From Desulfosudaceae bacterium (GTDB taxonomy: Bacteria > Desulfobacterota > Desulfobacteria > Desulfobacterales > Desulfosudaceae), in contig CAXXDV010000003.1 of NCBI GenBank assembly GCA_963674745.2, positions 2,368,001 to 2,432,000 on the forward strand: DNA of 64,000 bases, given 5' to 3'. Position numbers and translations under genes: made by a program. Shown here piece by piece: positions 1 to 64,000 of this stretch. Each line of letters starts with the position of its first letter. The stretch's first letter is position 1. A model generated the notes under the pieces. It saw only the letters and a program-made list of their open reading frames with translations. It made no database searches and was not told the origin of the DNA.

Positions 1-175
1 TTTCAGCCGGCTCGGAAGCCCCGATAAAAACCGCTTCATCGGCTGTACGGGTATGCAGCGCCGATTTGTCAACTTCTGAATAAACACCCACCGTGGCAAT
101 CCCCATCTCCCGGCAGGCGGCCATGACCCGCAGGGCGATTTCACCGCGGTTGGCGATCAGTATTTTTTTAAACAT
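1..175 (-). CDS. Biotin carboxylase subunit of acyl-CoA carboxylase (N-terminal part; runs off window start)
   Basis: Manual translation from ATG at 175: [41 protein letters not shown], the classic biotin carboxylase N-terminus; lies directly downstream of the carboxyltransferase. Confidence 0.92.
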
Positions 176-220
176 GTTTTATCCCCTCACAGAAATAATA
201 GTCTTTTTTTCAGGGTGCCG

Positions 221-1837
221 TTACATTCTAAATACACCGTAACCGTATTCGTCGTCCCTGATGGGCGCGTTGAGCGCGGCAGAGATGGCCATGCCCAGCG
301 CGTCCCGGGTCTTGGCGGGATCGAGTACACCGTCGTCCCACATGCGGGACGTGCTGTAATAAGCGTTCCCCTCGGACCTGGCTTTATCAATGATCGGTCG
401 GGTTATCATTTCCACTTCCTCGGGAGTGAGTGGCGGTTTGCCCAGGCGCGCGTTCTGGTCGTTGGTGATGGTTACCAACACGCCGGCGGCCTGTTCCCCG
501 CCCATGACCCCGATCTCGGCATTGGGCCACATCCACAGAAAACGGGGCGAATAACCCCGGCCGCACATTGCGTAATTACCGGCCCCGAAAGAAGCGCCCG
601 CAATCAGGGTGAACTTGGGCACACTGGCCGTGGACACGGCATTGACCATTTTGTGCCCGTCCTTGGTCACACCGCCGGCCTCGTAACTTTTACCCACGAT
701 AAACCCGCTGATGTTCTGTACGAACAGCAGGGGAATTTCCCGGTTGTCACAGATCTGGATAAACTGGGTGGCTTTCTGGGCGCTTTCGGGAAAAAGAACC
801 CCGTTGTTGGCCAGGATGCCCACCGGAAAGCCGTGGATATGGGCCCAGCCGCAGATCAGGGTGGATCCGTACATTTCCTTGAATTCGATAAAATCGCTGC
901 CGTCGATCATGCGTGCCAGTGCTTCCCGTATGTCATACGGCGTTGATATGTTCTTTGGAATAATACCGTAAAGTTCCTTGGGGTCATAAGCCGGGGGCCG
1001 CACCGGTTTCCGTGTGACCTTGGCTTTTTCCGTTTTAGGCAGGTTACCGATGATTTCCCGCAAAATAGCGATGGCATGGGCATCATCTTCCGCATAGTAG
1101 TCGGAAACACCGGACTGGGAGCAGTGAAGGTCCGGACCGCCCAGTTCGTCCGGCGTGACTTCTTCGCCGGTGGCCGCCAGCACAAGGGGGGGGCCACCCA
1201 GGAAAATCGCCCCATGGCCCTTTACGTGCACGATTTCATCGCACATGGCCACGCCGTAAGCCCCACCGGCCGTACACAGGCCCATCACCGCGGTGATCTG
1301 GGGAATTTTCATTTTGGACATCATGGCCTGGTTGTAAAAAATCCGGCCGCCGTCGTTGGCATCCGGAAAAATCTCCGATTGTAAGGGCAGAAAAGCGCCG
1401 GCCGAATCCATCAGGGTTACCGAGGGCAGCCGGTTTTCCATACAGATGGTCTGCAACCGCAGGCCTTTCTTTACGCCCATGGGATAAACCGCGCCGCCCT
1501 TGATGGTGGCGTCGCTGATGTTCACCAGTACCTCCCGCCCCTGAACGATGCCGACACCGGCCCGTATCCCGGCCCCGTGAATCTTGCCGTCATACATATC
1601 CTTGGCTGCCAGGGGCGCGATCTCCAGGAAAGGGGTGTTCTTGTCCAGCAGCAGGTCCAGCTTTTTGTCAACCGGCAGTTTGCCGGTTTCCTTGAGCCGG
1701 TCTAGGGATTTGGGGGACCGCTCATTGTGCGCCCGGTCGATCTCTTTGTTGAGATCTTGAACCAGGGCTTCCATTTTTTCACGATTAGCCTTGAACTCAT
1801 CCGAATTGACGTCAATCCGGGATTCGATTAATGCCAT
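221..1837 (-). CDS. Acyl-CoA carboxylase carboxyltransferase beta subunit (methylcrotonyl-/geranyl-CoA carboxylase type)
   Basis: 538 aa; DSAGAFLPLQ, GLCTAGGAY, ELGGPDLHC, GAGNYAMCGR and WDDGVLDP motifs typical of MccB/LiuB/AtuC. Confidence 0.93.
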   Translation of the reverse strand: MALIESRIDVNSDEFKANREKMEALVQDLNKEIDRAHNERSPKSLDRLKETGKLPVDKKLDLLLDKNTPFLEIAPLAAKDMYDGKIHGAGIRAGVGIVQGREVLVNISDATIKGGAVYPMGVKKGLRLQTICMENRLPSVTLMDSAGAFLPLQSEIFPDANDGGRIFYNQAMMSKMKIPQITAVMGLCTAGGAYGVAMCDEIVHVKGHGAIFLGGPPLVLAATGEEVTPDELGGPDLHCSQSGVSDYYAEDDAHAIAILREIIGNLPKTEKAKVTRKPVRPPAYDPKELYGIIPKNISTPYDIREALARMIDGSDFIEFKEMYGSTLICGWAHIHGFPVGILANNGVLFPESAQKATQFIQICDNREIPLLFVQNISGFIVGKSYEAGGVTKDGHKMVNAVSTASVPKFTLIAGASFGAGNYAMCGRGYSPRFLWMWPNAEIGVMGGEQAAGVLVTITNDQNARLGKPPLTPEEVEMITRPIIDKARSEGNAYYSTSRMWDDGVLDPAKTRDALGMAISAALNAPIRDDEYGYGVFRM

Positions 1838-1866
1838 CCCTGTTCCTCCAAAATAAAGTTTTTTTA

Positions 1867-2988
1867 CTATTTCAAAGCGGCGTCGCCGATCTTAACCCGT
1901 GCGATCTCGGTTGATGTCCCGGCGATCTGAATAAATTTAGCGTACCGGTAAGCGATATCCGCATAGTTATCCGGTTTCATCCCCGCGGCGGACAACACCC
2001 GCAGCGCACTGCCGGCTGCCTCTTCAGCGGACTCGGAGCAGAACACCTTGGTGCAATCGGTAAACACCGCCGCTTCCCGATCCCCGGTTTCATCCAGCCA
2101 GGCGGCTTTGTAGGCCATGAGCTGGGCGGTCTGGGTCAGGGTCAGCATTTCCGCCAGCTTAAAGCCGACTTCCTGGTAGGCAATCACCGGCCTGCCGCCG
2201 GAACGGTGCTCTTTGGCAAAAACGGTGGCGGAGAACACCGCCGCACCCATTATGCCGATTGCGGCCGCAATCAATACCTGGTTTTCCCAGAGCCGCAAAT
2301 CCGCCAGCAACTGCGCTTCATCCAAAGGCCCCAGCACCCGGTCTTCAGGCACTTCACAATTTTCGAGTTTGACCGACCCGATTTGAAGCGGCGCGTATTC
2401 GGCAATCACATCCGCTTTGGTGACGGTGACGCCCGGCGCTGTCCGGTCGACAAGAAACACCCCCAGACCGTCATCCAGAGCCCCCACCACCGCCAGCATA
2501 TCGGCTGATTGCGCGCCCACCACAAACCCCTTTTCACCGTTAACCATGACCTTGCCCGCGTCCCTGACACCCCGGGTCGTCAGCGGATCATTGACCACAT
2601 TCATGGCGGCTTCACTTAAGGCCACCGTTCCGACCAGCGCCCCCGCCTGCAATGCCGACAGGAGTTCCTGCTTCTGTTCGGGTTTACCGTAACGGTTTAT
2701 CAGCCGTCCGAAGACCCGGCCACTCGACTCAAATGGAATAAACAGCTTTGGCGCGGCCCCGGCCACTGCCTCCATGGCGGCCATGGTGGCCGCCGACAGC
2801 GGCGTATCATCCAGGCCTGCGGCCATATAACCGGCCTGATTCAACTTGTCCGCCAACCCGCCCATCCATTTCCGTACCTGCTGCGGATTCGACGAATCGA
2901 AACCGTCCGCCGCCGTCATTGCCTCGCTGGTAATCCGGCCCGCTTCTGCTATTAACTGCTGTTCCTGTTCTGTAAATTCGTAATGCAT
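1867..2988 (-). CDS. Acyl-CoA dehydrogenase family protein, divergent
   Basis: ACAD features (NGEKGFV, GRPVIAYQEVGFKLAEM, QIAGTSTEIAR), but the TEPxAGSD motif is degenerate. Confidence 0.85.
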   Translation of the reverse strand: MHYEFTEQEQQLIAEAGRITSEAMTAADGFDSSNPQQVRKWMGGLADKLNQAGYMAAGLDDTPLSAATMAAMEAVAGAAPKLFIPFESSGRVFGRLINRYGKPEQKQELLSALQAGALVGTVALSEAAMNVVNDPLTTRGVRDAGKVMVNGEKGFVVGAQSADMLAVVGALDDGLGVFLVDRTAPGVTVTKADVIAEYAPLQIGSVKLENCEVPEDRVLGPLDEAQLLADLRLWENQVLIAAAIGIMGAAVFSATVFAKEHRSGGRPVIAYQEVGFKLAEMLTLTQTAQLMAYKAAWLDETGDREAAVFTDCTKVFCSESAEEAAGSALRVLSAAGMKPDNYADIAYRYAKFIQIAGTSTEIARVKIGDAALK

Positions 2989-3014
2989 ATATTCACCTTT
3001 GGCTACCTGTTTTC

Positions 3015-4157
3015 TTACATCATCCTGGAAATGATCATCTTCTGAATATCTGATGTCCCACCGCCCAACGGCGCCAGGCGGTTATCCCGGAAAGCCCCTT
3101 CCATTATATATTCATGGCAGTACCCGTACCCCCCATGAATCAGGATGGCGTCATTAAACGGGCCCAGGCTCCAGTCCCCCACAAACAGCTTGGCCACCGC
3201 GGCCGCCAGGTGGTTCAGCGGCCGTCCCTGGCTTTTGTACCAGGCGATCCGATAAACCAGCAGCTTGGCCGCTTCGTAAAAAATCCTGATATCGGCCAGT
3301 TTATGCTTGGTGGCCTGAAACTCGCCGATGGCTTTACCGAACTGTTCCCGTTTGCCGGCGTAATCCGCGGATTTATCCAGGACATATTTTGTCCCGCCGA
3401 TCATCGGTGCCAGCAGGGCGCTGCGGTCCCATTCCACGGTCTGCATGGCCATCAGAAAACCATGCCCTTCCTGACCGACCAGGTTCCCGGCCGGAATCTC
3501 GCAGTCCTGAAAAAAAAGCTCGGAGGTAGCCGATGTCCGGCAGCCCATCTTTTTTAAAGGCTGACCTGTTGAAAAGCCTTTGGTCCCTTTTTCCACGATA
3601 AATGCGGAAATACCGTCGTGCTTTTTTTCCGGATCGGTCTTGGCGTATACCAGGGCGATATCGGCCAGAGGGCCGTTGGTAATAAACATCTTGCTGCCGT
3701 TTAAAACGTATTTATCACCTTTTTTTTCCGCCACGGTCTTCATTGAGGCCACGTCCGACCCGGCATCCGGCTCGGTCAGCCCCATGCACCCGAGGATCTC
3801 GCCACTGGCCAGACCGGGAACATATTTTCTCTTCTGTTCTTCCGTTCCATGGCAAAAAATCGTATCCGCGCACAAAAAGGTATGGGCGCCATATGAAAGG
3901 GTCAGCCCCCCGTCCACGCCGGCCTCTCCCAGGGCCTCTCCGGCCAGCACAGTGGTTACCACATCCGCACCCTGTCCGCCGTATTCTTCGGGGAAATGCA
4001 TACCGAGGATACCGAACTCACCCATCTTTCGAAACGATTCCATGTCAAAGGTGCCGGAAAGCTCATGCGCCTCGACCCGCGGGACAATCTCCTTTTTCGC
4101 GAACCTGATCACCTCTTTTTTGAACATCATCTGTTCGCGGGTAAAACCAAACTCCAT
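3015..4157 (-). CDS. Acyl-CoA dehydrogenase (isovaleryl-CoA dehydrogenase-like)
   Basis: TEPDAGSD, LNGSKMFITNG, REQFGKAIGEFQ, HGGYGY and GGGTSDIQ motifs; start placed at ATG 4157 (MEFGF) behind a GGAGG RBS. Confidence 0.93.
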   Translation of the reverse strand: MEFGFTREQMMFKKEVIRFAKKEIVPRVEAHELSGTFDMESFRKMGEFGILGMHFPEEYGGQGADVVTTVLAGEALGEAGVDGGLTLSYGAHTFLCADTIFCHGTEEQKRKYVPGLASGEILGCMGLTEPDAGSDVASMKTVAEKKGDKYVLNGSKMFITNGPLADIALVYAKTDPEKKHDGISAFIVEKGTKGFSTGQPLKKMGCRTSATSELFFQDCEIPAGNLVGQEGHGFLMAMQTVEWDRSALLAPMIGGTKYVLDKSADYAGKREQFGKAIGEFQATKHKLADIRIFYEAAKLLVYRIAWYKSQGRPLNHLAAAVAKLFVGDWSLGPFNDAILIHGGYGYCHEYIMEGAFRDNRLAPLGGGTSDIQKMIISRMM

Positions 4158-4265
4158 AGCAACCTCCGAAAATTTTAACTTATTTACGGATTCATCAATA
4201 AGACATTGAAAAACCCGAGTCATAATTGGACGGCATGACGAAGCCGCCTAAAATTAAATTCATTT

Positions 4266-4282
4266 ATTGAATAAGGTTCAAT
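4266..4282. promoter_or_regulatory. Palindromic operator candidate
   Basis: ATTGAA-TAAGG-TTCAAT inverted repeat overlapping the -10 box and predicted start site. Confidence 0.45.
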
Positions 4283-4309
4283 TTTAAAATTCAATTTCAG
4301 TATTGTCAA
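4281..4309 (-). promoter_or_regulatory. Sigma70-type promoter for the ACAD/carboxylase operon
   Basis: Minus strand TTGACA (4309-4304), 17 bp spacer, TAAAAT (4286-4281). Confidence 0.65.
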
Positions 4310-4497
4310 GTGGTTTCTATGACCGACTTCCAGGATTGCCGACGGATGTATCTTTCCCCGCTTTTTCGCCTAAAGCGCCCGGCACCTGAAAAAGAAAAAA
4401 CAGCTTGATATTGTTAAAAAAATCTGATTTCTTTTTTTTATAAGGGGTTGGTAGGTTACATTATCATCTTAATTTAGGACAGGCGGGAGTCAGTCAG

Positions 4498-5124
4498 ATG
4501 TTTATTGCCGGCCTTACCGGAAGCATCGCCACAGGCAAATCGCTGGTGGCCAGCAGCCTTGCCGAACATGGCGCCATCATCATCGATGCCGATAAGATCG
4601 CCCATGATGTTGTACGCAAAGGCAAGCCCGCCTGGGAAGAAATCGTACGGGAATTTGGAGAAGAATACCTGCTTGACGACGGAGAAATCGACCGCAAGGC
4701 CCTGGGTAAAACGGTTTTCTCAGATTCCGCCAGAAGGGACATCTTAAACCATATTGTCCATCCAAGGGTGTTTGAAGAAATCAGTCGCGCCATAGCCGCG
4801 GCCGTGGAAAATCACGACGCCCCGGACCCGGTCGTTATCCTGGACGTTCCCCTGTTATTCGAAACCAAAATGGATGTTGACCTGCCGGAGGTCATCGTGG
4901 TTTTTGCCCCGGTTGAAGTGCAACTGGAGCGTTTGATGATCAGGGATGACTTAAGTGAAGAAGATGCCCTGGCCCGCATCGATGCCCAGATCCCGGTTGT
5001 GGAAAAAAAAGAAAAAGCGGATTACGTTATCGACAACAGCGGCGACATAGAAGACACCCTGCAGCAGGTGGACATTCTGTATGATATATTAAAAGCCAAG
5101 GCCGAAACCCACCTCGAAGCATGA
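4498..5124 (+). CDS. coaE: Dephospho-CoA kinase
   Basis: GLTGSIATGKS P-loop, IDADKIAH, IDRKALG, HPRV, DVPLLFE, ADYVIDNSG. Confidence 0.96.
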   Translation: MFIAGLTGSIATGKSLVASSLAEHGAIIIDADKIAHDVVRKGKPAWEEIVREFGEEYLLDDGEIDRKALGKTVFSDSARRDILNHIVHPRVFEEISRAIAAAVENHDAPDPVVILDVPLLFETKMDVDLPEVIVVFAPVEVQLERLMIRDDLSEEDALARIDAQIPVVEKKEKADYVIDNSGDIEDTLQQVDILYDILKAKAETHLEA

Positions 5125-5246
5125 TGGCAAAGTAAAACATCCAATCTCTGCGTTGCGCTTCACCCTTCGGAATTTCACGTACTCCTATGTACGCTGCATT
5201 CCTCAGGATTTGCGCGCCTTGATCTTGAATCTTTTACTTTGCCATC
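5123..5246. repeat. MITE-like palindromic element with 15-bp terminal inverted repeats
   Basis: GATGGCAAAGTAAAA (5123-5137) and TTTTACTTTGCCATC (5232-5246); a lone copy of the same 15-mer at 9258-9272. Confidence 0.75.
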
Positions 5247-5260
5247 CAAAATTTGACTTT

Positions 5261-6421
5261 TTAAGAGGCCAGACGCTCTGCAACCAGTTCGGAAATTTCC
5301 CTGACCTGCAGTTTATCTGACAACCCCTCTGTTTTCACGGCATCTTCCAGCATAACAGCACAGATGGGACAGGCCACGGCCATGACCGTTGCGCCGGCGG
5401 CATGGGCTTCCCGGCATCGGGACCGCGCCGGAGAATCATCTCCTCCGGAAATCATATCGGTAAACAGATTTCCGCTGCCGCCGCCGCAGCACATGGCATT
5501 TTTGCGGTTGCGGTCCATCTCCACCAGTTCAATACCCGGCAGAACGCTCAGAACCGTCCGGCAGGACTGGTAATCCAGGTTATGACGGCCCAGAAAACAG
5601 GGATCATGAAAGGTCACCCGGGTCGTTTCAGCGTCCGGCTGAAAAGAAAGCGCACCCAGGAAAAAGGCCAGCAACTGGGTATAGTGGAACACCTGGAACT
5701 CACCGCCCAGCGAAGGATAAAGATTTTTAAAGGCATGAAAAGCATGAGGTGACAGGGTGACAATTTTTTTAACGCCCCGGTCGGTAAACGTTTTTATGTT
5801 TTTTTCGGCCAGTTCCTCGAACAACGCCTGCTCGCCGATCATGGCCACGTCATTGCCGTCGGAGCACTCACCGTCAGCCAGCACGCCGAAATCCACCCCG
5901 GCTTTTTTCAACAAGCCGGCCACGGATCGGGCGATCTCCTGTCCCCGGGGATCATAAGAGCCCACATCACCCGCGAAAAAAAGATATTCCTGGCCGTTGT
6001 ATGCGGCAACATCCGTGCCGGGCCGCCAGTCCGCCCTTTTGCTTCCGGACTTTCCGTAAGGGTTACCGGAGTTCTGCACTTTGGTCAGATAATCCCTGAC
6101 CGGCCCGGGAACCATCCCGGTTTCCAGGATGACGTCACGGCCGGCGGTAAAGGCCAGCAGCAACTGGTCCCTGAAGTCAGGCATAGCGCAATGTTCCACG
6201 CAATTGCCGCAGCCGGTACAGGAAAACATGATTTGTCCCAATCGCTGGCTGACACCGATCTTTCCGTTCATCAGGGCGGAAAGCAGCCACATGCGCCCGC
6301 CGGGCGCGAAGGTCTCAAAGCGGAAAGACAGGTAGGCCGGGCAATTAATATCGGCGTAATTGGAAGGGAACTTGCAATAGCCACAGCGAAAGCAGCGGTG
6401 TAATATTTCCTGGTATTCCAT
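5261..6421 (-). CDS. Fe-S oxidoreductase with 4Fe-4S and CCG domains (GlcF/HdrD-like)
   Basis: CFRCGYC, CTGCGNCVEHC, FHDPCFLGR, CCGGGSG, ACPIC. Confidence 0.9.
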   Translation of the reverse strand: MEYQEILHRCFRCGYCKFPSNYADINCPAYLSFRFETFAPGGRMWLLSALMNGKIGVSQRLGQIMFSCTGCGNCVEHCAMPDFRDQLLLAFTAGRDVILETGMVPGPVRDYLTKVQNSGNPYGKSGSKRADWRPGTDVAAYNGQEYLFFAGDVGSYDPRGQEIARSVAGLLKKAGVDFGVLADGECSDGNDVAMIGEQALFEELAEKNIKTFTDRGVKKIVTLSPHAFHAFKNLYPSLGGEFQVFHYTQLLAFFLGALSFQPDAETTRVTFHDPCFLGRHNLDYQSCRTVLSVLPGIELVEMDRNRKNAMCCGGGSGNLFTDMISGGDDSPARSRCREAHAAGATVMAVACPICAVMLEDAVKTEGLSDKLQVREISELVAERLAS

Positions 6422-6433
6422 TGGTTATATCTC

Positions 6434-7810
6434 CTATGCTTCCCAGTTGCCCGGGTTCATGATCCGGTTGGGGTCCAGGGTGTTCCGCAAACGGTCCATC
6501 AACCCCACGGTCCCCGCGTCCATTTGTTGTAAAATTTCTTTCTGGGCCGGCAGTTCGGCTTTCCAGGGGATGCCGCCCATGGCCAGACAGGCCCGGTTGG
6601 TCTCTTCCAGGGCGTCAGCAGCCCGCTGCACATCTTCGGTATCGGCCCGGTTAAAAGCGTAGGCGAAGAAAAACATCATGGCATGCCCGGCCCCGATAAT
6701 GCGGGCTCCCAGCGAGTAGGTCACATGAAATTTTTCGGCAATCTCCATACCCCGGGCATAGGCCTCGGGAAAACGTTCAATGGCCATCATGGCGCCGACA
6801 TATTCAAATCCGCCGCCCTTGCGGGCATCCGCGAAACGGGCCAGGTCCGGCGAGGGGATCTGCATAAAGCGGCCTTTCTGTACCGGCGGTATGGGCAGAA
6901 AACCCGCCCTTTTGGTATCGGTAAGACGCCGGACCGACTCCTGAATCAGGTTGCGTTTGAAAATCAATTCTTTTTTGGAATGCGCCCCGAAGGCGATGTT
7001 AATGTGAAAAAATCCTTTGGCCCACTCGGGTTTGGGCACCATCCAGGGCGTCATGTCTTCGGCCACCTGAACACTGGTCAACAGTGAAATGGCTTCAGGC
7101 ATCTGCTCGGCCGTCTCACACACATAAATCAGCATATCATTGTAACGATAGTTGGGGTAAAGCCGGATACCCAACCTGGTAACAATGCCGGTGGTGCCGG
7201 ACCACCCCAGGAAAAGACCGGACAGGTCGGGCAGGGGCGCCCGTGCAAACCACTGGGGCGACACGCTGCATGATCCAGTACGCACAACCTCCCCGGTAGG
7301 CAGCACAACTTCCATGCCGGTCAGCATATCGGAATGAAATCCGCCCAGCACCGACAAATGGCCGGAACCATGGATACATATATTACCGGCGATGGTGGCC
7401 GCCGGCGGCGCATCGGGCATGGAGTGTTTCAGGTCGGGATGATGTTTGGCCAGATACGCTTTCAGCCCTCCCTGACTGACACCGGCCTCAACCACGGCAT
7501 ACCGGCTGGCGGGATTGACCTCGACGACGGTGTCCATCCGCTTCATATCAACCACCACACCGCCTTTGAGGGCGCGGGTCAGGCCGGACAAAACCAGCCC
7601 GCCGCCCATGGGCACCAGCGGCACCTTGAATTCATTGGCCAGCCGCACAATCTGCGCCACTTCGTCAGTGGTCTTCGGCATGACCACGGCATCCGGCTCG
7701 GCCGGCGGCATGGTGCCCTGGTCCATGGAGTAAAGGTAGCGTTCTTCGGCTTCGGCGGAGACAAACGCTTCTCCCACAATGGTTTCCAGTTTTTTGACAA
7801 AATCTTTCAT
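6434..7810 (-). CDS. FAD-binding oxidoreductase (GlcD / D-lactate dehydrogenase family)
   Basis: PDAVVMP, VPMGGG, ATIAGN, GTTGIVT and C-terminal LDPNRIMNPG. Confidence 0.9.
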   Translation of the reverse strand: MKDFVKKLETIVGEAFVSAEAEERYLYSMDQGTMPPAEPDAVVMPKTTDEVAQIVRLANEFKVPLVPMGGGLVLSGLTRALKGGVVVDMKRMDTVVEVNPASRYAVVEAGVSQGGLKAYLAKHHPDLKHSMPDAPPAATIAGNICIHGSGHLSVLGGFHSDMLTGMEVVLPTGEVVRTGSCSVSPQWFARAPLPDLSGLFLGWSGTTGIVTRLGIRLYPNYRYNDMLIYVCETAEQMPEAISLLTSVQVAEDMTPWMVPKPEWAKGFFHINIAFGAHSKKELIFKRNLIQESVRRLTDTKRAGFLPIPPVQKGRFMQIPSPDLARFADARKGGGFEYVGAMMAIERFPEAYARGMEIAEKFHVTYSLGARIIGAGHAMMFFFAYAFNRADTEDVQRAADALEETNRACLAMGGIPWKAELPAQKEILQQMDAGTVGLMDRLRNTLDPNRIMNPGNWEA

Positions 7811-7844
7811 TGTTTCTCCCGGATTGTATCTTCAAACATTCGGG

Positions 7845-8867
7845 TTATTCGCCTAACGCGGCCATAACCAGGTCACTGACCAGAATCGGCATCAGCCCGC
7901 GCTCAGCCACCTCCTGGGCCATGGTGGCCATGCAGAAGGGACAGTTAAACACGCAGTATGTGGCCTTGATGTCCAGCATATCGGCAATGTTCTTTTCCAC
8001 CAGATCATCTGCGAATTCATCCCGTTGATGGGCCCGGGGCACACCGCCGCAGCACAGGGCGTTTTCCCGGTCGTATTTTCGAGGCACGCGCTCGGCACCG
8101 ATCTTCTTAAAAATCTCATCCAACACCGCATCGGTCCCCGGCGCCAGGCGGTTCGAACAGGGCCGCTGATAAGCAATGACCTGGTTTAACGGCTTGATGG
8201 CATCGGCCAGATCGTCCAGCCGCTGGTTGATATAATCAAACAGATGAATCGGATGAAAAGGCACGTCGATGCCATACGCTTTGGCCAGGGTGGTATAGGT
8301 GCCGTAGCATTCGTCATGAAAGCAGACCATGTCGGTAACATCCGAATCCTTCAGATAGTATGACATGATATTGTCAATGGCCATTGGCACCCGCTCCCGG
8401 ATAACGGAATTTTTGGCAAAGTGCAGCCACATGACATTGCAGAAAATGTCCGTACCGGTGATTACGGAAGCCCCTTCAAAAAGCCGGCCCCTTATGGAAC
8501 CGGTCAGCATGGGGAAAGCGCACATATTAACCACCGGCGTCGCAACCGGGGCTTTGGTAATCCGGCCTTTGGGGGCCATCATTTTCAGCTGCTCGGCAAC
8601 AATCGGCCGGGGGGCCGGCAGCAGGCCCAGTTCCTCCTGTCGTTCCACCAGCACAAAAAACGGGTTGTTGCCGTTGGGGCAATACTCCTGGCAGGCGTAA
8701 CAGGTCAGGCATTCATGCAACACCCGGCAGTCCTGGCCGGCATTGATTTTCTGTTTTTCCTGCCTGGCTTCGGCCACATCAGCAATGGCAATATACTGGC
8801 ATTTCATCAGGCAGTCGACGGTAGGGCAGGACTTGCAGACGTCAGGGTCAAAGGCAATGGCATTCAC
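7845..8867 (-). CDS. Fe-S / CCG-domain protein
   Basis: CKSCPTVDC, CLTCYACQEYCP, YQRPC, CCGG, NCPFC; GTG start at 8867 with a GGAGG RBS. Confidence 0.85.
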   Translation of the reverse strand: MNAIAFDPDVCKSCPTVDCLMKCQYIAIADVAEARQEKQKINAGQDCRVLHECLTCYACQEYCPNGNNPFFVLVERQEELGLLPAPRPIVAEQLKMMAPKGRITKAPVATPVVNMCAFPMLTGSIRGRLFEGASVITGTDIFCNVMWLHFAKNSVIRERVPMAIDNIMSYYLKDSDVTDMVCFHDECYGTYTTLAKAYGIDVPFHPIHLFDYINQRLDDLADAIKPLNQVIAYQRPCSNRLAPGTDAVLDEIFKKIGAERVPRKYDRENALCCGGVPRAHQRDEFADDLVEKNIADMLDIKATYCVFNCPFCMATMAQEVAERGLMPILVSDLVMAALGE

Positions 8868-8976
8868 GATGAACCTCCATAACAATAAAAAATAGATATA
8901 AGCATATACTCAAAACGTATAGGAAATCTGCGGGATTCGCAACCGTTTTAATTGTTTTAAGGTTTTAGGGTTTTAA

Positions 8977-9226
8977 GTAGGGGCACGGTGTGCCGTGCCC
9001 GATTGAAGTGATTATGTGTTTAAGTGGTTAAGTGATTATGTGATTAAGTGGTTAGGTGGCCGTGGTTGTAGGGGCACGGCGTGCCGTGCCCTTTTGAAAT
9101 GGTTACGTGTTTAAGTGGTTATGTGGTTAAGTGGTTAGGTGGCCGTGGTTTGAGGGGGGCAGGCTCTAAATTGGCCATTGTTGATCGGTGCCGCAGGCCC
9201 TGGGGCGACTTGCCGGTCGCCCTTAC
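8977..9226. repeat. GTAG-type REP cluster with 8-mer tandem repeats
   Basis: GTAG-GGGCACGG-n4-CCGTGCCC at 8977-9000 and 9068-9091; inverted GGGCGAC..GTCGCCC-TTAC at 9203-9226; ATTAAGTG/GTTAAGTG-like 8-mers in between. Confidence 0.8.
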
Positions 9227-9275
9227 AAATAAGTTCCACGGGTGTAACGCTGTAGTAGATGGCAAAGTAAAACGT

Positions 9276-10463
9276 TCAAACAATAATTATTTCTTCGGGA
9301 TAAGTCGTCAACGACTCCAGGCCTTTTTTCGTCACCACGTGCGTGTTTTCAATACCGACCACCCCTTTGCCCGGAAAAATCAGTTTTGGTTCCAGGGCGA
9401 TGATCATGTTTTCGGCCAGTTCCAGGGTCTGTCCTTTGGCCAGGAAGGGGAATTCATCCATATCAATGCCCACCCCGTGGCCGACAAACCGGATGCGTTT
9501 TTTACCCACGCCCATGAAATTATCCGCATATCCCAGTTCGGTCGCCCGCTCCAGGGCCAGATCATAAAGGCTGCCGGCGGGCGTTCCGGGGACAGCCGCT
9601 TTTTTTACCGTTTCCTGAACATCCAGCATGGCCTGATGGGCCTGTTTGAGTTCGTCGGAGATACCGCCGATGGCGTAAATCCGGGTGTGATCCGACAAAT
9701 ACCCTTGAAAGGCAAAAGCGATGTCCACCAGCACCGGTTCTTCCGGCTGGATCGGCTTGAACGTCCCGCCCTGGGGAAAGGCCGGGCTGGTTCCGGGACC
9801 GCCGGTGGGCGAAGAAAGACTGCTCGGGACACCGGCCGAGGCGCCGGCCATGACATGGCCGTAAAACAGTTCCGCCCCCCACAGCCGCATCCGGATCAGA
9901 CCCTGGTGACCCAACCGCCGGGCTTCGGCTTCCACCCGTCCGGAAAATTCCAGCTCGCTGATGCCGGGCGCCAAAATGGTCGGCACAAAGGCATCCAGCT
10001 GATCGGCCAGGGCCGAGGCCCGGCGTATTTTTTCCACTTCATAATCCGACTTGACCGCCCGTTGCAGACGGATCAGAGCGGCGGCATTGACACATTCGGC
10101 ATCGGCAAACAGTTTTTGCAGATTCAAAAACATTTCCGCAGAAATCACGTCCATTTCCAGGCCCAAAACCCGGGGCAGGCGCTTGATGATGTCCGGGACT
10201 TCCGCCGGCCGGTTGATTTCCAGAATGGCTGTCAACGGTGATTCAACCCTGGCCCGATCGACATCCTTTCTGATCATCAGTAACGGCTCACCATCAACCG
10301 GGACATAAAAATAGCCCTGCTGGGTCGTGCCGCAATAGTAAAACAGATCGGCGTTCTGCATCATCAGGACGGCGTCCATCCCCGCTTCAGCCATAGCCTC
10401 TTTCAACCTGTCAATACGGGCACTGATTTCGGACAAGGGCGTGTAGACTTCGGTTAAATCCAT
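9276..10463 (-). CDS. Xaa-Pro peptidase, M24 family
   Basis: LVDIA, GYLSDHTR, GHGVG, ALEPK and GIENT metal-binding motifs. Confidence 0.93.
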   Translation of the reverse strand: MDLTEVYTPLSEISARIDRLKEAMAEAGMDAVLMMQNADLFYYCGTTQQGYFYVPVDGEPLLMIRKDVDRARVESPLTAILEINRPAEVPDIIKRLPRVLGLEMDVISAEMFLNLQKLFADAECVNAAALIRLQRAVKSDYEVEKIRRASALADQLDAFVPTILAPGISELEFSGRVEAEARRLGHQGLIRMRLWGAELFYGHVMAGASAGVPSSLSSPTGGPGTSPAFPQGGTFKPIQPEEPVLVDIAFAFQGYLSDHTRIYAIGGISDELKQAHQAMLDVQETVKKAAVPGTPAGSLYDLALERATELGYADNFMGVGKKRIRFVGHGVGIDMDEFPFLAKGQTLELAENMIIALEPKLIFPGKGVVGIENTHVVTKKGLESLTTYPEEIIIV

Positions 10464-10516
10464 AAGGTAATTATCCTCATTGTTTATTGGGGTTCAAGAA
10501 GAGGGGTCGAATGGTT

Positions 10517-10575
10517 GTAGGGGCGGCCCCCTGTGGCCGCCCGATTGAAGGGCACCCACAGGGGGGTGCCCCTAC
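10517..10575. repeat. Inverted pair of GTAG REPs (REPIN-like)
   Basis: GTAG-GGGCGGCC..GGCCGCCC (10517-10542) and GGGCACCC..GGGTGCCC-CTAC (10550-10575). Confidence 0.8.
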
Positions 10576-10662
10576 ATAATTCCCATGCTGCGCCTCGCAT
10601 CTTCAGCCAGGTGGCTGGGGGCAAACTCGACTCGTGAAATAACCGGGCCAGCATCACACATT

Positions 10663-11838
10663 TCACCGCTTGACGATCAGGGACACCGCCTCGCCTCCCC
10701 CAAGGCACAGAGACGCCAGACCGGTTTTTTTATCCTGGCGCTGCATTTCGTAAAGCAGGGTCACCAGCACCCGGCAGCCACTGGCACCGATGGGATGCCC
10801 CAGCGCCACGCTGCCGCCATTGACATTGGCAATGGCCGGATCGATCCCCAGTTCCCGCAGAACGGCCACGGTGGAACCGGAAAAGGCCTCATTGATCTCA
10901 AACAAATCGACCTGTTCAATGGAAACACCTTCCTTCTTCAGGCACTTGGGAATGGCCCCGATAGGCGCCACCAGCACGTATTTCATGTCAATACCGAAAG
11001 AGGCCTGGGCGCCGACAACAGCCATGGGCGTGCACCCCAGTTCTTCGGCCTTTTCCCTGGACATGACCACCACTGCGGCCGCACCGTCACTGATAATCGA
11101 GGCGTTGCCGGCGGTGGCCGTACCGTTTTTCTGAAAAGCCGGTTTCATGGCCGCCAGGTCCTCGTAACGGGTCTCCCGGGGGCATTCATCCACGGCAAAA
11201 ATCGAAGTCATTCCTTTTTTTCCCGGCACCTCGACCGGCATAATTTCAGCCTCAAACCGGCCTTCTTTGATAGCGGCCAGCGCCCGACGATAGGATTCCC
11301 CGGCATAGCGGTCCTGGTCTTCCCGGCTGACATTGTATTTTTCGGCACACAGGTCATTGGAAATACCCATATGAAAATCATTGACGATGTCCCACAGGCC
11401 GTCATGAACCATATGGTCTTTGAGCTCTCCGCCGCCCATGCGATATCCGAACCGGGCTTTTTCAAGGTAGAACGGCGCCCGGCTCATGCACTCCATACCG
11501 CCCGCGACCACCACCTCGGCATCTCCGACCTGGATGGCCTGGGCCGCCAGCATGATGGTCTTCAAGGCCGAACCACAGACCTTGTTGACGGTAATACACT
11601 CGACCTCCCAGGGCAAACCGGCCATCACGGCCGCCTGGCGGGCCGGATTCTGGCCGTAACCGCAGGGCAGGACCATGCCCATGGCCACTTCATCCACAGC
11701 CGATTTGTCTATGCCCGCCCGCCTTATGGCCTCGTCGATCACCAGGGCACCCAGTTTTGTGGCCCCGATACCGGCCAGGGAACCGTTAAAGGCCCCTAAA
11801 GGCGTTCTGACCGCACTGACAATAACCGCTTCTTTCAT
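10663..11838 (-). CDS. Acetyl-CoA C-acyltransferase (thiolase)
   Basis: VNKVCGS, EINEAF, GHPIGASG, CLGGG; start at MKEAVIV behind GGAGG. Confidence 0.96.
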   Translation of the reverse strand: MKEAVIVSAVRTPLGAFNGSLAGIGATKLGALVIDEAIRRAGIDKSAVDEVAMGMVLPCGYGQNPARQAAVMAGLPWEVECITVNKVCGSALKTIMLAAQAIQVGDAEVVVAGGMECMSRAPFYLEKARFGYRMGGGELKDHMVHDGLWDIVNDFHMGISNDLCAEKYNVSREDQDRYAGESYRRALAAIKEGRFEAEIMPVEVPGKKGMTSIFAVDECPRETRYEDLAAMKPAFQKNGTATAGNASIISDGAAAVVVMSREKAEELGCTPMAVVGAQASFGIDMKYVLVAPIGAIPKCLKKEGVSIEQVDLFEINEAFSGSTVAVLRELGIDPAIANVNGGSVALGHPIGASGCRVLVTLLYEMQRQDKKTGLASLCLGGGEAVSLIVKR

Positions 11839-12039
11839 ATTATCCTCCGGTTTCATCCTGGATTATTAAAAAATAGAAGTATAGCATCCACGTGCTTATT
11901 GGCAACCCGTTTTCGGAATGGTTCTATTTGGGGAAAAAATACAAACATGCTAAACTGATTACGTATAAGTTGATTTGGATCCGATCCCTTGGTTCCTTCT
12001 GAAAGGCGCGGGACGCAATCACTGTAGCGGAAGGCTTTA

Positions 12040-12183
12040 CAGGCTGTCCAACAACTCGTCATCCCGGGCAGTGGAGCGAAGCGGAACGTGACCCGGGATC
12101 CAGTATAAAATTGGTTTTATTCATTTTTCTGGATTCCGGCGCGGAGGCCGGAATGACGAATGTTGGTGTTATTGGACAGCCTG
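12040..12183. mobile_element. 144-bp MITE with 16-bp TIRs and TTTA target-site duplication, carrying a CGTC-type REP pair
   Basis: Ends CAGGCTGTCCAACAAC and GTTATTGGACAGCCTG (1 mismatch); TTTA at 12036-12039 and 12184-12187; internal CGTCATCCCG..CCCGGGATCCAG and CTGGATTCCGG..CCGGAATGACG. Confidence 0.8.
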
Positions 12184-12265
12184 TTTAGCCTTCCAGATCA
12201 GCCTGGAAAGCTAAAGCCTTCCGCTGTATGTTACAACTTCAACGCAGGTTTTCTCAGGGGAAATC

Positions 12266-13624
12266 ATGAAAAGTATCAACCCGGCCACCAACGAAGAGAT
12301 CAAAACATATTCACCCCATTCACCGTCTGATGTCCGCGAAATTTTGCAGGCCGTAAACGATGCCTGGATGTCGTGGAAAAACACGCCTTTTTCCCGACGC
12401 GCGGAGCTGATGCATAACGCCTCCCATGTGCTGATGGCCGAACGGGATGAATGCGCCTCGATCATTACATCCGAAATGGGTAAAACCATCACCGAAGCCA
12501 GGGGCGAAGTTGAAAAATGCGCCCTGGCCTGCCGGTACTTTGCGGAACATACCGAAGGCCTGTTAAGCGACGAAACGATAGAAACCGGTTACACCAAAAG
12601 CGTTGCCGTTTTTGAACCGCTGGGCATCATTCTGGCGGTCATGCCCTGGAACTTTCCTTTCTGGCAGGTCTGGCGGTTTATCGCGCCAGGCTTGATGGCC
12701 GGCAATGCCGGTGTCCTTAAACATGCCTCCAGCGTCTGCGGCTGCGCCTTGAAAATCGAAGAACTCGTCAAAAAAGCAGGCTTTCCGGAAAACCTGTTCC
12801 GGGCCCTGCTGATACCACCGAAAGACGTTGAAGCCGTGATCAGGCACCCCCTGGTCAAAGGCGTTACCCTGACAGGCAGCGAAGGGGCCGGCAGCCGGGT
12901 GGCGGAAATCGCCGGACAGGAACTGAAAAAAAGCGTGCTTGAACTGGGCGGTTCCGACCCCTTCATTGTTTTTGAAGACGCCGATCTGGAAAAATGCGTG
13001 CGCACAGCCGTCAGGTCCCGTTGTCTGAATGCGGGCCAGGTATGCATCTCAGCCAAACGTTTTATCGTCGAAGAGGCCGTTGCAGAAGCCTTTCTGGATG
13101 GCATGGCATCGGCTATGAAAGCACTTGTCATCGGCGACCCCATGGACGAGAAGACGCAACTGGGCCCCATGGCCAGGCCTGACCTGCTGAACGACCTTCA
13201 CGCACAAGTTGAGGCATCCATTCAACAGGGCGCGCGACTTGTTTCGGGCGGGCACAGACTCGACCGCCCCGGAAACTATTACGCGCCCACGATCCTGACG
13301 GACGTCACCAGAGATATGCCGGTATACCATCAGGAGACTTTCGGACCGGTCGCGGCGGTAATCAAAGTCAAAAACGAAGAAGAAGCCGTGGCCGTGGCCA
13401 ATGATACGGATTTCGGCCTGGGTGCCAGCGTCTGGACAAATGATTTAAACCGGGGAGAACGAATCGCCCGAGAAATCGAATCCGGCATGGTATTTGTCAA
13501 CAGCATGACGGCATCCCATCCGGAGCTGCCCTTTGGCGGTGTCAAACGTTCGGGTTACGGTCGCGAGTTGTCCCATTACGGGATTAAGGAATTTATAAAT
13601 ATCAAAACCATCTGTCTCAAATAG
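12266..13624 (+). CDS. NAD(P)-dependent aldehyde dehydrogenase (succinate-semialdehyde dehydrogenase Sad/GabD-like)
   Basis: MPWNFPFWQ, TLTGS, LELGGSDP, NAGQVCIS, ETFGP, PFGGVKRSGYGREL. Confidence 0.93.
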   Translation: MKSINPATNEEIKTYSPHSPSDVREILQAVNDAWMSWKNTPFSRRAELMHNASHVLMAERDECASIITSEMGKTITEARGEVEKCALACRYFAEHTEGLLSDETIETGYTKSVAVFEPLGIILAVMPWNFPFWQVWRFIAPGLMAGNAGVLKHASSVCGCALKIEELVKKAGFPENLFRALLIPPKDVEAVIRHPLVKGVTLTGSEGAGSRVAEIAGQELKKSVLELGGSDPFIVFEDADLEKCVRTAVRSRCLNAGQVCISAKRFIVEEAVAEAFLDGMASAMKALVIGDPMDEKTQLGPMARPDLLNDLHAQVEASIQQGARLVSGGHRLDRPGNYYAPTILTDVTRDMPVYHQETFGPVAAVIKVKNEEEAVAVANDTDFGLGASVWTNDLNRGERIAREIESGMVFVNSMTASHPELPFGGVKRSGYGRELSHYGIKEFINIKTICLK

Positions 13625-13633
13625 AGGATTCTA

Positions 13634-15337
13634 ATGCGTGATCCAATTCGTGTATTGAAGATAAGCCTCATTATTTTATTGATCCTCTCTGGTTTTGGGT
13701 TACGCCTTTATTCCCTGTCGGCCGATCCGCCCCATTGGATGTATGTGTTTAATACAGATGAAGGTCACTATTCTTATAATACGCATAATAAATTAAAGTA
13801 CGGGCAGTGGTTTGTAAATAAGTCCCGGTACGCATTGATCACCCCTCTGTTTTCATTTCTTCAGTACCTTGTCGCCACCACGATAGATACACAGGAGAGC
13901 ATTATCCGTTACCGGGCCGTAAACGTATTATGCGGCATATTATCCTGTTTTTTAATGGCGCTCATGTTTAGAGAGAAATGGATGCGGACGGCCGTGCTGG
14001 TCATTAGCGCCTGGTCGTTCATGGGGGTAACGCATTCACGAATCGGTATACCGGAAATGATGTTGACGGTTTTTTTTCAGGTAACGATTCTGCTGGCATG
14101 GCAAGGGCACAAAAGAGACAGCATTCTGCTTATCTTCTTTTCTGGTTTAACGGCCATCGCCGCCATTGGCGTAAAAACAACAGGCGTGCTCATTGTGCCC
14201 GCCGTCATTATTGCGCCATTACTCCATCTTTCAGAAAAAAATCGGCTCTGGAAATACGGGGCAGGCCTTTTTACAGGCCTGACCTGCGGGTTAATCATAT
14301 GGGCAACACTGGTTATTGTTCCCAATTGGAGTTCATGGAATTATATGCAGGAAATGGCCACGCAATATGGAAGGAGTTCCATATCATTTAGCCCTGTATT
14401 ATTACTCAAATCAATCGGCGGTTTCATTCTTTCGCCGGCGTTACAAACCATTCCGGCGCTCTGGCCCATGGCGCTGTGCTGGTGCTTTTTACTTTATATA
14501 CCCAAAATCCGGAAACAATCGGCCGATTTCCTGGACACCCTGGTTTTTCTTTGGATTTTTTGTTGTTTTGCGGGCCTGGGGCTTCCCTCATACCAACCGG
14601 CGAGATGGCAGTTGCTGATCTTCCCCCCGACCATTTATGCCGGACTCCAGTTTATCCGACTTAACAAAAACGATAAAATCACGTTTTTTTCATTTCTATT
14701 AGCCGTCAGTATTTCAATAATGGCTTCTACACTCGTTTCCAAAGTGTTTTTAGCCACAAGCGGTCCCATAAGCCCCCACAGAGGTATTTTCAGCCATAGT
14801 GTATTGGCGTTCATTGCCTTTATAGCCGTTTTTGCGACATATTTTCCGGCTAAAAAATTTCATAAAGAAAAATGGAAGGCCGTCGCCCTGGCAGTTATCG
14901 TTCTGAACCTGGTTGTACAGATCCAGTTGTTTGCCGCCTATACAGTCCCTTTCTATTCCCACAAAAACCAATGGCACAAAATTTCAGCATATCTCGAAGG
15001 GCTTTCACAAAAAGAAAACGCCATTTTTTCAGGTGATCTGGTGGAGAACATAGCCCTGCATGCCGACATTCAGGTGATACCCACTTTCTATTTACTGGAG
15101 GGGAAAAATGATGTTTCTCTTAAAAAGCTCTTTAAGGACGTAAAAGAATTACCGACTCATTTCATCATTTCTGAGGGACATATTAAACGTTTCCAGGTTG
15201 AAGCGCCCAATTTTATGAAAAGCCTTAAGGTGATTAATCGTTTTCCTCTGGTGATCGGGGGCTATGGGCGAAGGCGTATTTTTATTTTTCAATTCACATC
15301 CTACAATTGGCTAAACCAATCCGACCGATTGGAATAG
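13634..15337 (+). CDS. GT-C membrane glycosyltransferase (ArnT/PMT-like)
   Basis: Multi-pass membrane protein with a DEG motif after the first TM (TDEGHY) and later hydrophobic helices; more AT-rich than its neighbours. Confidence 0.75.
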   Translation: MRDPIRVLKISLIILLILSGFGLRLYSLSADPPHWMYVFNTDEGHYSYNTHNKLKYGQWFVNKSRYALITPLFSFLQYLVATTIDTQESIIRYRAVNVLCGILSCFLMALMFREKWMRTAVLVISAWSFMGVTHSRIGIPEMMLTVFFQVTILLAWQGHKRDSILLIFFSGLTAIAAIGVKTTGVLIVPAVIIAPLLHLSEKNRLWKYGAGLFTGLTCGLIIWATLVIVPNWSSWNYMQEMATQYGRSSISFSPVLLLKSIGGFILSPALQTIPALWPMALCWCFLLYIPKIRKQSADFLDTLVFLWIFCCFAGLGLPSYQPARWQLLIFPPTIYAGLQFIRLNKNDKITFFSFLLAVSISIMASTLVSKVFLATSGPISPHRGIFSHSVLAFIAFIAVFATYFPAKKFHKEKWKAVALAVIVLNLVVQIQLFAAYTVPFYSHKNQWHKISAYLEGLSQKENAIFSGDLVENIALHADIQVIPTFYLLEGKNDVSLKKLFKDVKELPTHFIISEGHIKRFQVEAPNFMKSLKVINRFPLVIGGYGRRRIFIFQFTSYNWLNQSDRLE

Positions 15338-15420
15338 CAGGATGTAATTACAATAAGATCAAACAATATTGTGAAAATCCGGGGCAAAACATCTGTAATG
15401 TAGACCGGGAGGCCTTTAAG

Positions 15421-16536
15421 TCACGACAGGTTTTGCCCTGCCGGGGACAACGATTCCACATGCAGGGTCTGTGTCGGAAAAGCGAATTCCAGCCCCAGTT
15501 CATCCACCAGCCGCATGATCTTCAGCATGAAGCTCTGCCTGGCCGCCAGGTATTCGGCCCAGACCGTTGAAACGGTAAAGCAGTAAATAAACACATCCAG
15601 GCTGGACGGTCCGAATTGGTTAAAATAGACCAGGTAATAATCCTGGTCCATGGTTTGATCAGCGGCAATGATGGCCCGGATACCCTCGACCAGCTGCTCC
15701 ATCTTTTCGGGGCTGGTGCTGTAGGTCACGCCGACATTCATCTTGATGCGGCGTTTTTTCATGCGCGACCAGTTCTCAATGGCTTTAGTCGTCAGCATGG
15801 AATTGGGCATGGTGATAAGGCTGTTGGCAAACGTCCGGATGCGGGTGGTTCTCAAGCCCACCTCCTCGACCGTACCCTCGATACCGTCCATTTCAATCCA
15901 GTCGCCCACATGAAAAGGGCGGTCAACAAAGATGACCACCGATCCGAAAAAATTGGCCAGTGTGTCCTTGGATGCCAGCGCAATGGCCGCGCCGCCCAGA
16001 CCCAGGCCGGCAATCAGGCTGGCCACCGAATAGCCCAGGTTCTGCAGAAACAGGACAATACCGACGACGTACAGAAAGGCTTTGCCTGCCTTGTGCACCA
16101 GGGGAACCAGCTGATCATCCAGCTTCGAATCCGTGGCATCGGCCTTTGATTTCCAGATCTGGATAAAACCGTCCAGAAGCAGGGCGGCACACCAGACGAT
16201 AATCAGAACAGAGAAGCCTTTGATCAGCGAATCGCTGAATTTACGGATATCCACCGGCTCGGCGGGCAACGGCAGAATCAGCAATGCCCCGTAAAGGCCT
16301 CCCAGAAGACAGGCCCACCCGGCCGGCCGTACAAAGGCGCCGATCAGCATATCATCGACAGCCGTCCGGGTTTTCCCGGCGCCCCTGGCGATACCGTTCA
16401 AAATACCGGTCACAATCCATTTGGCCAGAAAGCCGCCTAAAATCATCAGAAAGGCATACACATAAATCTTAAGACTGATCCCGCCGATGGTGAGCGACAA
16501 AAACTCGTTAACCTCCGTCATAAGTGTTTTCCTCAT
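15421..16536 (-). CDS. Small-conductance mechanosensitive channel (MscS family)
   Basis: GLGLGGAAIALASKDTLANFFGS, RPFHVGDWI, GTVEEVGLRTTRIRT, FAFPT. Confidence 0.95.
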   Translation of the reverse strand: MRKTLMTEVNEFLSLTIGGISLKIYVYAFLMILGGFLAKWIVTGILNGIARGAGKTRTAVDDMLIGAFVRPAGWACLLGGLYGALLILPLPAEPVDIRKFSDSLIKGFSVLIIVWCAALLLDGFIQIWKSKADATDSKLDDQLVPLVHKAGKAFLYVVGIVLFLQNLGYSVASLIAGLGLGGAAIALASKDTLANFFGSVVIFVDRPFHVGDWIEMDGIEGTVEEVGLRTTRIRTFANSLITMPNSMLTTKAIENWSRMKKRRIKMNVGVTYSTSPEKMEQLVEGIRAIIAADQTMDQDYYLVYFNQFGPSSLDVFIYCFTVSTVWAEYLAARQSFMLKIMRLVDELGLEFAFPTQTLHVESLSPAGQNLS

Positions 16537-16696
16537 GCTTTATTCATCTAAATAGTGTCAGTTGATCCATATCTAGTCCTTATTTTCAAAAATCCGACTT
16601 TATCTCAAGGAATAAATGATCGCCTCCGGATTCAAAGGGAACACAGCCATAACCAATTGCGATAAATATTACCAGGGCGTCTCTGAAAATGGCCGT

Positions 16697-18787
16697 TTAT
16701 TTCTCCGTACGATTCTCCCCGTAACTGCGGCTAAAAGGTATACCCAGCTTCTTCAGGCGGTTCCGCAACGTGCTGGGGTTGATCCTGAGCATTTCCGCGG
16801 CGCCTCCCGGGCCGTGGATGCGGCCTTCAGTTAGGGTTAGGACGCGTCTGATGTGGCGGCTCATGGCTTCATCCAGGCTCAGCACTTCTTCTGCCGGCGC
16901 CCCGGAATCCGGCAGCGCCTTTTCCAAAGGCTGTTGGGCGATATTCTGAAAAGAAAGCGGGGCGCCTTTGCTCAGGATCAGTTCCCGTTCGACCACGTTT
17001 TCCAGTTCCCGGACATTGCCGGGCCAGGGATAATTTCTCAAACGCTCGAGGGCGTCAGGGGATAAGGTCGAATGGTTTCGGTATTTGAGTTCCCGTGATT
17101 TCTTCCCGATAAAATGGTCCACCAGAAGCGGGATATCGACTTTTCTGTCACGTAACGGCGGAATCTTGATGGGAAAAACGTTCAGACGGAACCAGAGGTC
17201 ATCCCGGAAATTACCGGCCGCCACCAGCTCTTCCAGGTCCCGGTTGGTGGCGGCAATGACACGGATATCAACCGGGATCGATTCGGTGCCGCCGACGCGC
17301 TCGATGATTTTGTTTTGAAGTACCCGCAGCAGGCGCACCTGGGCGTGAAGCGGCAGTTCCGCGATTTCATCCAGAAAAATCGTTCCCCCGTGAGCCCGTT
17401 CAAAGCGCCCGATTTTCCTGCTGACAGCACCGGTAAAAGCCCCTTTTTCATGGCCGAACAGCTCGCTGTCGATGAGCGAATCCGGGATCGCACCGCAGTT
17501 GACCCGGATAAAGGGCCCGTCCTTTCGGGAGGAATGATAATGAATAAAATTGGCGATCAACTCCTTGCCGACACCGGTTTCGCCGAGCAGCATGACCGGG
17601 CTTTCCTGGCCGGCAACCAGCCCGGCCATTTCCATCACCCCCTTTAAACCGAAGTTGACGCCGACAATGGTACCGGTCACCGGATGGTGCAATTTCTTCT
17701 GAAGCGTTTGCTTTTCTTCTTCTAAAAGATTGTTGAGCCGGACGATTTCCCGGTGCTGCATATGATTGGAAAGGGCGATATAAAAAGGATCATGCAGCAT
17801 GGAAAACAGCTGCAGGTGATTTTCGTTAAACATGTTGGTCCCCTCATTGCCCAGCGTCGCCATACCGATCGGCATATCCTTATAAACGAGGAGCATCACC
17901 AGCGTCGACCAGTCGGCACCGAAGTGTTTAACATAAGCCTCCAGATTGGGGTCAAGTTCCGGCTGATTGATAATGCCAATTCTGGATAATTTCAAAATAT
18001 CCTCCGACAGAAACCGTTCCTGCCCCCAGGGCATAATCGGCTCGATTCCGCCGACAATGAACCCGTAACTTTCGGCCAGCACCCGGAAGGCTTTAAGGCC
18101 CTCCTCCCATTGATAAACAATCATTGCCTGCCCCGGCATGAACCGGCTCAGGTACTGCAGGCAATGGGAAACACCCGTCTGCAGGTCAAGATTACCGCAC
18201 AACCGCCGGGTGACCTGGCGGAACAACTCATTGGTGTTTTCCACGGGTTCTTTTAATGCCGGCGGTCTTTTTTTCTGCTGGTGGTCTTCAACAATGCGTT
18301 CAAAAACCGGTTGAAGCTTTTCCCGTAACCCCCTGAACAGGCGTTCATGCTCTTTGGTAATTTTGTTTGTTCCCTCTGCCGTAAAAAAAATGGTTCCGTA
18401 ACCGGGAAGGTCCTTGGCGAAATTCAGGTTCAGGGATGACCAGTTAGCGGCTTTACCTCTCTGATAGATATAACGGCCGATCAAATCATCATGCGGTTCA
18501 TTGATCACATATATTTCCGGTACATACGCCTGTTTAAAAGGTTCCAGAATCACATCCGGCATGTCTTTAAACTGAAAATCCGTTTTTTCAGCACCTGTTT
18601 CAGAAACCTGGGCAACCACCCGCATCAGGTTCCGGACCAGGTCAAACCAGACCACATAAATCCGGTCTATGGGAAAAACATGCCTGATGTCATGATAAAT
18701 ATCTTCAAGCGCGGTATAGGGTGTTTCTTCAATAAATTGCGGATGAGAATGATAGGCTGATAAATCCGGTTCCCTGATCATGGCCAT
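16697..18787 (-). CDS. Sigma54-dependent enhancer-binding protein with GAF-like sensory region and Fis-type HTH
   Basis: [36 protein letters not shown] and a C-terminal HTH; start placed at 18787. Confidence 0.95.
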
Positions 18788-18917
18788 ACCCCCTGAGAAA
18801 ATTGCCGTATATGACAATAATAGACTGTTTTGCCATATATGACAACGACAACCTCCCATATCCGGCAAAACTAAAACCGTAAATTATCAACGTATTGAAT
18901 TTATTATATTAAAAATG

Positions 18918-18932
18918 TGGCACGATTGTTGC
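18918..18932 (+). promoter_or_regulatory. Sigma54 -24/-12 promoter of the lipase gene
   Basis: TGGCACG-ATTG-TTGC matches TGGCACG-N4-TTGC; 70 bp upstream of the lipase ATG and divergent from the EBP. Confidence 0.85.
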
Positions 18933-19001
18933 CTTATAAAAACAAATACTTTTTAGATGAAAGTTGGCAAACGGGGAAACCAAAAAGGAGGGTGCAAGGC
19001 A

Positions 19002-19901
19002 ATGAAAAAGTTTTTAACTGTTTTAACCGTTGGACTGGTTTTAATCATCGGACTGACCGGCGTTTCCATGGCCGGAGGAAGTAATCCGGACAAGTGCGAT
19101 ACCCGCTATCCTGTTGTTCTGGCCCATGGCATGGGTGTTTCGGCCGAGGTCCTGGGTATCATCGATGCCTGGTGGGGTATTGATGAAGCCCTGAAAGATG
19201 AGGGCGCGGCCGTCTTTAAGACCTCTGTCAACGGCGTGGATACCACCGCCAAAAAAGCGGCGGATTTCAAGCGGCAGTTCATGGAGATCCTGGCCGCCAC
19301 CGGTGCCGAAAAAGCCAATATTATCGGCCATTCCCACGGAACCCTCTATACCCGTTACGCCATCTCCAACCTCGGCCTGGCGCCGTATGTGGCCAGTTAC
19401 ACCGGCTTGTGCGGGCCCCACCGGGGCAGTGCCATTGCCTCGATGATCATGGATGGAATGCCGGACTGGCTGCTCAACGCCGGTGGTGCGGTAATTGATT
19501 TTGTATATGCTTTTATTTTCGGCGACACCGACCCCGATGTACTGGGCAATGGCCTTGATCTTTGCCCTGATTTCATGATCAACACCTTCAATCCCAATAC
19601 CCCGGACATGCCCGGCATTTACTATCAGAGCTGGGCCGCCAAGGCCAAAATATCCTGCCCCAATATCGTTCTGGAACCAACCTGGCTGGCCTTGCTTGTC
19701 GCAGAAGGGGCCAATGACGGCCTGGTCAGTGTCAAAAGCGCCAAGTGGGGTAATTTCCGCGGGGTGGAAGATGCCGCCTGGTACAGCCCCGGCTGCGATC
19801 ACCTCAACATGGTCGATCAGCTGTTCGGCATCACACCGGGATTTGACGCGCCGCAATTTTTCGTAGAAATTGTTGAGGACCTTAAAAACCGCGGCTATTA
19901 A
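19002..19901 (+). CDS. Secreted triacylglycerol lipase (family I-like)
   Basis: Signal peptide, TRYPVVLAHG, GHSHG nucleophile motif, PHRGS, NDGLV, DHL. Confidence 0.93.
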   Translation: MKKFLTVLTVGLVLIIGLTGVSMAGGSNPDKCDTRYPVVLAHGMGVSAEVLGIIDAWWGIDEALKDEGAAVFKTSVNGVDTTAKKAADFKRQFMEILAATGAEKANIIGHSHGTLYTRYAISNLGLAPYVASYTGLCGPHRGSAIASMIMDGMPDWLLNAGGAVIDFVYAFIFGDTDPDVLGNGLDLCPDFMINTFNPNTPDMPGIYYQSWAAKAKISCPNIVLEPTWLALLVAEGANDGLVSVKSAKWGNFRGVEDAAWYSPGCDHLNMVDQLFGITPGFDAPQFFVEIVEDLKNRGY

Positions 19902-19946
19902 ATCGGACCTTAAGAGAAGTTATCGCTTCTAAAAAAAACAAATGAC

Positions 19947-19985
19947 AAACAGGGGCAGCCGAAAGGCAGCCCCTGTTTCTTTTTT
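19947..19985 (+). terminator. Intrinsic terminator after the lipase
   Basis: AAACAGGGGCAGCC-GAAA-GGCAGCCCCTGTTT followed by a T-run. Confidence 0.8.
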
Positions 19986-20091
19986 CCCCCCAATATTTCA
20001 CCGTTTGTTTTGAGCGCATACGAGCGTTTGTGTTTTTAAAAAACAGCCAATTATTATTTTAACCTTTTATGTTTTAGGGTTATATTTATCC

Positions 20092-21219
20092 ATGTCGAAA
20101 AATTTCATGAGATCTCCGGGCAGAATCATCTTCACCTTTGTTGGTCTGATGATACTCGGCCTGCTGGTTGTGCTGTTTTTACGGCAGCCGGCCCCCGAGC
20201 CCTCCGAGTATCTGTTTGACTATACCATCGGCCCGGCCATTGACCGGATCAAGGAATCAAAAGCGCATATAGCGGCCATAAAAACACAGGCTCAGAAAAA
20301 TGACGGCGCCGATGAAACAAGCGATGCGGCTGTCAGCCCGACTGAAAACCCGTCTTTGTTCAGGGACCTTTTTTCACAAATGATCGTGGGATCGGGAACC
20401 ACCCTCCACTATTTTACCTGGCTGGGGCATGAATACCGTCACGCCGCCTCCCGCGAAGATCACCTGGCTCAGGTCAGAGAGCGCATTTTCTCCCAGTTCC
20501 CTCCCGACGAGGCCGGCCAGTTGTTCGCCAGATATAAGCAATACCTGGACTGTGAAATCGCTGTCGCTGATTTGGTCACCAGGTTCGGGCCGGTCACATC
20601 GACGGAAAAGGGCCTGGCACTGTTAAGAGAAGTTCAGGAATTCCGACGGGATTACCTTGGCCGGGAACTGGCCGACAATCTATTCGGAGAACGGGTTAAA
20701 GAAAAGGAATACAGCGTCCGCCGGACTGCCATTATTAACGACAGCAGCCTGTATGCCGAAGAAAAACAGGAACAGCTGGATCGGCTGACGCAGGACATGT
20801 GGGGCGAATCCGACGCACTTGAATCGTCCTTTCACAAAACAAACGCCTATACCAGATACCGGGAGGCGTTGGCCATCAATCAAAAAGACCTGGATGAGAT
20901 TGACGGAGAAGCCGACCGCCAGGCGGCGATTGACGACATCCGCCATCAGTACCTGTCGCCGGATGCCATAGAGCGCATACAAGCCATGGAGCGGCAGCAG
21001 ACGGAACAACAGCAGCAAGAGCAGGCTTATCATGCGGCTGAAGAGCGGATCAGCGAAGACACAACCCTTTCTGAAGAAGACAAAGCCGAGCAGATCGACC
21101 GTCTTCGACAGGAGATGCTCGGCGACCAGGCCGAGGCCATGAAAAGAAGAGAAACCATTGAAAGTACCAGGCAGAAACGGTTAAGAGAACTCGAATCAGC
21201 GTCCGATCCCGGCCCTTAA
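20092..21219 (+). CDS. Lipase-specific foldase (Lif / lipase chaperone)
   Basis: N-terminal membrane anchor, helical body with LFARYKQYL and RRDYLGRELADNLFG; directly downstream of the lipase. Confidence 0.8.
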   Translation: MSKNFMRSPGRIIFTFVGLMILGLLVVLFLRQPAPEPSEYLFDYTIGPAIDRIKESKAHIAAIKTQAQKNDGADETSDAAVSPTENPSLFRDLFSQMIVGSGTTLHYFTWLGHEYRHAASREDHLAQVRERIFSQFPPDEAGQLFARYKQYLDCEIAVADLVTRFGPVTSTEKGLALLREVQEFRRDYLGRELADNLFGERVKEKEYSVRRTAIINDSSLYAEEKQEQLDRLTQDMWGESDALESSFHKTNAYTRYREALAINQKDLDEIDGEADRQAAIDDIRHQYLSPDAIERIQAMERQQTEQQQQEQAYHAAEERISEDTTLSEEDKAEQIDRLRQEMLGDQAEAMKRRETIESTRQKRLRELESASDPGP

Positions 21220-22713
21220 AAAACAAGCCCCCAGCACAGCCAGCAGAAAAAAGAAAAGCCAGTCGCCCCACCTCGTGTAGACCGTCATTCCCGTTAAACG
21301 TGAAAACGTTCCGGATATACGCCGGGGAACAAACAGGTCGCTTGCGGCCGACAGGCTTCCGTCCGGCGCGATCACGGCGGAAATACCGCTATTTGAGGCC
21401 CGGAGGAGCCACCGCCCGTTCTCCACGGCCCGGGCCCGGGCTGCCTGCAAATGGGCGTGCGGCATGGTTGAATCGCCGAACCAGGAATCGTTGGACACAT
21501 TGACCAGGAACCCGGCACCCTGTTTCACGGATCGTCGGATATATTGCGGGTAAAGAATTTCAAAACAGACGGATATCCCCGCCCTGCCGTGAGGCGTCAT
21601 CAGGCAGGCCGGGTTCGCGCCCGGCAGAAACCGGTCAGGGGCGTTGTAAAAACGAAACAGGGGCCCCATAACCGGTGACCTTTCCGAGTACGGCAGCAGG
21701 ATATGTTTGTCATATCTTTGTAAGGGCTGACCGGCCCCTATCAGGTAAACAGAATTGTATACGCCCTTCTGTTCCCCGTCCTGGTTCAGACCGCCGGCTA
21801 TCAGCAGGTTCTTTTCCCCCAACATCCGTGACAGATCCGCGAAAAACGGACCGGTCAGGGCTTGGGTATGGTTGAGCACGGTTTCCGGCCAGACAATGAC
21901 ACGGCCCTGCTCAGATGCCGGCGATGAACCGCTGAGTTCAATATACGTTTTAAGCCGTTGATAAAAGCCAAGCCCGCCCCAGCGGTCCTCAGGTGAGAAA
22001 TTGCCCTGAACAATAACGGCCTTCACACCCTTTTCGGCTGAAACCAGGGCAGGCATTTGATGGCGTCGGACAGAGCCATAACACACGGGCAGTATAATGA
22101 TCAGGCCCAGCAAAATCAACGCTGCCCTGTACATGCCTGCATCTTGATTTCGTCGGGAGCGCTGATCTGTTTTGGAGCGGTTTTCGATCAGAAAGACCAG
22201 CAGGGCGTTGAACATCACCACCCCAAAAGTCACCAGACGCACGCTCCCGAGATCGGCCACCTGAAAATAGGCGGGCCAGTTTACCAGGGCATAGCCCATG
22301 TCACCCCAGGGAATTAATACGGGAATCATGCCTTTTGCATAATCACCCATCACCCAGAGAGACGGCACCACCAGGGCATAAAAAAAAAGGCCCCGGTTGT
22401 TAAGAAACCGGTAAAAAACAGCAACCAGCAGGTGAATAATCCAGACCGGCAGCATCAGGGCCAGGCAGTAAAAAACCACCGCCGTAATTAAAGGAAGCTG
22501 ATAATGCCCCACCAGCGCATTAAACACCCAGTAGCCCATACTGGAAGAAACGATAATCGAAAACAGGGTAATATGAACAATCGCGGCCGTCCATGTCTTT
22601 GCCCGGTCAAGAGACAGAAACAATGGGAACAGCGCCGCAAAAGAAATCCACCATAATGGATTTACAGAAAAGGTCAGGCCATACAGTATGCCGGACAGGG
22701 ATGCCAGAAGCAT
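21196..22713 (-). CDS. lnt: Apolipoprotein N-acyltransferase
   Basis: Multi-TM N-terminus, VQGN, VWPET, YDKHILLPYSE, VCFEI, SNDSWFG, RAVEN, RASNSGIS. Confidence 0.92.
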   Translation of the reverse strand: MLLASLSGILYGLTFSVNPLWWISFAALFPLFLSLDRAKTWTAAIVHITLFSIIVSSSMGYWVFNALVGHYQLPLITAVVFYCLALMLPVWIIHLLVAVFYRFLNNRGLFFYALVVPSLWVMGDYAKGMIPVLIPWGDMGYALVNWPAYFQVADLGSVRLVTFGVVMFNALLVFLIENRSKTDQRSRRNQDAGMYRAALILLGLIIILPVCYGSVRRHQMPALVSAEKGVKAVIVQGNFSPEDRWGGLGFYQRLKTYIELSGSSPASEQGRVIVWPETVLNHTQALTGPFFADLSRMLGEKNLLIAGGLNQDGEQKGVYNSVYLIGAGQPLQRYDKHILLPYSERSPVMGPLFRFYNAPDRFLPGANPACLMTPHGRAGISVCFEILYPQYIRRSVKQGAGFLVNVSNDSWFGDSTMPHAHLQAARARAVENGRWLLRASNSGISAVIAPDGSLSAASDLFVPRRISGTFSRLTGMTVYTRWGDWLFFFLLAVLGACFLRAGIGR

Positions 22714-22894
22714 TATCTTCAGGTCCTCTTTGAGAAGAGGTTAACAACCGGCGGAAGCCCCCGTAAAACCCTTCCGGGAGGCAGGTCCGGGTTTTTCCGG
22801 CGCCATGAAATTTTCAGCCTGCGACTATACTTACATACAAAATATTTTTCAGGGTGACAACCGGAAGGAATGAAATGAGCAGGAGGAAAACAAA

Positions 22895-24622
22895 TTACGG
22901 TCTTGAACGCATCGCCATAAAGTTCTTCACAATTTCAGTCATGGTTTGCGCAAGTGGCCCGAGTTCGTCTTTTTTGACCTTGTCCAGCGTGTCCTGTTCA
23001 TCAAGCAGGTAATACGGATTGCTGATCCATGAGATGACGGGGATCCGGGGCAGACCGACGGCCTCGGCGCCGGCGACATAACCGCCCACATCTGAAAAAG
23101 GAATCCAGTAATACGCAGGTAGGGAAACCGCCCGTTTGGCCGGTTTCCTGTCCATGGCCTTTGATAAGGCGGCCACCACCCTGGGGTTTTCTTCGGTCCA
23201 TATGATAGAGGGGGCGACCAGCCCGGTCTCTTTATATTCTCCCCGGTCCTCGACAACCTCTTTGGCGGCCATATGCTCAAGGTTCATCACCACCCAGGTG
23301 TTTTTCATGATTTCGGGGTGATCATAAGCGAAAGAATAGCCACCCCATCCGGAATACAGGTGCCCGGCCGCAGCCACAAACACGAGCGTCTTGGGCCTTT
23401 TGTACTGCGGCACCTGGGCCCAGGCCCAGGCCTGTGAAAACACCTGCGTAATGCCGGTGGCGTCTTCCGTAGCGCCCCGAAAGGCGCTGTCCTGATGACT
23501 GCAGATAATTATAGTATCATCCGATTGCCCGGGCAGAACACCCCAGACATTGCGCATATAACCGGGATCTATGGTTCCGGTTAAAACCAGCCTGGCGGTT
23601 TTTTTCTGCATGGCCAGGCGGCGCATCTTGATGGCATCGTACTTTCCGACCCATACCGCAGGAAGCGGTTTCATTGTATCGTCATAACCCGCATACTGGG
23701 AATTATACTTGGATGGTTTGTTGGCCAGCAGCAGGACCACCCCTTTTGCCCCGTGTTCAACGGCCGAGTCATAGACACTCCAGAGGCTCTTTATCGGAAT
23801 TTCCGACCCCGCGGGGGCCCATCCCGGTTCCTCTGCCCAGAGATTCGTGTAGATAAACGTTAAAAACTGGCCGGTAAAAAAATTGATGGTATTTCCCGGA
23901 TCTGAAATAAAAAAGTTGGAGTTGGGGATGCTCAGCAAGGCGCCGCTGGGCAGGTAGGGCAGAAGCACCTCCACAACAGCGATTTTACCGTTGACGTCCA
24001 CCCTGTCAAAATCTCCCGGCAGCCCCAGCCCCACATAGGCCAATGGCGCCGTTACGCCGGCCGTATCCGTGAAGCCGGTATTCAGATAGAAAAAACAGGG
24101 GATGTCATCCCCGTCGACCGTCAGGGACCAGGATGAGGGCTTCCAGGCATCAATATCGATCGATTGCATACTGACATTTTCAAGACCGAATTCCGTAAAT
24201 TTGTCGGCAATCCATTGCTCTGCCGCATGGCCGCCCGGGCTGCCGGGGCGGCGATTTTCCCACTGGCACAAACCCTCGATCCAGGAATAAATCTGCCCAT
24301 TGTCCGGCGTGGGAACCGTCTCCCGGAAACGGGGTATAAAGATTTTCATCAGGGCCGCGGACAGCTTTATCCTGGGGACATCGATCCAGGTGCCGATAAA
24401 GTGCGTCGCCATATCGACCAGGCCGTTCACCACACCCTCATTTCCCTGAACCAGCGCATCAAGATCGGCCTCGGCCTGGTTCTCCATCTCCTGGGTGACG
24501 GCAATTGTTCCTTGGGCCCGCACAGCCGAGGGCATGTCAGAACAGATCAAAAGAATGCCCGGCAGCAGAACCACGGTGATAAGTAAGCGAAAAAATTTGT
24601 GATTAAAAAAATCCGGCTTCAT
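22895..24622 (-). CDS. Secreted M28-like peptidase with PA domain
   Basis: Signal peptide, RRPGSPG, PA-like segment, NVWGVLPG, SHQDS, GATEDATG, DTLDKV. Confidence 0.75.
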   Translation of the reverse strand: MKPDFFNHKFFRLLITVVLLPGILLICSDMPSAVRAQGTIAVTQEMENQAEADLDALVQGNEGVVNGLVDMATHFIGTWIDVPRIKLSAALMKIFIPRFRETVPTPDNGQIYSWIEGLCQWENRRPGSPGGHAAEQWIADKFTEFGLENVSMQSIDIDAWKPSSWSLTVDGDDIPCFFYLNTGFTDTAGVTAPLAYVGLGLPGDFDRVDVNGKIAVVEVLLPYLPSGALLSIPNSNFFISDPGNTINFFTGQFLTFIYTNLWAEEPGWAPAGSEIPIKSLWSVYDSAVEHGAKGVVLLLANKPSKYNSQYAGYDDTMKPLPAVWVGKYDAIKMRRLAMQKKTARLVLTGTIDPGYMRNVWGVLPGQSDDTIIICSHQDSAFRGATEDATGITQVFSQAWAWAQVPQYKRPKTLVFVAAAGHLYSGWGGYSFAYDHPEIMKNTWVVMNLEHMAAKEVVEDRGEYKETGLVAPSIIWTEENPRVVAALSKAMDRKPAKRAVSLPAYYWIPFSDVGGYVAGAEAVGLPRIPVISWISNPYYLLDEQDTLDKVKKDELGPLAQTMTEIVKNFMAMRSRP

Positions 24623-24906
24623 GTCCCCTCCCCTTTTATGTACTTATTGAAAAAACTTTACAGCAGGATCCGGCCTCTTGTCACCTCGTATTAAGAAAAA
24701 AAGCGGCGCCCGGCGGAAAAACCATTTTTATAATAAAAACAATTATTAACAATGAAATTAACGCCGCAGCGGACAACCCATCCGGCGTTTTCCTCAGGTT
24801 TTGAATTGTGACCTGATTTTAGATTCAACTTGTGGCAGGAACCAAAATCTGCATAAAATAAAAAAAGCAGGCATGATTGCTGATCAAAAAGCCAGGGGGT
24901 CGGAAA

Positions 24907-25725
24907 ATGGGGAAAAGCGAATACATCAAACCACGCAAAAAGCCGATTCAAAAAAGATCCAAAGAAACGGTCGACGCCATTTATGAGGCCGCTCTGCAGC
25001 TTTTCACCACCCGGGGTTACAGGGAGACAACAACCGATAAAATCGCCGAACGGGCGGGGGTGTCTATCGGGACCCTGTACCAGTATTTTCCCAACAAGGA
25101 ATCGATCCTCGTTGACATGTGGGAGCAGGTGTTTGATGCGGTTGTTATCGGCGGCACCACCCTCTCGCTTTCCAGGCCCGAAATCGTGGATGAAATGGAA
25201 AAGGCGCATGAGTCCGACCTGTCCGATGCCCTTGCGTCCCACCCGTTCCAGTGCGACGGAATCAACTACATGGAAGGCATTACCGGCCTGTATTCGGGTG
25301 ACCTGAGCGGTACTGTGGGGGGATCGTTTTTCAACATAAAACACGAATTCAAGGTTCACAGCACCTGGGTCTTTGATGTGGGGAAAGAGCACCTGAAGCT
25401 TGATATCGAAGATTTACCGATACTCAATAAAATATCGGGAAAAGGAACGGTCGATCCCCGGACCGGCCTGTCCAGGATGGTTTTCAAAGTGCCCATTCTG
25501 GGAAAAATGCCGGGAACCGGCCGGATTGACGGCGATAAGAACATGTCTTTTCATATTTCCCGGGTTGACTTTTTATGGTCCGGGCACCTGGCGGAAGACG
25601 GTTCCGTCACAGGCACCTGGGGATTTGACTTCACTTTTGTTTTCGCCAGAATGTACGCCAAAGGGAACATGGCCGGGGCGCTGCTTGATCAGTCAATTGA
25701 GAATATAGCTCTGGAATCGGCTTAG
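24907..25725 (+). CDS. TetR-family HTH fused to an atypical C-terminal domain
   Basis: PIQKRSKETVDAI..TTTDKIAERAGVSIGTLYQYFPNKESIL, then a Gly/aromatic beta-like C-terminus. Confidence 0.8.
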   Translation: MGKSEYIKPRKKPIQKRSKETVDAIYEAALQLFTTRGYRETTTDKIAERAGVSIGTLYQYFPNKESILVDMWEQVFDAVVIGGTTLSLSRPEIVDEMEKAHESDLSDALASHPFQCDGINYMEGITGLYSGDLSGTVGGSFFNIKHEFKVHSTWVFDVGKEHLKLDIEDLPILNKISGKGTVDPRTGLSRMVFKVPILGKMPGTGRIDGDKNMSFHISRVDFLWSGHLAEDGSVTGTWGFDFTFVFARMYAKGNMAGALLDQSIENIALESA

Positions 25726-25775
25726 TACAGCAAGCCTTGTCATGCCCCGTCAGGATTATCCTTTAGAGATACCCG

Positions 25776-28700
25776 TTACATGCCTCTGCGGTATTTTCCC
25801 CCAACCTCATACAAGGCGCCGGTAATCTGGCCCAAAGAGCAGCAGCGGACGGTATTCATCAACTCGGCAAAAATATTTTCACCGGCCAGAACGGTTTTCT
25901 TAAGCTGATCCAACGCCTGCGGGGCCTGATCTTTATGCCGCTGCTGAAAATCCTGCAGGCGATCCAGCTGGGACTGTTTTTCTTCTTCGGTGGCCCGGGC
26001 CAGTTCCAGATCAGCCGTTTCTTCGGCCGATCCGTCGGGATTGACAAAGGTATTGACGCCGACGATGGGATGCTCACCGGTATGTTTACGGTATTCGTAA
26101 TAAATGGATTCTTCCTGGATGCGGGACCGCTGGTACCCGGTTTCCATGGCACCCAGTACGCCCCCACGTGAGGTGATGCGGTCAAACTCGGCCAGCACTG
26201 CTTCTTCGACCAGGTCGGTCAGCTCTTCGGCAATAAAACTGCCCTGGAGCGGATTTTCGTTTTTGGCCAGCCCCCACTCTTTGTTGATAATCTGCTGAAT
26301 GGCCAGGGCCCGGCGCACGGATTCCGTGCTGGGCGTGGTAATGGCCTCGTCATAGGCATTGGTGTGCAGGCTGTTGCAGTTGTCATACACGGCACACAGG
26401 GCCTGCAGGGTGGTGCGGATATCGTTGAACTGGATATCCTGCATGTGCAAAGAGCGGCCCGAGGTCTGAATGTGATATTTGAGCATCTGGGAGCGCGGCG
26501 AACCCTTGTATTTTTCCCGAAGGGCAACAGCCCAGATACGCCGGGCCACCCGGCCGATGACCGTGTATTCCGGATCCATGCCGTTGGAAAAGAAAAAGGA
26601 AAAGTTGGGCGCGAAACTGTCCAGGGGCATCCCCCGGGACAGGTAATATTCCAGGTAGGTAAAGCCATTGGCCAGGGTCAGGGCCAGCTGGGTAATGGGA
26701 TTGGCCCCGGCTTCGGCAATATGGTAGCCGGAAATGGACACGGAATAAAAATTGCGCACGTTGTTGTTAATAAAAAAGTCCTGGATATCGCCCATCATTT
26801 TCAGGGCAAACTCGATGGAAAAAATACAGGTATTCTGCCCCTGGTCTTCTTTTAAGATATCGGCCTGAACCGTCCCCCGGATATTGGCCAGCACGTCCGC
26901 CCGGACCGACGCCAGCTCTTCGCCGGTCAGCTGGCGCTTCTTTTCTTGCGCCAGTTTCTCCGCCTGCTGATCAATAGCGGCATTTAAAAACATGGCCAGC
27001 ATGATCGGGGCCGGGCCGTTGATGGTCATGGACACCGAGTTGTTGGGCGCGCACAGATCAAAACCGCCGTAGAGGACTTTCACATCATCCAGGGTGCAGA
27101 CGCTGACGCCGGAGGTACCGATCTTGCCGTAGATGTCCGGCCGGGTATCCGGGTCGTATCCGTATAGGGTAACCGAATCAAAAGCCGTGGACAACCGTTT
27201 GGCTGCCGAGTCCGCGGACAAAAGTTTAAACCGGCGGTTGGTCCTGGCCGGGTCACCCTCGCCGGCAAACATGCGGGTGGGGTCCTCGCCCACCCGTTTT
27301 AACGGGAAAACCCCGGCGGTATAAGGGAAAAACCCCGGCAGGTTTTCCCGGCGCAGCCAGGTATAGGTCTGGCCGGGATCGCTGTAGTCCGGCAGAGACA
27401 GCTTGGAAATCCGGGTGCCGGACAACGACCGGGTGGACAGGGGCAGGCGGATCTCGTTGTCCCTGACCTTGTAAACCAGTTCATCACCACCGTAGGATTG
27501 ACATGCCGTTTTCCACTGTTCCAGTGTTTTCCGGGTATCCTCATCAACCGACTGCCGGGCGGCATCCAGCAGGCTGTCCAGTTCCGAATCCGTGGCATCG
27601 ATGCCGTTTTGGGCCAGCGCCTGTTTCGTTTCCACCAGGTGCCATTCCCGACGCAAAGCATCGGCCTGCTGTCCGGTCTGGTGATGATAGTTGCGAATGG
27701 TATCGGCAATCTCCGACAGGTAACGAACGCGTTCGGTGGGGATGATAATCGAGCGGGCAGAAGAAGCATTGGTTTCCGGGCAGGCCAGAGAGGTTTCGAA
27801 CCCCACGCCGGTCTTTTCCCGGACTGTATCAAGCAGCCTGTGATACAGGGCAGTCACCCCATCGTCATTGAACTTGGAAGCAATCGTACCGAAAGCCGGC
27901 ATCTGCTCGGGCGGGGTATCAAAGGCTTTCCGGTTGCGTTGCATCTGCTTGCGCACATCCCGCAAGGCGTCTTCCGAGCCCTGTTTTTCAAATTTATTGA
28001 CCACCACAATATCGGCAAAATCGAGCATGTCGATTTTTTCCAGCTGGGATGCCGCCCCGAACTCGCTGGTCATGACATAAACACAGACATCGGCCAGATC
28101 GACGATATTGGAATCCCCCTGGCCGATGCCGGCTGTTTCCACAATGACCAGGTCATACCCGGCCGCTTTTACCGCCGCGATGGTCTCGGGCATGGCCGAC
28201 GGAATTTCCGAATGCGAACGCCGGGTGGCCAGGCTCCGCATATACACCCGGGGGCTGTCGATGGCATTCATGCGAATGCGGTCGCCCAGCAGAGCCCCCC
28301 CGGTTTTGCGCCGGGAAGGATCGGCGCAGATGACCGCCAGGTGGGTATCGCCGGGGTCCATTAGAAAACGCAGAATCAATTCATCGGTCAGCGATGATTT
28401 ACCGGCCCCGCCGGTACCTGTCACGCCGATGACCGGCACTACCCGGTCACCGGTTTTTTCAGCAAGCGCCCGGCGGATTTTTTCGATGGACCCGTCTCCC
28501 GCTTCTTCGGCCTCCCGTACCTGTGAAATCAGGCGGGCCACGGCAACCACGTTTTCCGTCGACAGGCTGTCCACTTCAACCGGATGGTCCCCGACCGTTG
28601 AAAAATCCATGGTCTCTACCATATTATTGATAATTCCCTGCAAGCCCAAGCGGGCACCGTCATCCGGCGAATATATTTTGGTCACGCCGCAGCACTCCAG

Positions 28701-29036
28701 TTCCCGGATCTCCTGCGGTACGATGACCCCGCCACCGCCGCCGAACACTTTGATGTGAGGCGCGCCATGGTCCTTGAGCAGTTCAATGATATACTTGAAA
28801 AATTCCATGTGACCGCCCTGGTAGCTGGATACCGCAATACCCTGGGCGTCTTCTTCCACGGCCGCCCGGACAATTTCCACTGCCGACCGGTTATGGCCGA
28901 GGTGGATGACTTCCACCCCGGTGTCCTGAAGAATGCGTCGCATGATGTTGATGGAGGCGTCATGGCCGTCAAACAGGGATGTGGCGGTGACGACCCGGAT
29001 GTGGTGTCTGGGCTGATAGGTTTCTGTCTGCTGCAT
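25776..29036 (-). CDS. icmF: Fused isobutyryl-CoA mutase / MeaB-like GTPase
   Basis: 1086 aa with B12-binding [15 protein letters not shown] GTPase and a mutase domain ([30 protein letters not shown]). Confidence 0.97.
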
Positions 29037-29085
29037 TTCTGATCCTCTTTTTTTGGGTAGCTGAATATTTAATATAGTTTTAATT

Positions 29086-29742
29086 CTATTTTATTCCGTC
29101 TCCTGTAAATGCCCCCAGGATGTTTTCCGTCTGAAAAGCGATATATTCTTCCAGGGTGTAGTGCCGGCGGTAAAACCAGCGGCGGAACGCCCAGGCATGG
29201 CCCATCACCGCGATGTTGTGAGCCACCAGGTCAATACGGCGGCTGTCAACGCCCTTGACTTCACCGGCGGCCACGATCTTTTCCAGCAGGGCCTTGAAGA
29301 TGCCGGTCACCCGGGTCTCGTTTTCCAGCACCCGGGTCATCCATTTTTGCGGCAGAAACTGGGTCACCTGGTAAATCAGCAGAATATGATCGCTCATCCG
29401 GTCGCAGGCGGTAAAATAGCCGCGCACGGCCTGGCGAACGGTTTCTAAAACCGGTTGGTGGTGTGACAGCACCTCGTCCACATACCGTTCCATCTCGGCA
29501 TGGATGGCGTCACACACCAGGTAGAGGATATCCTCCTTGGTAGAGACGTATTCATACAAACTGCCGATGGACATGCCCGTAGCCCGGGCGATCTGACGGG
29601 TGGTGGTCTTGTGAAAGCCGTTGGCCACGAACAGGGCCACCGAGGCATCCACAATCTGCCGCCGGCGCCTGTTGACCAGGTCCTTGTCCTTTACCTCGGT
29701 CGGCACTTCGTGTCTGTTTTTGGGGCTTTCCGCCATTATCAT
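29086..29742 (-). CDS. TetR/AcrR-family regulator upstream of icmF
   Basis: [38 protein letters not shown]. Confidence 0.92.
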
Positions 29743-29813
29743 TCCAGCTTTTTAAACGTTAATCACGCTCGCAGGCGATACATCCGCCGGGCCAAAATTC
29801 ACCACACAACAAA

Positions 29814-29831
29814 ACTGAGCGAGCGCTCAGT
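29814..29831. promoter_or_regulatory. Palindromic TetR operator candidate
   Basis: ACTGAGCG-AG-CGCTCAGT, perfect 8-bp arms, ~70 bp upstream of the TetR-icmF unit. Confidence 0.65.
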
Positions 29832-29957
29832 CATATGTACAACAAACGTGACTCTCGAGTCAATAAAAATTTGCCTTTTTCATGTCGGATTTTTTTTAAT
29901 GCCGCCAACCCGAGGATTCTACCTTTCGGACGAATTATAATGGCTTCCCCGATAAAA

Positions 29958-30068
29958 GGACACCCACAGGGGGTGCCCCTACGAGCCTCGGAGGACGTTC
30001 ATACATATTGTAGGGGCAGGCCCCCGTGCCTGCCCTGATGAAGGGCAACCATGGGGGTCTGCCTCTGC
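29958..30068. repeat. GTAG-type REP cluster
   Basis: GGACACCC..GGGTGCCC-CTAC (29958-29982), GTAG-GGGCAGGC..GCCTGCCC (30010-30035) and a degenerate inverted copy to ~30068. Confidence 0.75.
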
Positions 30069-30122
30069 GGGTCGTGGACGGCGTCCATGAAATCGGAATA
30101 AAAGGAGGTTTTTTGAAGTGCC

Positions 30123-31235
30123 CTACAACATAAGGCTGATGCTGGCCACGGCCTGAAGATAGATTTTCTGTTCAACGTAGCTTTTGCCGGGATTACCGGT
30201 GATGGCCAGGTCAAATTTGAAATGACTGAAGACGAACCCGGCCCCGATGGTTGCACCGAACTTGGGGCTTGGCAGATCGTTTCGGATATTGCCCAGGGAT
30301 GTGGTCCGGGCAATCACCGGAATGATCAGCGCGGCCCGCAGAAACGTATGGTCCAGGACCTGCTTTTCCATCCCTGCCCGGATCATCCAGAATTCAATTT
30401 TCTTTTTCTCTTGTCCGCCGAAATGGCCGTAAATAAATTCCTGGTCACACGTGAACAGCCAGGTGTCTTGTTGCACAGCCACTGCCAGGGTGGTAATCAG
30501 CGGCATGGAAAACCGGGTCTGGGAATTTTTTTCGGTTTTTGTCCGTTCATATCCGGATTTATGCAGATCAACCAGATTTTTGGTCATCAGGCCGATGGTG
30601 ATGTCGGGGGTTGCCTGCCAGAGAAGGCCGGCATCCAGGGTAGTATAGTCCAGACCGACCTGCCGTAAATCCTCATACGGGCGCCCGGCCCGGCAGAAAT
30701 CGGTCTGTCATTTCACCTTGACAAATGAGACGCCCCAGGCGAGGCGGTCATAATACGGCAACCGGCCGGCAACAGAAAACCGGTAATCGAATGTGTCTGA
30801 TTTTATTTGTCCGGAATAGGTCTCATCGACATCGATCATGCTCAAATCCAGCAGGTGGGCGGGATAACCGCTCCAGTCCTCCTGCCCGCTGTCGCCGTCA
30901 AAATGCAGCCGCACAAACCGTCCCACGCCAAAGGTCAACGGGAAATCTTCCCCCGGACGGACGACCAGGCTGAAGGCCTCATCCGTATCCGGACAGCCGG
31001 CTGACACAAAAAGCTGGCTGGTCTTCATGCGGGCCATGCCGGCCGGGTTCCAGAACAGGGCCGAACCGTCATCGGCCACGGCCGAAAAAGCCCCGCCCAA
31101 ACCGATGGCCCGGGCCCCCACCCCAAGCCCCAGGTCAGACCCGGACAAGGCGTCAAAGTCCACATCATCGGCCATGACCGGACCGGCCAGAAGACACAAG
31201 ACTACAATTGTTTTTAAAAGAATTGAATCGGGCAT
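30123..31235 (-). CDS. PorV/FadL-like outer-membrane beta-barrel with one in-frame TGA (putative selenocysteine at codon 176)
   Basis: ORFs 30708-31235 and 30123-30587 are in the same frame and separated only by TGA at 30710-30708. Signal peptide and GVGARAIGLGGAFSAVADDGSALFWNPAG present; readthrough gives 370 aa with U-QTDF-C. Confidence 0.72.
30651..30707 (-). promoter_or_regulatory. SECIS-like hairpin immediately 3' of the in-frame UGA
   Basis: mRNA UGA-CAGACCGA-UUU-CUGCCG-(25 nt)-CGGCAG-G-UCGGUCUG: an 8-bp plus a 6-bp stem starting at the first base after UGA. Confidence 0.6.
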
Positions 31236-31324
31236 TTAAGAAGGCCCTTTGTATAAGGGACCCAGCCTGCCGCCGTTCAGCACGCCGGCTTTTTATAATC
31301 AATCAATGAAGAAGAGGATTTTCC

Positions 31325-32113
31325 TTACTGGGTTTTATCCGGTTTTCTGGCCAGCATGATGAGTTTTTTACCGAACAGCAATTGAGGGCTCAGCACCTGG
31401 CGCATTATGGTTTTTGCTGCTTCTTTGGAAAGTTCTTTCTTTTTTTTACGGTAAAGCACCCGCCTCGTGGAAATCCAGGCCAAAGGATATAAAAAAGGGG
31501 CCAGCAACAGTGAATTAATGGAATATCTGGTCGTATCAACCGCGACGACCTCAAGCCCGACGTATTCCAGATAGCAACGAAGCTGAAAGGCGTTGATTAA
31601 AAATATGTGGCCGAAGTATACCCCTTCCGAGTCATGGTCTTGATTTACCGTGTCGTTCCCGCAACTGGCGGTTGCGACAACCGGAATACTGTTTCTACGG
31701 GCGCTCCCGGTCAATAACAGAGACAGTCTTCCTTCCAGATGGAGCGTATTCGGGGTGGTGACAACCAGTAATCCGCCCGGCTTCAGCGTGCGTGCCATAT
31801 CCCTTAAAGAGGCGACCTGCGCGTCCAGGTGTTCAATACCCTCCGAGAACAGAATGCCGTCAAATTTCTCATCGTCGAATGGCAGCGATTTTTCAAGGTT
31901 TATTTTTTGTATCTTAATGCCTTTGCCATGTATGTTTTCAGGAAACAGATCGCCGGCGATGACGTCAAACCCGGAAGCGACCAGACTTCGTGAATTTACG
32001 CCGTCACCCGCCGGCAGATCAAGCACAAGACCATCACGCAGATATTTTTTAAACCAGCTGCCCACATCATCATGGATGTGACGACTCCTGAATAATCGCT
32101 TGATCAGACTCAT
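31325..32113 (-). CDS. Class I SAM-dependent methyltransferase
   Basis: VLDLPAGDG, LPFDDEKFDGILFSEGIEHL, RTLKPGGLLVVTTPN. Confidence 0.88.
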   Translation of the reverse strand: MSLIKRLFRSRHIHDDVGSWFKKYLRDGLVLDLPAGDGVNSRSLVASGFDVIAGDLFPENIHGKGIKIQKINLEKSLPFDDEKFDGILFSEGIEHLDAQVASLRDMARTLKPGGLLVVTTPNTLHLEGRLSLLLTGSARRNSIPVVATASCGNDTVNQDHDSEGVYFGHIFLINAFQLRCYLEYVGLEVVAVDTTRYSINSLLLAPFLYPLAWISTRRVLYRKKKKELSKEAAKTIMRQVLSPQLLFGKKLIMLARKPDKTQ

Positions 32114-32230
32114 CCGGTTTCTTTCTCTCCAGCATTCACTTACAATAAAATAACAAAATAAACGAAAAAACGTGCTTATTATAGGCGGTATGTATAACAA
32201 GACTGCAATTGAAGTGTCAATAGGTTAATG

Positions 32231-33321
32231 GGGACGCCCTTTATATTTTTATATTTAATAATTCAGACAATACAAACCGCTCCTCACAAACGATTCTCTC
32301 CCCTTTTCTAACCGCCAGACTCACTGTCGGCACGGCAATTTTAAGGCCGTCAGCGACTTCCGTCATCGACATGCCCAGTTCTCGCACGCTCCAGTAGCAA
32401 ACCAGCGCCCGGCCCTTTACGACGATCCTCTCCTTGGACGGCCCGACCAGGGACCGGCCGGGTATCAGGAGCAATTCTGAAACTGCCGCAACGATATCCT
32501 TCATCTGAATCCCATTGACGACCATACGGTATCGGTTGTCCATTACTTCCCGGGCGTCTGCCAAAACCGTATTGACGAAATCCCCGTCGCCCAGGATGCG
32601 CTCATCGCTCTTTTGAAAGGTACCTGCTTTACGCTGGGAACGGACGGCTGCCCAGCCACCGGCACTGCGCAACAGGCCACCGCCGATAAGCGCCGGTTGT
32701 TTGCCCAGTTCCAGGCCTTTAACGACATGTTCCCGATATCGCTTTCGCGCCGTCGCCTGTCGATCACCAAAGTAAGTCAACACCGCTTTTGTGGCCTGCC
32801 AGTCATTTTCGTTTTTCCCCAGAATATAACTATGACCGGCAAAACGATATTTATCCAGCGCGGCCATGTCTTTAACCAGCCTGGCTCGCAAAGGATTTAA
32901 ATGGATGTATCGTACCAGTTCTTTTAAGTAGACGTCTTCCTGACAAAGAATTGATTTATACCGGTTCTGGAACAAATGTCCGCTTCTGCGATGACGACGG
33001 TTGTGACTGACGGCATAGCCTGTCAGCAAACGCCGCATGACCGAAGAGATCGGCACACTGCCGGTTTTTAACAATAAATGAAAATGGTTGGGAATCAATG
33101 CCCAGGCAAAACATTGGGTCTGAGTTTCTTGAACCAGTTCACCAAGACGCTCTATAAAGTTTTCCCGGTCCTCATCGTCCCGGAAAATTCTGCCGCGCTC
33201 GATTCCTCTGGCAATGATGTGGTGCACCGCACCCGGTGCGTCTATCCTGGCTTGTCTGGGCATATATTATTCGTATCAGACATTGCATCACCTGTAAATA
33301 TAAAAATATAAAGGGCGTCCC
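32231..33321 (-). mobile_element. TIR-bounded element encoding a RAYT-like Y1 transposase
   Basis: Perfect 27-bp inverted repeats GGGACGCCCTTTATATTTTTATATTTA (32231-32257) and TAAATATAAAAATATAAAGGGCGTCCC (33295-33321). Confidence 0.85.
32241..33263 (-). CDS. REP-associated-type tyrosine (HUH/Y1) transposase with C-terminal HTH
   Basis: MPRQARIDAPGAVHHIIARG, HUH motif NHFHLL, GHLFQNRYKS, candidate catalytic Tyr in RYIHLNP, C-terminal helix-turn-helix. Confidence 0.9.
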   Translation of the reverse strand: MPRQARIDAPGAVHHIIARGIERGRIFRDDEDRENFIERLGELVQETQTQCFAWALIPNHFHLLLKTGSVPISSVMRRLLTGYAVSHNRRHRRSGHLFQNRYKSILCQEDVYLKELVRYIHLNPLRARLVKDMAALDKYRFAGHSYILGKNENDWQATKAVLTYFGDRQATARKRYREHVVKGLELGKQPALIGGGLLRSAGGWAAVRSQRKAGTFQKSDERILGDGDFVNTVLADAREVMDNRYRMVVNGIQMKDIVAAVSELLLIPGRSLVGPSKERIVVKGRALVCYWSVRELGMSMTEVADGLKIAVPTVSLAVRKGERIVCEERFVLSELLNIKI

Positions 33322-33441
33322 TAACTTACCCGGCTTAGCCAGCAAAATTCATATTGAATAATTATTTTCGGTTATGATATTCTTATAATTATCATTGAGA
33401 TCAAAGGGAGCAAAAATAAAAATTATAGGAGTCAGATAAAA

Positions 33442-33645
33442 ATGCCGCAAACAGTCGAAGAAATAACAAAAGCGATCATCAGCCTATCAAAGGAAGATTT
33501 GGCAAGGCTCCGGAGATGGTACGATGAATTTGAAGCAAGACAATGGGATCAGAAATTTGAAGCAGACGCCAAATCCGGAAAGCTGGATCGGTTAGCGGAA
33601 AAGGCGATCAATGACTTTAAATCCGGGCAATGCAGCCAAATATGA
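33442..33645 (+). CDS. Putative type II antitoxin
   Basis: 67 aa (WDQKFEADAKSGKLDRLAEKA), GGAG RBS, ATGA overlap with the downstream toxin-like gene. Confidence 0.75.
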   Translation: MPQTVEEITKAIISLSKEDLARLRRWYDEFEARQWDQKFEADAKSGKLDRLAEKAINDFKSGQCSQI

Positions 33646-33899
33646 AACATTTTGCCAACGCAGATTTTTGGGCATGCTATAAAAAATTACCCTTATCCAT
33701 CCAGGAACTCTCCGATAAAAACTTCAAACTCCTGAAAGAAGACTCAAACCATCCTTCGCTGCACCTCAAAAAGGTCAGTCGTTTTTGGTCTGTGAGAATT
33801 GGAATCAAGTACCGAGCACTGGCCGTAGAGATAAACGAAGGGCTCATCTGGTTTTGGATCGGAACTCACGCCGAATACGACAAACTCATATCATCTTAA
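33642..33899 (+). CDS. RelE/ParE-like type II toxin
   Basis: FWACYKKLP..HPSLHLKKV..WSVRIGIKYRALA..WFWIGTHAEYDKL. Confidence 0.8.
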   Translation: MKHFANADFWACYKKLPLSIQELSDKNFKLLKEDSNHPSLHLKKVSRFWSVRIGIKYRALAVEINEGLIWFWIGTHAEYDKLISS

Positions 33900-33991
33900 C
33901 CACGACTTAAGACAACAAAGCCCGTACCCTACTTATTCCCCTACCACACAGGAAAAGAACAAATTTATAGGAAGGGCGCCCCCAAAACGTC

Positions 33992-34339
33992 CTATTTTCC
34001 GTTATAGATTTCTGCAATTTTTTCAACTTCAGGCCGCTCGAAAAGCCTGCCGTTTACATCCATGATCGGGTATTTATACACCATTGTATTTAATCCTGCC
34101 GTTTCCATCCTGGGCAGCACTTCATCAAGGACTTCCTTTTCTTTTATATTCTCATAATAATAAGGGATATCCCGTTCTTCCAGATCGCGTTCCATCTTCT
34201 GGCACCATCCACAGGCAGGGTTTCCGTACAGAATCACATACGGTTCATCATACAACGGTTCCAGCTTATTGCCCGCAAACTGTTGATACCCGAAATAACA
34301 AAGCACAGCCGCTGCTGCTACAAACAAAAGCTTATTCAT
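33992..34339 (-). CDS. Membrane-anchored glutaredoxin-like protein
   Basis: N-terminal hydrophobic segment, YGNPACGWC CxxC, YPIMDVNG. Confidence 0.8.
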   Translation of the reverse strand: MNKLLFVAAAAVLCYFGYQQFAGNKLEPLYDEPYVILYGNPACGWCQKMERDLEERDIPYYYENIKEKEVLDEVLPRMETAGLNTMVYKYPIMDVNGRLFERPEVEKIAEIYNGK

Positions 34340-34498
34340 GCTCCCCCCCATTCAAAACACTTTTACGTAATATGCAAAATCATAGCTGCTTTCGAAAAAT
34401 ATATGTGAACCGCTCTGGCAGGTTTATCGTTTAAAAAATTTTACGAAAAATCATAAGTGGCAGCAAAGCCATGGAATCATCAGGGGTTGAAAAACATC

Positions 34499-34524
34499 AA
34501 ATATAAAAATATAAAGGGCGTCCC
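34499..34524 (+). repeat. Exact 26-bp copy of the transposase right end
   Basis: AAATATAAAAATATAAAGGGCGTCCC, abutting the stop codon of the TPR gene at 34525. Confidence 0.92.
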
Positions 34525-35193
34525 CTATTTGTCCATAGCCTCATTGGCCATACCCAATTTATTGTATAACAATATCAGGTTTTTACGTTTATCGTTGTTT
34601 TCAGGGTCTCTTTTTAAAACATCTTTGTAACACTCAATTGCCAACCCAATATTTCCCATTTTTTCGTATACAGAAGCCAGCACACCATAGCTATTCAAAT
34701 AATCGGGCTCAAATTGAATTGCTTGTTTCAAATGCGCTTCTGATTCTATAAGGTTACCGTTATTATAATAATAGGTTCCCAAGAAATAATGGGCCATTCC
34801 ATTCTTATTATCTAGCCTAATGCTAATCATTAACTCTTCAATTTGTAGTTTCTCTAAATCTTGCATTAAACTCAAATTATCACTAACTTCAACCTCCTTA
34901 TTGTTTTCATTCTTTCCTTTTGAGAAAAAATCATAGAGTTTCAATGCTCTGTTTTTATCGAAAAGCTCTAAATGCTTATAAAAATAAGCAAGGCTTAGAT
35001 TGTAATGAACGATAGCCACCTCAGGATTTATTGTAATTGCCTTTTCATAGACTTCTATCGCACGATCCCATAATCCCTGATGAACAAAATCATTCCCTTG
35101 ATTAAGTAATGCTTCGAACTCATCAGGTGCTGCGTTTAAGCTGGATAGGAAAAAAACAAAAAAGTATAGTATAAAAATACAAAATATTCTCAT
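34525..35193 (-). CDS. Exported TPR protein, partner of orphan Rhs-CT 4
   Basis: Signal peptide and TPR motifs (AIEVYEKAITINP, AHYFLGTYYY, AIECYKDVLKRDP); start at 35193 with a GAGG RBS. Confidence 0.8.
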   Translation of the reverse strand: MRIFCIFILYFFVFFLSSLNAAPDEFEALLNQGNDFVHQGLWDRAIEVYEKAITINPEVAIVHYNLSLAYFYKHLELFDKNRALKLYDFFSKGKNENNKEVEVSDNLSLMQDLEKLQIEELMISIRLDNKNGMAHYFLGTYYYNNGNLIESEAHLKQAIQFEPDYLNSYGVLASVYEKMGNIGLAIECYKDVLKRDPENNDKRKNLILLYNKLGMANEAMDK

Positions 35194-35264
35194 TTCTTTA
35201 CCTCTTTTAAACTTGAAAGAATAACAGAATCCCAAGGATCCAAACAATTATTTAACTTCGTTTA

Positions 35265-35756
35265 TTACTCTAAAGTTAAAGGGTTACAACAATCTTTTCG
35301 ACCTTTAAGTGTTATTTTTTCACATGTTAAATGAGAGCTATGAATATTCTCTTCTCCAGCGGTAACTGTAACATCATGAGGAAATGGCCATGGATCATAA
35401 CAAATAGTTCCAGGTTTTAGAACCCCACATTCTATTTTTCTTTCTTCCTTATAAATTAAATCCATTGCTTCAGCAGAAGAACTTGTATCCGCAGAATACT
35501 TCGTGAAAAATATGATTATGTCAAGACCGTCACCAGGTTGAGCCGTTGGCGTAGAGTCAGCCAAGCCATTGAAATCTTTTGAATTATGTGGGTTATTAGA
35601 CACATATGCATAAGAATTAGTCTTTACTTTGATGACAGAATTAATAATTCTTTGTGTGTAGATCGGATCAACCCTCAGATACCTTCCAACACCCGCATTA
35701 TAGTATCTATGGTAATTATAATGCAACCCCGTCTCTTCATCATAGTATTGGCCCGG
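35265..35756 (-). pseudogene. Orphan Rhs C-terminal module 4
   Basis: Frame begins PGQYYDEETGLHYNYHRYYNAGVGRYLRVDP, followed by a unique Cys-containing CT; no Rhs body upstream. Confidence 0.85.
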
Positions 35757-35935
35757 ATATACTTTGATGCAGGTTACCTCCCGAAGACCTGTTTTTTACC
35801 CCCCTTGTTTTGTTGGTTGTTGGAAATAAAACTGTTCTTTATGGGTTAAAGGGAAAGGGGGTTAAAAGATGCAGAAGCGTATCCATTCTATATGGTCGTT
35901 GGGCAAAAAACCGTCACCCACCAACACAAACAAAA
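35757..35935. repeat. Conserved inter-cassette linker, copy 4
   Basis: Contains AAGACCTGTTTTTTACCCCCCTTGTTTTGTTGG and TGGTCGTTGGGCAAAAAACCGTCACCCAC. Confidence 0.85.
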
Positions 35936-35969
35936 CAATTTCTTCTTTTTATATCAAAAATATATCTTG

Positions 35970-35995
35970 AAATATAAAAATATAAAGGGCGTCCC
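35970..35995 (+). repeat. Exact 26-bp copy of the transposase right end
   Basis: AAATATAAAAATATAAAGGGCGTCCC. Confidence 0.92.
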
Positions 35996-36003
35996 TAAGT
36001 CCT

Positions 36004-36090
36004 ATATCAGGCCCCGGAGTGGAAATTTGCTCAGAGTGCGTAGAGATCTGCAGTGAAATCGTTCAAGACCACAGGGAACCTAAACCGTAA
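36004..36090 (+). pseudogene. 3' fragment of a ClpX-type C4 zinc-finger gene
   Basis: Manual translation ISGPGVEICSECVEICSEIVQDHREPKP*, resembling the second half of the ClpX zinc finger (IAGPGVYICDECVELC); the first CxxC is missing. Confidence 0.65.
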
Positions 36091-36160
36091 CATGTGGCTG
36101 TCGTGCAAGAAAACCGTCACCCACTAACACACAAGAAACGCATAAAAGCATAGACGTCCA

Positions 36161-37495
36161 CTATTCGTTCCCCAACTTGTTGGCTTGGTCCGACCCCGGT
36201 TCCGGTTGGTAATCTCGGACTGGCCAAACATATTGTTCCTCATTAATTTCGACTACATTGCTTTCCCCTCCAAACATCCTTACGGTCCATGCTTCCAATC
36301 TTATGCCTCCCCCATTTATTGGTTTTAAAAATCTAAAGGACGTGCTTGTCCAGTAACTGCCATCGGGTTCTAATAGAAATGGATCACCTGCTGACCATTT
36401 AGAGGTTCCAGATGTATCGGAAAGACAAGGTGAGTGATATGCCATGTTTCTCAAACTTTCCAGTTCAAAAAGATTCGGGAGCCTCCAATCCCCAGTTTTC
36501 GATTGATCTGTCAAGCCGCACTGACCGCTCTGAAGCGATTTACAAAAATCGACAGCTTCATTCCATGGAGCTGGCCCTGTTTCACCTTTTGCAGATCGAT
36601 AGTTGGCTCTTTTTAACCATACCAACCCTGTCAAATTATCAGTTACTGTGCCATTTGAGTTATCCGTAAACCGAGGAAACGGCAATCCCATGCCCTTCTT
36701 TTCATCCCCATCATCACCAGTTCTGTATTTGATTTTCTGCCCTGTCCGCTGAATGGATATAATTGAAGCGATATTGGATTCTTTATCACGAACAGGCCAA
36801 GCTAGACGATGAATACCTTTGTCGAGTGCATTTACGCTTCCTTTAGATATAAAAACATCCCAAGCGCAAGATGGGTCATGCGAACTTGTAGTGCTTGACC
36901 AATAGCCACCAGATAATAGAAAAAACGGATCGCCTTTTTGCCATTGAGAAGTTCCAGACGTATCGGAAAGACTAGGGTCGAGATATGCCATATCCCGCAA
37001 ACTCTCCAATTCAAAAAGATTCGGGAGCCTCCAATCCCCAGCTTTCGATTGATCTGTCAAGCCGCACTGATTGCTCTGAAGGGATTTACAAAAATCGACA
37101 GCCTCATTCCATGTCACCCGGCCTTTTTCACCTGTTGTAGATCGATAGTTAGCCTCTTTCAACCAAACCAACCCGGTTAAAATATCTGTAATGGTTCCAT
37201 TTGAATTGTCTGTAAATCGGGGGGAAGGCCATACAATACCTTTTTTTTCATCCCCATCATCACCAGTTCTGTATTTGATTTTCTGCCCTGTCCTTTGAAT
37301 GGATCTGATTAAAGCAACATTGGACTTCTTTTTAAGATTACTATCTAAAGATTGAATATTGACTGAGTATAGCTGTTTAGAGATTGCGAACCCCGTCAAA
37401 TCATTCCAGGCGGCCCAAATTACGATTGTTAAGGCAATAACCAACATAGATCTCTTTAACAAAAAAGAGAAAGCTTTTTGAAACATTTTCGACAA
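36161..37495 (-). CDS. Exported protein with two DUF1566 (Lcl-type) domains
   Basis: Two copies, 546 bp apart, of RTGQ..GDDG..PRFTDNSNGT.TD.LTGLVWLK..WRLPNLFELESL..YW.ST..WPVR. Confidence 0.85.
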   Translation of the reverse strand: MSKMFQKAFSFLLKRSMLVIALTIVIWAAWNDLTGFAISKQLYSVNIQSLDSNLKKKSNVALIRSIQRTGQKIKYRTGDDGDEKKGIVWPSPRFTDNSNGTITDILTGLVWLKEANYRSTTGEKGRVTWNEAVDFCKSLQSNQCGLTDQSKAGDWRLPNLFELESLRDMAYLDPSLSDTSGTSQWQKGDPFFLLSGGYWSSTTSSHDPSCAWDVFISKGSVNALDKGIHRLAWPVRDKESNIASIISIQRTGQKIKYRTGDDGDEKKGMGLPFPRFTDNSNGTVTDNLTGLVWLKRANYRSAKGETGPAPWNEAVDFCKSLQSGQCGLTDQSKTGDWRLPNLFELESLRNMAYHSPCLSDTSGTSKWSAGDPFLLEPDGSYWTSTSFRFLKPINGGGIRLEAWTVRMFGGESNVVEINEEQYVWPVRDYQPEPGSDQANKLGNE

Positions 37496-37518
37496 TTGAT
37501 TCTCTATGCTCCTGTTGT

Positions 37519-38175
37519 CTATTTACAAGATATATGTTCTTCTTCTCCACAATAGGGCGACAAAAATGTTTTCTGCATCCATTTACCACCACCCCCCATA
37601 CATTCAAATCTTACAGTTACCCCTTCATCTTTGCAACACCCTGTTTGGCAAATTGTATTGGCCTGCTTTATAGCTTTACCCCATAAATCCTCAGCCCCCT
37701 CACCTACATCAACCTCATTATTTGGAAGCTCTACATCTGGGATCGGGGTCTCTACGGTTGTATAGTGTTCCGCATTGCATCCATAGGAAGTGGCGGCAGA
37801 GCATGAATCATTATATACTGTCACGGGAATGTTCGATTGGTCTAACTTTACTTTATCGTCCTGGATTCCTGGATCAGCCACATCCAAGTTGCGGATTCCG
37901 TGACCAAAAAATATTATAACATTACATTTCTCAACCCTAATATAATGAGAACCATCGGCATTCTCATACACACCATATCCTTCACCTGTAGTGCCTTCGC
38001 CCAAAAATCCTGCAGGGTCACTAATGATATTGGGATTATTAAACGCATATAAAAAAAGATTAATCCCTCCATTAAACCCAATCGGATCAACCCGCAAATA
38101 CCTCCCCGTCTTCGGATCATAATACCGCCACATATTATAATGCAGCCCCGTCTCACTATCAAAGTACTGGCCCGG
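37519..38175 (-). pseudogene. Orphan Rhs C-terminal module 3
   Basis: PGQYFDSETGLHYNMWRYYDPKTGRYLRVDPIG..NNPNIISDPAGF plus a Cys-rich CT. Confidence 0.88.
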
Positions 38176-38320
38176 ATATATTCTGATGCGCCTCCCCCCC
38201 GAAAGACCTGTTTTTTACCCCCCTTGTTTTGTTGGCCCCCGGATGAACTTCTTTTTAAAGATATGACAATTTACCATATGGTCGTTGGGCAAAAAAACCG
38301 TCACCCACTAACACACAAAA
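38176..38320. repeat. Conserved inter-cassette linker, copy 3
   Basis: Same blocks as at 35757, 41813 and 43408. Confidence 0.88.
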
Positions 38321-38371
38321 AAAAAGAAAACGATATAAAAAGAGGTGCTTAACATCGGATAAGTTAATAAG

Positions 38372-39136
38372 TTAAGGGCGTCTCCTATTCGTCTCCTGTA
38401 ACTTTTTATTGATCAAATCAAAATATAGCTCGGGAACAGATTCACCTTGGTCCTTGGCTTTTGTTAAATAATTCAATGCTTCTTTATAATCCCCAACATG
38501 ATAAGAACAAACACCCAAATCAAATAAAAAAAAGCTTGAGGATTTACCCCACTTAATCAATTCTTTTAACTCATGCCTTGCATTGATGTAGTCATTATTT
38601 TTTTTATATATCTTTAATAACTTCTCACGCAATACGGTATCAGAAGGATTTATTAGTAAATATTTTTTACAAAATTCTTTTAACTCTTCCTGAGTCATAT
38701 TTGCTTTTAATGATTCTAAATCCTTTTTAGGAAATACGAACACTTCCGTATCACTTCTCATCGTTGAAAGCAACTCATATTGTTTTATACCCTCTGAAAC
38801 ACCTTTTGCCTTAAACACAGCATACATTAAATTATAGTTTAATAAATAGTTATTAGGTTCTATCTTTAGTCCCTCCTCATATATCTTAATAGCATTAACA
38901 AGATCTCCAAGTTTTCTTTCATACAGATTTCCTATTTTAATATATAAATCTATTTTCGTGGGTTTGTATTTTAATGCGTTATTATATTCAAATATTGCTT
39001 CTACAAACCTCTTTTCTTCTTCTAATCGACTTCCTTTCTCAATATACGTCCATTCATCTACATAAGTGTAAGCTTTAGTGCTCGACACAAAAAATACTAA
39101 ACACATTATACTCATTATTAAATATCGTTTTGTCAT
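38372..39136 (-). CDS. Exported TPR protein, partner of orphan Rhs-CT 2
   Basis: Signal peptide and TPR motifs (AIFEYNNALKYKP, AIKIYEEGLKIEP, LGVCSYHVGDYKEALNYL). Confidence 0.82.
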   Translation of the reverse strand: MTKRYLIMSIMCLVFFVSSTKAYTYVDEWTYIEKGSRLEEEKRFVEAIFEYNNALKYKPTKIDLYIKIGNLYERKLGDLVNAIKIYEEGLKIEPNNYLLNYNLMYAVFKAKGVSEGIKQYELLSTMRSDTEVFVFPKKDLESLKANMTQEELKEFCKKYLLINPSDTVLREKLLKIYKKNNDYINARHELKELIKWGKSSSFFLFDLGVCSYHVGDYKEALNYLTKAKDQGESVPELYFDLINKKLQETNRRRP

Positions 39137-39172
39137 GATAATCTCTCTTTAATAATTATTCTCGCCTTATCA

Positions 39173-39358
39173 TTAAAATGGTATATTATGCTCTTTTTTA
39201 TATTCTTCCGTCACAGGTGGCAATGGATCTAGCACAAGTGTTTCATACTTTTTTTCTGTATTGGCTGTTACAGGATATTCTGTCCCTTTAATTTTTGTGC
39301 ACGATTCTTGAGGCAAGGCAAGATGGCTCAAACATGTTTCCACCCAGCATTCGAATAA
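39173..39358 (-). pseudogene. Remnant 3' end of a probable orphan Rhs-CT 2, cut by IS66
   Basis: Open frame LFECWVETCLSHLALPQESCTKIKG..KKEHNIPF* running from the IS66 end to just upstream of the TPR gene. Confidence 0.6.
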
Positions 39359-39386
39359 AGGTAAGCGTCAAGTTAACCCCACCCCA

Positions 39387-40979
39387 TCAGGTCGGGGAAC
39401 TCAGAGCGGCTGGATCGAGGTTTTGCGGCAGTAGTTTCTTGTATTCTTCCGGATCACCGTCGATCAGTGGAAGCTGCTCAAAGATATATCGCAAGTACGC
39501 ATAAGGTTCCAGCCCGTTCGCCTTGGCCGTTTCGATCAGGCTGAAGATGGCGGCGCTGGCGGCCGCACCCCGGGGATGCCCGGAAAATAACCAGTTCTTT
39601 CGTCCCAAAACAAAGGGCCGAATGGCGTTCTCCACCAGGTTGTTATCGGGTCGCAGACGTCCGTCCTGAACATAGCCGGTCAGCCGGTCCCATTGGTCCA
39701 GAGTGTAATTGATGGCTTTTCCCAGCAGTCCTTGAGGCGGTGTCTGTTGACTGCGTTTGTCCAGCCACTTTTTAAAAGATTCCAAGATTGGCAAGACCTC
39801 AGCCTGTCGAAGCTCGCGCCGTTGATCCGGGGAAAGTTCCGCTTTATCGGCTCGGCTTTCCACTTGGTACAGTTTGCCGATGAAACTCATGGCCTTTTCC
39901 GCGCTGCCGGGTTTCTGCGGCTTCCCTTTTTTTACCGGCTGACGGGCCTTAATCACTTCATGAAACTTACGGCGTGCGTGCGCCCAGCAGCCGATGTGAA
40001 TAATATTGGAGGCTTGCTCCAGGCTGTTATAACCTTTATAACCATCAGTCTGGATATAGCCCTCGTAGCCGTTTATGAAATTCTTAGGAACCTCTCCGGA
40101 TCGCGTGGGGTGATATTGATAGATCAGCGCCGGTTTATCCGGATCACCTCCGCGGAAAACCCACATATAGGATTTGCTGGTATTATTCCGGCCGGGCTCA
40201 TTCAAAACCTGAACCGTGGTTTCATCCATGCCGATCAATGGACCGGATCGGATCTCTTGGCATAGGCCGTCAATCAAGGGCTGACACCTTTTTGCCGCCT
40301 GAATGGTCCAGTTGGCCATGGTAGCCCGGGGAAGATCGACCCCGATCCGGGTAAACTGCTTTTCCTGGCGGTAAAACGGCAGGCTGTCGGCAAACTTGGC
40401 TGTCAGGATATGGGCTATCAGGCCCGGTGTGGCGATGCTTTGCGGAATAAGTTGCGGCGGTAGCGGCGCTGTCTTGACTGCTCCTTGTTCGGATTCTACG
40501 CCTTCACATTGTTTGCAAGCGTATTTGTATCGAATATGGCGAATAACCTGTACTTTGGCCGGAATAACATCCAGTTTCTCGGAAATGTCTTTGCCGATAC
40601 GGCTCATTTCACAGCCGCAGGCGCACATCTTTTCTTCTTCCGGAATATCGTGAATAACGTCTATGCGCGGCAGGTCATCAGGCAGGGGCTTGCGACCGCC
40701 TTTTTTCCTGGAATGCCCGGTAACCGCTATCTTTTCTTCTTTTTCGTCGGCATCTTCAGCAATATCCTCGGCCTCGTCAAACAGGGTCATCTGCTTGTCA
40801 TCGGTGTCAATTATGTGCTTTTCTGATTTTTTGCCGAACAGCTTGGCTCTTAGAAGACGATTCTGTTTTTCTAAATGCTCAATACGGGTATGCTGAAATT
40901 GAATCAATTCATTGTCTGACTGAATGACTTTATTGAGATCTTTTATGGTATTCTGAAGTTGTGCAGACTCACTGTTCAT
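39387..40979 (-). CDS. tnpC: IS66 transposase TnpC
   Basis: Coiled coil, GGRKPLP, zinc ribbon, MDETTVQV, QTDGYKGY, CWAHARRKF, DNNLVENAIR, SLIETAKANG. Confidence 0.96.
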   Translation of the reverse strand: MNSESAQLQNTIKDLNKVIQSDNELIQFQHTRIEHLEKQNRLLRAKLFGKKSEKHIIDTDDKQMTLFDEAEDIAEDADEKEEKIAVTGHSRKKGGRKPLPDDLPRIDVIHDIPEEEKMCACGCEMSRIGKDISEKLDVIPAKVQVIRHIRYKYACKQCEGVESEQGAVKTAPLPPQLIPQSIATPGLIAHILTAKFADSLPFYRQEKQFTRIGVDLPRATMANWTIQAAKRCQPLIDGLCQEIRSGPLIGMDETTVQVLNEPGRNNTSKSYMWVFRGGDPDKPALIYQYHPTRSGEVPKNFINGYEGYIQTDGYKGYNSLEQASNIIHIGCWAHARRKFHEVIKARQPVKKGKPQKPGSAEKAMSFIGKLYQVESRADKAELSPDQRRELRQAEVLPILESFKKWLDKRSQQTPPQGLLGKAINYTLDQWDRLTGYVQDGRLRPDNNLVENAIRPFVLGRKNWLFSGHPRGAAASAAIFSLIETAKANGLEPYAYLRYIFEQLPLIDGDPEEYKKLLPQNLDPAALSSPT

Positions 40980-41047
40980 AATGGTTTACATAACAAAACC
41001 ATCATGCAATGTCAAGCCTGTTTTATGATTATGTAGTAATTTTTTAC

Positions 41048-41401
41048 TTAAATGACTGTGGAATATTGAAGCCTATCATGTCCCCGAACCTGGGTAATCT
41101 CAAGTCCGTCCAGCAACCACCCCAAACGCCGGGAACCGATCTCCATAACCTCATCATACGACTCTGGCCAGCGAAATTTTTCTTTCTCCAGACGCTTGTG
41201 CCATAGACAAAAACCGTTCCGATGCCAGTATAATATTTTGAGGATCGTTCGACGCCGATTGCAAAAAACAAATAAATGGCCGGAAAACGGGTCAAGTTCA
41301 ATCTGGCCTTCCACCATAATGGACAGGCCATTGATGGATTTTCTCATATCCGTATGACCCATCACCAGAAAAGCCCGCGTTTGGCTGGGAAAGAACATCA
41401 T
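41048..41401 (-). CDS. tnpB: IS66 accessory protein TnpB
   Basis: TDMRKSINGL, LFVFCNRRR..KILYW..GFCLW.KRLE..KFRWP. Confidence 0.95.
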   Translation of the reverse strand: MMFFPSQTRAFLVMGHTDMRKSINGLSIMVEGQIELDPFSGHLFVFCNRRRTILKILYWHRNGFCLWHKRLEKEKFRWPESYDEVMEIGSRRLGWLLDGLEITQVRGHDRLQYSTVI

Positions 41402-41727
41402 CGCCGGTCCACTACTTCCAGAACCTGCTCCAGAACCAACGGCTGAAATCCTTCGGATACTTCTATCCGGTATCGGTTATTAACGACCAGGCTTAACGGT
41501 GCGGACGGCATGGCTTGCGGCAAGGAAATCGGAACCAGGGAGACATCTGATGAAACCGGTTGTTCGAACTTTTTCTTCCAGTACACAAATTGCCATTTAG
41601 ACAAATTGTTTTTTCGCTGATATTCCGTCTGGCTCAGGCCACTGGCCCGCCACATCTGAATATGCCGTTCCCAGAACCGTCGTTTCTCCGCTCGTTCCTG
41701 TTCGCGGTTAATTTTCTTGTTTTTCAT
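41398..41727 (-). CDS. tnpA: IS66 accessory protein TnpA
   Basis: FWERHIQMWRASGLSQTEY..FVYWKKK HTH; overlaps the tnpB start. Confidence 0.9.
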   Translation of the reverse strand: MKNKKINREQERAEKRRFWERHIQMWRASGLSQTEYQRKNNLSKWQFVYWKKKFEQPVSSDVSLVPISLPQAMPSAPLSLVVNNRYRIEVSEGFQPLVLEQVLEVVDRR

Positions 41728-41812
41728 AATAGCGCCTTTCCGAATTAAATTTTTGGCGCTATCTTGACACGGTCCGCCCGGCTTGTGAAGATGGGGTTAA
41801 TTTGACGCTTAC

Positions 41813-41959
41813 TTTTTTTTACCCCCCTTGTTTTGTTGGCCCCCGGATGAACTCTTTTCTCAAGATATGATAGTTTACCTTAGGGTCGTTGGGCAAAAAA
41901 ACCGTCACCCACTAACACACAAAGAAACCGAAGAAACGCATAAAAGCATAGACGTCCCC
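41813..41959. repeat. Conserved inter-cassette linker, copy 2 (cut by IS66)
   Basis: TTTTACCCCCCTTGTTTTGTTGGCCCCCGGATG..GGTCGTTGGGC..GCATAGACGTCCCC. Confidence 0.88.
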
Positions 41960-41969
41960 ATTAGTCTTC

Positions 41970-42758
41970 CTATTTCTCCCCTAAATATTTCTGAGGCATT
42001 TCGTTAATATCCTTCCTAACGATTTCAATATTAAGGGGCAAAGCAGGCACTTTTATGCTGGACAATGACTTTAGTAAATCCTCTTTTAACTCACGTAATT
42101 TATTATATCTTGATAGGCTAACATTAAATAACAGCTTAGCTTCATCGTTACTATATATATCCGCTGAAGCATAATAATACCTCTTTCTTTCCATTTTATA
42201 TATCATGCAAGTAGCTTTGAGCGACTTAGAATCGATAATATACATACCAATTAATTTACCCACATTAAGGCTCATAAACTTAAAATGCTGATAGGTCCAT
42301 GCCTGTTTATTTTTATTTCTTGCATTAAAGATAGAGATATCGCTTGGGACCGATTTCAGAATCGCCGCTTTTTCTCGGAAGGAAGAGAAACTTATTGAGC
42401 CCCCGCCTTCAATTGTGTCTATCGATTCTTTTTTAGATCCGGTATATGAGACTATGAATGCACCTTTTTCAGAAAAGAAATAAACGCGATCCCCCTCACT
42501 AAATACTTTTTTATATTCCAACTTCGGAACTTTAAAGAAAAATCCGCCAATGTTTAACTCATTCCATTCTTCAGACGTTACGTTTACAGCACTCACACAG
42601 ATTGGAGTTACGCTTAATTGTTCATTTATGTAATCACCAAGCGTTCTCTTGACATGCCAGTTATATTGTAAAACAGGGAAAAAATACCAGATAGAGGCAG
42701 TCAATACGATAGATAGCACCAATGAGAGGCTGATGAACTTTTGATGTTTTATTTCCAT
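41970..42758 (-). CDS. Membrane-anchored hypothetical protein, putative immunity partner of orphan Rhs-CT 1
   Basis: 262 aa, AT-rich, N-terminal TM, directly downstream of the CT. Confidence 0.7.
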   Translation of the reverse strand: MEIKHQKFISLSLVLSIVLTASIWYFFPVLQYNWHVKRTLGDYINEQLSVTPICVSAVNVTSEEWNELNIGGFFFKVPKLEYKKVFSEGDRVYFFSEKGAFIVSYTGSKKESIDTIEGGGSISFSSFREKAAILKSVPSDISIFNARNKNKQAWTYQHFKFMSLNVGKLIGMYIIDSKSLKATCMIYKMERKRYYYASADIYSNDEAKLLFNVSLSRYNKLRELKEDLLKSLSSIKVPALPLNIEIVRKDINEMPQKYLGEK

Positions 42759-42831
42759 AGGATTATTAGCCTAAAATACAACAATACATTTATTGCAAAA
42801 CCGTGACGCAAAATAATGTTATTGCCTTGTT

Positions 42832-43407
42832 TTATTCACAACCAAAAGATTTATATAACTCTTGCGGGAATTCAAAACCCTTTCCTGCTTGGCATTCTGA
42901 CAAAGATTTAACACATTTTTCTCGACATCCTTGTTCATCAAAAGGCGCACTATTATCTAAATAAGCGTAACAACTTCCTTTTGCATTTCTACAGTTCTCG
43001 TTGCATGTTTGTTCAGCAATCATACATGTTGAGGAACGAGACCAAGGCACCTTTGATCCCGCCTTGCAAGCCTTCTCCTGTATTCTCATACTATTACATT
43101 CAGGTGCTTCAGGCACTTCGGACTCCGATGAGTCTTCCTCCTCTTTTTGTTCCTCAAGCCATGGTAAATACTCTAGTTCATATTCAGGTGGCATTAGACA
43201 AGAGGCCCCCCCATTTGCAGTCGGCACACATGTATCTAACCCTAATTGATCAAAGTATCGATTGGGATTATTTAACGCATATAAAAACAAATTAACACCA
43301 CTTGTTAACCCTATCGGATCAACCCTCAGATACCTCCCCGTCTCCGGATCATAGTACCGCCACATATTATAATGCAGCCCCATCTCCTCATCGTAGTATT
43401 GGCCCGG
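42832..43407 (-). pseudogene. Orphan Rhs C-terminal module 1
   Basis: PGQYYDEEMGLHYNMWRYYDPETGRYLRVDPIG..DQLGL plus a Cys-rich CT. Confidence 0.88.
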
Positions 43408-43876
43408 ATATATTCTGATGCGAGTCCCCCATAAAGACCTGTTTTTTACCCCCCTTGTTTTGTTGGCCCCCGGATGAACTTCTTTTTAAAGATATGACAA
43501 TTTACCTTTCAAATCAAATGGTCTGTGGCAGTTAAAAAAGAAAACAAATCGGGTGAAAGCGGCTCCAGTATGCCGGAGATGATCTGCTGCCATTTTCTGG
43601 GCAGGCCGGTGTAGATGGTTTTCAGCCGTTTACGACGAGCTTCGTATTCCAGGCAAATATTTTGTACGGCAGGACTCGAAGCCACGGCGGAACAAACATC
43701 ACAACCACCTTACCCGCACGGCTACAGGCGAGGTCGGCCGGCAGAATGGGTGCGCTTCAGGGGGCGTTTTTTTGACCATAAGATTGATCTGCTTCCTTAT
43801 GGTCGTTGGGCAAAAAAACCGTCACCCACTAACACACAAAGAAACCGAAGAAACGCATAAAAAGATAAACGTCCCC
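43408..43876. repeat. Conserved inter-cassette linker, longest copy
   Basis: Same terminal blocks as the other copies plus ~290 bp of extra internal sequence. Confidence 0.82.
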
Positions 43877-43920
43877 ATTATCCCTTTGCAAATGTAAAAG
43901 GCGTCCCCAACTTTACAACT

Positions 43921-44265
43921 TTACGTTGGACTAAGTAATCCCATTAAAGAAACAGCAATAAGTAAAATAACTACCACGGCTCTAACATAAGCTCCCATAT
44001 TCTTAAAAAGAACAAAAGGGGGTAGCCATAACCATATTTTTGAATTTATCCCGTCACCAATCATTAACCATAAAGCTAATACAATGCAGAACATCATTTC
44101 AAAAACGTCAAAACAATGCGACTCATAAACCCCTAATAAGAGAATATGTTTATCACGCACAAACCAGTACGAAACAATACAGATTGTAGGATATAAAATG
44201 AAGATTAACATCATTACCACAACCAATGCTTCTAAAGTTGTAGATAAGGCAAGACTCTTTTTCAT
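43921..44265 (-). CDS. Small membrane protein, putative cognate immunity of the full-length Rhs
   Basis: 114 aa hydrophobic ORF with a GGAG RBS; first sizeable ORF downstream of rhs. Confidence 0.6.
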   Translation of the reverse strand: MKKSLALSTTLEALVVVMMLIFILYPTICIVSYWFVRDKHILLLGVYESHCFDVFEMMFCIVLALWLMIGDGINSKIWLWLPPFVLFKNMGAYVRAVVVILLIAVSLMGLLSPT

Positions 44266-44586
44266 TGTTTAGAGGTACTCCGCTATTAGTGTCCAATTAA
44301 CCTATTCATAAGTCGTATAAATTTTTCTAAGCAAAAGGATGTGCTTCACGAAATCAATATTTAACAATCGACGTCTGTGACACAGTGTTAGAAACGCGAT
44401 AACTTCAAATCTAGATCGCAATAACCGTTAACATCTGGTTGCCATTACCAAAACAGATTACAATAAAAGTTAATCTTCAAAACAATTTGGCATTAAAGAA
44501 ATACCTATTTTACAAACATTCACAAATCACACTTACAAAAGGAAAATTAATAATGGCCCCATCGTTTAAATTTATCCGCATCTGCT

Positions 44587-47500
44587 CTATGAATAATTCG
44601 TGCCCTCTTTAAGCGACCAATGGCCGGTTGTCGTCATAGCGCCAAGATCAAGCCCTTTACTCCATCCTTTGAATCTTAAATAAGCTTGCGGGGTGTTGAC
44701 CCAGAGATGGCCATAACTCGAGCGGACACCTACCCCCCAAGAAGTTGCTCGTCCAAAACCAACGTGCTCCTTTAAAGAGATACAAGGCGTATCAAACCAC
44801 TGACCATCTCCAGATACAATAAAAGTTGGTACATTCTTAAATGAAAAGCCTATCCCTATTCCTACATATTGATAATCACTTCCCTGTATACAACATCTCT
44901 CTGGGTCTGCACGGAGCTCAGCATTAATTACCACACCGCCTGTTTCAATCGTAGCGCCGATAACAGAAACGATAGTCAGCCGCCATCTATCACAGTAACC
45001 GGCTTCACATAGGCCTAAAGAATCAATATTATTTATACTATTATTTGAGGCATAGGCAAAAATACTACTTCCTTTATCCGAATCAACCGGATCAACCCTC
45101 AAATACCTCCCCGTCTCCGGATCATAGTACCGCCACATATTATAATGCAGCCCCGTCTCCTCATCGTAGTATTGGCCCGGGAACCTCAGGTTGTTCTCAA
45201 CCGTATCAACCTCAACCGTTGCCTCCCCAAAGCTACTGTACTTCGCACTCCAGACCACAGCCCCGTTACTTGATGTCAGCTTCTGCGGTGTACCCAAGTG
45301 ATCATTGTGGTAGAAGAAGTAAGTACCACTTTCTCTCATGAACAAAGGATCGGTTCCCCAGGTGCCACCCGGCTGCCAGCCGTAGGTTTTATCCACATTA
45401 CCGTAAGAATCAATTTCAGCTACCAGACCTTCATCACTGTAATGATAGTAAGTCGTGGTACTTCCGACGGTCTTGCTTAATCTTCTGCCAAAGGGATCGT
45501 AATAATAACTGGCAATCAAATTATTCGAGTCGTCTCTGACTTCAGTAAGCCGGTCTTCTACATTGTAGACGTAATTTGTGACAACTCCAGCAACCGTCTT
45601 TTTGATGGTGTTGCCGTTGTCGTCGTACTCGTAAACAGCGTCCCCGGTTGAGTCGGAGGATGACTGAAGTTCGTTGTTGAAATTATAATCCCAATCACTG
45701 GTGCTATCCTCTGTGGTCAAGCGGTTGCCCACGTTATCGTAAGTAAACTCCTCGTCAGTCAGACCGGCGGCTTCGGGGTTGTCAACATCCGTCAACCGGT
45801 GCAGGGCATCATATTCATACCCATAATCCCCGTGCTCGGTGGCTTTGGAAGTGATGTTGTCCATTGTGTCATAGGTGTAGTCATAATTCAACAGGTCGTT
45901 TCCGCCCGGATCTTTGCCGATGATCTGTTTTATCCGCATCAAGGGATCATATTCAAAGGCCCTGGCACCGCCGCCGGGCAGGGTAAAGCCGGCCGGCCGG
46001 TTCCAGTTATAGCCGTTGACGGTCAAAAATCCAATGCCGGCGGGCATCTGAACCCCGGCCAGGCGATTGGCCGTATCATACATGTAGGTGTAAGTGACGT
46101 TGTCCGGGCCGGTAAAGGTTTTTTTAAGGCCGTTTTTTAGATGGGTGTAAGTATTGGTCCAGCTATAAGAGCCGTAAGTAACGGTCTCGCTGGTCTTTCG
46201 GCCGGCGTTGTCGTAGACATACACAGCAGATGTCGTACCGTCATTGTAACCGTCGAGATTACCCGCATCATCATAGGTGAAGCTGACGGTCTTGACCAGG
46301 GTGAGCGATGCGTCATAATAACGGGTTTCATCCAACTGGCCGGCATTATTATAGTCATATTCGGTTTTCTGGTCTTTGGCATCGATCTTTTCGATCAGGT
46401 TGCCCATCAAGTCATAATCATAAGTCGTTATTTCACCTTCGGGCCGGGTCTCTTTAGCCAGCCGGTTGTTGCCGTCATATGCAAACGCGGTGGTATTGCC
46501 CTGGGCATCGGTCAAAGAAGTCATATTATCGCGGTTGTCATAGGCATATGCCGTCTGCCCCTGGTTTGGATCCGTTACCCGGACCAGCCGGTTCAAGGCA
46601 TCGTATTCATAATACGTGATCTGGTTATCTTTGTCTGTTTTTTCGATCAGGTTGCCGGCCGGATCGTATACAAACCGGGTTTCTAAAGTTTCCCCCTCGG
46701 GAACAATCACCTGCTCGGCGATTTTTCTATTGCGTTCGTCATAGACAAAGGCTTTTTCAAAAGTGGGATAAGTGACGCTGATGGGTTGGTCGGCCGTGCC
46801 GCCACACGATGTACAGCCGCCTTCCGAGCTGACGGGATCATACTCGGTGACGATTTCATTGCCGGCAGGATCGATGGTTTTAACCCTTCGGCCGCGAGAA
46901 TCGTAGGCATATTCTGTGATAGCGCCCTCAGAATCAATCATCTTCACCAGTTTGTTGTCAAAGCCGTATTCAAAGGTGGTAATAATATCTTTTGAAGCGT
47001 CGGCCGGGTCCATGACCACGGTCTGCTTGATCATGTTGCCGAGCATATCATATTCAAACAGGGTTTCGGTTAAATCCGGGGCGATCTGCTTTGTCTTTCT
47101 CCCGCCAAAATCATACTCATACCGGGTAACTTTGTGTTCGGGATCTTCGGCGGTAAGCAAATTACCCATAGCATCATACGTATATGTCCAGACCAGGTCA
47201 TCACCATCAGGGTTTTCAACGGTTTTGGTCAGCACATTACCCATGATGTCATGGATAAAACGGGTGGTGACCGCCTCTCCTTCGGCATCGGTGGTGATGG
47301 AAGTCTGGTTGCCGTCGGGATCATAGGTCATGGTGGTAACAATATCAGACGTGCCCAGGATACGGGTTTCAATCAGGTGGCCGTTATTGTAAACGTATTG
47401 GGTGGTCCGCTCTTCGGTTGTGCCCACGGCCTCGGTTTTGCTGGCCCGGTTGCCCTGACTGTCATAGGTATACGCGGTAACAATACCGTTTTCATCAGTC

Positions 47501-50500
47501 TCCCTGATCAACCGGTTCAAGTCGCGCTCATATTGACGGGTGATAAAGGAACCGTCCGGGTACACTTCTTTGATCCGGTTGCCCCATTCATCCTCATACC
47601 GGGTGGTGGTATGGCCGTTCTGGATAATCCGGGTGATGCGGCCCTCTTTTTCCACTCTGAACTGGGTTTCACCGTTGATATCCACCCGCCGGGTATCACC
47701 GTCGGCGTCAAACCAGGATTCCTTGATCTGACCGGAGGTATCGGAAACAGAAGCGTAATATTCTTTTCTGTCTTCAAAATAGTTATAGCCGAATTGTTTG
47801 CTCTCACCATTGATATCGGTAACCGATTTGACCATATTAAAATCGTTGTAGGTGATGGTGTAGGTGGGATCGTCTGTGGCTATATTGATTTGCTTGTTGG
47901 CCGGCAGCCAGACGTTTGTCAGCTTGCCTTCGGCATCATAACCATAGCCGTAAATCATCCGGCTTTCACCTGTATCGCTGACAGAAACAACGGTCTCCAG
48001 CCATCCCTCAGGGGTATAGGTATAGAGCACTTCCCGGTCATAATCGTCCGAAATCCGGATAATCCGGCCGGCCGTGTCATGGTCCAGCCACAGATACTGC
48101 TGGTTGTTTTTATCGGCCAATCCGGCCAGGTAATCACCATTATAAATCAGGTGACGCTGGGGCCCCTTGGCGTCTCCCACCTCGGTCAGACGGCCCTGTT
48201 CGTCGTAAATTTTGTAATCTCCGAACCGGCTCTGCCAGACGAACGTGCCGTCCATCTGCTGGATGATTTTAAAGCTGTTGTTGGTAAACATGGCCAGTGT
48301 GCCGGGGACGACGACGGAACTTTTTTCATATTTAATACCGTCTTTATCGATACTGTCGACCAGCTCGCCGGCATATTCGAGTTCCAGGTCGTACCTGGAC
48401 AGGCCCCAGTCCCATTTTTTGTCGCTGTATTTCCGGGTCAGCTTGAACAGACCGCCGGGCACCTGGATTGACAGGTCAGTATCGTCCCGGTTGTAGGTCT
48501 GGTTCAGCAAATCGACCCCGGAGCCGGTGATGACAAAACGGTGCTTTCTGGTAAAGTCCATTTTCTTGATACAGGACTCGCCGTCCGGATCGGAGCAATT
48601 GGCCGGCGGCGCGCACAGGGCCGCAGTATCCCCGTCGGGCATCAGTTCGTCCATAAACTCCTCAAAATCCTGCTCGATCAATTCCTTGGCTTTATCGAGG
48701 CCCGGGGGATTGTCCGTCGGGACAATCACACAGGTCTGAGTGGCGGGATCGTATTCGACACACACATCCCACTCGGCACAGGATTCAAAACTGGCTTCGG
48801 TTACAACCCCGTTGGCGCATTCAAAGGTATAATCACCTTCTCCACAGATCTTGTTGTGCGCGCAGCACTGTTTCCCGCCAGTACCATCCTGCCCTTCATC
48901 CGCGCCCGGTTTCATGAGGCAGGTAATGCGATAGGGCACCGTAACAACCTGATGGGGCAGAATGCTTTCGGGCACGCCGATGTATTCGACCTGAAAATAT
49001 TTATTACTGACATCGTTCAGACCGACTTCGTCCGCCCGGATCAGGCCGTGGTTGGTCAGGGTTATTTCACCGTTCATGACATCGCCCGTATTCATGTCGT
49101 CGGGGATGTTGATGACGGCCGGGTCGGCCACGACAACCGCGGCCGGGACATTTGTCTCGAAAGTGGCGTTATAAATAATCTCGTATTTGTCGGCAATGGT
49201 GGTTTCCACGACTTCCCACTCAACCGTGACCAGCTGATTGGGGAGAAACACCTCATGTGCCCGGGTGATGCCGGGTTTTACCCAGACCCGGCCGGCCAGC
49301 TCCTGATGGTTATCAGACCTGACCCGGTAGCGGTAACTGCCGACCGGCAGTTCCTGGGACATGGCTTCGCCCTGGGCATCGGTGGTCAGGGTCTCGTCAT
49401 CCCCGGTAGCCTCATTCTGCAGCAGGATTCTGGCATTGGCCAGGCCGTAAATCGGCTCGTTATATTCATCCAGGGTACCGGTATAGATATCGCTGACATG
49501 AAACAGCACCCGCCCGGTAACATCCGTGGTAACGGTAACGCTGAAGGGGACTTTCACGGTCGCATGGTTCAAGCTGGTGATTTTAAGATAAAAAGAAAGT
49601 ATGTCAGGCGTAAAATCGGCGGGCGGGGACAAAACAATGTCTACCTTTGACGTGTCGCCCGGGGCGATGGCGCTGATCTGGGTGGACGAGGCAATATAGA
49701 TCCACTCGGGCGCCTGGCTGCCGACAGCATCTGTATTGATCACGGACAGGATAAGCCCCTCCATGTCGGCATAGCCTTTGTTCTCCAGCGTGACGGATTC
49801 GGTGGCCGTGGAACCCGCATTGAGGCCCGCCTGGATAAAGTCGGGTGTCACCCACAGGGACGGCCGGGAATCGACCAGAGAAAGTTCAACATCCAGGGTG
49901 GTCCAGCCACCGGCGGGGCTTTCGTCGCTGACCAGGCGCAGGGTAAACTCAACATCGGCAGGGCTGTCGCCTTCAACCGTAAAAGAGACCTGGCCCGATT
50001 CATCCGAAATGGTGATGGGATCGCCGCAGATCACGGTTACGCCGGACGGGAGGGTACCATCGACCTCAAACCGCAGGTTGGTGGCGGTGGTAGCGCTGCC
50101 GGCAGTGGCCGCAATGGTCACGGTATGTCCATTCCCCCTGGGGACGGTCAGTTTATAGGAAGAATACTGCAGGTTGACCCGGCTGATGACAAAGGTGTCC
50201 TGCACGGGCCGTTCGGTCAGGTCGGGATGAACGGCGCAGACCTGAAAGGTACCGGCATCGCCGGTGGTGGGCGTAAACAGGTATTCAAAAAGACCGTTAT
50301 CATCGGTATATACCTCGGCCGTCCGTTCAAACCCGTTATTGGAAATCACCACGGTCAGGGGAACGCCGGACAAAAGGACGGGATTGGCCTCGGTTCCCCG
50401 CTCCACGGCCCGGCCGGAGATGGTGATGTCCGTGTCGCCGGTGGCGTTTGCCGGTGTCACCGAGGTGACTTCGCCGATATATGAGGTTTCCGTCAGGGTC

Positions 50501-53500
50501 ACGGGTTTGGACGTACGCATTTCGCCCATGATGACCTGGTCGTCCCGGTTGAGGTGAAAGTATATATGGGCGATGGACAGTATTGCTGTCAGGTTATCCG
50601 GGACGTTGGCCGTCACGGGCAGAACGATGGGATCGGACTCGAATGTCTCGCCCGGGGGTATGCGGACCACGCTGGTGCCGTCGGTCAGGGTGACCACCAT
50701 GGAACCGGTGGCGCATTGGAAATTCTGTGTCGCGACGGGAAGGCCGTCTTCATCTTCCAGGGTGAGGACGATTTCGTCGGAGGGATCGTCACCGGAATTG
50801 CGGGCGCTGACGATTTCGATTTCCTCGGCGCAGGTGTTTTCCAGGCTGAACCTGGCCGCACCTTCGCCACCGCGGGTAAAGGTTTCCGTGGTCAGGCGCA
50901 GGCCCAGCAGACCGTCGCCCACGTCAATCCGGCCGTTTCGGACAATCCGGATGGTTTCATTGTCATCTTCGGTAATTTCGATGGTGGTGGTGATTTCAGC
51001 CAGATCGGGCAAATTTTCATAACCACCGATAATAACGGCAACATCCCTGCTTTCCCCGGCTGCAAGCGAGATCGGAAGAGACTGATGGGATTTTACCGTG
51101 ACGTCGTCATTCAACACGACATCGACCTTAAGCCTGATATTATCGATATCGCCGCCGGAATGGTTACTGACCGTGTAGTTCAGCCCGTTCATGATACCGC
51201 GATCGATCCGGGCGCTTTCTGCCATAGCGGCGGTCACCAGCGGCAGGGTGATGACACGGTCCAGGCTCTCGACCCCGGAGGCGTTCTCCGTCGTCACGGT
51301 ATAGGTACGCTGGTCTTCAGCATAACCCGTATCGGTATAGGTATTGGTGGTAATCAGGGCAGCGTTGAGCGGCTGTTTGTTCGGTTCTTCGCCCAGGTAG
51401 ATATTACACCCGGCAATGGTTCCGGTGGTGGTCCAGGTAATAACCGGATCGGACAGGTCTTCCTGGACGATGTCGATCGAGGTGACCGGCAGCAGGCCGG
51501 GATCCAGGTATTCGTTATTGGACGGTGTGGACAAATTGCCGGCCGCGTCCACGGCCACGATCACGTAGTTGTGCTCGGTCAAGGAGGGGTTGGGATCGAT
51601 GATCGAATTCATGTTCAACGGGATCCCCTGCCTCACAGGTTGCAGGCCCGTGACCGAGGATATTTCGCCGGCGGCCCTGTAAAGAGAGAACGTCACCTGA
51701 TCGGTACCGGTAAAACTCCAGTCGACCTGGATCCCGTTTGGCGTCAGGGTCAATGGCAACAGTGTGGGCTGAACCGGGATGACGGAATCCGAGTTGACGC
51801 TTTGCGCCAGAATTCGCTGATCACTTTCTCCGGTCTCCTCGTTTTCCGTTCTGAGGCTGGTAACGGCATAGTAATAATCTCCGTCCGTGCCGGGCTGGTC
51901 CGTATAGGTCGTTATTCCCGAAGCGACTTCATCAATCTCTGCCAGCGAACCGGTTGTTGTACCCCGATAAATCCTGTAGCCGGAAGCATTTTCCACCGCG
52001 TCCCAGGTAAGTTCAATTTGACCGGCGGGCAGAGCGGTTGCGTTCAGACCGTCGGGCCTTTCCAGCGCCGGCAGGTCGCCCTGATAGACCTCAAAGGCGT
52101 TATCCGCGATGATGATATCTCCGACATTACCCAGGGCGTCAATTCCCGCAAAAGAAAAGAACAGGTCTTCATAATCGGCTGATACCGCCAGTGCCGGCAG
52201 GGTAAACGTTACCTGCCAGGTCTGGACATCGTCCGACTGGGGGGGAACGATTTCATCCGGAACATTCGTCGGGTAAAACGTTTCCGGGGCACCGGAAAGC
52301 GCCCATTCGAATACCGGATAATCGTCTTCACCGCTTTGCGCGACCGGTTCATCCAGACCAAAAACAGCCGTAATCATCACGGGATTGTTGTTATCAATCG
52401 GTACCGCCGGGAACACATCCAGCCGGACCACTTCCGGCCCACGGGCATCGACCAGGATCGACTGATATTCTGTCGGCACGTAGGTGCCGCGGTTGCCGAC
52501 CTTGTCCCGGGCGGAAAATACAGCATAGGTTTCCCCTGAGATTGTACCCGGTTCGATAATAAAATAACCGGTATATTCCGTGTCTGACAATTTGGTCAGG
52601 TCAACCGGTATGAGCACACCGCCGTCAGGCACCATGCTGAAAAACGGCGTGGTCAGAAGGGGTTCACTGACCACCAGCGTCACGTCCACCCGGCCGGGGC
52701 CGAAGGCGCCGTTGTCGGGGTTAACCGGTCCCTGGGGCGTATAGGTTATTTCGAGTGCCTCCGGATCGGTGTCATCGGTTTGAACTTCCACCTGGTTGGA
52801 CAGGGCGCTTTTCGTACCCAGGCTGTTGACGGACGTAATCCGGTAATAATAAAGGCCTTCGTCCGGTGTATCGAGAAACTGAAGAGTGGTCACCGGCACC
52901 GCGTTAACCTTGATTGTTCCGCTGATTGCGTCAAACGGCGCGGTATGGCGGTAAACATTATACCCGGACAGATCACTGGCAGCGCAATTCCAGGTCAAGC
53001 GGGCTTTTCCGTCTTCAAGTGGCGTGGCGGTCAAATGCATGGGCGCGTCCGGGATATCCGTATTCAGAATGACGCTTATGGTATTGCTGTCAACACTCTG
53101 GCCGGCGCGATTGGCCGCCCTGGCTTTGACATTATTTGTTCCTTCGACAGGAAGAGTGGCATTGCCGGAAAAATTGCCGGTCGCCCCGGTTATGGCGGTT
53201 TCCTGCTGGGCAGTGCCGTTGACGTAAAAGGTTATGGTCGAAAGGGGCTCGGCAGTTCCCTTGACGGTTACAACACTCTGGTTGGTGGCATACCCATTAG
53301 ACGGGCTGGTGAATACGGGCGCGTCTGGCGCCGGCAGCGCGACGACAAAATTATAATCCGTAGTCGCTGTGTTGCCGATGGTGTCGTAAACCGTCACCTC
53401 CAGGGTATATGTTTTGTTTTCGATATCTGGGGCCAGCAGGTCAATATTACAGGTATAGACCGATGAATAATCCGTGGCCTGAACAACGGTTGCACTGCCG

Positions 53501-56500
53501 TCCAGCACGGTAAATTCAACCCTGCTGATGCCGGACGCGTCCGAGGCGGTAAGTTCAAAAGCGCCTGATTCGGATATCTGGCCGCCGCTGGTAAAATCAG
53601 CGCCGTCGTATTTAATGGTACCGATTTCCGGCGGGATTATGTCGGCCATGGGCATCACCGGACCGAACGCACTGATAATGTCGTCCTTATATCCGGAAAT
53701 ATTCACCGTGGCCACGGCGAAATAATAATCCTGGCCGTTGGTCAGGCCGGTCACCTGGGCGGAGGTCGCGGTGGTATTCAAAGCCCAGGTCATTTCACTG
53801 ATCGACGCCGGGGCACTGGCTGCCGTACTCTTGTAAATCGCGTACCGTTTAATGGGACTGACCGGATCGCTGTCGTTGACGGTCGGCGCGGTCCAGGTCA
53901 AAGTAACATAGCCGTCATGGGAGTCAGCTGTCTGAATGGCCGGGTTGTCCACCAAGGTGGCGGCATTGATCTGAATACCATTGCTCTGGTTTCCGTCTCC
54001 ATCAACAGCGATGATTTTAAATGTAAAGGACGAAGCCGGTGTCAGCCCGGTGACCTGATAGGGAGGGACCGCGTCTTCGTCGAACAGGCCACCATCAAAA
54101 GAGACCTGGTGTTCTTCAAAATCTATTGATGTTGAAGGGGTCCAGTCAAAGGTCAGGCTGTTCGTCCCGCAAACGGAAACCGTCAGGTTGGTGGCTTCTG
54201 CCGGTGCCCCGACATCTACCGGTGTAGCCGAGGCGGCATTGACGGATGTGTCAAACTGTTCGTTGGCGTCAACCGGCACGACGGCAAAGCAATAGGCGGT
54301 TTCCCTGGTCAGGCCGGTAACGGTGTAAGCGAAATTTCCGGGTTGGACATCGGCAATGGGTGCCATTTCCGAAACATCGGTGGCGCAAGTGGACTCAACC
54401 GGTTCGCTCTGATAAACATCATACCGAATGATATCGCTTCCCTGGGCACCTTCATCATAGGTCCAGCTCAGGCCGACCGTGGTGCCGTCGCCGTTCCCGT
54501 CCGCATTCAGCCCAATAATCTGGGCCGGGACCGTATCATCATAAAAAATCTCTACCGCCTCAGCCGGATCGCTTTCATTACCCACCCGGTCAACTGCCTT
54601 GAACACGAGAGAGTTACTGCCCTCTTCCAGGGTGACCTGATATTCCCAGATGGTTCCCGAAGTATGGCTCACCGCCGGGCTGTCATTCAAATAGATGGCA
54701 TCATAGGCTTCTTTGGTCCCGGTGACGGTCTGCGTGATTGAATTGGTCGGCGAGGTCACCGGGTCAACGCCCGGAACCGGCGGCGGGGTGTTGTCCACCT
54801 CAAAATGTGATTTGTAAATTGGCGACAGATTTCCGGCGATGTCGGCCAGTTGGATGGTTACCGTGTAGGCGGATTCAACAAAAGGCGTGTTAAACGGTCT
54901 GGTGAAGACCCAGGGATTACCGGATGTGTCCCAGGAACCATTAACGGGGTCATCATTCCTGTCGGTAATGGTATACACGGAATCGGCCGTATCCAGGCCA
55001 TCGGCATACTCAATAAACGAGACTTCAACCGTAGACGGGGCATCGGCCAGCTTGAAAAAGGTGTTGTCTGCCGGCGTGATGTTAGTAACAAGCGGTGGAG
55101 GCGTATCAACACAGGGACTGACAGAAGCCAGCGGGTTATCGGCGTTAACACGATCTGTCCCATTGGTGTCAGTACCGTTATCCTCCCACCAGTTGCTTTC
55201 GGCACTGACAATTGAACCAGTCGGATCATTTAAACCAGTCGTATCATTATAAACACCATAGCCGGAATTATTCATTAAATTGTTTTGAGAGATAACGGGC
55301 TGGGCGCCATTTTTGGTATAGATACCGTAGAGATTTTCTATAATATTATTGCATTTGATGACGGCATTGTCACACCCATTACCGTTGGCGTAGATACCGG
55401 AATGGCTGCCGGCACGAATAACGTTGTTCTGAATGGTTGGCGCGGTGTTATTCAGATAAAGGTTGGCATTGTTGGTATGACCACCGTATTCGATGGTACA
55501 GTAATTCAGCTGGGTATCACTGCCTGTATTGCTGGAAAAGTATATCCCTTTCCAGTCTCCATGGCGCTGCGGACTGACGTTGGAAGTAAATATAATATGG
55601 TCATCCTGTTCACCGACAGCTAAAAGCGAGCCCCAGGAACCAGTGCCCGACCCTATCGTCAGGCCCTTACCCGCGTTAAACTTAATGATCGCACCCGGGG
55701 TAATTGTCAGTTTTGCATTACTGTAAATATTTACATTCCCCTGAACAACAAAAGGCAGGTCCTGAGCACTCCAGGTACAGCTTCCTCTGATATTACTGGC
55801 CCTTACCAATATGCCGTCCTCGCCATTACCGGATCCCTGGCTGCCGGTTATTGTATTAATAAATCCTGCGGTACTGACAGCAGCGCCCACATTGTCCTCA
55901 AACAAATTATCAGCTATTGTCGTAGTATAGGCCGTACTGCCTTCACCATTATCGCAATATATACCATCAGACTGGTTATCCATGATCTGGCAGTTAGATA
56001 TTACGGGGTTTGAATGGTATAGGTATATGCCATGTCCACTGCTCTTCCGGACGATGACGTCACCCGTGGTTGTATCGCCTATGGAGAATCCACTAGTAGA
56101 AGAAGCCAGATAGAGGTTGGCATTGTTGGTATTACCGCCGTATTCGATGGTACAGTAATTCAGCTGGGTATCACTGCCTGTATTGCTGGAAAAGTATATC
56201 CCTTTCCAGTCTCCATGGCTCTGCGGACTGACGTTGGAAGTAAATATAATATGGTCATCCTGTTCACCGACAGCTAAAAGCGAGCCCCAGGAACCAGTGC
56301 CCGACCCTATCGTCAGGCCCTTACCCGCGTTAAACTTAATGATCGCACCCGGGGTAATTGTCAGTTTTGCATTACTGTAAATATTTACATTCCCCTGAAC
56401 AACAAAAGGCAGGTCCTGAGCACTCCAGGTACAGCTTCCTCTGATATTACTGGCCCTTACCAATATGCCGTCCTCGCCATTACCGGATCCCTGGCTGCCG

Positions 56501-57909
56501 GTTATTGTATTAATAAATCCTGCGGTACTGACAGCAGCGCCCACATTGTCCTCAAACAAATTATCAGCTATTGTCGTAGTATAGGCCGTACTGCCTTCAC
56601 CATTATCGCAATATATACCATCAGACTGGTTATCCATGATCTGGCAGTTAGATATTACGGGGTTTGAATGGTATAGGTATATGCCATGTCCACTGCTCTT
56701 CCGGACGATGACGTCACCCGTGGTTGTATCGCCTATGGAGAATCCACTAGTAGAAGAAGCCAGATAGAGGTTGGCATTGTTGGTATTACCGCCGTATTCG
56801 ATGGTACAGTAATTCAGCTGGGTATCACTGCCTGTATTGCTGGAAAAGTATATCCCTTTCCAGTCTCCATGGTTCTGCGGACTAACGTTGGAAGTAAATA
56901 TAATATGGTCATCCTGTTCACCGACAGCTAAAAGCGTGCCCCAGGAACCACTGCCCGACCCTATCGTCAGGCCCTTACCCGCGTTAAACTTAATGATCGC
57001 ACCCGGGGTAATTGTCAGTTTTGCATTACTGTAAATATTTACATTCCCCTGAACAACAAAAGGCAGGTCCTGAGCACTCCAGGTACAGCTTCCTCTGATA
57101 TTACTGGCCCTTACCAATATGCCGTCCTCGCCATTACCGGATCCCTGGCTGCCGGTTATTGTATTAATGTATCCTGCGGTACTGACAGCAGCGCCCACAT
57201 TGTCCTCAAACAAATTATCAGCTATTGTCATCGTATACGAACTGCTTTCACCATTTTCACAATAGATACCATCAGACTGGTTATCCATGATCCGGCAGTT
57301 AGATATTACGGGGTTTGAATGGTATAGGTATATGCCATGTCCACTGCTCTTCCGGACGATGACGTCACCCGTGGTTGTATCGCCTATGGAGAATCCACTA
57401 GTAGAAGAAGCCAGATAGAGGTTGGCATTGTTGGTATTACCGCCGTATTCGATGGTACAGTAATTCAGCTGGGTATTACCGCCGGTGTTGCTGGAAAAGT
57501 ATATTCCTCTCCAGTCCCCAGGATTCTGCGGGCTGACGTTGGAGGTGAATACAATATGATTACCCTGCTCACCGACAGCAGAAAGCGTGCCCCAGGAACC
57601 ACTGCCCGACCCTATCGTCAGGCCCACTCCCGCGTTAAACTTGATAACAACACCGGGATCAATGGTTAATTTCGCGTTATTACGTATGGTTACATTGGCA
57701 GTAACAATATAAGGGCTACCGGAGACTGTCCAGGTTGTGCTGGCCGTAATACTTTCACTGACATTTGTGTCAGCAAAAGAAAGATCAGGTATCCCGACCA
57801 GAAACACCGGGAGCATCAGAATAACCATCATCATGCGAATCATGAACTGGTGATTGAATATTTGTCTTTGTCGAACTCCTGGTCTCTTGTCCGTAGTCAA
57901 AGCCGTCAT
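44587..57909 (-). CDS. Giant Rhs/YD-repeat protein with beta-helix, Ig/FN3-like stalk and variable C-terminus
   Basis: ~4440 aa: N-terminal hydrophobic signal, right-handed beta-helix repeats, FN3/Ig-like modules, YD repeats, and core HNDHLGTP..NLRFPGQYYDEETGLHYN..DP..DSLGL. Start at 57909 has a GAGG RBS; 57951 is also possible. Confidence 0.93.
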   Translation of the reverse strand: MTALTTDKRPGVRQRQIFNHQFMIRMMMVILMLPVFLVGIPDLSFADTNVSESITASTTWTVSGSPYIVTANVTIRNNAKLTIDPGVVIKFNAGVGLTIGSGSGSWGTLSAVGEQGNHIVFTSNVSPQNPGDWRGIYFSSNTGGNTQLNYCTIEYGGNTNNANLYLASSTSGFSIGDTTTGDVIVRKSSGHGIYLYHSNPVISNCRIMDNQSDGIYCENGESSSYTMTIADNLFEDNVGAAVSTAGYINTITGSQGSGNGEDGILVRASNIRGSCTWSAQDLPFVVQGNVNIYSNAKLTITPGAIIKFNAGKGLTIGSGSGSWGTLLAVGEQDDHIIFTSNVSPQNHGDWKGIYFSSNTGSDTQLNYCTIEYGGNTNNANLYLASSTSGFSIGDTTTGDVIVRKSSGHGIYLYHSNPVISNCQIMDNQSDGIYCDNGEGSTAYTTTIADNLFEDNVGAAVSTAGFINTITGSQGSGNGEDGILVRASNIRGSCTWSAQDLPFVVQGNVNIYSNAKLTITPGAIIKFNAGKGLTIGSGTGSWGSLLAVGEQDDHIIFTSNVSPQSHGDWKGIYFSSNTGSDTQLNYCTIEYGGNTNNANLYLASSTSGFSIGDTTTGDVIVRKSSGHGIYLYHSNPVISNCQIMDNQSDGIYCDNGEGSTAYTTTIADNLFEDNVGAAVSTAGFINTITGSQGSGNGEDGILVRASNIRGSCTWSAQDLPFVVQGNVNIYSNAKLTITPGAIIKFNAGKGLTIGSGTGSWGSLLAVGEQDDHIIFTSNVSPQRHGDWKGIYFSSNTGSDTQLNYCTIEYGGHTNNANLYLNNTAPTIQNNVIRAGSHSGIYANGNGCDNAVIKCNNIIENLYGIYTKNGAQPVISQNNLMNNSGYGVYNDTTGLNDPTGSIVSAESNWWEDNGTDTNGTDRVNADNPLASVSPCVDTPPPLVTNITPADNTFFKLADAPSTVEVSFIEYADGLDTADSVYTITDRNDDPVNGSWDTSGNPWVFTRPFNTPFVESAYTVTIQLADIAGNLSPIYKSHFEVDNTPPPVPGVDPVTSPTNSITQTVTGTKEAYDAIYLNDSPAVSHTSGTIWEYQVTLEEGSNSLVFKAVDRVGNESDPAEAVEIFYDDTVPAQIIGLNADGNGDGTTVGLSWTYDEGAQGSDIIRYDVYQSEPVESTCATDVSEMAPIADVQPGNFAYTVTGLTRETAYCFAVVPVDANEQFDTSVNAASATPVDVGAPAEATNLTVSVCGTNSLTFDWTPSTSIDFEEHQVSFDGGLFDEDAVPPYQVTGLTPASSFTFKIIAVDGDGNQSNGIQINAATLVDNPAIQTADSHDGYVTLTWTAPTVNDSDPVSPIKRYAIYKSTAASAPASISEMTWALNTTATSAQVTGLTNGQDYYFAVATVNISGYKDDIISAFGPVMPMADIIPPEIGTIKYDGADFTSGGQISESGAFELTASDASGISRVEFTVLDGSATVVQATDYSSVYTCNIDLLAPDIENKTYTLEVTVYDTIGNTATTDYNFVVALPAPDAPVFTSPSNGYATNQSVVTVKGTAEPLSTITFYVNGTAQQETAITGATGNFSGNATLPVEGTNNVKARAANRAGQSVDSNTISVILNTDIPDAPMHLTATPLEDGKARLTWNCAASDLSGYNVYRHTAPFDAISGTIKVNAVPVTTLQFLDTPDEGLYYYRITSVNSLGTKSALSNQVEVQTDDTDPEALEITYTPQGPVNPDNGAFGPGRVDVTLVVSEPLLTTPFFSMVPDGGVLIPVDLTKLSDTEYTGYFIIEPGTISGETYAVFSARDKVGNRGTYVPTEYQSILVDARGPEVVRLDVFPAVPIDNNNPVMITAVFGLDEPVAQSGEDDYPVFEWALSGAPETFYPTNVPDEIVPPQSDDVQTWQVTFTLPALAVSADYEDLFFSFAGIDALGNVGDIIIADNAFEVYQGDLPALERPDGLNATALPAGQIELTWDAVENASGYRIYRGTTTGSLAEIDEVASGITTYTDQPGTDGDYYYAVTSLRTENEETGESDQRILAQSVNSDSVIPVQPTLLPLTLTPNGIQVDWSFTGTDQVTFSLYRAAGEISSVTGLQPVRQGIPLNMNSIIDPNPSLTEHNYVIVAVDAAGNLSTPSNNEYLDPGLLPVTSIDIVQEDLSDPVITWTTTGTIAGCNIYLGEEPNKQPLNAALITTNTYTDTGYAEDQRTYTVTTENASGVESLDRVITLPLVTAAMAESARIDRGIMNGLNYTVSNHSGGDIDNIRLKVDVVLNDDVTVKSHQSLPISLAAGESRDVAVIIGGYENLPDLAEITTTIEITEDDNETIRIVRNGRIDVGDGLLGLRLTTETFTRGGEGAARFSLENTCAEEIEIVSARNSGDDPSDEIVLTLEDEDGLPVATQNFQCATGSMVVTLTDGTSVVRIPPGETFESDPIVLPVTANVPDNLTAILSIAHIYFHLNRDDQVIMGEMRTSKPVTLTETSYIGEVTSVTPANATGDTDITISGRAVERGTEANPVLLSGVPLTVVISNNGFERTAEVYTDDNGLFEYLFTPTTGDAGTFQVCAVHPDLTERPVQDTFVISRVNLQYSSYKLTVPRGNGHTVTIAATAGSATTATNLRFEVDGTLPSGVTVICGDPITISDESGQVSFTVEGDSPADVEFTLRLVSDESPAGGWTTLDVELSLVDSRPSLWVTPDFIQAGLNAGSTATESVTLENKGYADMEGLILSVINTDAVGSQAPEWIYIASSTQISAIAPGDTSKVDIVLSPPADFTPDILSFYLKITSLNHATVKVPFSVTVTTDVTGRVLFHVSDIYTGTLDEYNEPIYGLANARILLQNEATGDDETLTTDAQGEAMSQELPVGSYRYRVRSDNHQELAGRVWVKPGITRAHEVFLPNQLVTVEWEVVETTIADKYEIIYNATFETNVPAAVVVADPAVINIPDDMNTGDVMNGEITLTNHGLIRADEVGLNDVSNKYFQVEYIGVPESILPHQVVTVPYRITCLMKPGADEGQDGTGGKQCCAHNKICGEGDYTFECANGVVTEASFESCAEWDVCVEYDPATQTCVIVPTDNPPGLDKAKELIEQDFEEFMDELMPDGDTAALCAPPANCSDPDGESCIKKMDFTRKHRFVITGSGVDLLNQTYNRDDTDLSIQVPGGLFKLTRKYSDKKWDWGLSRYDLELEYAGELVDSIDKDGIKYEKSSVVVPGTLAMFTNNSFKIIQQMDGTFVWQSRFGDYKIYDEQGRLTEVGDAKGPQRHLIYNGDYLAGLADKNNQQYLWLDHDTAGRIIRISDDYDREVLYTYTPEGWLETVVSVSDTGESRMIYGYGYDAEGKLTNVWLPANKQINIATDDPTYTITYNDFNMVKSVTDINGESKQFGYNYFEDRKEYYASVSDTSGQIKESWFDADGDTRRVDINGETQFRVEKEGRITRIIQNGHTTTRYEDEWGNRIKEVYPDGSFITRQYERDLNRLIRETDENGIVTAYTYDSQGNRASKTEAVGTTEERTTQYVYNNGHLIETRILGTSDIVTTMTYDPDGNQTSITTDAEGEAVTTRFIHDIMGNVLTKTVENPDGDDLVWTYTYDAMGNLLTAEDPEHKVTRYEYDFGGRKTKQIAPDLTETLFEYDMLGNMIKQTVVMDPADASKDIITTFEYGFDNKLVKMIDSEGAITEYAYDSRGRRVKTIDPAGNEIVTEYDPVSSEGGCTSCGGTADQPISVTYPTFEKAFVYDERNRKIAEQVIVPEGETLETRFVYDPAGNLIEKTDKDNQITYYEYDALNRLVRVTDPNQGQTAYAYDNRDNMTSLTDAQGNTTAFAYDGNNRLAKETRPEGEITTYDYDLMGNLIEKIDAKDQKTEYDYNNAGQLDETRYYDASLTLVKTVSFTYDDAGNLDGYNDGTTSAVYVYDNAGRKTSETVTYGSYSWTNTYTHLKNGLKKTFTGPDNVTYTYMYDTANRLAGVQMPAGIGFLTVNGYNWNRPAGFTLPGGGARAFEYDPLMRIKQIIGKDPGGNDLLNYDYTYDTMDNITSKATEHGDYGYEYDALHRLTDVDNPEAAGLTDEEFTYDNVGNRLTTEDSTSDWDYNFNNELQSSSDSTGDAVYEYDDNGNTIKKTVAGVVTNYVYNVEDRLTEVRDDSNNLIASYYYDPFGRRLSKTVGSTTTYYHYSDEGLVAEIDSYGNVDKTYGWQPGGTWGTDPLFMRESGTYFFYHNDHLGTPQKLTSSNGAVVWSAKYSSFGEATVEVDTVENNLRFPGQYYDEETGLHYNMWRYYDPETGRYLRVDPVDSDKGSSIFAYASNNSINNIDSLGLCEAGYCDRWRLTIVSVIGATIETGGVVINAELRADPERCCIQGSDYQYVGIGIGFSFKNVPTFIVSGDGQWFDTPCISLKEHVGFGRATSWGVGVRSSYGHLWVNTPQAYLRFKGWSKGLDLGAMTTTGHWSLKEGTNYS
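55455..57660. repeat. Near-identical 654-bp intragenic tandem repeats (~3.4 copies)
   Basis: GTATTCGATGGTACAGTAATTCAGCTGGGTAT recurs at 55486, 56140, 56794 and 57445. Confidence 0.95.
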
Positions 57910-58050
57910 GGGGTATGACCTCACTTGTTGATTATGTTTGGATAACGTCATATTATAAAAAATTTTTATTTCGTCTTAAATGCGTCGGTACCAGTGTTAA
58001 GAAGGCCAATGGCCTAATATCTCTATTCCCATCCCCACGGTACTTATTCA

Positions 58051-58875
58051 TCAATCACCACAGCTCTTGCATTTACCTGTAAACATCATTCGATCGTCAC
58101 GGGGGGCTCTGGACAAATCCAGGTTATGAAGATATCTGGCGAACCCATCAAGCCCGTCTTTAAGAAAAAACACATGCCTGACACCCGCTTCATGTAACCG
58201 CTTTCTGATGGCTGTGTATCCTTCGCCGGTATCGTTAAACACCAACACGTTATTGGCCGGGTGTTCCTGATTATATTTTTTCAGGATTTCGATTGCGGTT
58301 TCGTCGGCCGGATCAAGAGCGACCGCGTCCTGGAAAAGCGAACCCGTATTTTTACCGGGAGCAGCATTGATTGCTAAAAATGATTGATACTTACTTTCCT
58401 GGTAAACATCAGAGGGTTCCACCATCCATATATCCGATCTGGCAAACACATCACCTGTTAATGAGAAATCCTTCTCCAGCCAGGCATTGATACCACCGCG
58501 CAGGATTGAGACATTAAAGCCCTGCTCTTTGAGTCGCCCGGCTTCCTTTTCTAAAAGGCCGTAATTAAACCCGTTGTTGGTCAGCACCAGCGTGCTTCGT
58601 TTAAAGAACGGCTTGGTCTTGACCGCATAAAGCGGGATATTGATGGCGGAGGTGATGTGAATTTTCTCATAGTCCGGCCGGTTTCTGACATCCACGATCA
58701 GCACTGGTTTTTTCTGTTCCATCTTATGGCGGATCGCATTCGCGCTACGGGTAAAGGTGTAGTCGTGGGTCAGGGGTGCCTGCCCGGTTTTGACCATGCC
58801 GGGTTCAACCGCTGACGCTATAGCCGCGAAACCAAGGATAAAGGCCGTATTTAACAAAAGAATAAATGGCTTCAT
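58051..58875 (-). CDS. Exported rhodanese-like domain protein
   Basis: Signal peptide, LIVDVR..YEKIHITSAINIP, LRGGINAW, a second degenerate domain (LKDGLDGF) and C-terminal CKSC. Confidence 0.82.
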   Translation of the reverse strand: MKPFILLLNTAFILGFAAIASAVEPGMVKTGQAPLTHDYTFTRSANAIRHKMEQKKPVLIVDVRNRPDYEKIHITSAINIPLYAVKTKPFFKRSTLVLTNNGFNYGLLEKEAGRLKEQGFNVSILRGGINAWLEKDFSLTGDVFARSDIWMVEPSDVYQESKYQSFLAINAAPGKNTGSLFQDAVALDPADETAIEILKKYNQEHPANNVLVFNDTGEGYTAIRKRLHEAGVRHVFFLKDGLDGFARYLHNLDLSRAPRDDRMMFTGKCKSCGD

Positions 58876-58887
58876 TTAAATCGATTC

Positions 58888-61800
58888 CTATGGGGTGACT
58901 TCTTCACCGAACATTTCAATTTCTTCGATGATCATTTCCTGGCCGGCATCCCCGCCGGAGACAAACCAGATGCGTACGTGGCGGTAGGCTGTTTCATTGT
59001 CAAACGCGTAGGCATCCCAGCATCCATCACAACTGTAAGTCTGGTCTTCGGTTGTTAACGTCAGCCAGTCGCTGCTGTCCTTGGCCACACCCGGGCTGGC
59101 GATGTTTGATCCCTGCACGATAAATGTTCCGGGGTCTGCCGTTCCGCCGTATCCCTTGATGCGAATGATGTCCACCGCATATTGTGACGCGCCGAAATCA
59201 ATACTGATCCATTCATTATCGGCCACCGGGTAATTATTGGGACTCCAGGATGTATTTACATCATCGTCAAACGCGTTTTCCTTGAGGCTGTTATATTCCG
59301 AACTGGCTGATACGGTCAGACCGTATGTCAGGTCAACGTTGTTCGGGTTGTCCCAGATTGTCGGATCAGTGCCATAGGTATTTATCTCTTCACCGTCAGG
59401 CAGACCGTCATTATCAGAGTCATCATCGCAGGGGTCTGTTTCCGTTGAATCGACAGTGCCATTCAGATTGATGTCTTCATCACCATCCCAGAGTCCGTCA
59501 TCGTCGGTATCAAAATCATCAAATTCCGTGCAGCCTCTGTCTTCAAGCATATTGGAAAGCCCGTCGCCGTCATCGTCTTCAGACATTGTCTGAGTATCGC
59601 TCCAGGTCCAGGTCGTTACTACATCTCCCTGGGCATCAAGGAACTCGATATATTCAATAAAGTAACTCTCATTAAGGCCAAAGTTATCCGTAACGGTAAT
59701 AACATCATCGGCCGATATCCGGATGATCAGGTCCGTGCCGTCAGCACTGCGGCTCAAGATCACATTTGCTTCTGCCACATCCGAAGTAAATACGATCGTG
59801 TCTGTCCCGCCGGATACGCCATCCTCTGTAATCGTGTCCAGGCCGCATCCCAGGGAGAACCGGTAGGTATCGTTCCCATTATACCCCTTGAGAAGATCGT
59901 TCCCGGGCCCGCCTTCCAGAATGTCATTGCCGTAGCCGTCGCCTCCGTGCAAATTGTCGTCCCCGGCACCGCCATACAACGTGTCATCACCGGTATAACC
60001 GTCCAGCGTGTCGTTGCCATCCCCGCCGTCCAGCGTGTCGTTGCCGATATCACCATACAGCGTGTCGGCACCTGCATCACCATATAACGTGTCATCGCCG
60101 GCATCACCATCCAGCGTGTCGTTACCATCTCCCCCGATCAACGTGTCATTCCCGGCATATCCATACAGCACATCGTTGCCGCCAAGGCCGTCGATATTAT
60201 CGTCTGTATCGTAAAAACCGTGCAGCGTATCGTCTCCTTCGGTGACAACCGGCGGCAGCATGCCGACTACATCAAGGCAGCCCCAGGTCGTCAGTACAGC
60301 GCCTTGTCCGTCCAGGAACTGGATATGCTCTATCTGGCATCCTTCAACACCAAAGTTATTCACCACGGTGATAACATCATCGACCGATATCCGGATGATC
60401 AGATCCATACCGTCAGCACTGCGGCTCAATATCACATCTGCTTCTGCCACATCCGAGGTAAATACGATCGCGTCTGCCCCGCCGTAAGCACCCGTCTCGT
60501 CAACCGTGTCCAGGCCGCATCCCAGGGAGAAGCGGTAGGTATCGTCCCCATTATACCCCTGAAGAAGATCATTCCCGGGCCCGCCTTCCAGAATGTCATT
60601 ACCGTATCCATCGCCTCCGTGCAGATTGTCATCACCGGTTCCGCCATACAACGTATCATCGCCGGTATAACCGTCCAGCGTGTCGTTGCCATCCCCGCCG
60701 TTCAGCGTGTCGTTGCCGATATCACCATACAGCGTGTCGTTGCCCGCACCGCCATTTAACGTGTCATTACCGGCACCACCGTCCAGCGTGTCGGCACCAT
60801 CCCCGCCGTCCAGCGTGTCATTCCCGGCATATCCATACAGCACATCGTTGCCGCCAAGACCGTCGATATTATTATCGTATTCATCTCCGTACAGCGTATC
60901 GTCACCGTCAGTGGCAGCCGGCGGCAGCATACCGATTACATCTAAACGGTCCCAGGTTGTGACCACATCTCCCTGGGCATCAAGGAACTCGATATATTCA
61001 ATATACCAACTCTCATAAAGGCCAAAATTATTCGTCACCGTAATAACATCATCGACCGATATCCGGATGATCAGATCCATACCGTCAGCACTGCGGCTCA
61101 AGATCACATTTGCTTCTGCCACATTCGAGGTAAATACGATCGTGTCTGTCCCGCCGGATACACCATCCTCTGTAATCGTGTCCAGGCCGCATCCCAGGGA
61201 GAAGCGGTAGGTATCGTCCCCATTATACCCCTGAAGAAGATCATTCCCGGGCCCGCCTTCCAGAATGTCATTACCGTATCCATCGCCTCCGTGCAGATTG
61301 TCATCACCGGTTCCGCCATACAACGTATCATCACCGGTATAACCGTCCAGCGTGTCGTTGCCATCCCCGCCGTCCAGCGTGTCGTTGCCGATATCACCAT
61401 ACAGCGTGTCGGCACCTGCATCACCATATAACGTGTCATCGCCGGCATCACCATCCAGCGTGTCATTACCATCTCCCCCGATCAACGTGTCATTCCCGGC
61501 ATATCCATACAGCACATCGTTGCCGCCAAGGCCGTCGATATTATCGTCTGTATCGTAAAAACCGTGCAGCGTATCGTCTCCTTCGGTGGCAACCGGCGGC
61601 AGCATGCCGATTACATCAAGGCAGCCCCAGGTCGTCAGCACAGCGCCTTGTCCGTCCAGGAACTGGATATACTCTATCTGGCATCCTTCAACACCAAAGT
61701 TATCCACCACGGTGATAACATCATCGACCGATATCCGGATGATCAGGTCCGTGCCGTCAGCACTGCGGCTCAATATCACATCTGCTTCTGCCACATCCGA

Positions 61801-64000
61801 GGTAAATACGATCGTATCTGCCCCGCCGTAAGCACCCGTCTCGTCAACCGTGTCCAGGCCGCATCCCAGAGAGAAGCGGTAGGTATCGTTCCCATTATAC
61901 CCCTGAAGAAAATCATTCCCGGGCCCGCCTTCCAGAATGTCATTGCCGTAGCCGTCGCCTCCGTGCAGATTGTCGTCACCGGCGCCGCCATACAACGTGT
62001 CATCACCGGTATAACCGTCCAGCGTGTCGTTGCCATCCCCGCCGTCCAGCGTGTCGTTGCCGATATCACCATACAGCGTGTCATTCCCGGCACCGCCATA
62101 CAGCGTGTCATCGCCGGTATACCCATAAATCGTGTCATTGCCGCCAAGTCCGTCGATGACATCATCCTGGTCGTTATATCCCTGGAGCAGGTCATCGCCC
62201 TCTGTTCCTGTCACAGGCAGCCTGCTTTGCATATCATCCCGCGCCCATTCAGTGCCGCCTGCGAACCGGATCAGTTCGATATGATAGTCGGCGTCACTGT
62301 CAAAATTCTTGTACACGGTTATCTGATCGGTTGTCCCGTCTATAAAGATAATGAGATCGTTTCCGTTCCGGATCAAGGAGACGTCAGCCGGTAATATGCC
62401 GGCCGTAAACTCGATCACATCCGTGCCGTTGCCCGAGGAGGTCTCGTTAATGAGGTCCTGGCCAAAGCCCGGATCAAACAGGTAGGTGTCATTACCCGTT
62501 CTGCCTATCAGGGTATCATTATCAGCACCGCCGATCAGGGTGTCATTGCCGCTATTGCCGTCCAGCGTGTCGTTGCCGGCACCGCCATACAGCGTATCAT
62601 CGCCGGTATACCCATAAATCGAATCATTGCCGCCAAGTCCGTCGATGACATCATCCTCATCATGATAACCGCGGATTTCATCGTCTCCCTCGGTCGCCGC
62701 CACGGACAGAAGCATTGTTTTGATTTCGTCATAGGTCCAGGCCGTGCCGTCAGAAAAATGGATCTCTTCAACCCGATAGTCGGCGTCATTGTCAAATTCC
62801 TCGTTCACGGTGATCTGATCGGTTGTCCCGTCTATAAAGATAATGAGATCGTCGACGTCCCGGCTCAAGGAGACGTCAGCCGGTAAGATGCCGGCCGTAA
62901 ACTCGATCACATCCGTGCCGTTGCCCGAGGAGGTCTCGTTAATGAGGTCCTGGCCAAAGCCCGGATCAAACAGGTAGGTGTCATTACCCGTCCGGCCGAT
63001 CAGGGTATCATTATCAGCACCGCCGATCAGGGTGTCATTGCCGCTATTGCCGTCCAGCGTGTCGTTGCCGGCACCGCCATACAGCGTATCATCGCCGGTA
63101 TACCCATAAATCGAATCATTGCCGCCAAGTCCGTCGATGACATCATCCTCATCATGATAACCGCGGATTACATCGTTTCCTTCAGTCGCCGCCCCGGACA
63201 GAAGCATTGTTTTGACATCGTCATAGGTCCAGGCCGTGCCGTCAGAAAAATGGATCTCTTCAACCCGATAGTCGGCGTCATTGTCAAATTCCTCGTTCAC
63301 AGTGATCTGATCGGTTGTCCCGTCTATAAAGATAATGAGATCGTCGACGTCCCGGCTCAAGGAGACGTCAGCCGGTAAGATGCCGGCCGTAAACTCGATC
63401 ACATCCGTGCCATTGCCCGAGGAGGTCTCGTTAATGAGGTCCTGGCCAAAGCCCGGATCAAACACGTAGGTGTCATTACCCGTCCGGCCGATCAGGGTAT
63501 CATTATCAGCACCGCCGATCAGGGTATCATTGCCGCCATTGCCGTCCAGCGTGTCGTTGCCGGCACTGCCGTAAAGCGTATCATCGCCGGTATACCCATA
63601 AATCGTGTCATTGCCGCCAAGTCCGTCTATGACATCATCCTGGTCGTTATATCCCTGGAGCAGGTCATCGCCCTCTGTTCCTGTCAGAGGCAGCCTGCTT
63701 TGCATATCATCCCGCGTCCATTCAGTGCCGCCTGCGAACCGGATCAGTTCGATATGATAGTCGGCGTCACTGTCAAAATTCTTGTACACGGTTATCTGAT
63801 CGGTTGTCCCGTCTATAGAGATAATGAGATCGTTTCCGTTCCGGATCAAGGAGACGTCAGCCGGTAAGATGCCGGCCGTAAACTCGATCACATCCGTGCC
63901 GTTGCCCGAGGAGGTCTCGTTAATGAGGTCCTGGCCAAAGCCCGGATCAAACAGGTAGGTGTCATTACCCGTCCGGCCGATCAGGGTATCATTATCAGCA
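58888..64000 (-). CDS. RTX/hemolysin-type Ca-binding repeat protein with C-terminal acidic DxDxDG repeats and a discoidin-like domain (5' end outside window)
   Basis: GGxGNDxL nonapeptides, RxxxDLII..DQITV..IExIxF modules, DxDDDGL repeats, ASS..NAFDD..W..EWISIDFG..YRHVRI..IEEIEMFG; the frame is open to the window edge. Confidence 0.93.
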   Translation of the reverse strand, partial: ADNDTLIGRTGNDTYLFDPGFGQDLINETSSGNGTDVIEFTAGILPADVSLIRNGNDLIISIDGTTDQITVYKNFDSDADYHIELIRFAGGTEWTRDDMQSRLPLTGTEGDDLLQGYNDQDDVIDGLGGNDTIYGYTGDDTLYGSAGNDTLDGNGGNDTLIGGADNDTLIGRTGNDTYVFDPGFGQDLINETSSGNGTDVIEFTAGILPADVSLSRDVDDLIIFIDGTTDQITVNEEFDNDADYRVEEIHFSDGTAWTYDDVKTMLLSGAATEGNDVIRGYHDEDDVIDGLGGNDSIYGYTGDDTLYGGAGNDTLDGNSGNDTLIGGADNDTLIGRTGNDTYLFDPGFGQDLINETSSGNGTDVIEFTAGILPADVSLSRDVDDLIIFIDGTTDQITVNEEFDNDADYRVEEIHFSDGTAWTYDEIKTMLLSVAATEGDDEIRGYHDEDDVIDGLGGNDSIYGYTGDDTLYGGAGNDTLDGNSGNDTLIGGADNDTLIGRTGNDTYLFDPGFGQDLINETSSGNGTDVIEFTAGILPADVSLIRNGNDLIIFIDGTTDQITVYKNFDSDADYHIELIRFAGGTEWARDDMQSRLPVTGTEGDDLLQGYNDQDDVIDGLGGNDTIYGYTGDDTLYGGAGNDTLYGDIGNDTLDGGDGNDTLDGYTGDDTLYGGAGDDNLHGGDGYGNDILEGGPGNDFLQGYNGNDTYRFSLGCGLDTVDETGAYGGADTIVFTSDVAEADVILSRSADGTDLIIRISVDDVITVVDNFGVEGCQIEYIQFLDGQGAVLTTWGCLDVIGMLPPVATEGDDTLHGFYDTDDNIDGLGGNDVLYGYAGNDTLIGGDGNDTLDGDAGDDTLYGDAGADTLYGDIGNDTLDGGDGNDTLDGYTGDDTLYGGTGDDNLHGGDGYGNDILEGGPGNDLLQGYNGDDTYRFSLGCGLDTITEDGVSGGTDTIVFTSNVAEANVILSRSADGMDLIIRISVDDVITVTNNFGLYESWYIEYIEFLDAQGDVVTTWDRLDVIGMLPPAATDGDDTLYGDEYDNNIDGLGGNDVLYGYAGNDTLDGGDGADTLDGGAGNDTLNGGAGNDTLYGDIGNDTLNGGDGNDTLDGYTGDDTLYGGTGDDNLHGGDGYGNDILEGGPGNDLLQGYNGDDTYRFSLGCGLDTVDETGAYGGADAIVFTSDVAEADVILSRSADGMDLIIRISVDDVITVVNNFGVEGCQIEHIQFLDGQGAVLTTWGCLDVVGMLPPVVTEGDDTLHGFYDTDDNIDGLGGNDVLYGYAGNDTLIGGDGNDTLDGDAGDDTLYGDAGADTLYGDIGNDTLDGGDGNDTLDGYTGDDTLYGGAGDDNLHGGDGYGNDILEGGPGNDLLKGYNGNDTYRFSLGCGLDTITEDGVSGGTDTIVFTSDVAEANVILSRSADGTDLIIRISADDVITVTDNFGLNESYFIEYIEFLDAQGDVVTTWTWSDTQTMSEDDDGDGLSNMLEDRGCTEFDDFDTDDDGLWDGDEDINLNGTVDSTETDPCDDDSDNDGLPDGEEINTYGTDPTIWDNPNNVDLTYGLTVSASSEYNSLKENAFDDDVNTSWSPNNYPVADNEWISIDFGASQYAVDIIRIKGYGGTADPGTFIVQGSNIASPGVAKDSSDWLTLTTEDQTYSCDGCWDAYAFDNETAYRHVRIWFVSGGDAGQEMIIEEIEMFGEEVTP
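59630..64000. repeat. Intragenic tandem repeats of ~672 bp and ~490 bp
   Basis: Four ~672-bp units alternate in type (period 1344), then units spaced 489-492 bp. Confidence 0.9.

Follow-up and report, generated by a model that had tools for sequence, protein, structure and literature searches.

An Rhs polymorphic-toxin locus whose tail is closed by a TIRtron has about an even chance of being the right description of this DNA from a Desulfosudaceae bacterium; its short repeats would then be solo TIRtron ends and not sites of integron-like capture by one enzyme. The window analyzed is the whole stretch of 64,000 nt. The locus would run from the main rhs gene through four orphan tip/partner cassettes (one cut by IS66), a glutaredoxin-like gene and a ParE-type pair to the TIRtron, a putative Y1/HUH gene of the TIRYT type with a 27-bp inverted repeat on either side. 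The repeated sites probably stem from three TIRtron lineages: A, belonging to the adjacent gene; B, with its gene at C3:1589265; and E, with no gene here. The units named in the original prediction, namely a ParE-like pair, a glutaredoxin-like gene, four Rhs-CT plus partner modules and a gene fragment, were all recovered among the following features:

32231..32257, plus strand: type A TIR, downstream end-repeat of the TIRtron (inverted-repeat search; 27 nt, 100%)
32241..33263, minus strand: TIRYT-1, 340-aa Y1/HUH tyrosine-transposase-like gene with C-terminal DnaA-type HTH (profile search)
33295..33321, minus strand: type A TIR, upstream end-repeat of the TIRtron, ~58 nt before the ATG
33442..33899, plus strand: small overlapping genes for 67 aa and 89 aa (ParE_like match of the latter, 25.7 bits, cut-off 24.4)
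33957..33983, minus strand: degenerate A-like repeat, 8 nt past the stop of the glutaredoxin-like gene
33992..34351, minus strand: glutaredoxin-like gene, 119 aa, CGWC motif, hydrophobic N-terminus (Glutaredoxin 23.4 bits, cut-off 22.9)
34499..34525, minus strand: solo type-A repeat, exact; overlaps the TPR gene by one base, its first G completing the TAG stop
34525..35726, minus strand: orphan cassette 4 (TIGR03696, 42.1 bits), 153-aa Rhs-CT (35265-35726) and 240-aa TPR protein (34525-35247), presumed immunity gene
35905..35995, minus strand: solo type-A repeat (35970-35995, exact), then S25/S38 box (35905-35938)
35998..36084, plus strand: 3' end of a truncated gene, 28 codons (homologue: 141-aa gene, G000:C1:1409827-1410252)
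36096..36160, minus strand: type-B repeat (36136-36160) and degenerate S38 box (36096-36133), 0 nt past the Lcl_C gene stop
36161..38133, minus strand: orphan cassette 3 (profile search), 204-aa Rhs-CT (37519-38133) and 444-aa protein with two Lcl_C domains (36161-37495)
38280..38385, minus strand: type-E repeat (38360-38385), 32-nt insert, S38 box (38280-38317)
38372..39343, minus strand: remnant of orphan cassette 2, 254-aa TPR protein (38372-39136) and 56-aa ORF (39173-39343)
39354..41819, minus strand: IS66-family insertion with tnpA, tnpB, tnpC and 43-nt inverted ends (DDE_Tnp_IS66, TnpB_IS66)
41884..41959, minus strand: type-B repeat (41934-41959) and S38 box (41884-41921), 10 nt past the stop of the 262-aa gene
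41970..43383, minus strand: orphan cassette 1 (TIGR03696, 56.7 bits), 183-aa Rhs-CT (42832-43383) and 262-aa partner (41970-42758)
43801..43908, minus strand: A-like repeat (43883-43908), type-B repeat (43851-43876), S38 box (43801-43838), 12 nt past the stop of the 114-aa gene
43921..57951, minus strand: main Rhs gene (44587-57951, 4454 aa) and 114-aa membrane protein (43921-44265)

The 114-aa membrane protein is presumed to be the immunity partner of the main Rhs protein. The two small genes lie on the strand opposite to the array; since the second is ParE-like, they form a probable toxin-antitoxin (TA) pair. The IS66 insertion, absent from the original prediction, splits one Rhs module, and the 56-aa ORF is probably the tail of the toxin tip that it cut.

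TIRYT-1 matched Y1_Tnp with 41.9 bits (Pfam; cut-off 23), and H60, H62, and Y119 were invariant among 10 homologues. Bac_DnaA_C reached 19 bits, which is under its cut-off, and the TIRYT-1 profile matches DnaA domain IV chains. The perfect 27-nt inverted repeat predicted around the transposase was confirmed (32231-32257/33295-33321); its downstream copy overlaps the last codons of TIRYT-1. GGGGACG-led inverted repeats were located ~58 nt before the ATG at 16/24 homologous loci in relatives and at 54/71 loci of a wider sample. Y1_Tnp match, invariant HUH and Tyr residues, and repeats at a fixed distance constitute a known architecture, in agreement with TIRtrons (PMC3733652). The original prediction had regarded the arrangement as undescribed; however, Di Nocera, De Gregorio & Rocco (2013, PMC3733652) described the unit of gene and repeats as TIRtron/TIRYT, with its TIRs as well as dispersed families of them; it represents TnpA_REP subclass 2.1, 2.1.2 (Quentin et al. 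2018, PMC6006769). Common to both are a RAYT-like Y1/HUH gene that codes for ~340 aa and a DnaA-type HTH at the C-terminus, GGGG(A)(C)-led inverted repeats, which are long, non-palindromic, and set at a constant distance from the gene, and moderately abundant repeat families occurring as singles, dimers, and groups; the TIRtron consensus GGGGWSAS was matched at 7/8 positions (GGGGACGC). In contrast to known TIRtrons, solo repeats of three lineages are here aligned in one sense at Rhs cassette boundaries and are fused to a second conserved box (S25); the word "Rhs" is absent from PMC3733652 and PMC6006769.

Exact 26-bp copies of the right end, predicted at 34499 and 35970, were confirmed. The window contained four copies of this 26-mer (32231 in minus sense, 33296, 34499, 35970) as compared to none in 100 shuffles; the whole 5.5-Mb genome contained four exact copies and two with 3 mismatches (backwards control 0). 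Flanks of the exact copies have no homology to each other, which suggests a repeat-specific process. Between 32226 and 43920, the minus strand carried six GGGACGY sites (0.84 expected) and the plus strand a single one, at 32231; therefore, the claim that all sites point the same way, with 32231-32257 as the sole inverted copy, is right. Repeat copies fall 0-17 nt past the last stop codon of each unit. Of the seven further sites predicted from a short core, six are real end-repeat copies, either full-length type B or E or degenerate A-like, and "33985" is only the flank of the degenerate repeat at ~33957-33983 and no site in its own right. Full 25-nt type-B repeats were found at 36136-36160, 41934-41959, and 43851-43876, and a full type-E repeat, 25/26 identical to the repeat of a homologue in G014, at 38360-38385; 43883-43908 is the other degenerate A-like copy. 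The cognate gene of type E, known only from another genome, is absent from the source genome. With four Rhs boundaries bearing repeats from lineages other than A (type B at three, type E at one), the notion that the adjacent enzyme runs the array could not be upheld.

Four type-B dimers, hairpins of -52 kcal/mol (z = -10.8), lie ≤35 kb from the cognate gene in ordinary intergenic DNA. Type A occurred as singles and dimers in 8/12 same-family genomes; it was also present at 44 metagenome loci, of which 15 had a TIRYT gene and ~16 were gene-less dimers, and the exact type-A repeat was kept there beside genes just 54-82% identical. Type-B dimers, type-A singles and dimers, and the metagenome distribution represent REP-like behavior. 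REP/REPIN-RAYT systems (PMC8266576) likewise have an HUH Y1 enzyme, a gene flanked by cognate short repeats, dimers folding into long hairpins (type B here), and intergenic copies. However, TIRYT-1 scored 68.9 bits with REP_Tyr_transpos, under the NCBIfam RAYT cut-off of 80, single repeats are non-palindromic and without GTAG, only 28 copies with ≤3 mismatches exist in 5.5 Mb, and copies cluster near the TIRYT genes and in toxin arrays. IS200/IS605 elements and their miniature derivatives have in common the Y1_Tnp domain and the expected single-strand cut-and-join at element ends, whereas the TIRtron has inverted repeats and a protein twice as long. The two genomic TIRYT copies, TIRYT-1 and its paralogue 0.8 Mb away at C3:1589265 (cognate of type B), are only 51% identical, so this is not a multiplying IS. 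A third, decayed TIRYT follows another Rhs gene of the genome.

In Rhs orphan systems, a main rhs gene is followed by tips distal to the promoter, and every tip has its own core tail and partner gene; orphan modules and C-terminal displacement were reportedly treated by Jackson in 2009, Poole in 2011, and Koskiniemi in 2014. The present locus shows the same order and core-end homology to the main gene, but it has very short core tails, with 42-98 nt in common with the main gene, and a non-coding leader, behind which orphan ORFs begin at the core tail, and a ~85-nt repeat-S25 unit precede them instead of a long core fragment. The second conserved box (S25/S38) after the repeat was not part of the original prediction. 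The ~85-nt unit trailed 12/15 Rhs toxin modules of the genome. Its left flanks all differed (≥13 kinds), its right flanks fell into ≥4 classes, and the flanks were unrelated on both sides. A clear repeat was present upstream of 14/15 genomic S25 copies, and no instance of S25 without a repeat was found in the genome. S25 may be either a component of the element or its target. Repeat and S25 are conserved islands, while spacers (2 to 45 nt between the two) and flanks diverge; a T-run follows S25. Junction segments were 80-97% identical between arrays on different contigs, a divergence that marks them as old instead of freshly active, whereas such arrays had neither toxin tips nor partner genes in common. 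Homology of the gene fragment at 35998..36084 ran to within 3-12 nt of the repeat's outer end, and a breakpoint lies exactly at the repeat end.

In the source genome, a same-strand repeat was located 783-1964 nt downstream of 12/15 Rhs core ends. Among 41 related genomes, a TIRYT directly followed an Rhs toxin-immunity pair (≤2.3 kb past the Rhs core end) for 7/33 copies as compared to 0.03 (0.033) expected, a statistic that overstates the link because related genomes are not independent. All seven lie on the same strand, and TIRYT genes after Rhs modules recur in six taxonomic families. The link was seen in 1/44 metagenome loci and in 0/79 loci of the wider sample, 53 of which had enough upstream DNA; extra repeat copies nearby were present at 13/54 wider-sample loci. 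Apparently no general rule holds for homologues, and only some lineages show the Rhs link. Rhs orphan arrays lacking the repeats occur in related genomes G007 and G021.

The integron-like reading of the original prediction survives in part. The data support the enzyme family, its inverted repeats, solo copies standing in the same sense where units meet, and a link to Rhs cassettes beyond chance, but not an enzyme collecting cassettes. Integrons comprise IntI, attI, and attC cassettes; the present locus resembles them as a same-sense array in which a short recurrent site terminates every unit. It differs in that no tyrosine recombinase was detected among 17 ORFs scanned, the sites fold nothing like attC hairpins, and a unit contains one or two genes, possibly with a leader of its own. 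It is unlikely, though conceivable, that repeats or repeat-S25 units are sites of single-strand cleavage and joining by TIRYT enzymes, with same-sense pairs defining an excisable, stackable, and capturable unit. Such activity would fit the bracketing of every unit by same-sense solo copies, the sharp homology edges at the GGGG end, and the recurrent same-strand Rhs link. Genome-foreign repeat types stand at boundaries as if travelling with the cassette (type E; F-type plus S25 in G002), G017:C4 is an independent second Rhs array delimited by repeats, and a MazE+PIN pair (L239) or a ParE pair (L270) lies between two direct repeats beside a TIRYT. Furthermore, the IS200/IS605 Y1 enzymes use ends that lie in direct orientation on a single strand. 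However, neither a circle nor a site-to-site deletion was seen among the contigs examined, the variable repeat-S25 spacing is unlike a precise crossover, and most boundaries bear type B or E rather than the type A of the adjacent enzyme. Diverged junctions, Rhs arrays without repeats, and 41/54 wider-sample TIRtrons without extra copies nearby argue in the same direction.

A distinctly unlikely alternative is that repeat, S25, and T-run form a transcript end, start, or operator kept by selection, with no role in rearrangement; the DnaA-type HTH of TIRYT may bind the repeat. The conserved islands, the exact type-A repeats beside diverged genes, the T-run, and the ORF starts behind a leader are consistent with this, as is a TTGACA that many homologues carry on the inner side of the repeat, ~35-40 nt ahead of the ATG. 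Yet solo repeats showed no significant fold (z = -0.43 to +1.0; one exception, -2.6), scans for promoters and terminators gave no enrichment (23 vs 31.7 expected; 8 vs 12.7 expected), an Rfam search gave no match, and the truncated gene at the repeat end is left unexplained. Multiplication of one ancestral junction repeat by duplication and homologous recombination without TIRYT is very improbable and already disfavored. It would explain why, at several junctions, homology extends beyond the repeat across S38 and into the leader, and why two junction subtypes are common to arrays, but the same S25 box is preceded by three or four types of repeat, each with matching TIRYT genes elsewhere, and TIRYT genes follow Rhs modules in six families. 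A repeat-specific process is preferred over plain duplication because of exact copies without common flanks, three repeat types in one array, the truncated gene, and the many unit flanks.

If the locus is an Rhs tail closed by a TIRtron, TIRYT enzymes would nick and rejoin single-stranded DNA and seed copies of their own ends mostly nearby, as is thought for RAYTs with REPs. The elements would settle repeatedly at the 3' edge of toxin-immunity or TA units and give rise to junctions and breakpoints. Cassette shuffling and tip swapping would then proceed by host recombination via ~85-nt units and core tails, which is plausible because junctions are 80-97% identical between arrays and orphans match the main gene over 42-98 nt. 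No demonstrated activity of a subclass-2.1 TIRYT was found in the papers examined. The ~85-nt unit after Rhs modules, TIRYT genes directly after Rhs toxin-immunity pairs, and a repeat abutting a truncated gene are absent from PMC3733652 and PMC6006769. If TIRYT enzymes did act on same-sense pairs of these sites, the system would be an HUH-driven counterpart to integron cassettes, with toxin-immunity and TA modules as its cargo.

TIRYT-1, the Y1/HUH gene that closes the tail of the Rhs locus, encodes a 340-aa protein and is enclosed by a perfect inverted repeat. Its product matched Y1_Tnp (Pfam) with 41.9 bits at a cut-off of 23 and carries the motifs PNHFHLL and RYIHLNP; H60, H62, Y119, N123, and P124 were invariant in an alignment of 10 TIRYT homologues. 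The match of TIRYT-1 to Bac_DnaA_C was weak (19 bits, below the Pfam cut-off), and a homologue on locus L211 reached 39.8 bits. When a profile built from the 10 homologues was compared with solved structures, DnaA domain IV chains were the sole matches (E = 8e-6) and no relative of the HUH half was found by sequence.

RAYT-like genes with long flanking inverted repeats were named TIRYT, and the corresponding elements TIRtrons, in the main text of Di Nocera et al. (2013; PMC3733652), where TIRtrons are described as sharing a GGGGWSAS motif and their repeat families as moderately abundant, in the form of singles, dimers, and groups. According to the main text of Quentin et al. (2018; PMC6006769), 20 of these 26 TIRYTs belong to subclass 2.1 of TnpA_REP, with Bac_DnaA_C or other HTH tails. 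In TIRYT-1, as in most homologues, about 58 nt separate the start of the repeat from the ATG, and its GGGGACGC agrees with GGGGWSAS at seven of eight positions. TIRYT-1 is a TIRYT within a TIRtron: it combines an HUH motif and tyrosine with long non-REP terminal repeats, a C-terminal HTH of the sort known from subclass 2.1.2 (Bac_DnaA_C, HTH_23, or HTH_28), and repeats that occur elsewhere as singles, dimers, and groups.

Features of the TIRYT-1 locus and of the repeats in the window (types A, B, and E are the end-repeats of three TIRtron lineages)
32241-33263, minus strand: TIRYT-1 ORF, 340 aa (direct reading of the sequence)
32231-32257 and 33295-33321: perfect 27-nt inverted repeat around TIRYT-1, 100% identity (repeat comparison)
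36136-36160, 41934-41959, and 43851-43876: type-B repeats, full 25-nt copies of GGGGACGTCTATGCTTTTATGCGTTT (sequence match)
38360-38385: type-E repeat; it agrees at 25 of 26 positions with the end-repeat of a homologue (55% identical) in the related genome G014
43883-43908 and ~33957-33983: degenerate A-like repeats (repeat comparison)

The 26-mer AAATATAAAAATATAAAGGGCGTCCC (type A) was found four times in the window, at 32231 (inverted), 33296, 34499, and 35970, as compared to no copy in 100 shuffles. The 5.55-Mb assembly as a whole contains no other exact copy and two further ones with three mismatches; a backwards control gave none. Within 32226-43920, GGGACGY was counted six times on the minus strand (0.84 expected) and once on the plus strand, at 32231. 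The coordinates, the site orientation, and the list of units in the original prediction were therefore correct. The shorter copies of the core that it had listed correspond to six sites, which are more than 7-mers: three are full type-B repeats, one is of type E, and two are degenerate A-like copies. The three same-sense type-A copies are 100% identical over 26 nt and have unrelated flanks, a pattern different from that left by duplication through homologous recombination. G+C-rich palindromes of a different, REP-like kind lie in intergenic DNA left of the array (~29955-30040).

A type-B repeat is also present in front of TIRYT-2, the only full paralogue of TIRYT-1 (51% identical; contig C3:1589265-1590254), at a distance of about 60 nt. 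A homologue search of the whole genome gave no cognate gene for type E; this repeat flanks several TIRYT genes of a wider sample. Allowing up to three mismatches, 28 copies were found genome-wide (22 type B, six type A; control 0), which are clustered, and 13 of them lie at the boundaries of Rhs toxin modules. Of the type-B copies, 11 lie no farther than 35 kb from TIRYT-2. Eight of these are paired as four inverted doublets with a start-to-start offset of 43 nt, none in the window; these doublets fold as 28-30-bp hairpins (z = -10.8 and -12.9; -52 kcal/mol at z = -10.8). Solo type-A repeats folded no better than shuffles (z = +1.0 and -0.15). The idea that every solo repeat directly follows a stop codon was dropped: 17 of 50 in other genomes and nine of 20 in the genome under study did so, as compared to 349 of 3000 random positions, a control that includes coding DNA, and these counts carry no claim. 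Another short repeat (44-50 nt, 82-91% identical), seen at C3:2578155-2578290, has several copies in the related genomes G002 and G007.

The orphan cassettes behind the main rhs gene consist of an Rhs toxin tip and a partner gene. All three orphan ORFs tested open with the Rhs core end (TIGR03696) followed by a unique tip, and a fourth is cut by IS66. Homology to the main rhs gene is confined to short stretches (93 nt at 98%, 98 nt at 91%, and 42 nt at 93%), which, by their sequence, would allow tip replacement. Three of the four orphan partners, putative immunity genes by position, contain TPR or Lcl_C domains; no Pfam match was obtained for the fourth or for the 114-aa partner of the main gene. 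The 444-aa Lcl_C protein has two such domains owing to an internal tandem duplication (36359-36658 and 36905-37204, 300 nt at 81%). The IS66 copy (39354-41819), together with the adjacent type-B repeat, a conserved box termed S38, and a leader (39361-41962), has a counterpart in inverted orientation at C3:45462-48080, near the start of C3, beside an Rhs fragment and an ISL3 fragment; the two are 97.3% identical over 2623 nt. Other orphan Rhs-tip arrays begin right after a tyrosine recombinase gene pair and a primase-like (CHC2 zinc finger and Toprim) gene (C1:1422619-1427124; C3:2709452-2714092 and 2718726-2720545; G002:C13, loci L133 and L221) and may represent an integrative element carrying toxin cassettes.

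Throughout the genome, a repeat on the same strand followed 12 of 15 Rhs core-end motifs at a distance of 783-1964 nt, that is, past the toxin tip and the partner gene. A conserved box termed S25, made up of GTGTGTTAGTGGGTGACGG and a T-run, stands 2-45 nt beyond the repeat at Rhs junctions. S25 has 15 copies in this genome, 14 of them with a clear type A, B, or E repeat upstream. Repeat and S25 form a conserved block of about 85 nt, whose left flanks, being the 3' ends of different partner genes, are all distinct; on the right side, at least four classes of flank are represented. Loose scans of loci revealed the composite also in the sister species G001, in G010, G011, and G012, on metagenome contig L165, and, with a fourth repeat type, in G002; the exact S25 pattern, which was too strict, had no match in the species collection. 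S25 includes GGGTGACGG, a near-copy of the repeat core, and might act as pseudo-end, target, or transcript signal. The main texts of both TIRtron papers cited here contain neither this composite junction unit nor the other features reported for this locus and its relatives, namely repeats and TIRYT genes behind Rhs modules, a breakpoint at a repeat end, identical repeats with unrelated flanks, and toxin-antitoxin pairs between repeats.

Next to the solo A repeat at 35970-35995, only the final 28 codons of a gene are left; its full homologue (141 aa) stands beside the other Rhs locus on C1, and homology ends 3-12 nt from the outer end of the repeat. The truncation is a breakpoint at the repeat end. 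For the unit at C3:2578344, homology in G001 and G002 ended at the neighboring permease gene, and no clean empty site was found in this comparison.

TIRYT homologues (E ≤ 1e-20) were present in 24 of 41 related genomes, and 16 of the 24 loci analyzed there showed an exact inverted repeat (14 nt or longer), nearly always led by GGGGACG and about 58 nt before the ATG; repeats of TIRtron type were found at 54 of 71 analyzable loci of the wider sample. This architecture is that of published TIRtrons and of relatives, and a gene with inverted repeats and dispersed copies is therefore of a known kind. The positions of the TIRYT copies were then combined with those of TIGR03696 matches in these 41 genomes. 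Seven of 33 full-length TIRYT copies follow a same-strand Rhs core end at a distance of no more than 2.3 kb, as compared to 0.033 expected by chance; this statistic is overstated because the genomes are related and thus not independent. These copies (G000, the genome under study, G007, G009, G013, G017:C40, G030, and G037:C25) represent six taxonomic families, and their layouts were confirmed on DNA; a more distant homologue in G037:C5 has the same layout. Additionally, a decayed, internally deleted TIRYT remnant (C1:1732160-1732446) lies about 560 nt after the stop codon of another large Rhs gene, with no recognizable repeat core nearby.

An independent repeat-delimited array with 13 GGGGACG cores in 8.5 kb was found on G017:C4. 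In order, it comprises an RHS-repeat ORF, a TIRYT gene between two repeats, a 469-aa Rhs orphan with a 173-aa gene, two small genes with repeats on both sides, and a TIRYT fragment. The TIRtron apparently lies within an rhs gene here (L213, 6036-7854): the end of a 235-aa RHS-repeat ORF falls in the upstream repeat, and the 469-aa Rhs ORF begins past the downstream one. At locus L239, two direct repeats of type E enclose a MazE and PIN pair immediately upstream of a TIRYT gene, and at L270 a ParE pair is placed likewise, with a weak repeat call; both echo the ParE-like pair beside TIRYT-1. In G001, the TIRtron is located between mutase-like and rfbD-like genes, and in G000 additional DNA flanks it, about 3.2 kb on one side and about 38 kb on the other; the breakpoints could not be fixed because the DNA is only about 80% identical and the G001 contig measures 3.6 kb. 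On G001:C166 (L084, L090), three tandem A repeats and after them the rfbD-like gene come within about 350 nt of TIRYT. In G000 (C3:2400231-2439817), the rfbD-like gene lies about 38 kb from TIRYT, past the Rhs locus and a 2111-aa RTX-type protein, and is preceded by an inverted A-like repeat at C3:2439579.

Public sequencing runs were examined as assembled Logan contigs, in which rare excision products are not detectable. In runs X9 and X10 (0.97 of sampled words) the contigs break at repeats; contigs of X1 and X5 contain repeat-repeat or repeat-S38 joints with short sides (21-36 nt), possibly from other organisms. Contigs of X5, a sludge metagenome, also hold the ParE-like pair (window 33329-33920) with 2-5 differences per 95-317 nt beside an A-type repeat, the other flanks differing on both sides.

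The locus differs from known systems in several respects. The curated RAYT model NF047646 scored TIRYT-1 at 68.9 bits, below its cut-off of 80; RAYT/REPIN repeats are GTAG-tagged palindromes with tens to hundreds of dispersed copies, whereas the repeats here lack this form and number 28, in clusters. The inverted hairpin doublets of REPINs are matched by the four type-B doublets, which lie outside the window. Integrons have an IntI-type tyrosine recombinase beside the array and attC sites that are imperfect palindromes at cassette ends; here, no Phage_integrase match was found in 17 ORFs of 30708-44265, and the solo repeats have no significant fold. The proposed likeness to an integron is only partly supported; same-sense sites do delimit units. 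Core end, unique tip, and homology to the main gene are as in Rhs orphan modules, with shorter stretches of homology. The word Rhs is absent from the main texts of PMC3733652 and PMC6006769, as is the word toxin from the former, and among the papers listed in a search of titles, abstracts, and passages outside subscription journals, none described Rhs orphan or polymorphic toxins together with RAYT, TIRYT, REP, or HUH cassettes.

The most likely explanation, which we hold at about even odds, is that TIRYT ends settle at the edges of toxin units and that host recombination then shuffles the cassettes. It draws on the single-strand nick-and-join chemistry of the HUH/Y1 family (PMC8266576) and on general background about these enzymes. 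By analogy with this family, TIRYT enzymes would make and move copies of their own ends, mostly locally, and the elements would prefer to settle at the 3' edge of toxin-immunity and toxin-antitoxin units. The 85-nt unit and the core tails of 42-98 nt could then serve as short homologies for host recombination, leading to cassette shuffling and tip swapping.

The original prediction went further and had the adjacent enzyme run the array. In a more far-reaching reading, TIRYT HUH enzymes would be recombinases of single-strand-DNA cassettes, with the end-repeat and the S25 pseudo-end in the role of attC, and toxin-immunity and toxin-antitoxin units between same-sense repeats would be excised, moved between genomes, and stacked behind rhs genes. 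The repeats, their orientation, and the tie to Rhs stood; the control by this one enzyme did not, as four Rhs boundaries in the window carry a type B or E repeat instead of its type A. Among 79 wider TIRYT loci, of which 53 extend 2.3 kb or more in the upstream direction, none had an Rhs core end within 5 kb, although the HMM recovered the known cases, and among 44 metagenome loci with an exact A repeat only one adjoined an Rhs tip, 15 having a TIRYT gene and about 16 being gene-less dimers. Repetition of an element's own ends nearby, expected for homologues, was seen within 5 kb at only 13 of 54 wider TIRtrons and not at the others. Furthermore, Rhs orphan arrays in G007 (2.48 Mb) and G021 lack such repeats, and junction segments common to several arrays are 80-97% identical and therefore old, while a between-array comparison found no toxin tip or partner gene in common. 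Together with the missing attC-like fold and the lack of an integrase among the 17 ORFs scanned, these results make an active cassette system unlikely. A purely regulatory boundary element appears quite improbable; promoter and terminator scans gave fewer matches than in shuffles, and an Rfam scan gave two, at chance level. Pure hitch-hiking of one ancestral repeat copy is disfavored, given that the same S25 box stands behind three or four repeat types, and we regard it as very improbable.

An active cassette system, if true, would give a function to the RAYT-like, apparently domesticated Y1 transposases, whose role in their hosts has long been enigmatic. Even if the tie reflects mere preferential settling in variable toxin islands, i.e., an ordinary mosaic, a family-specific junction element of about 85 nt has been documented. 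The orientation-specific and reproducible association of TIRYT with toxin cassettes offers concrete objects for testing: as substrate, the repeat-S25 unit as well as the repeats of types A, B, and E, and as phenotype, the gain, loss, or expression of cassettes.
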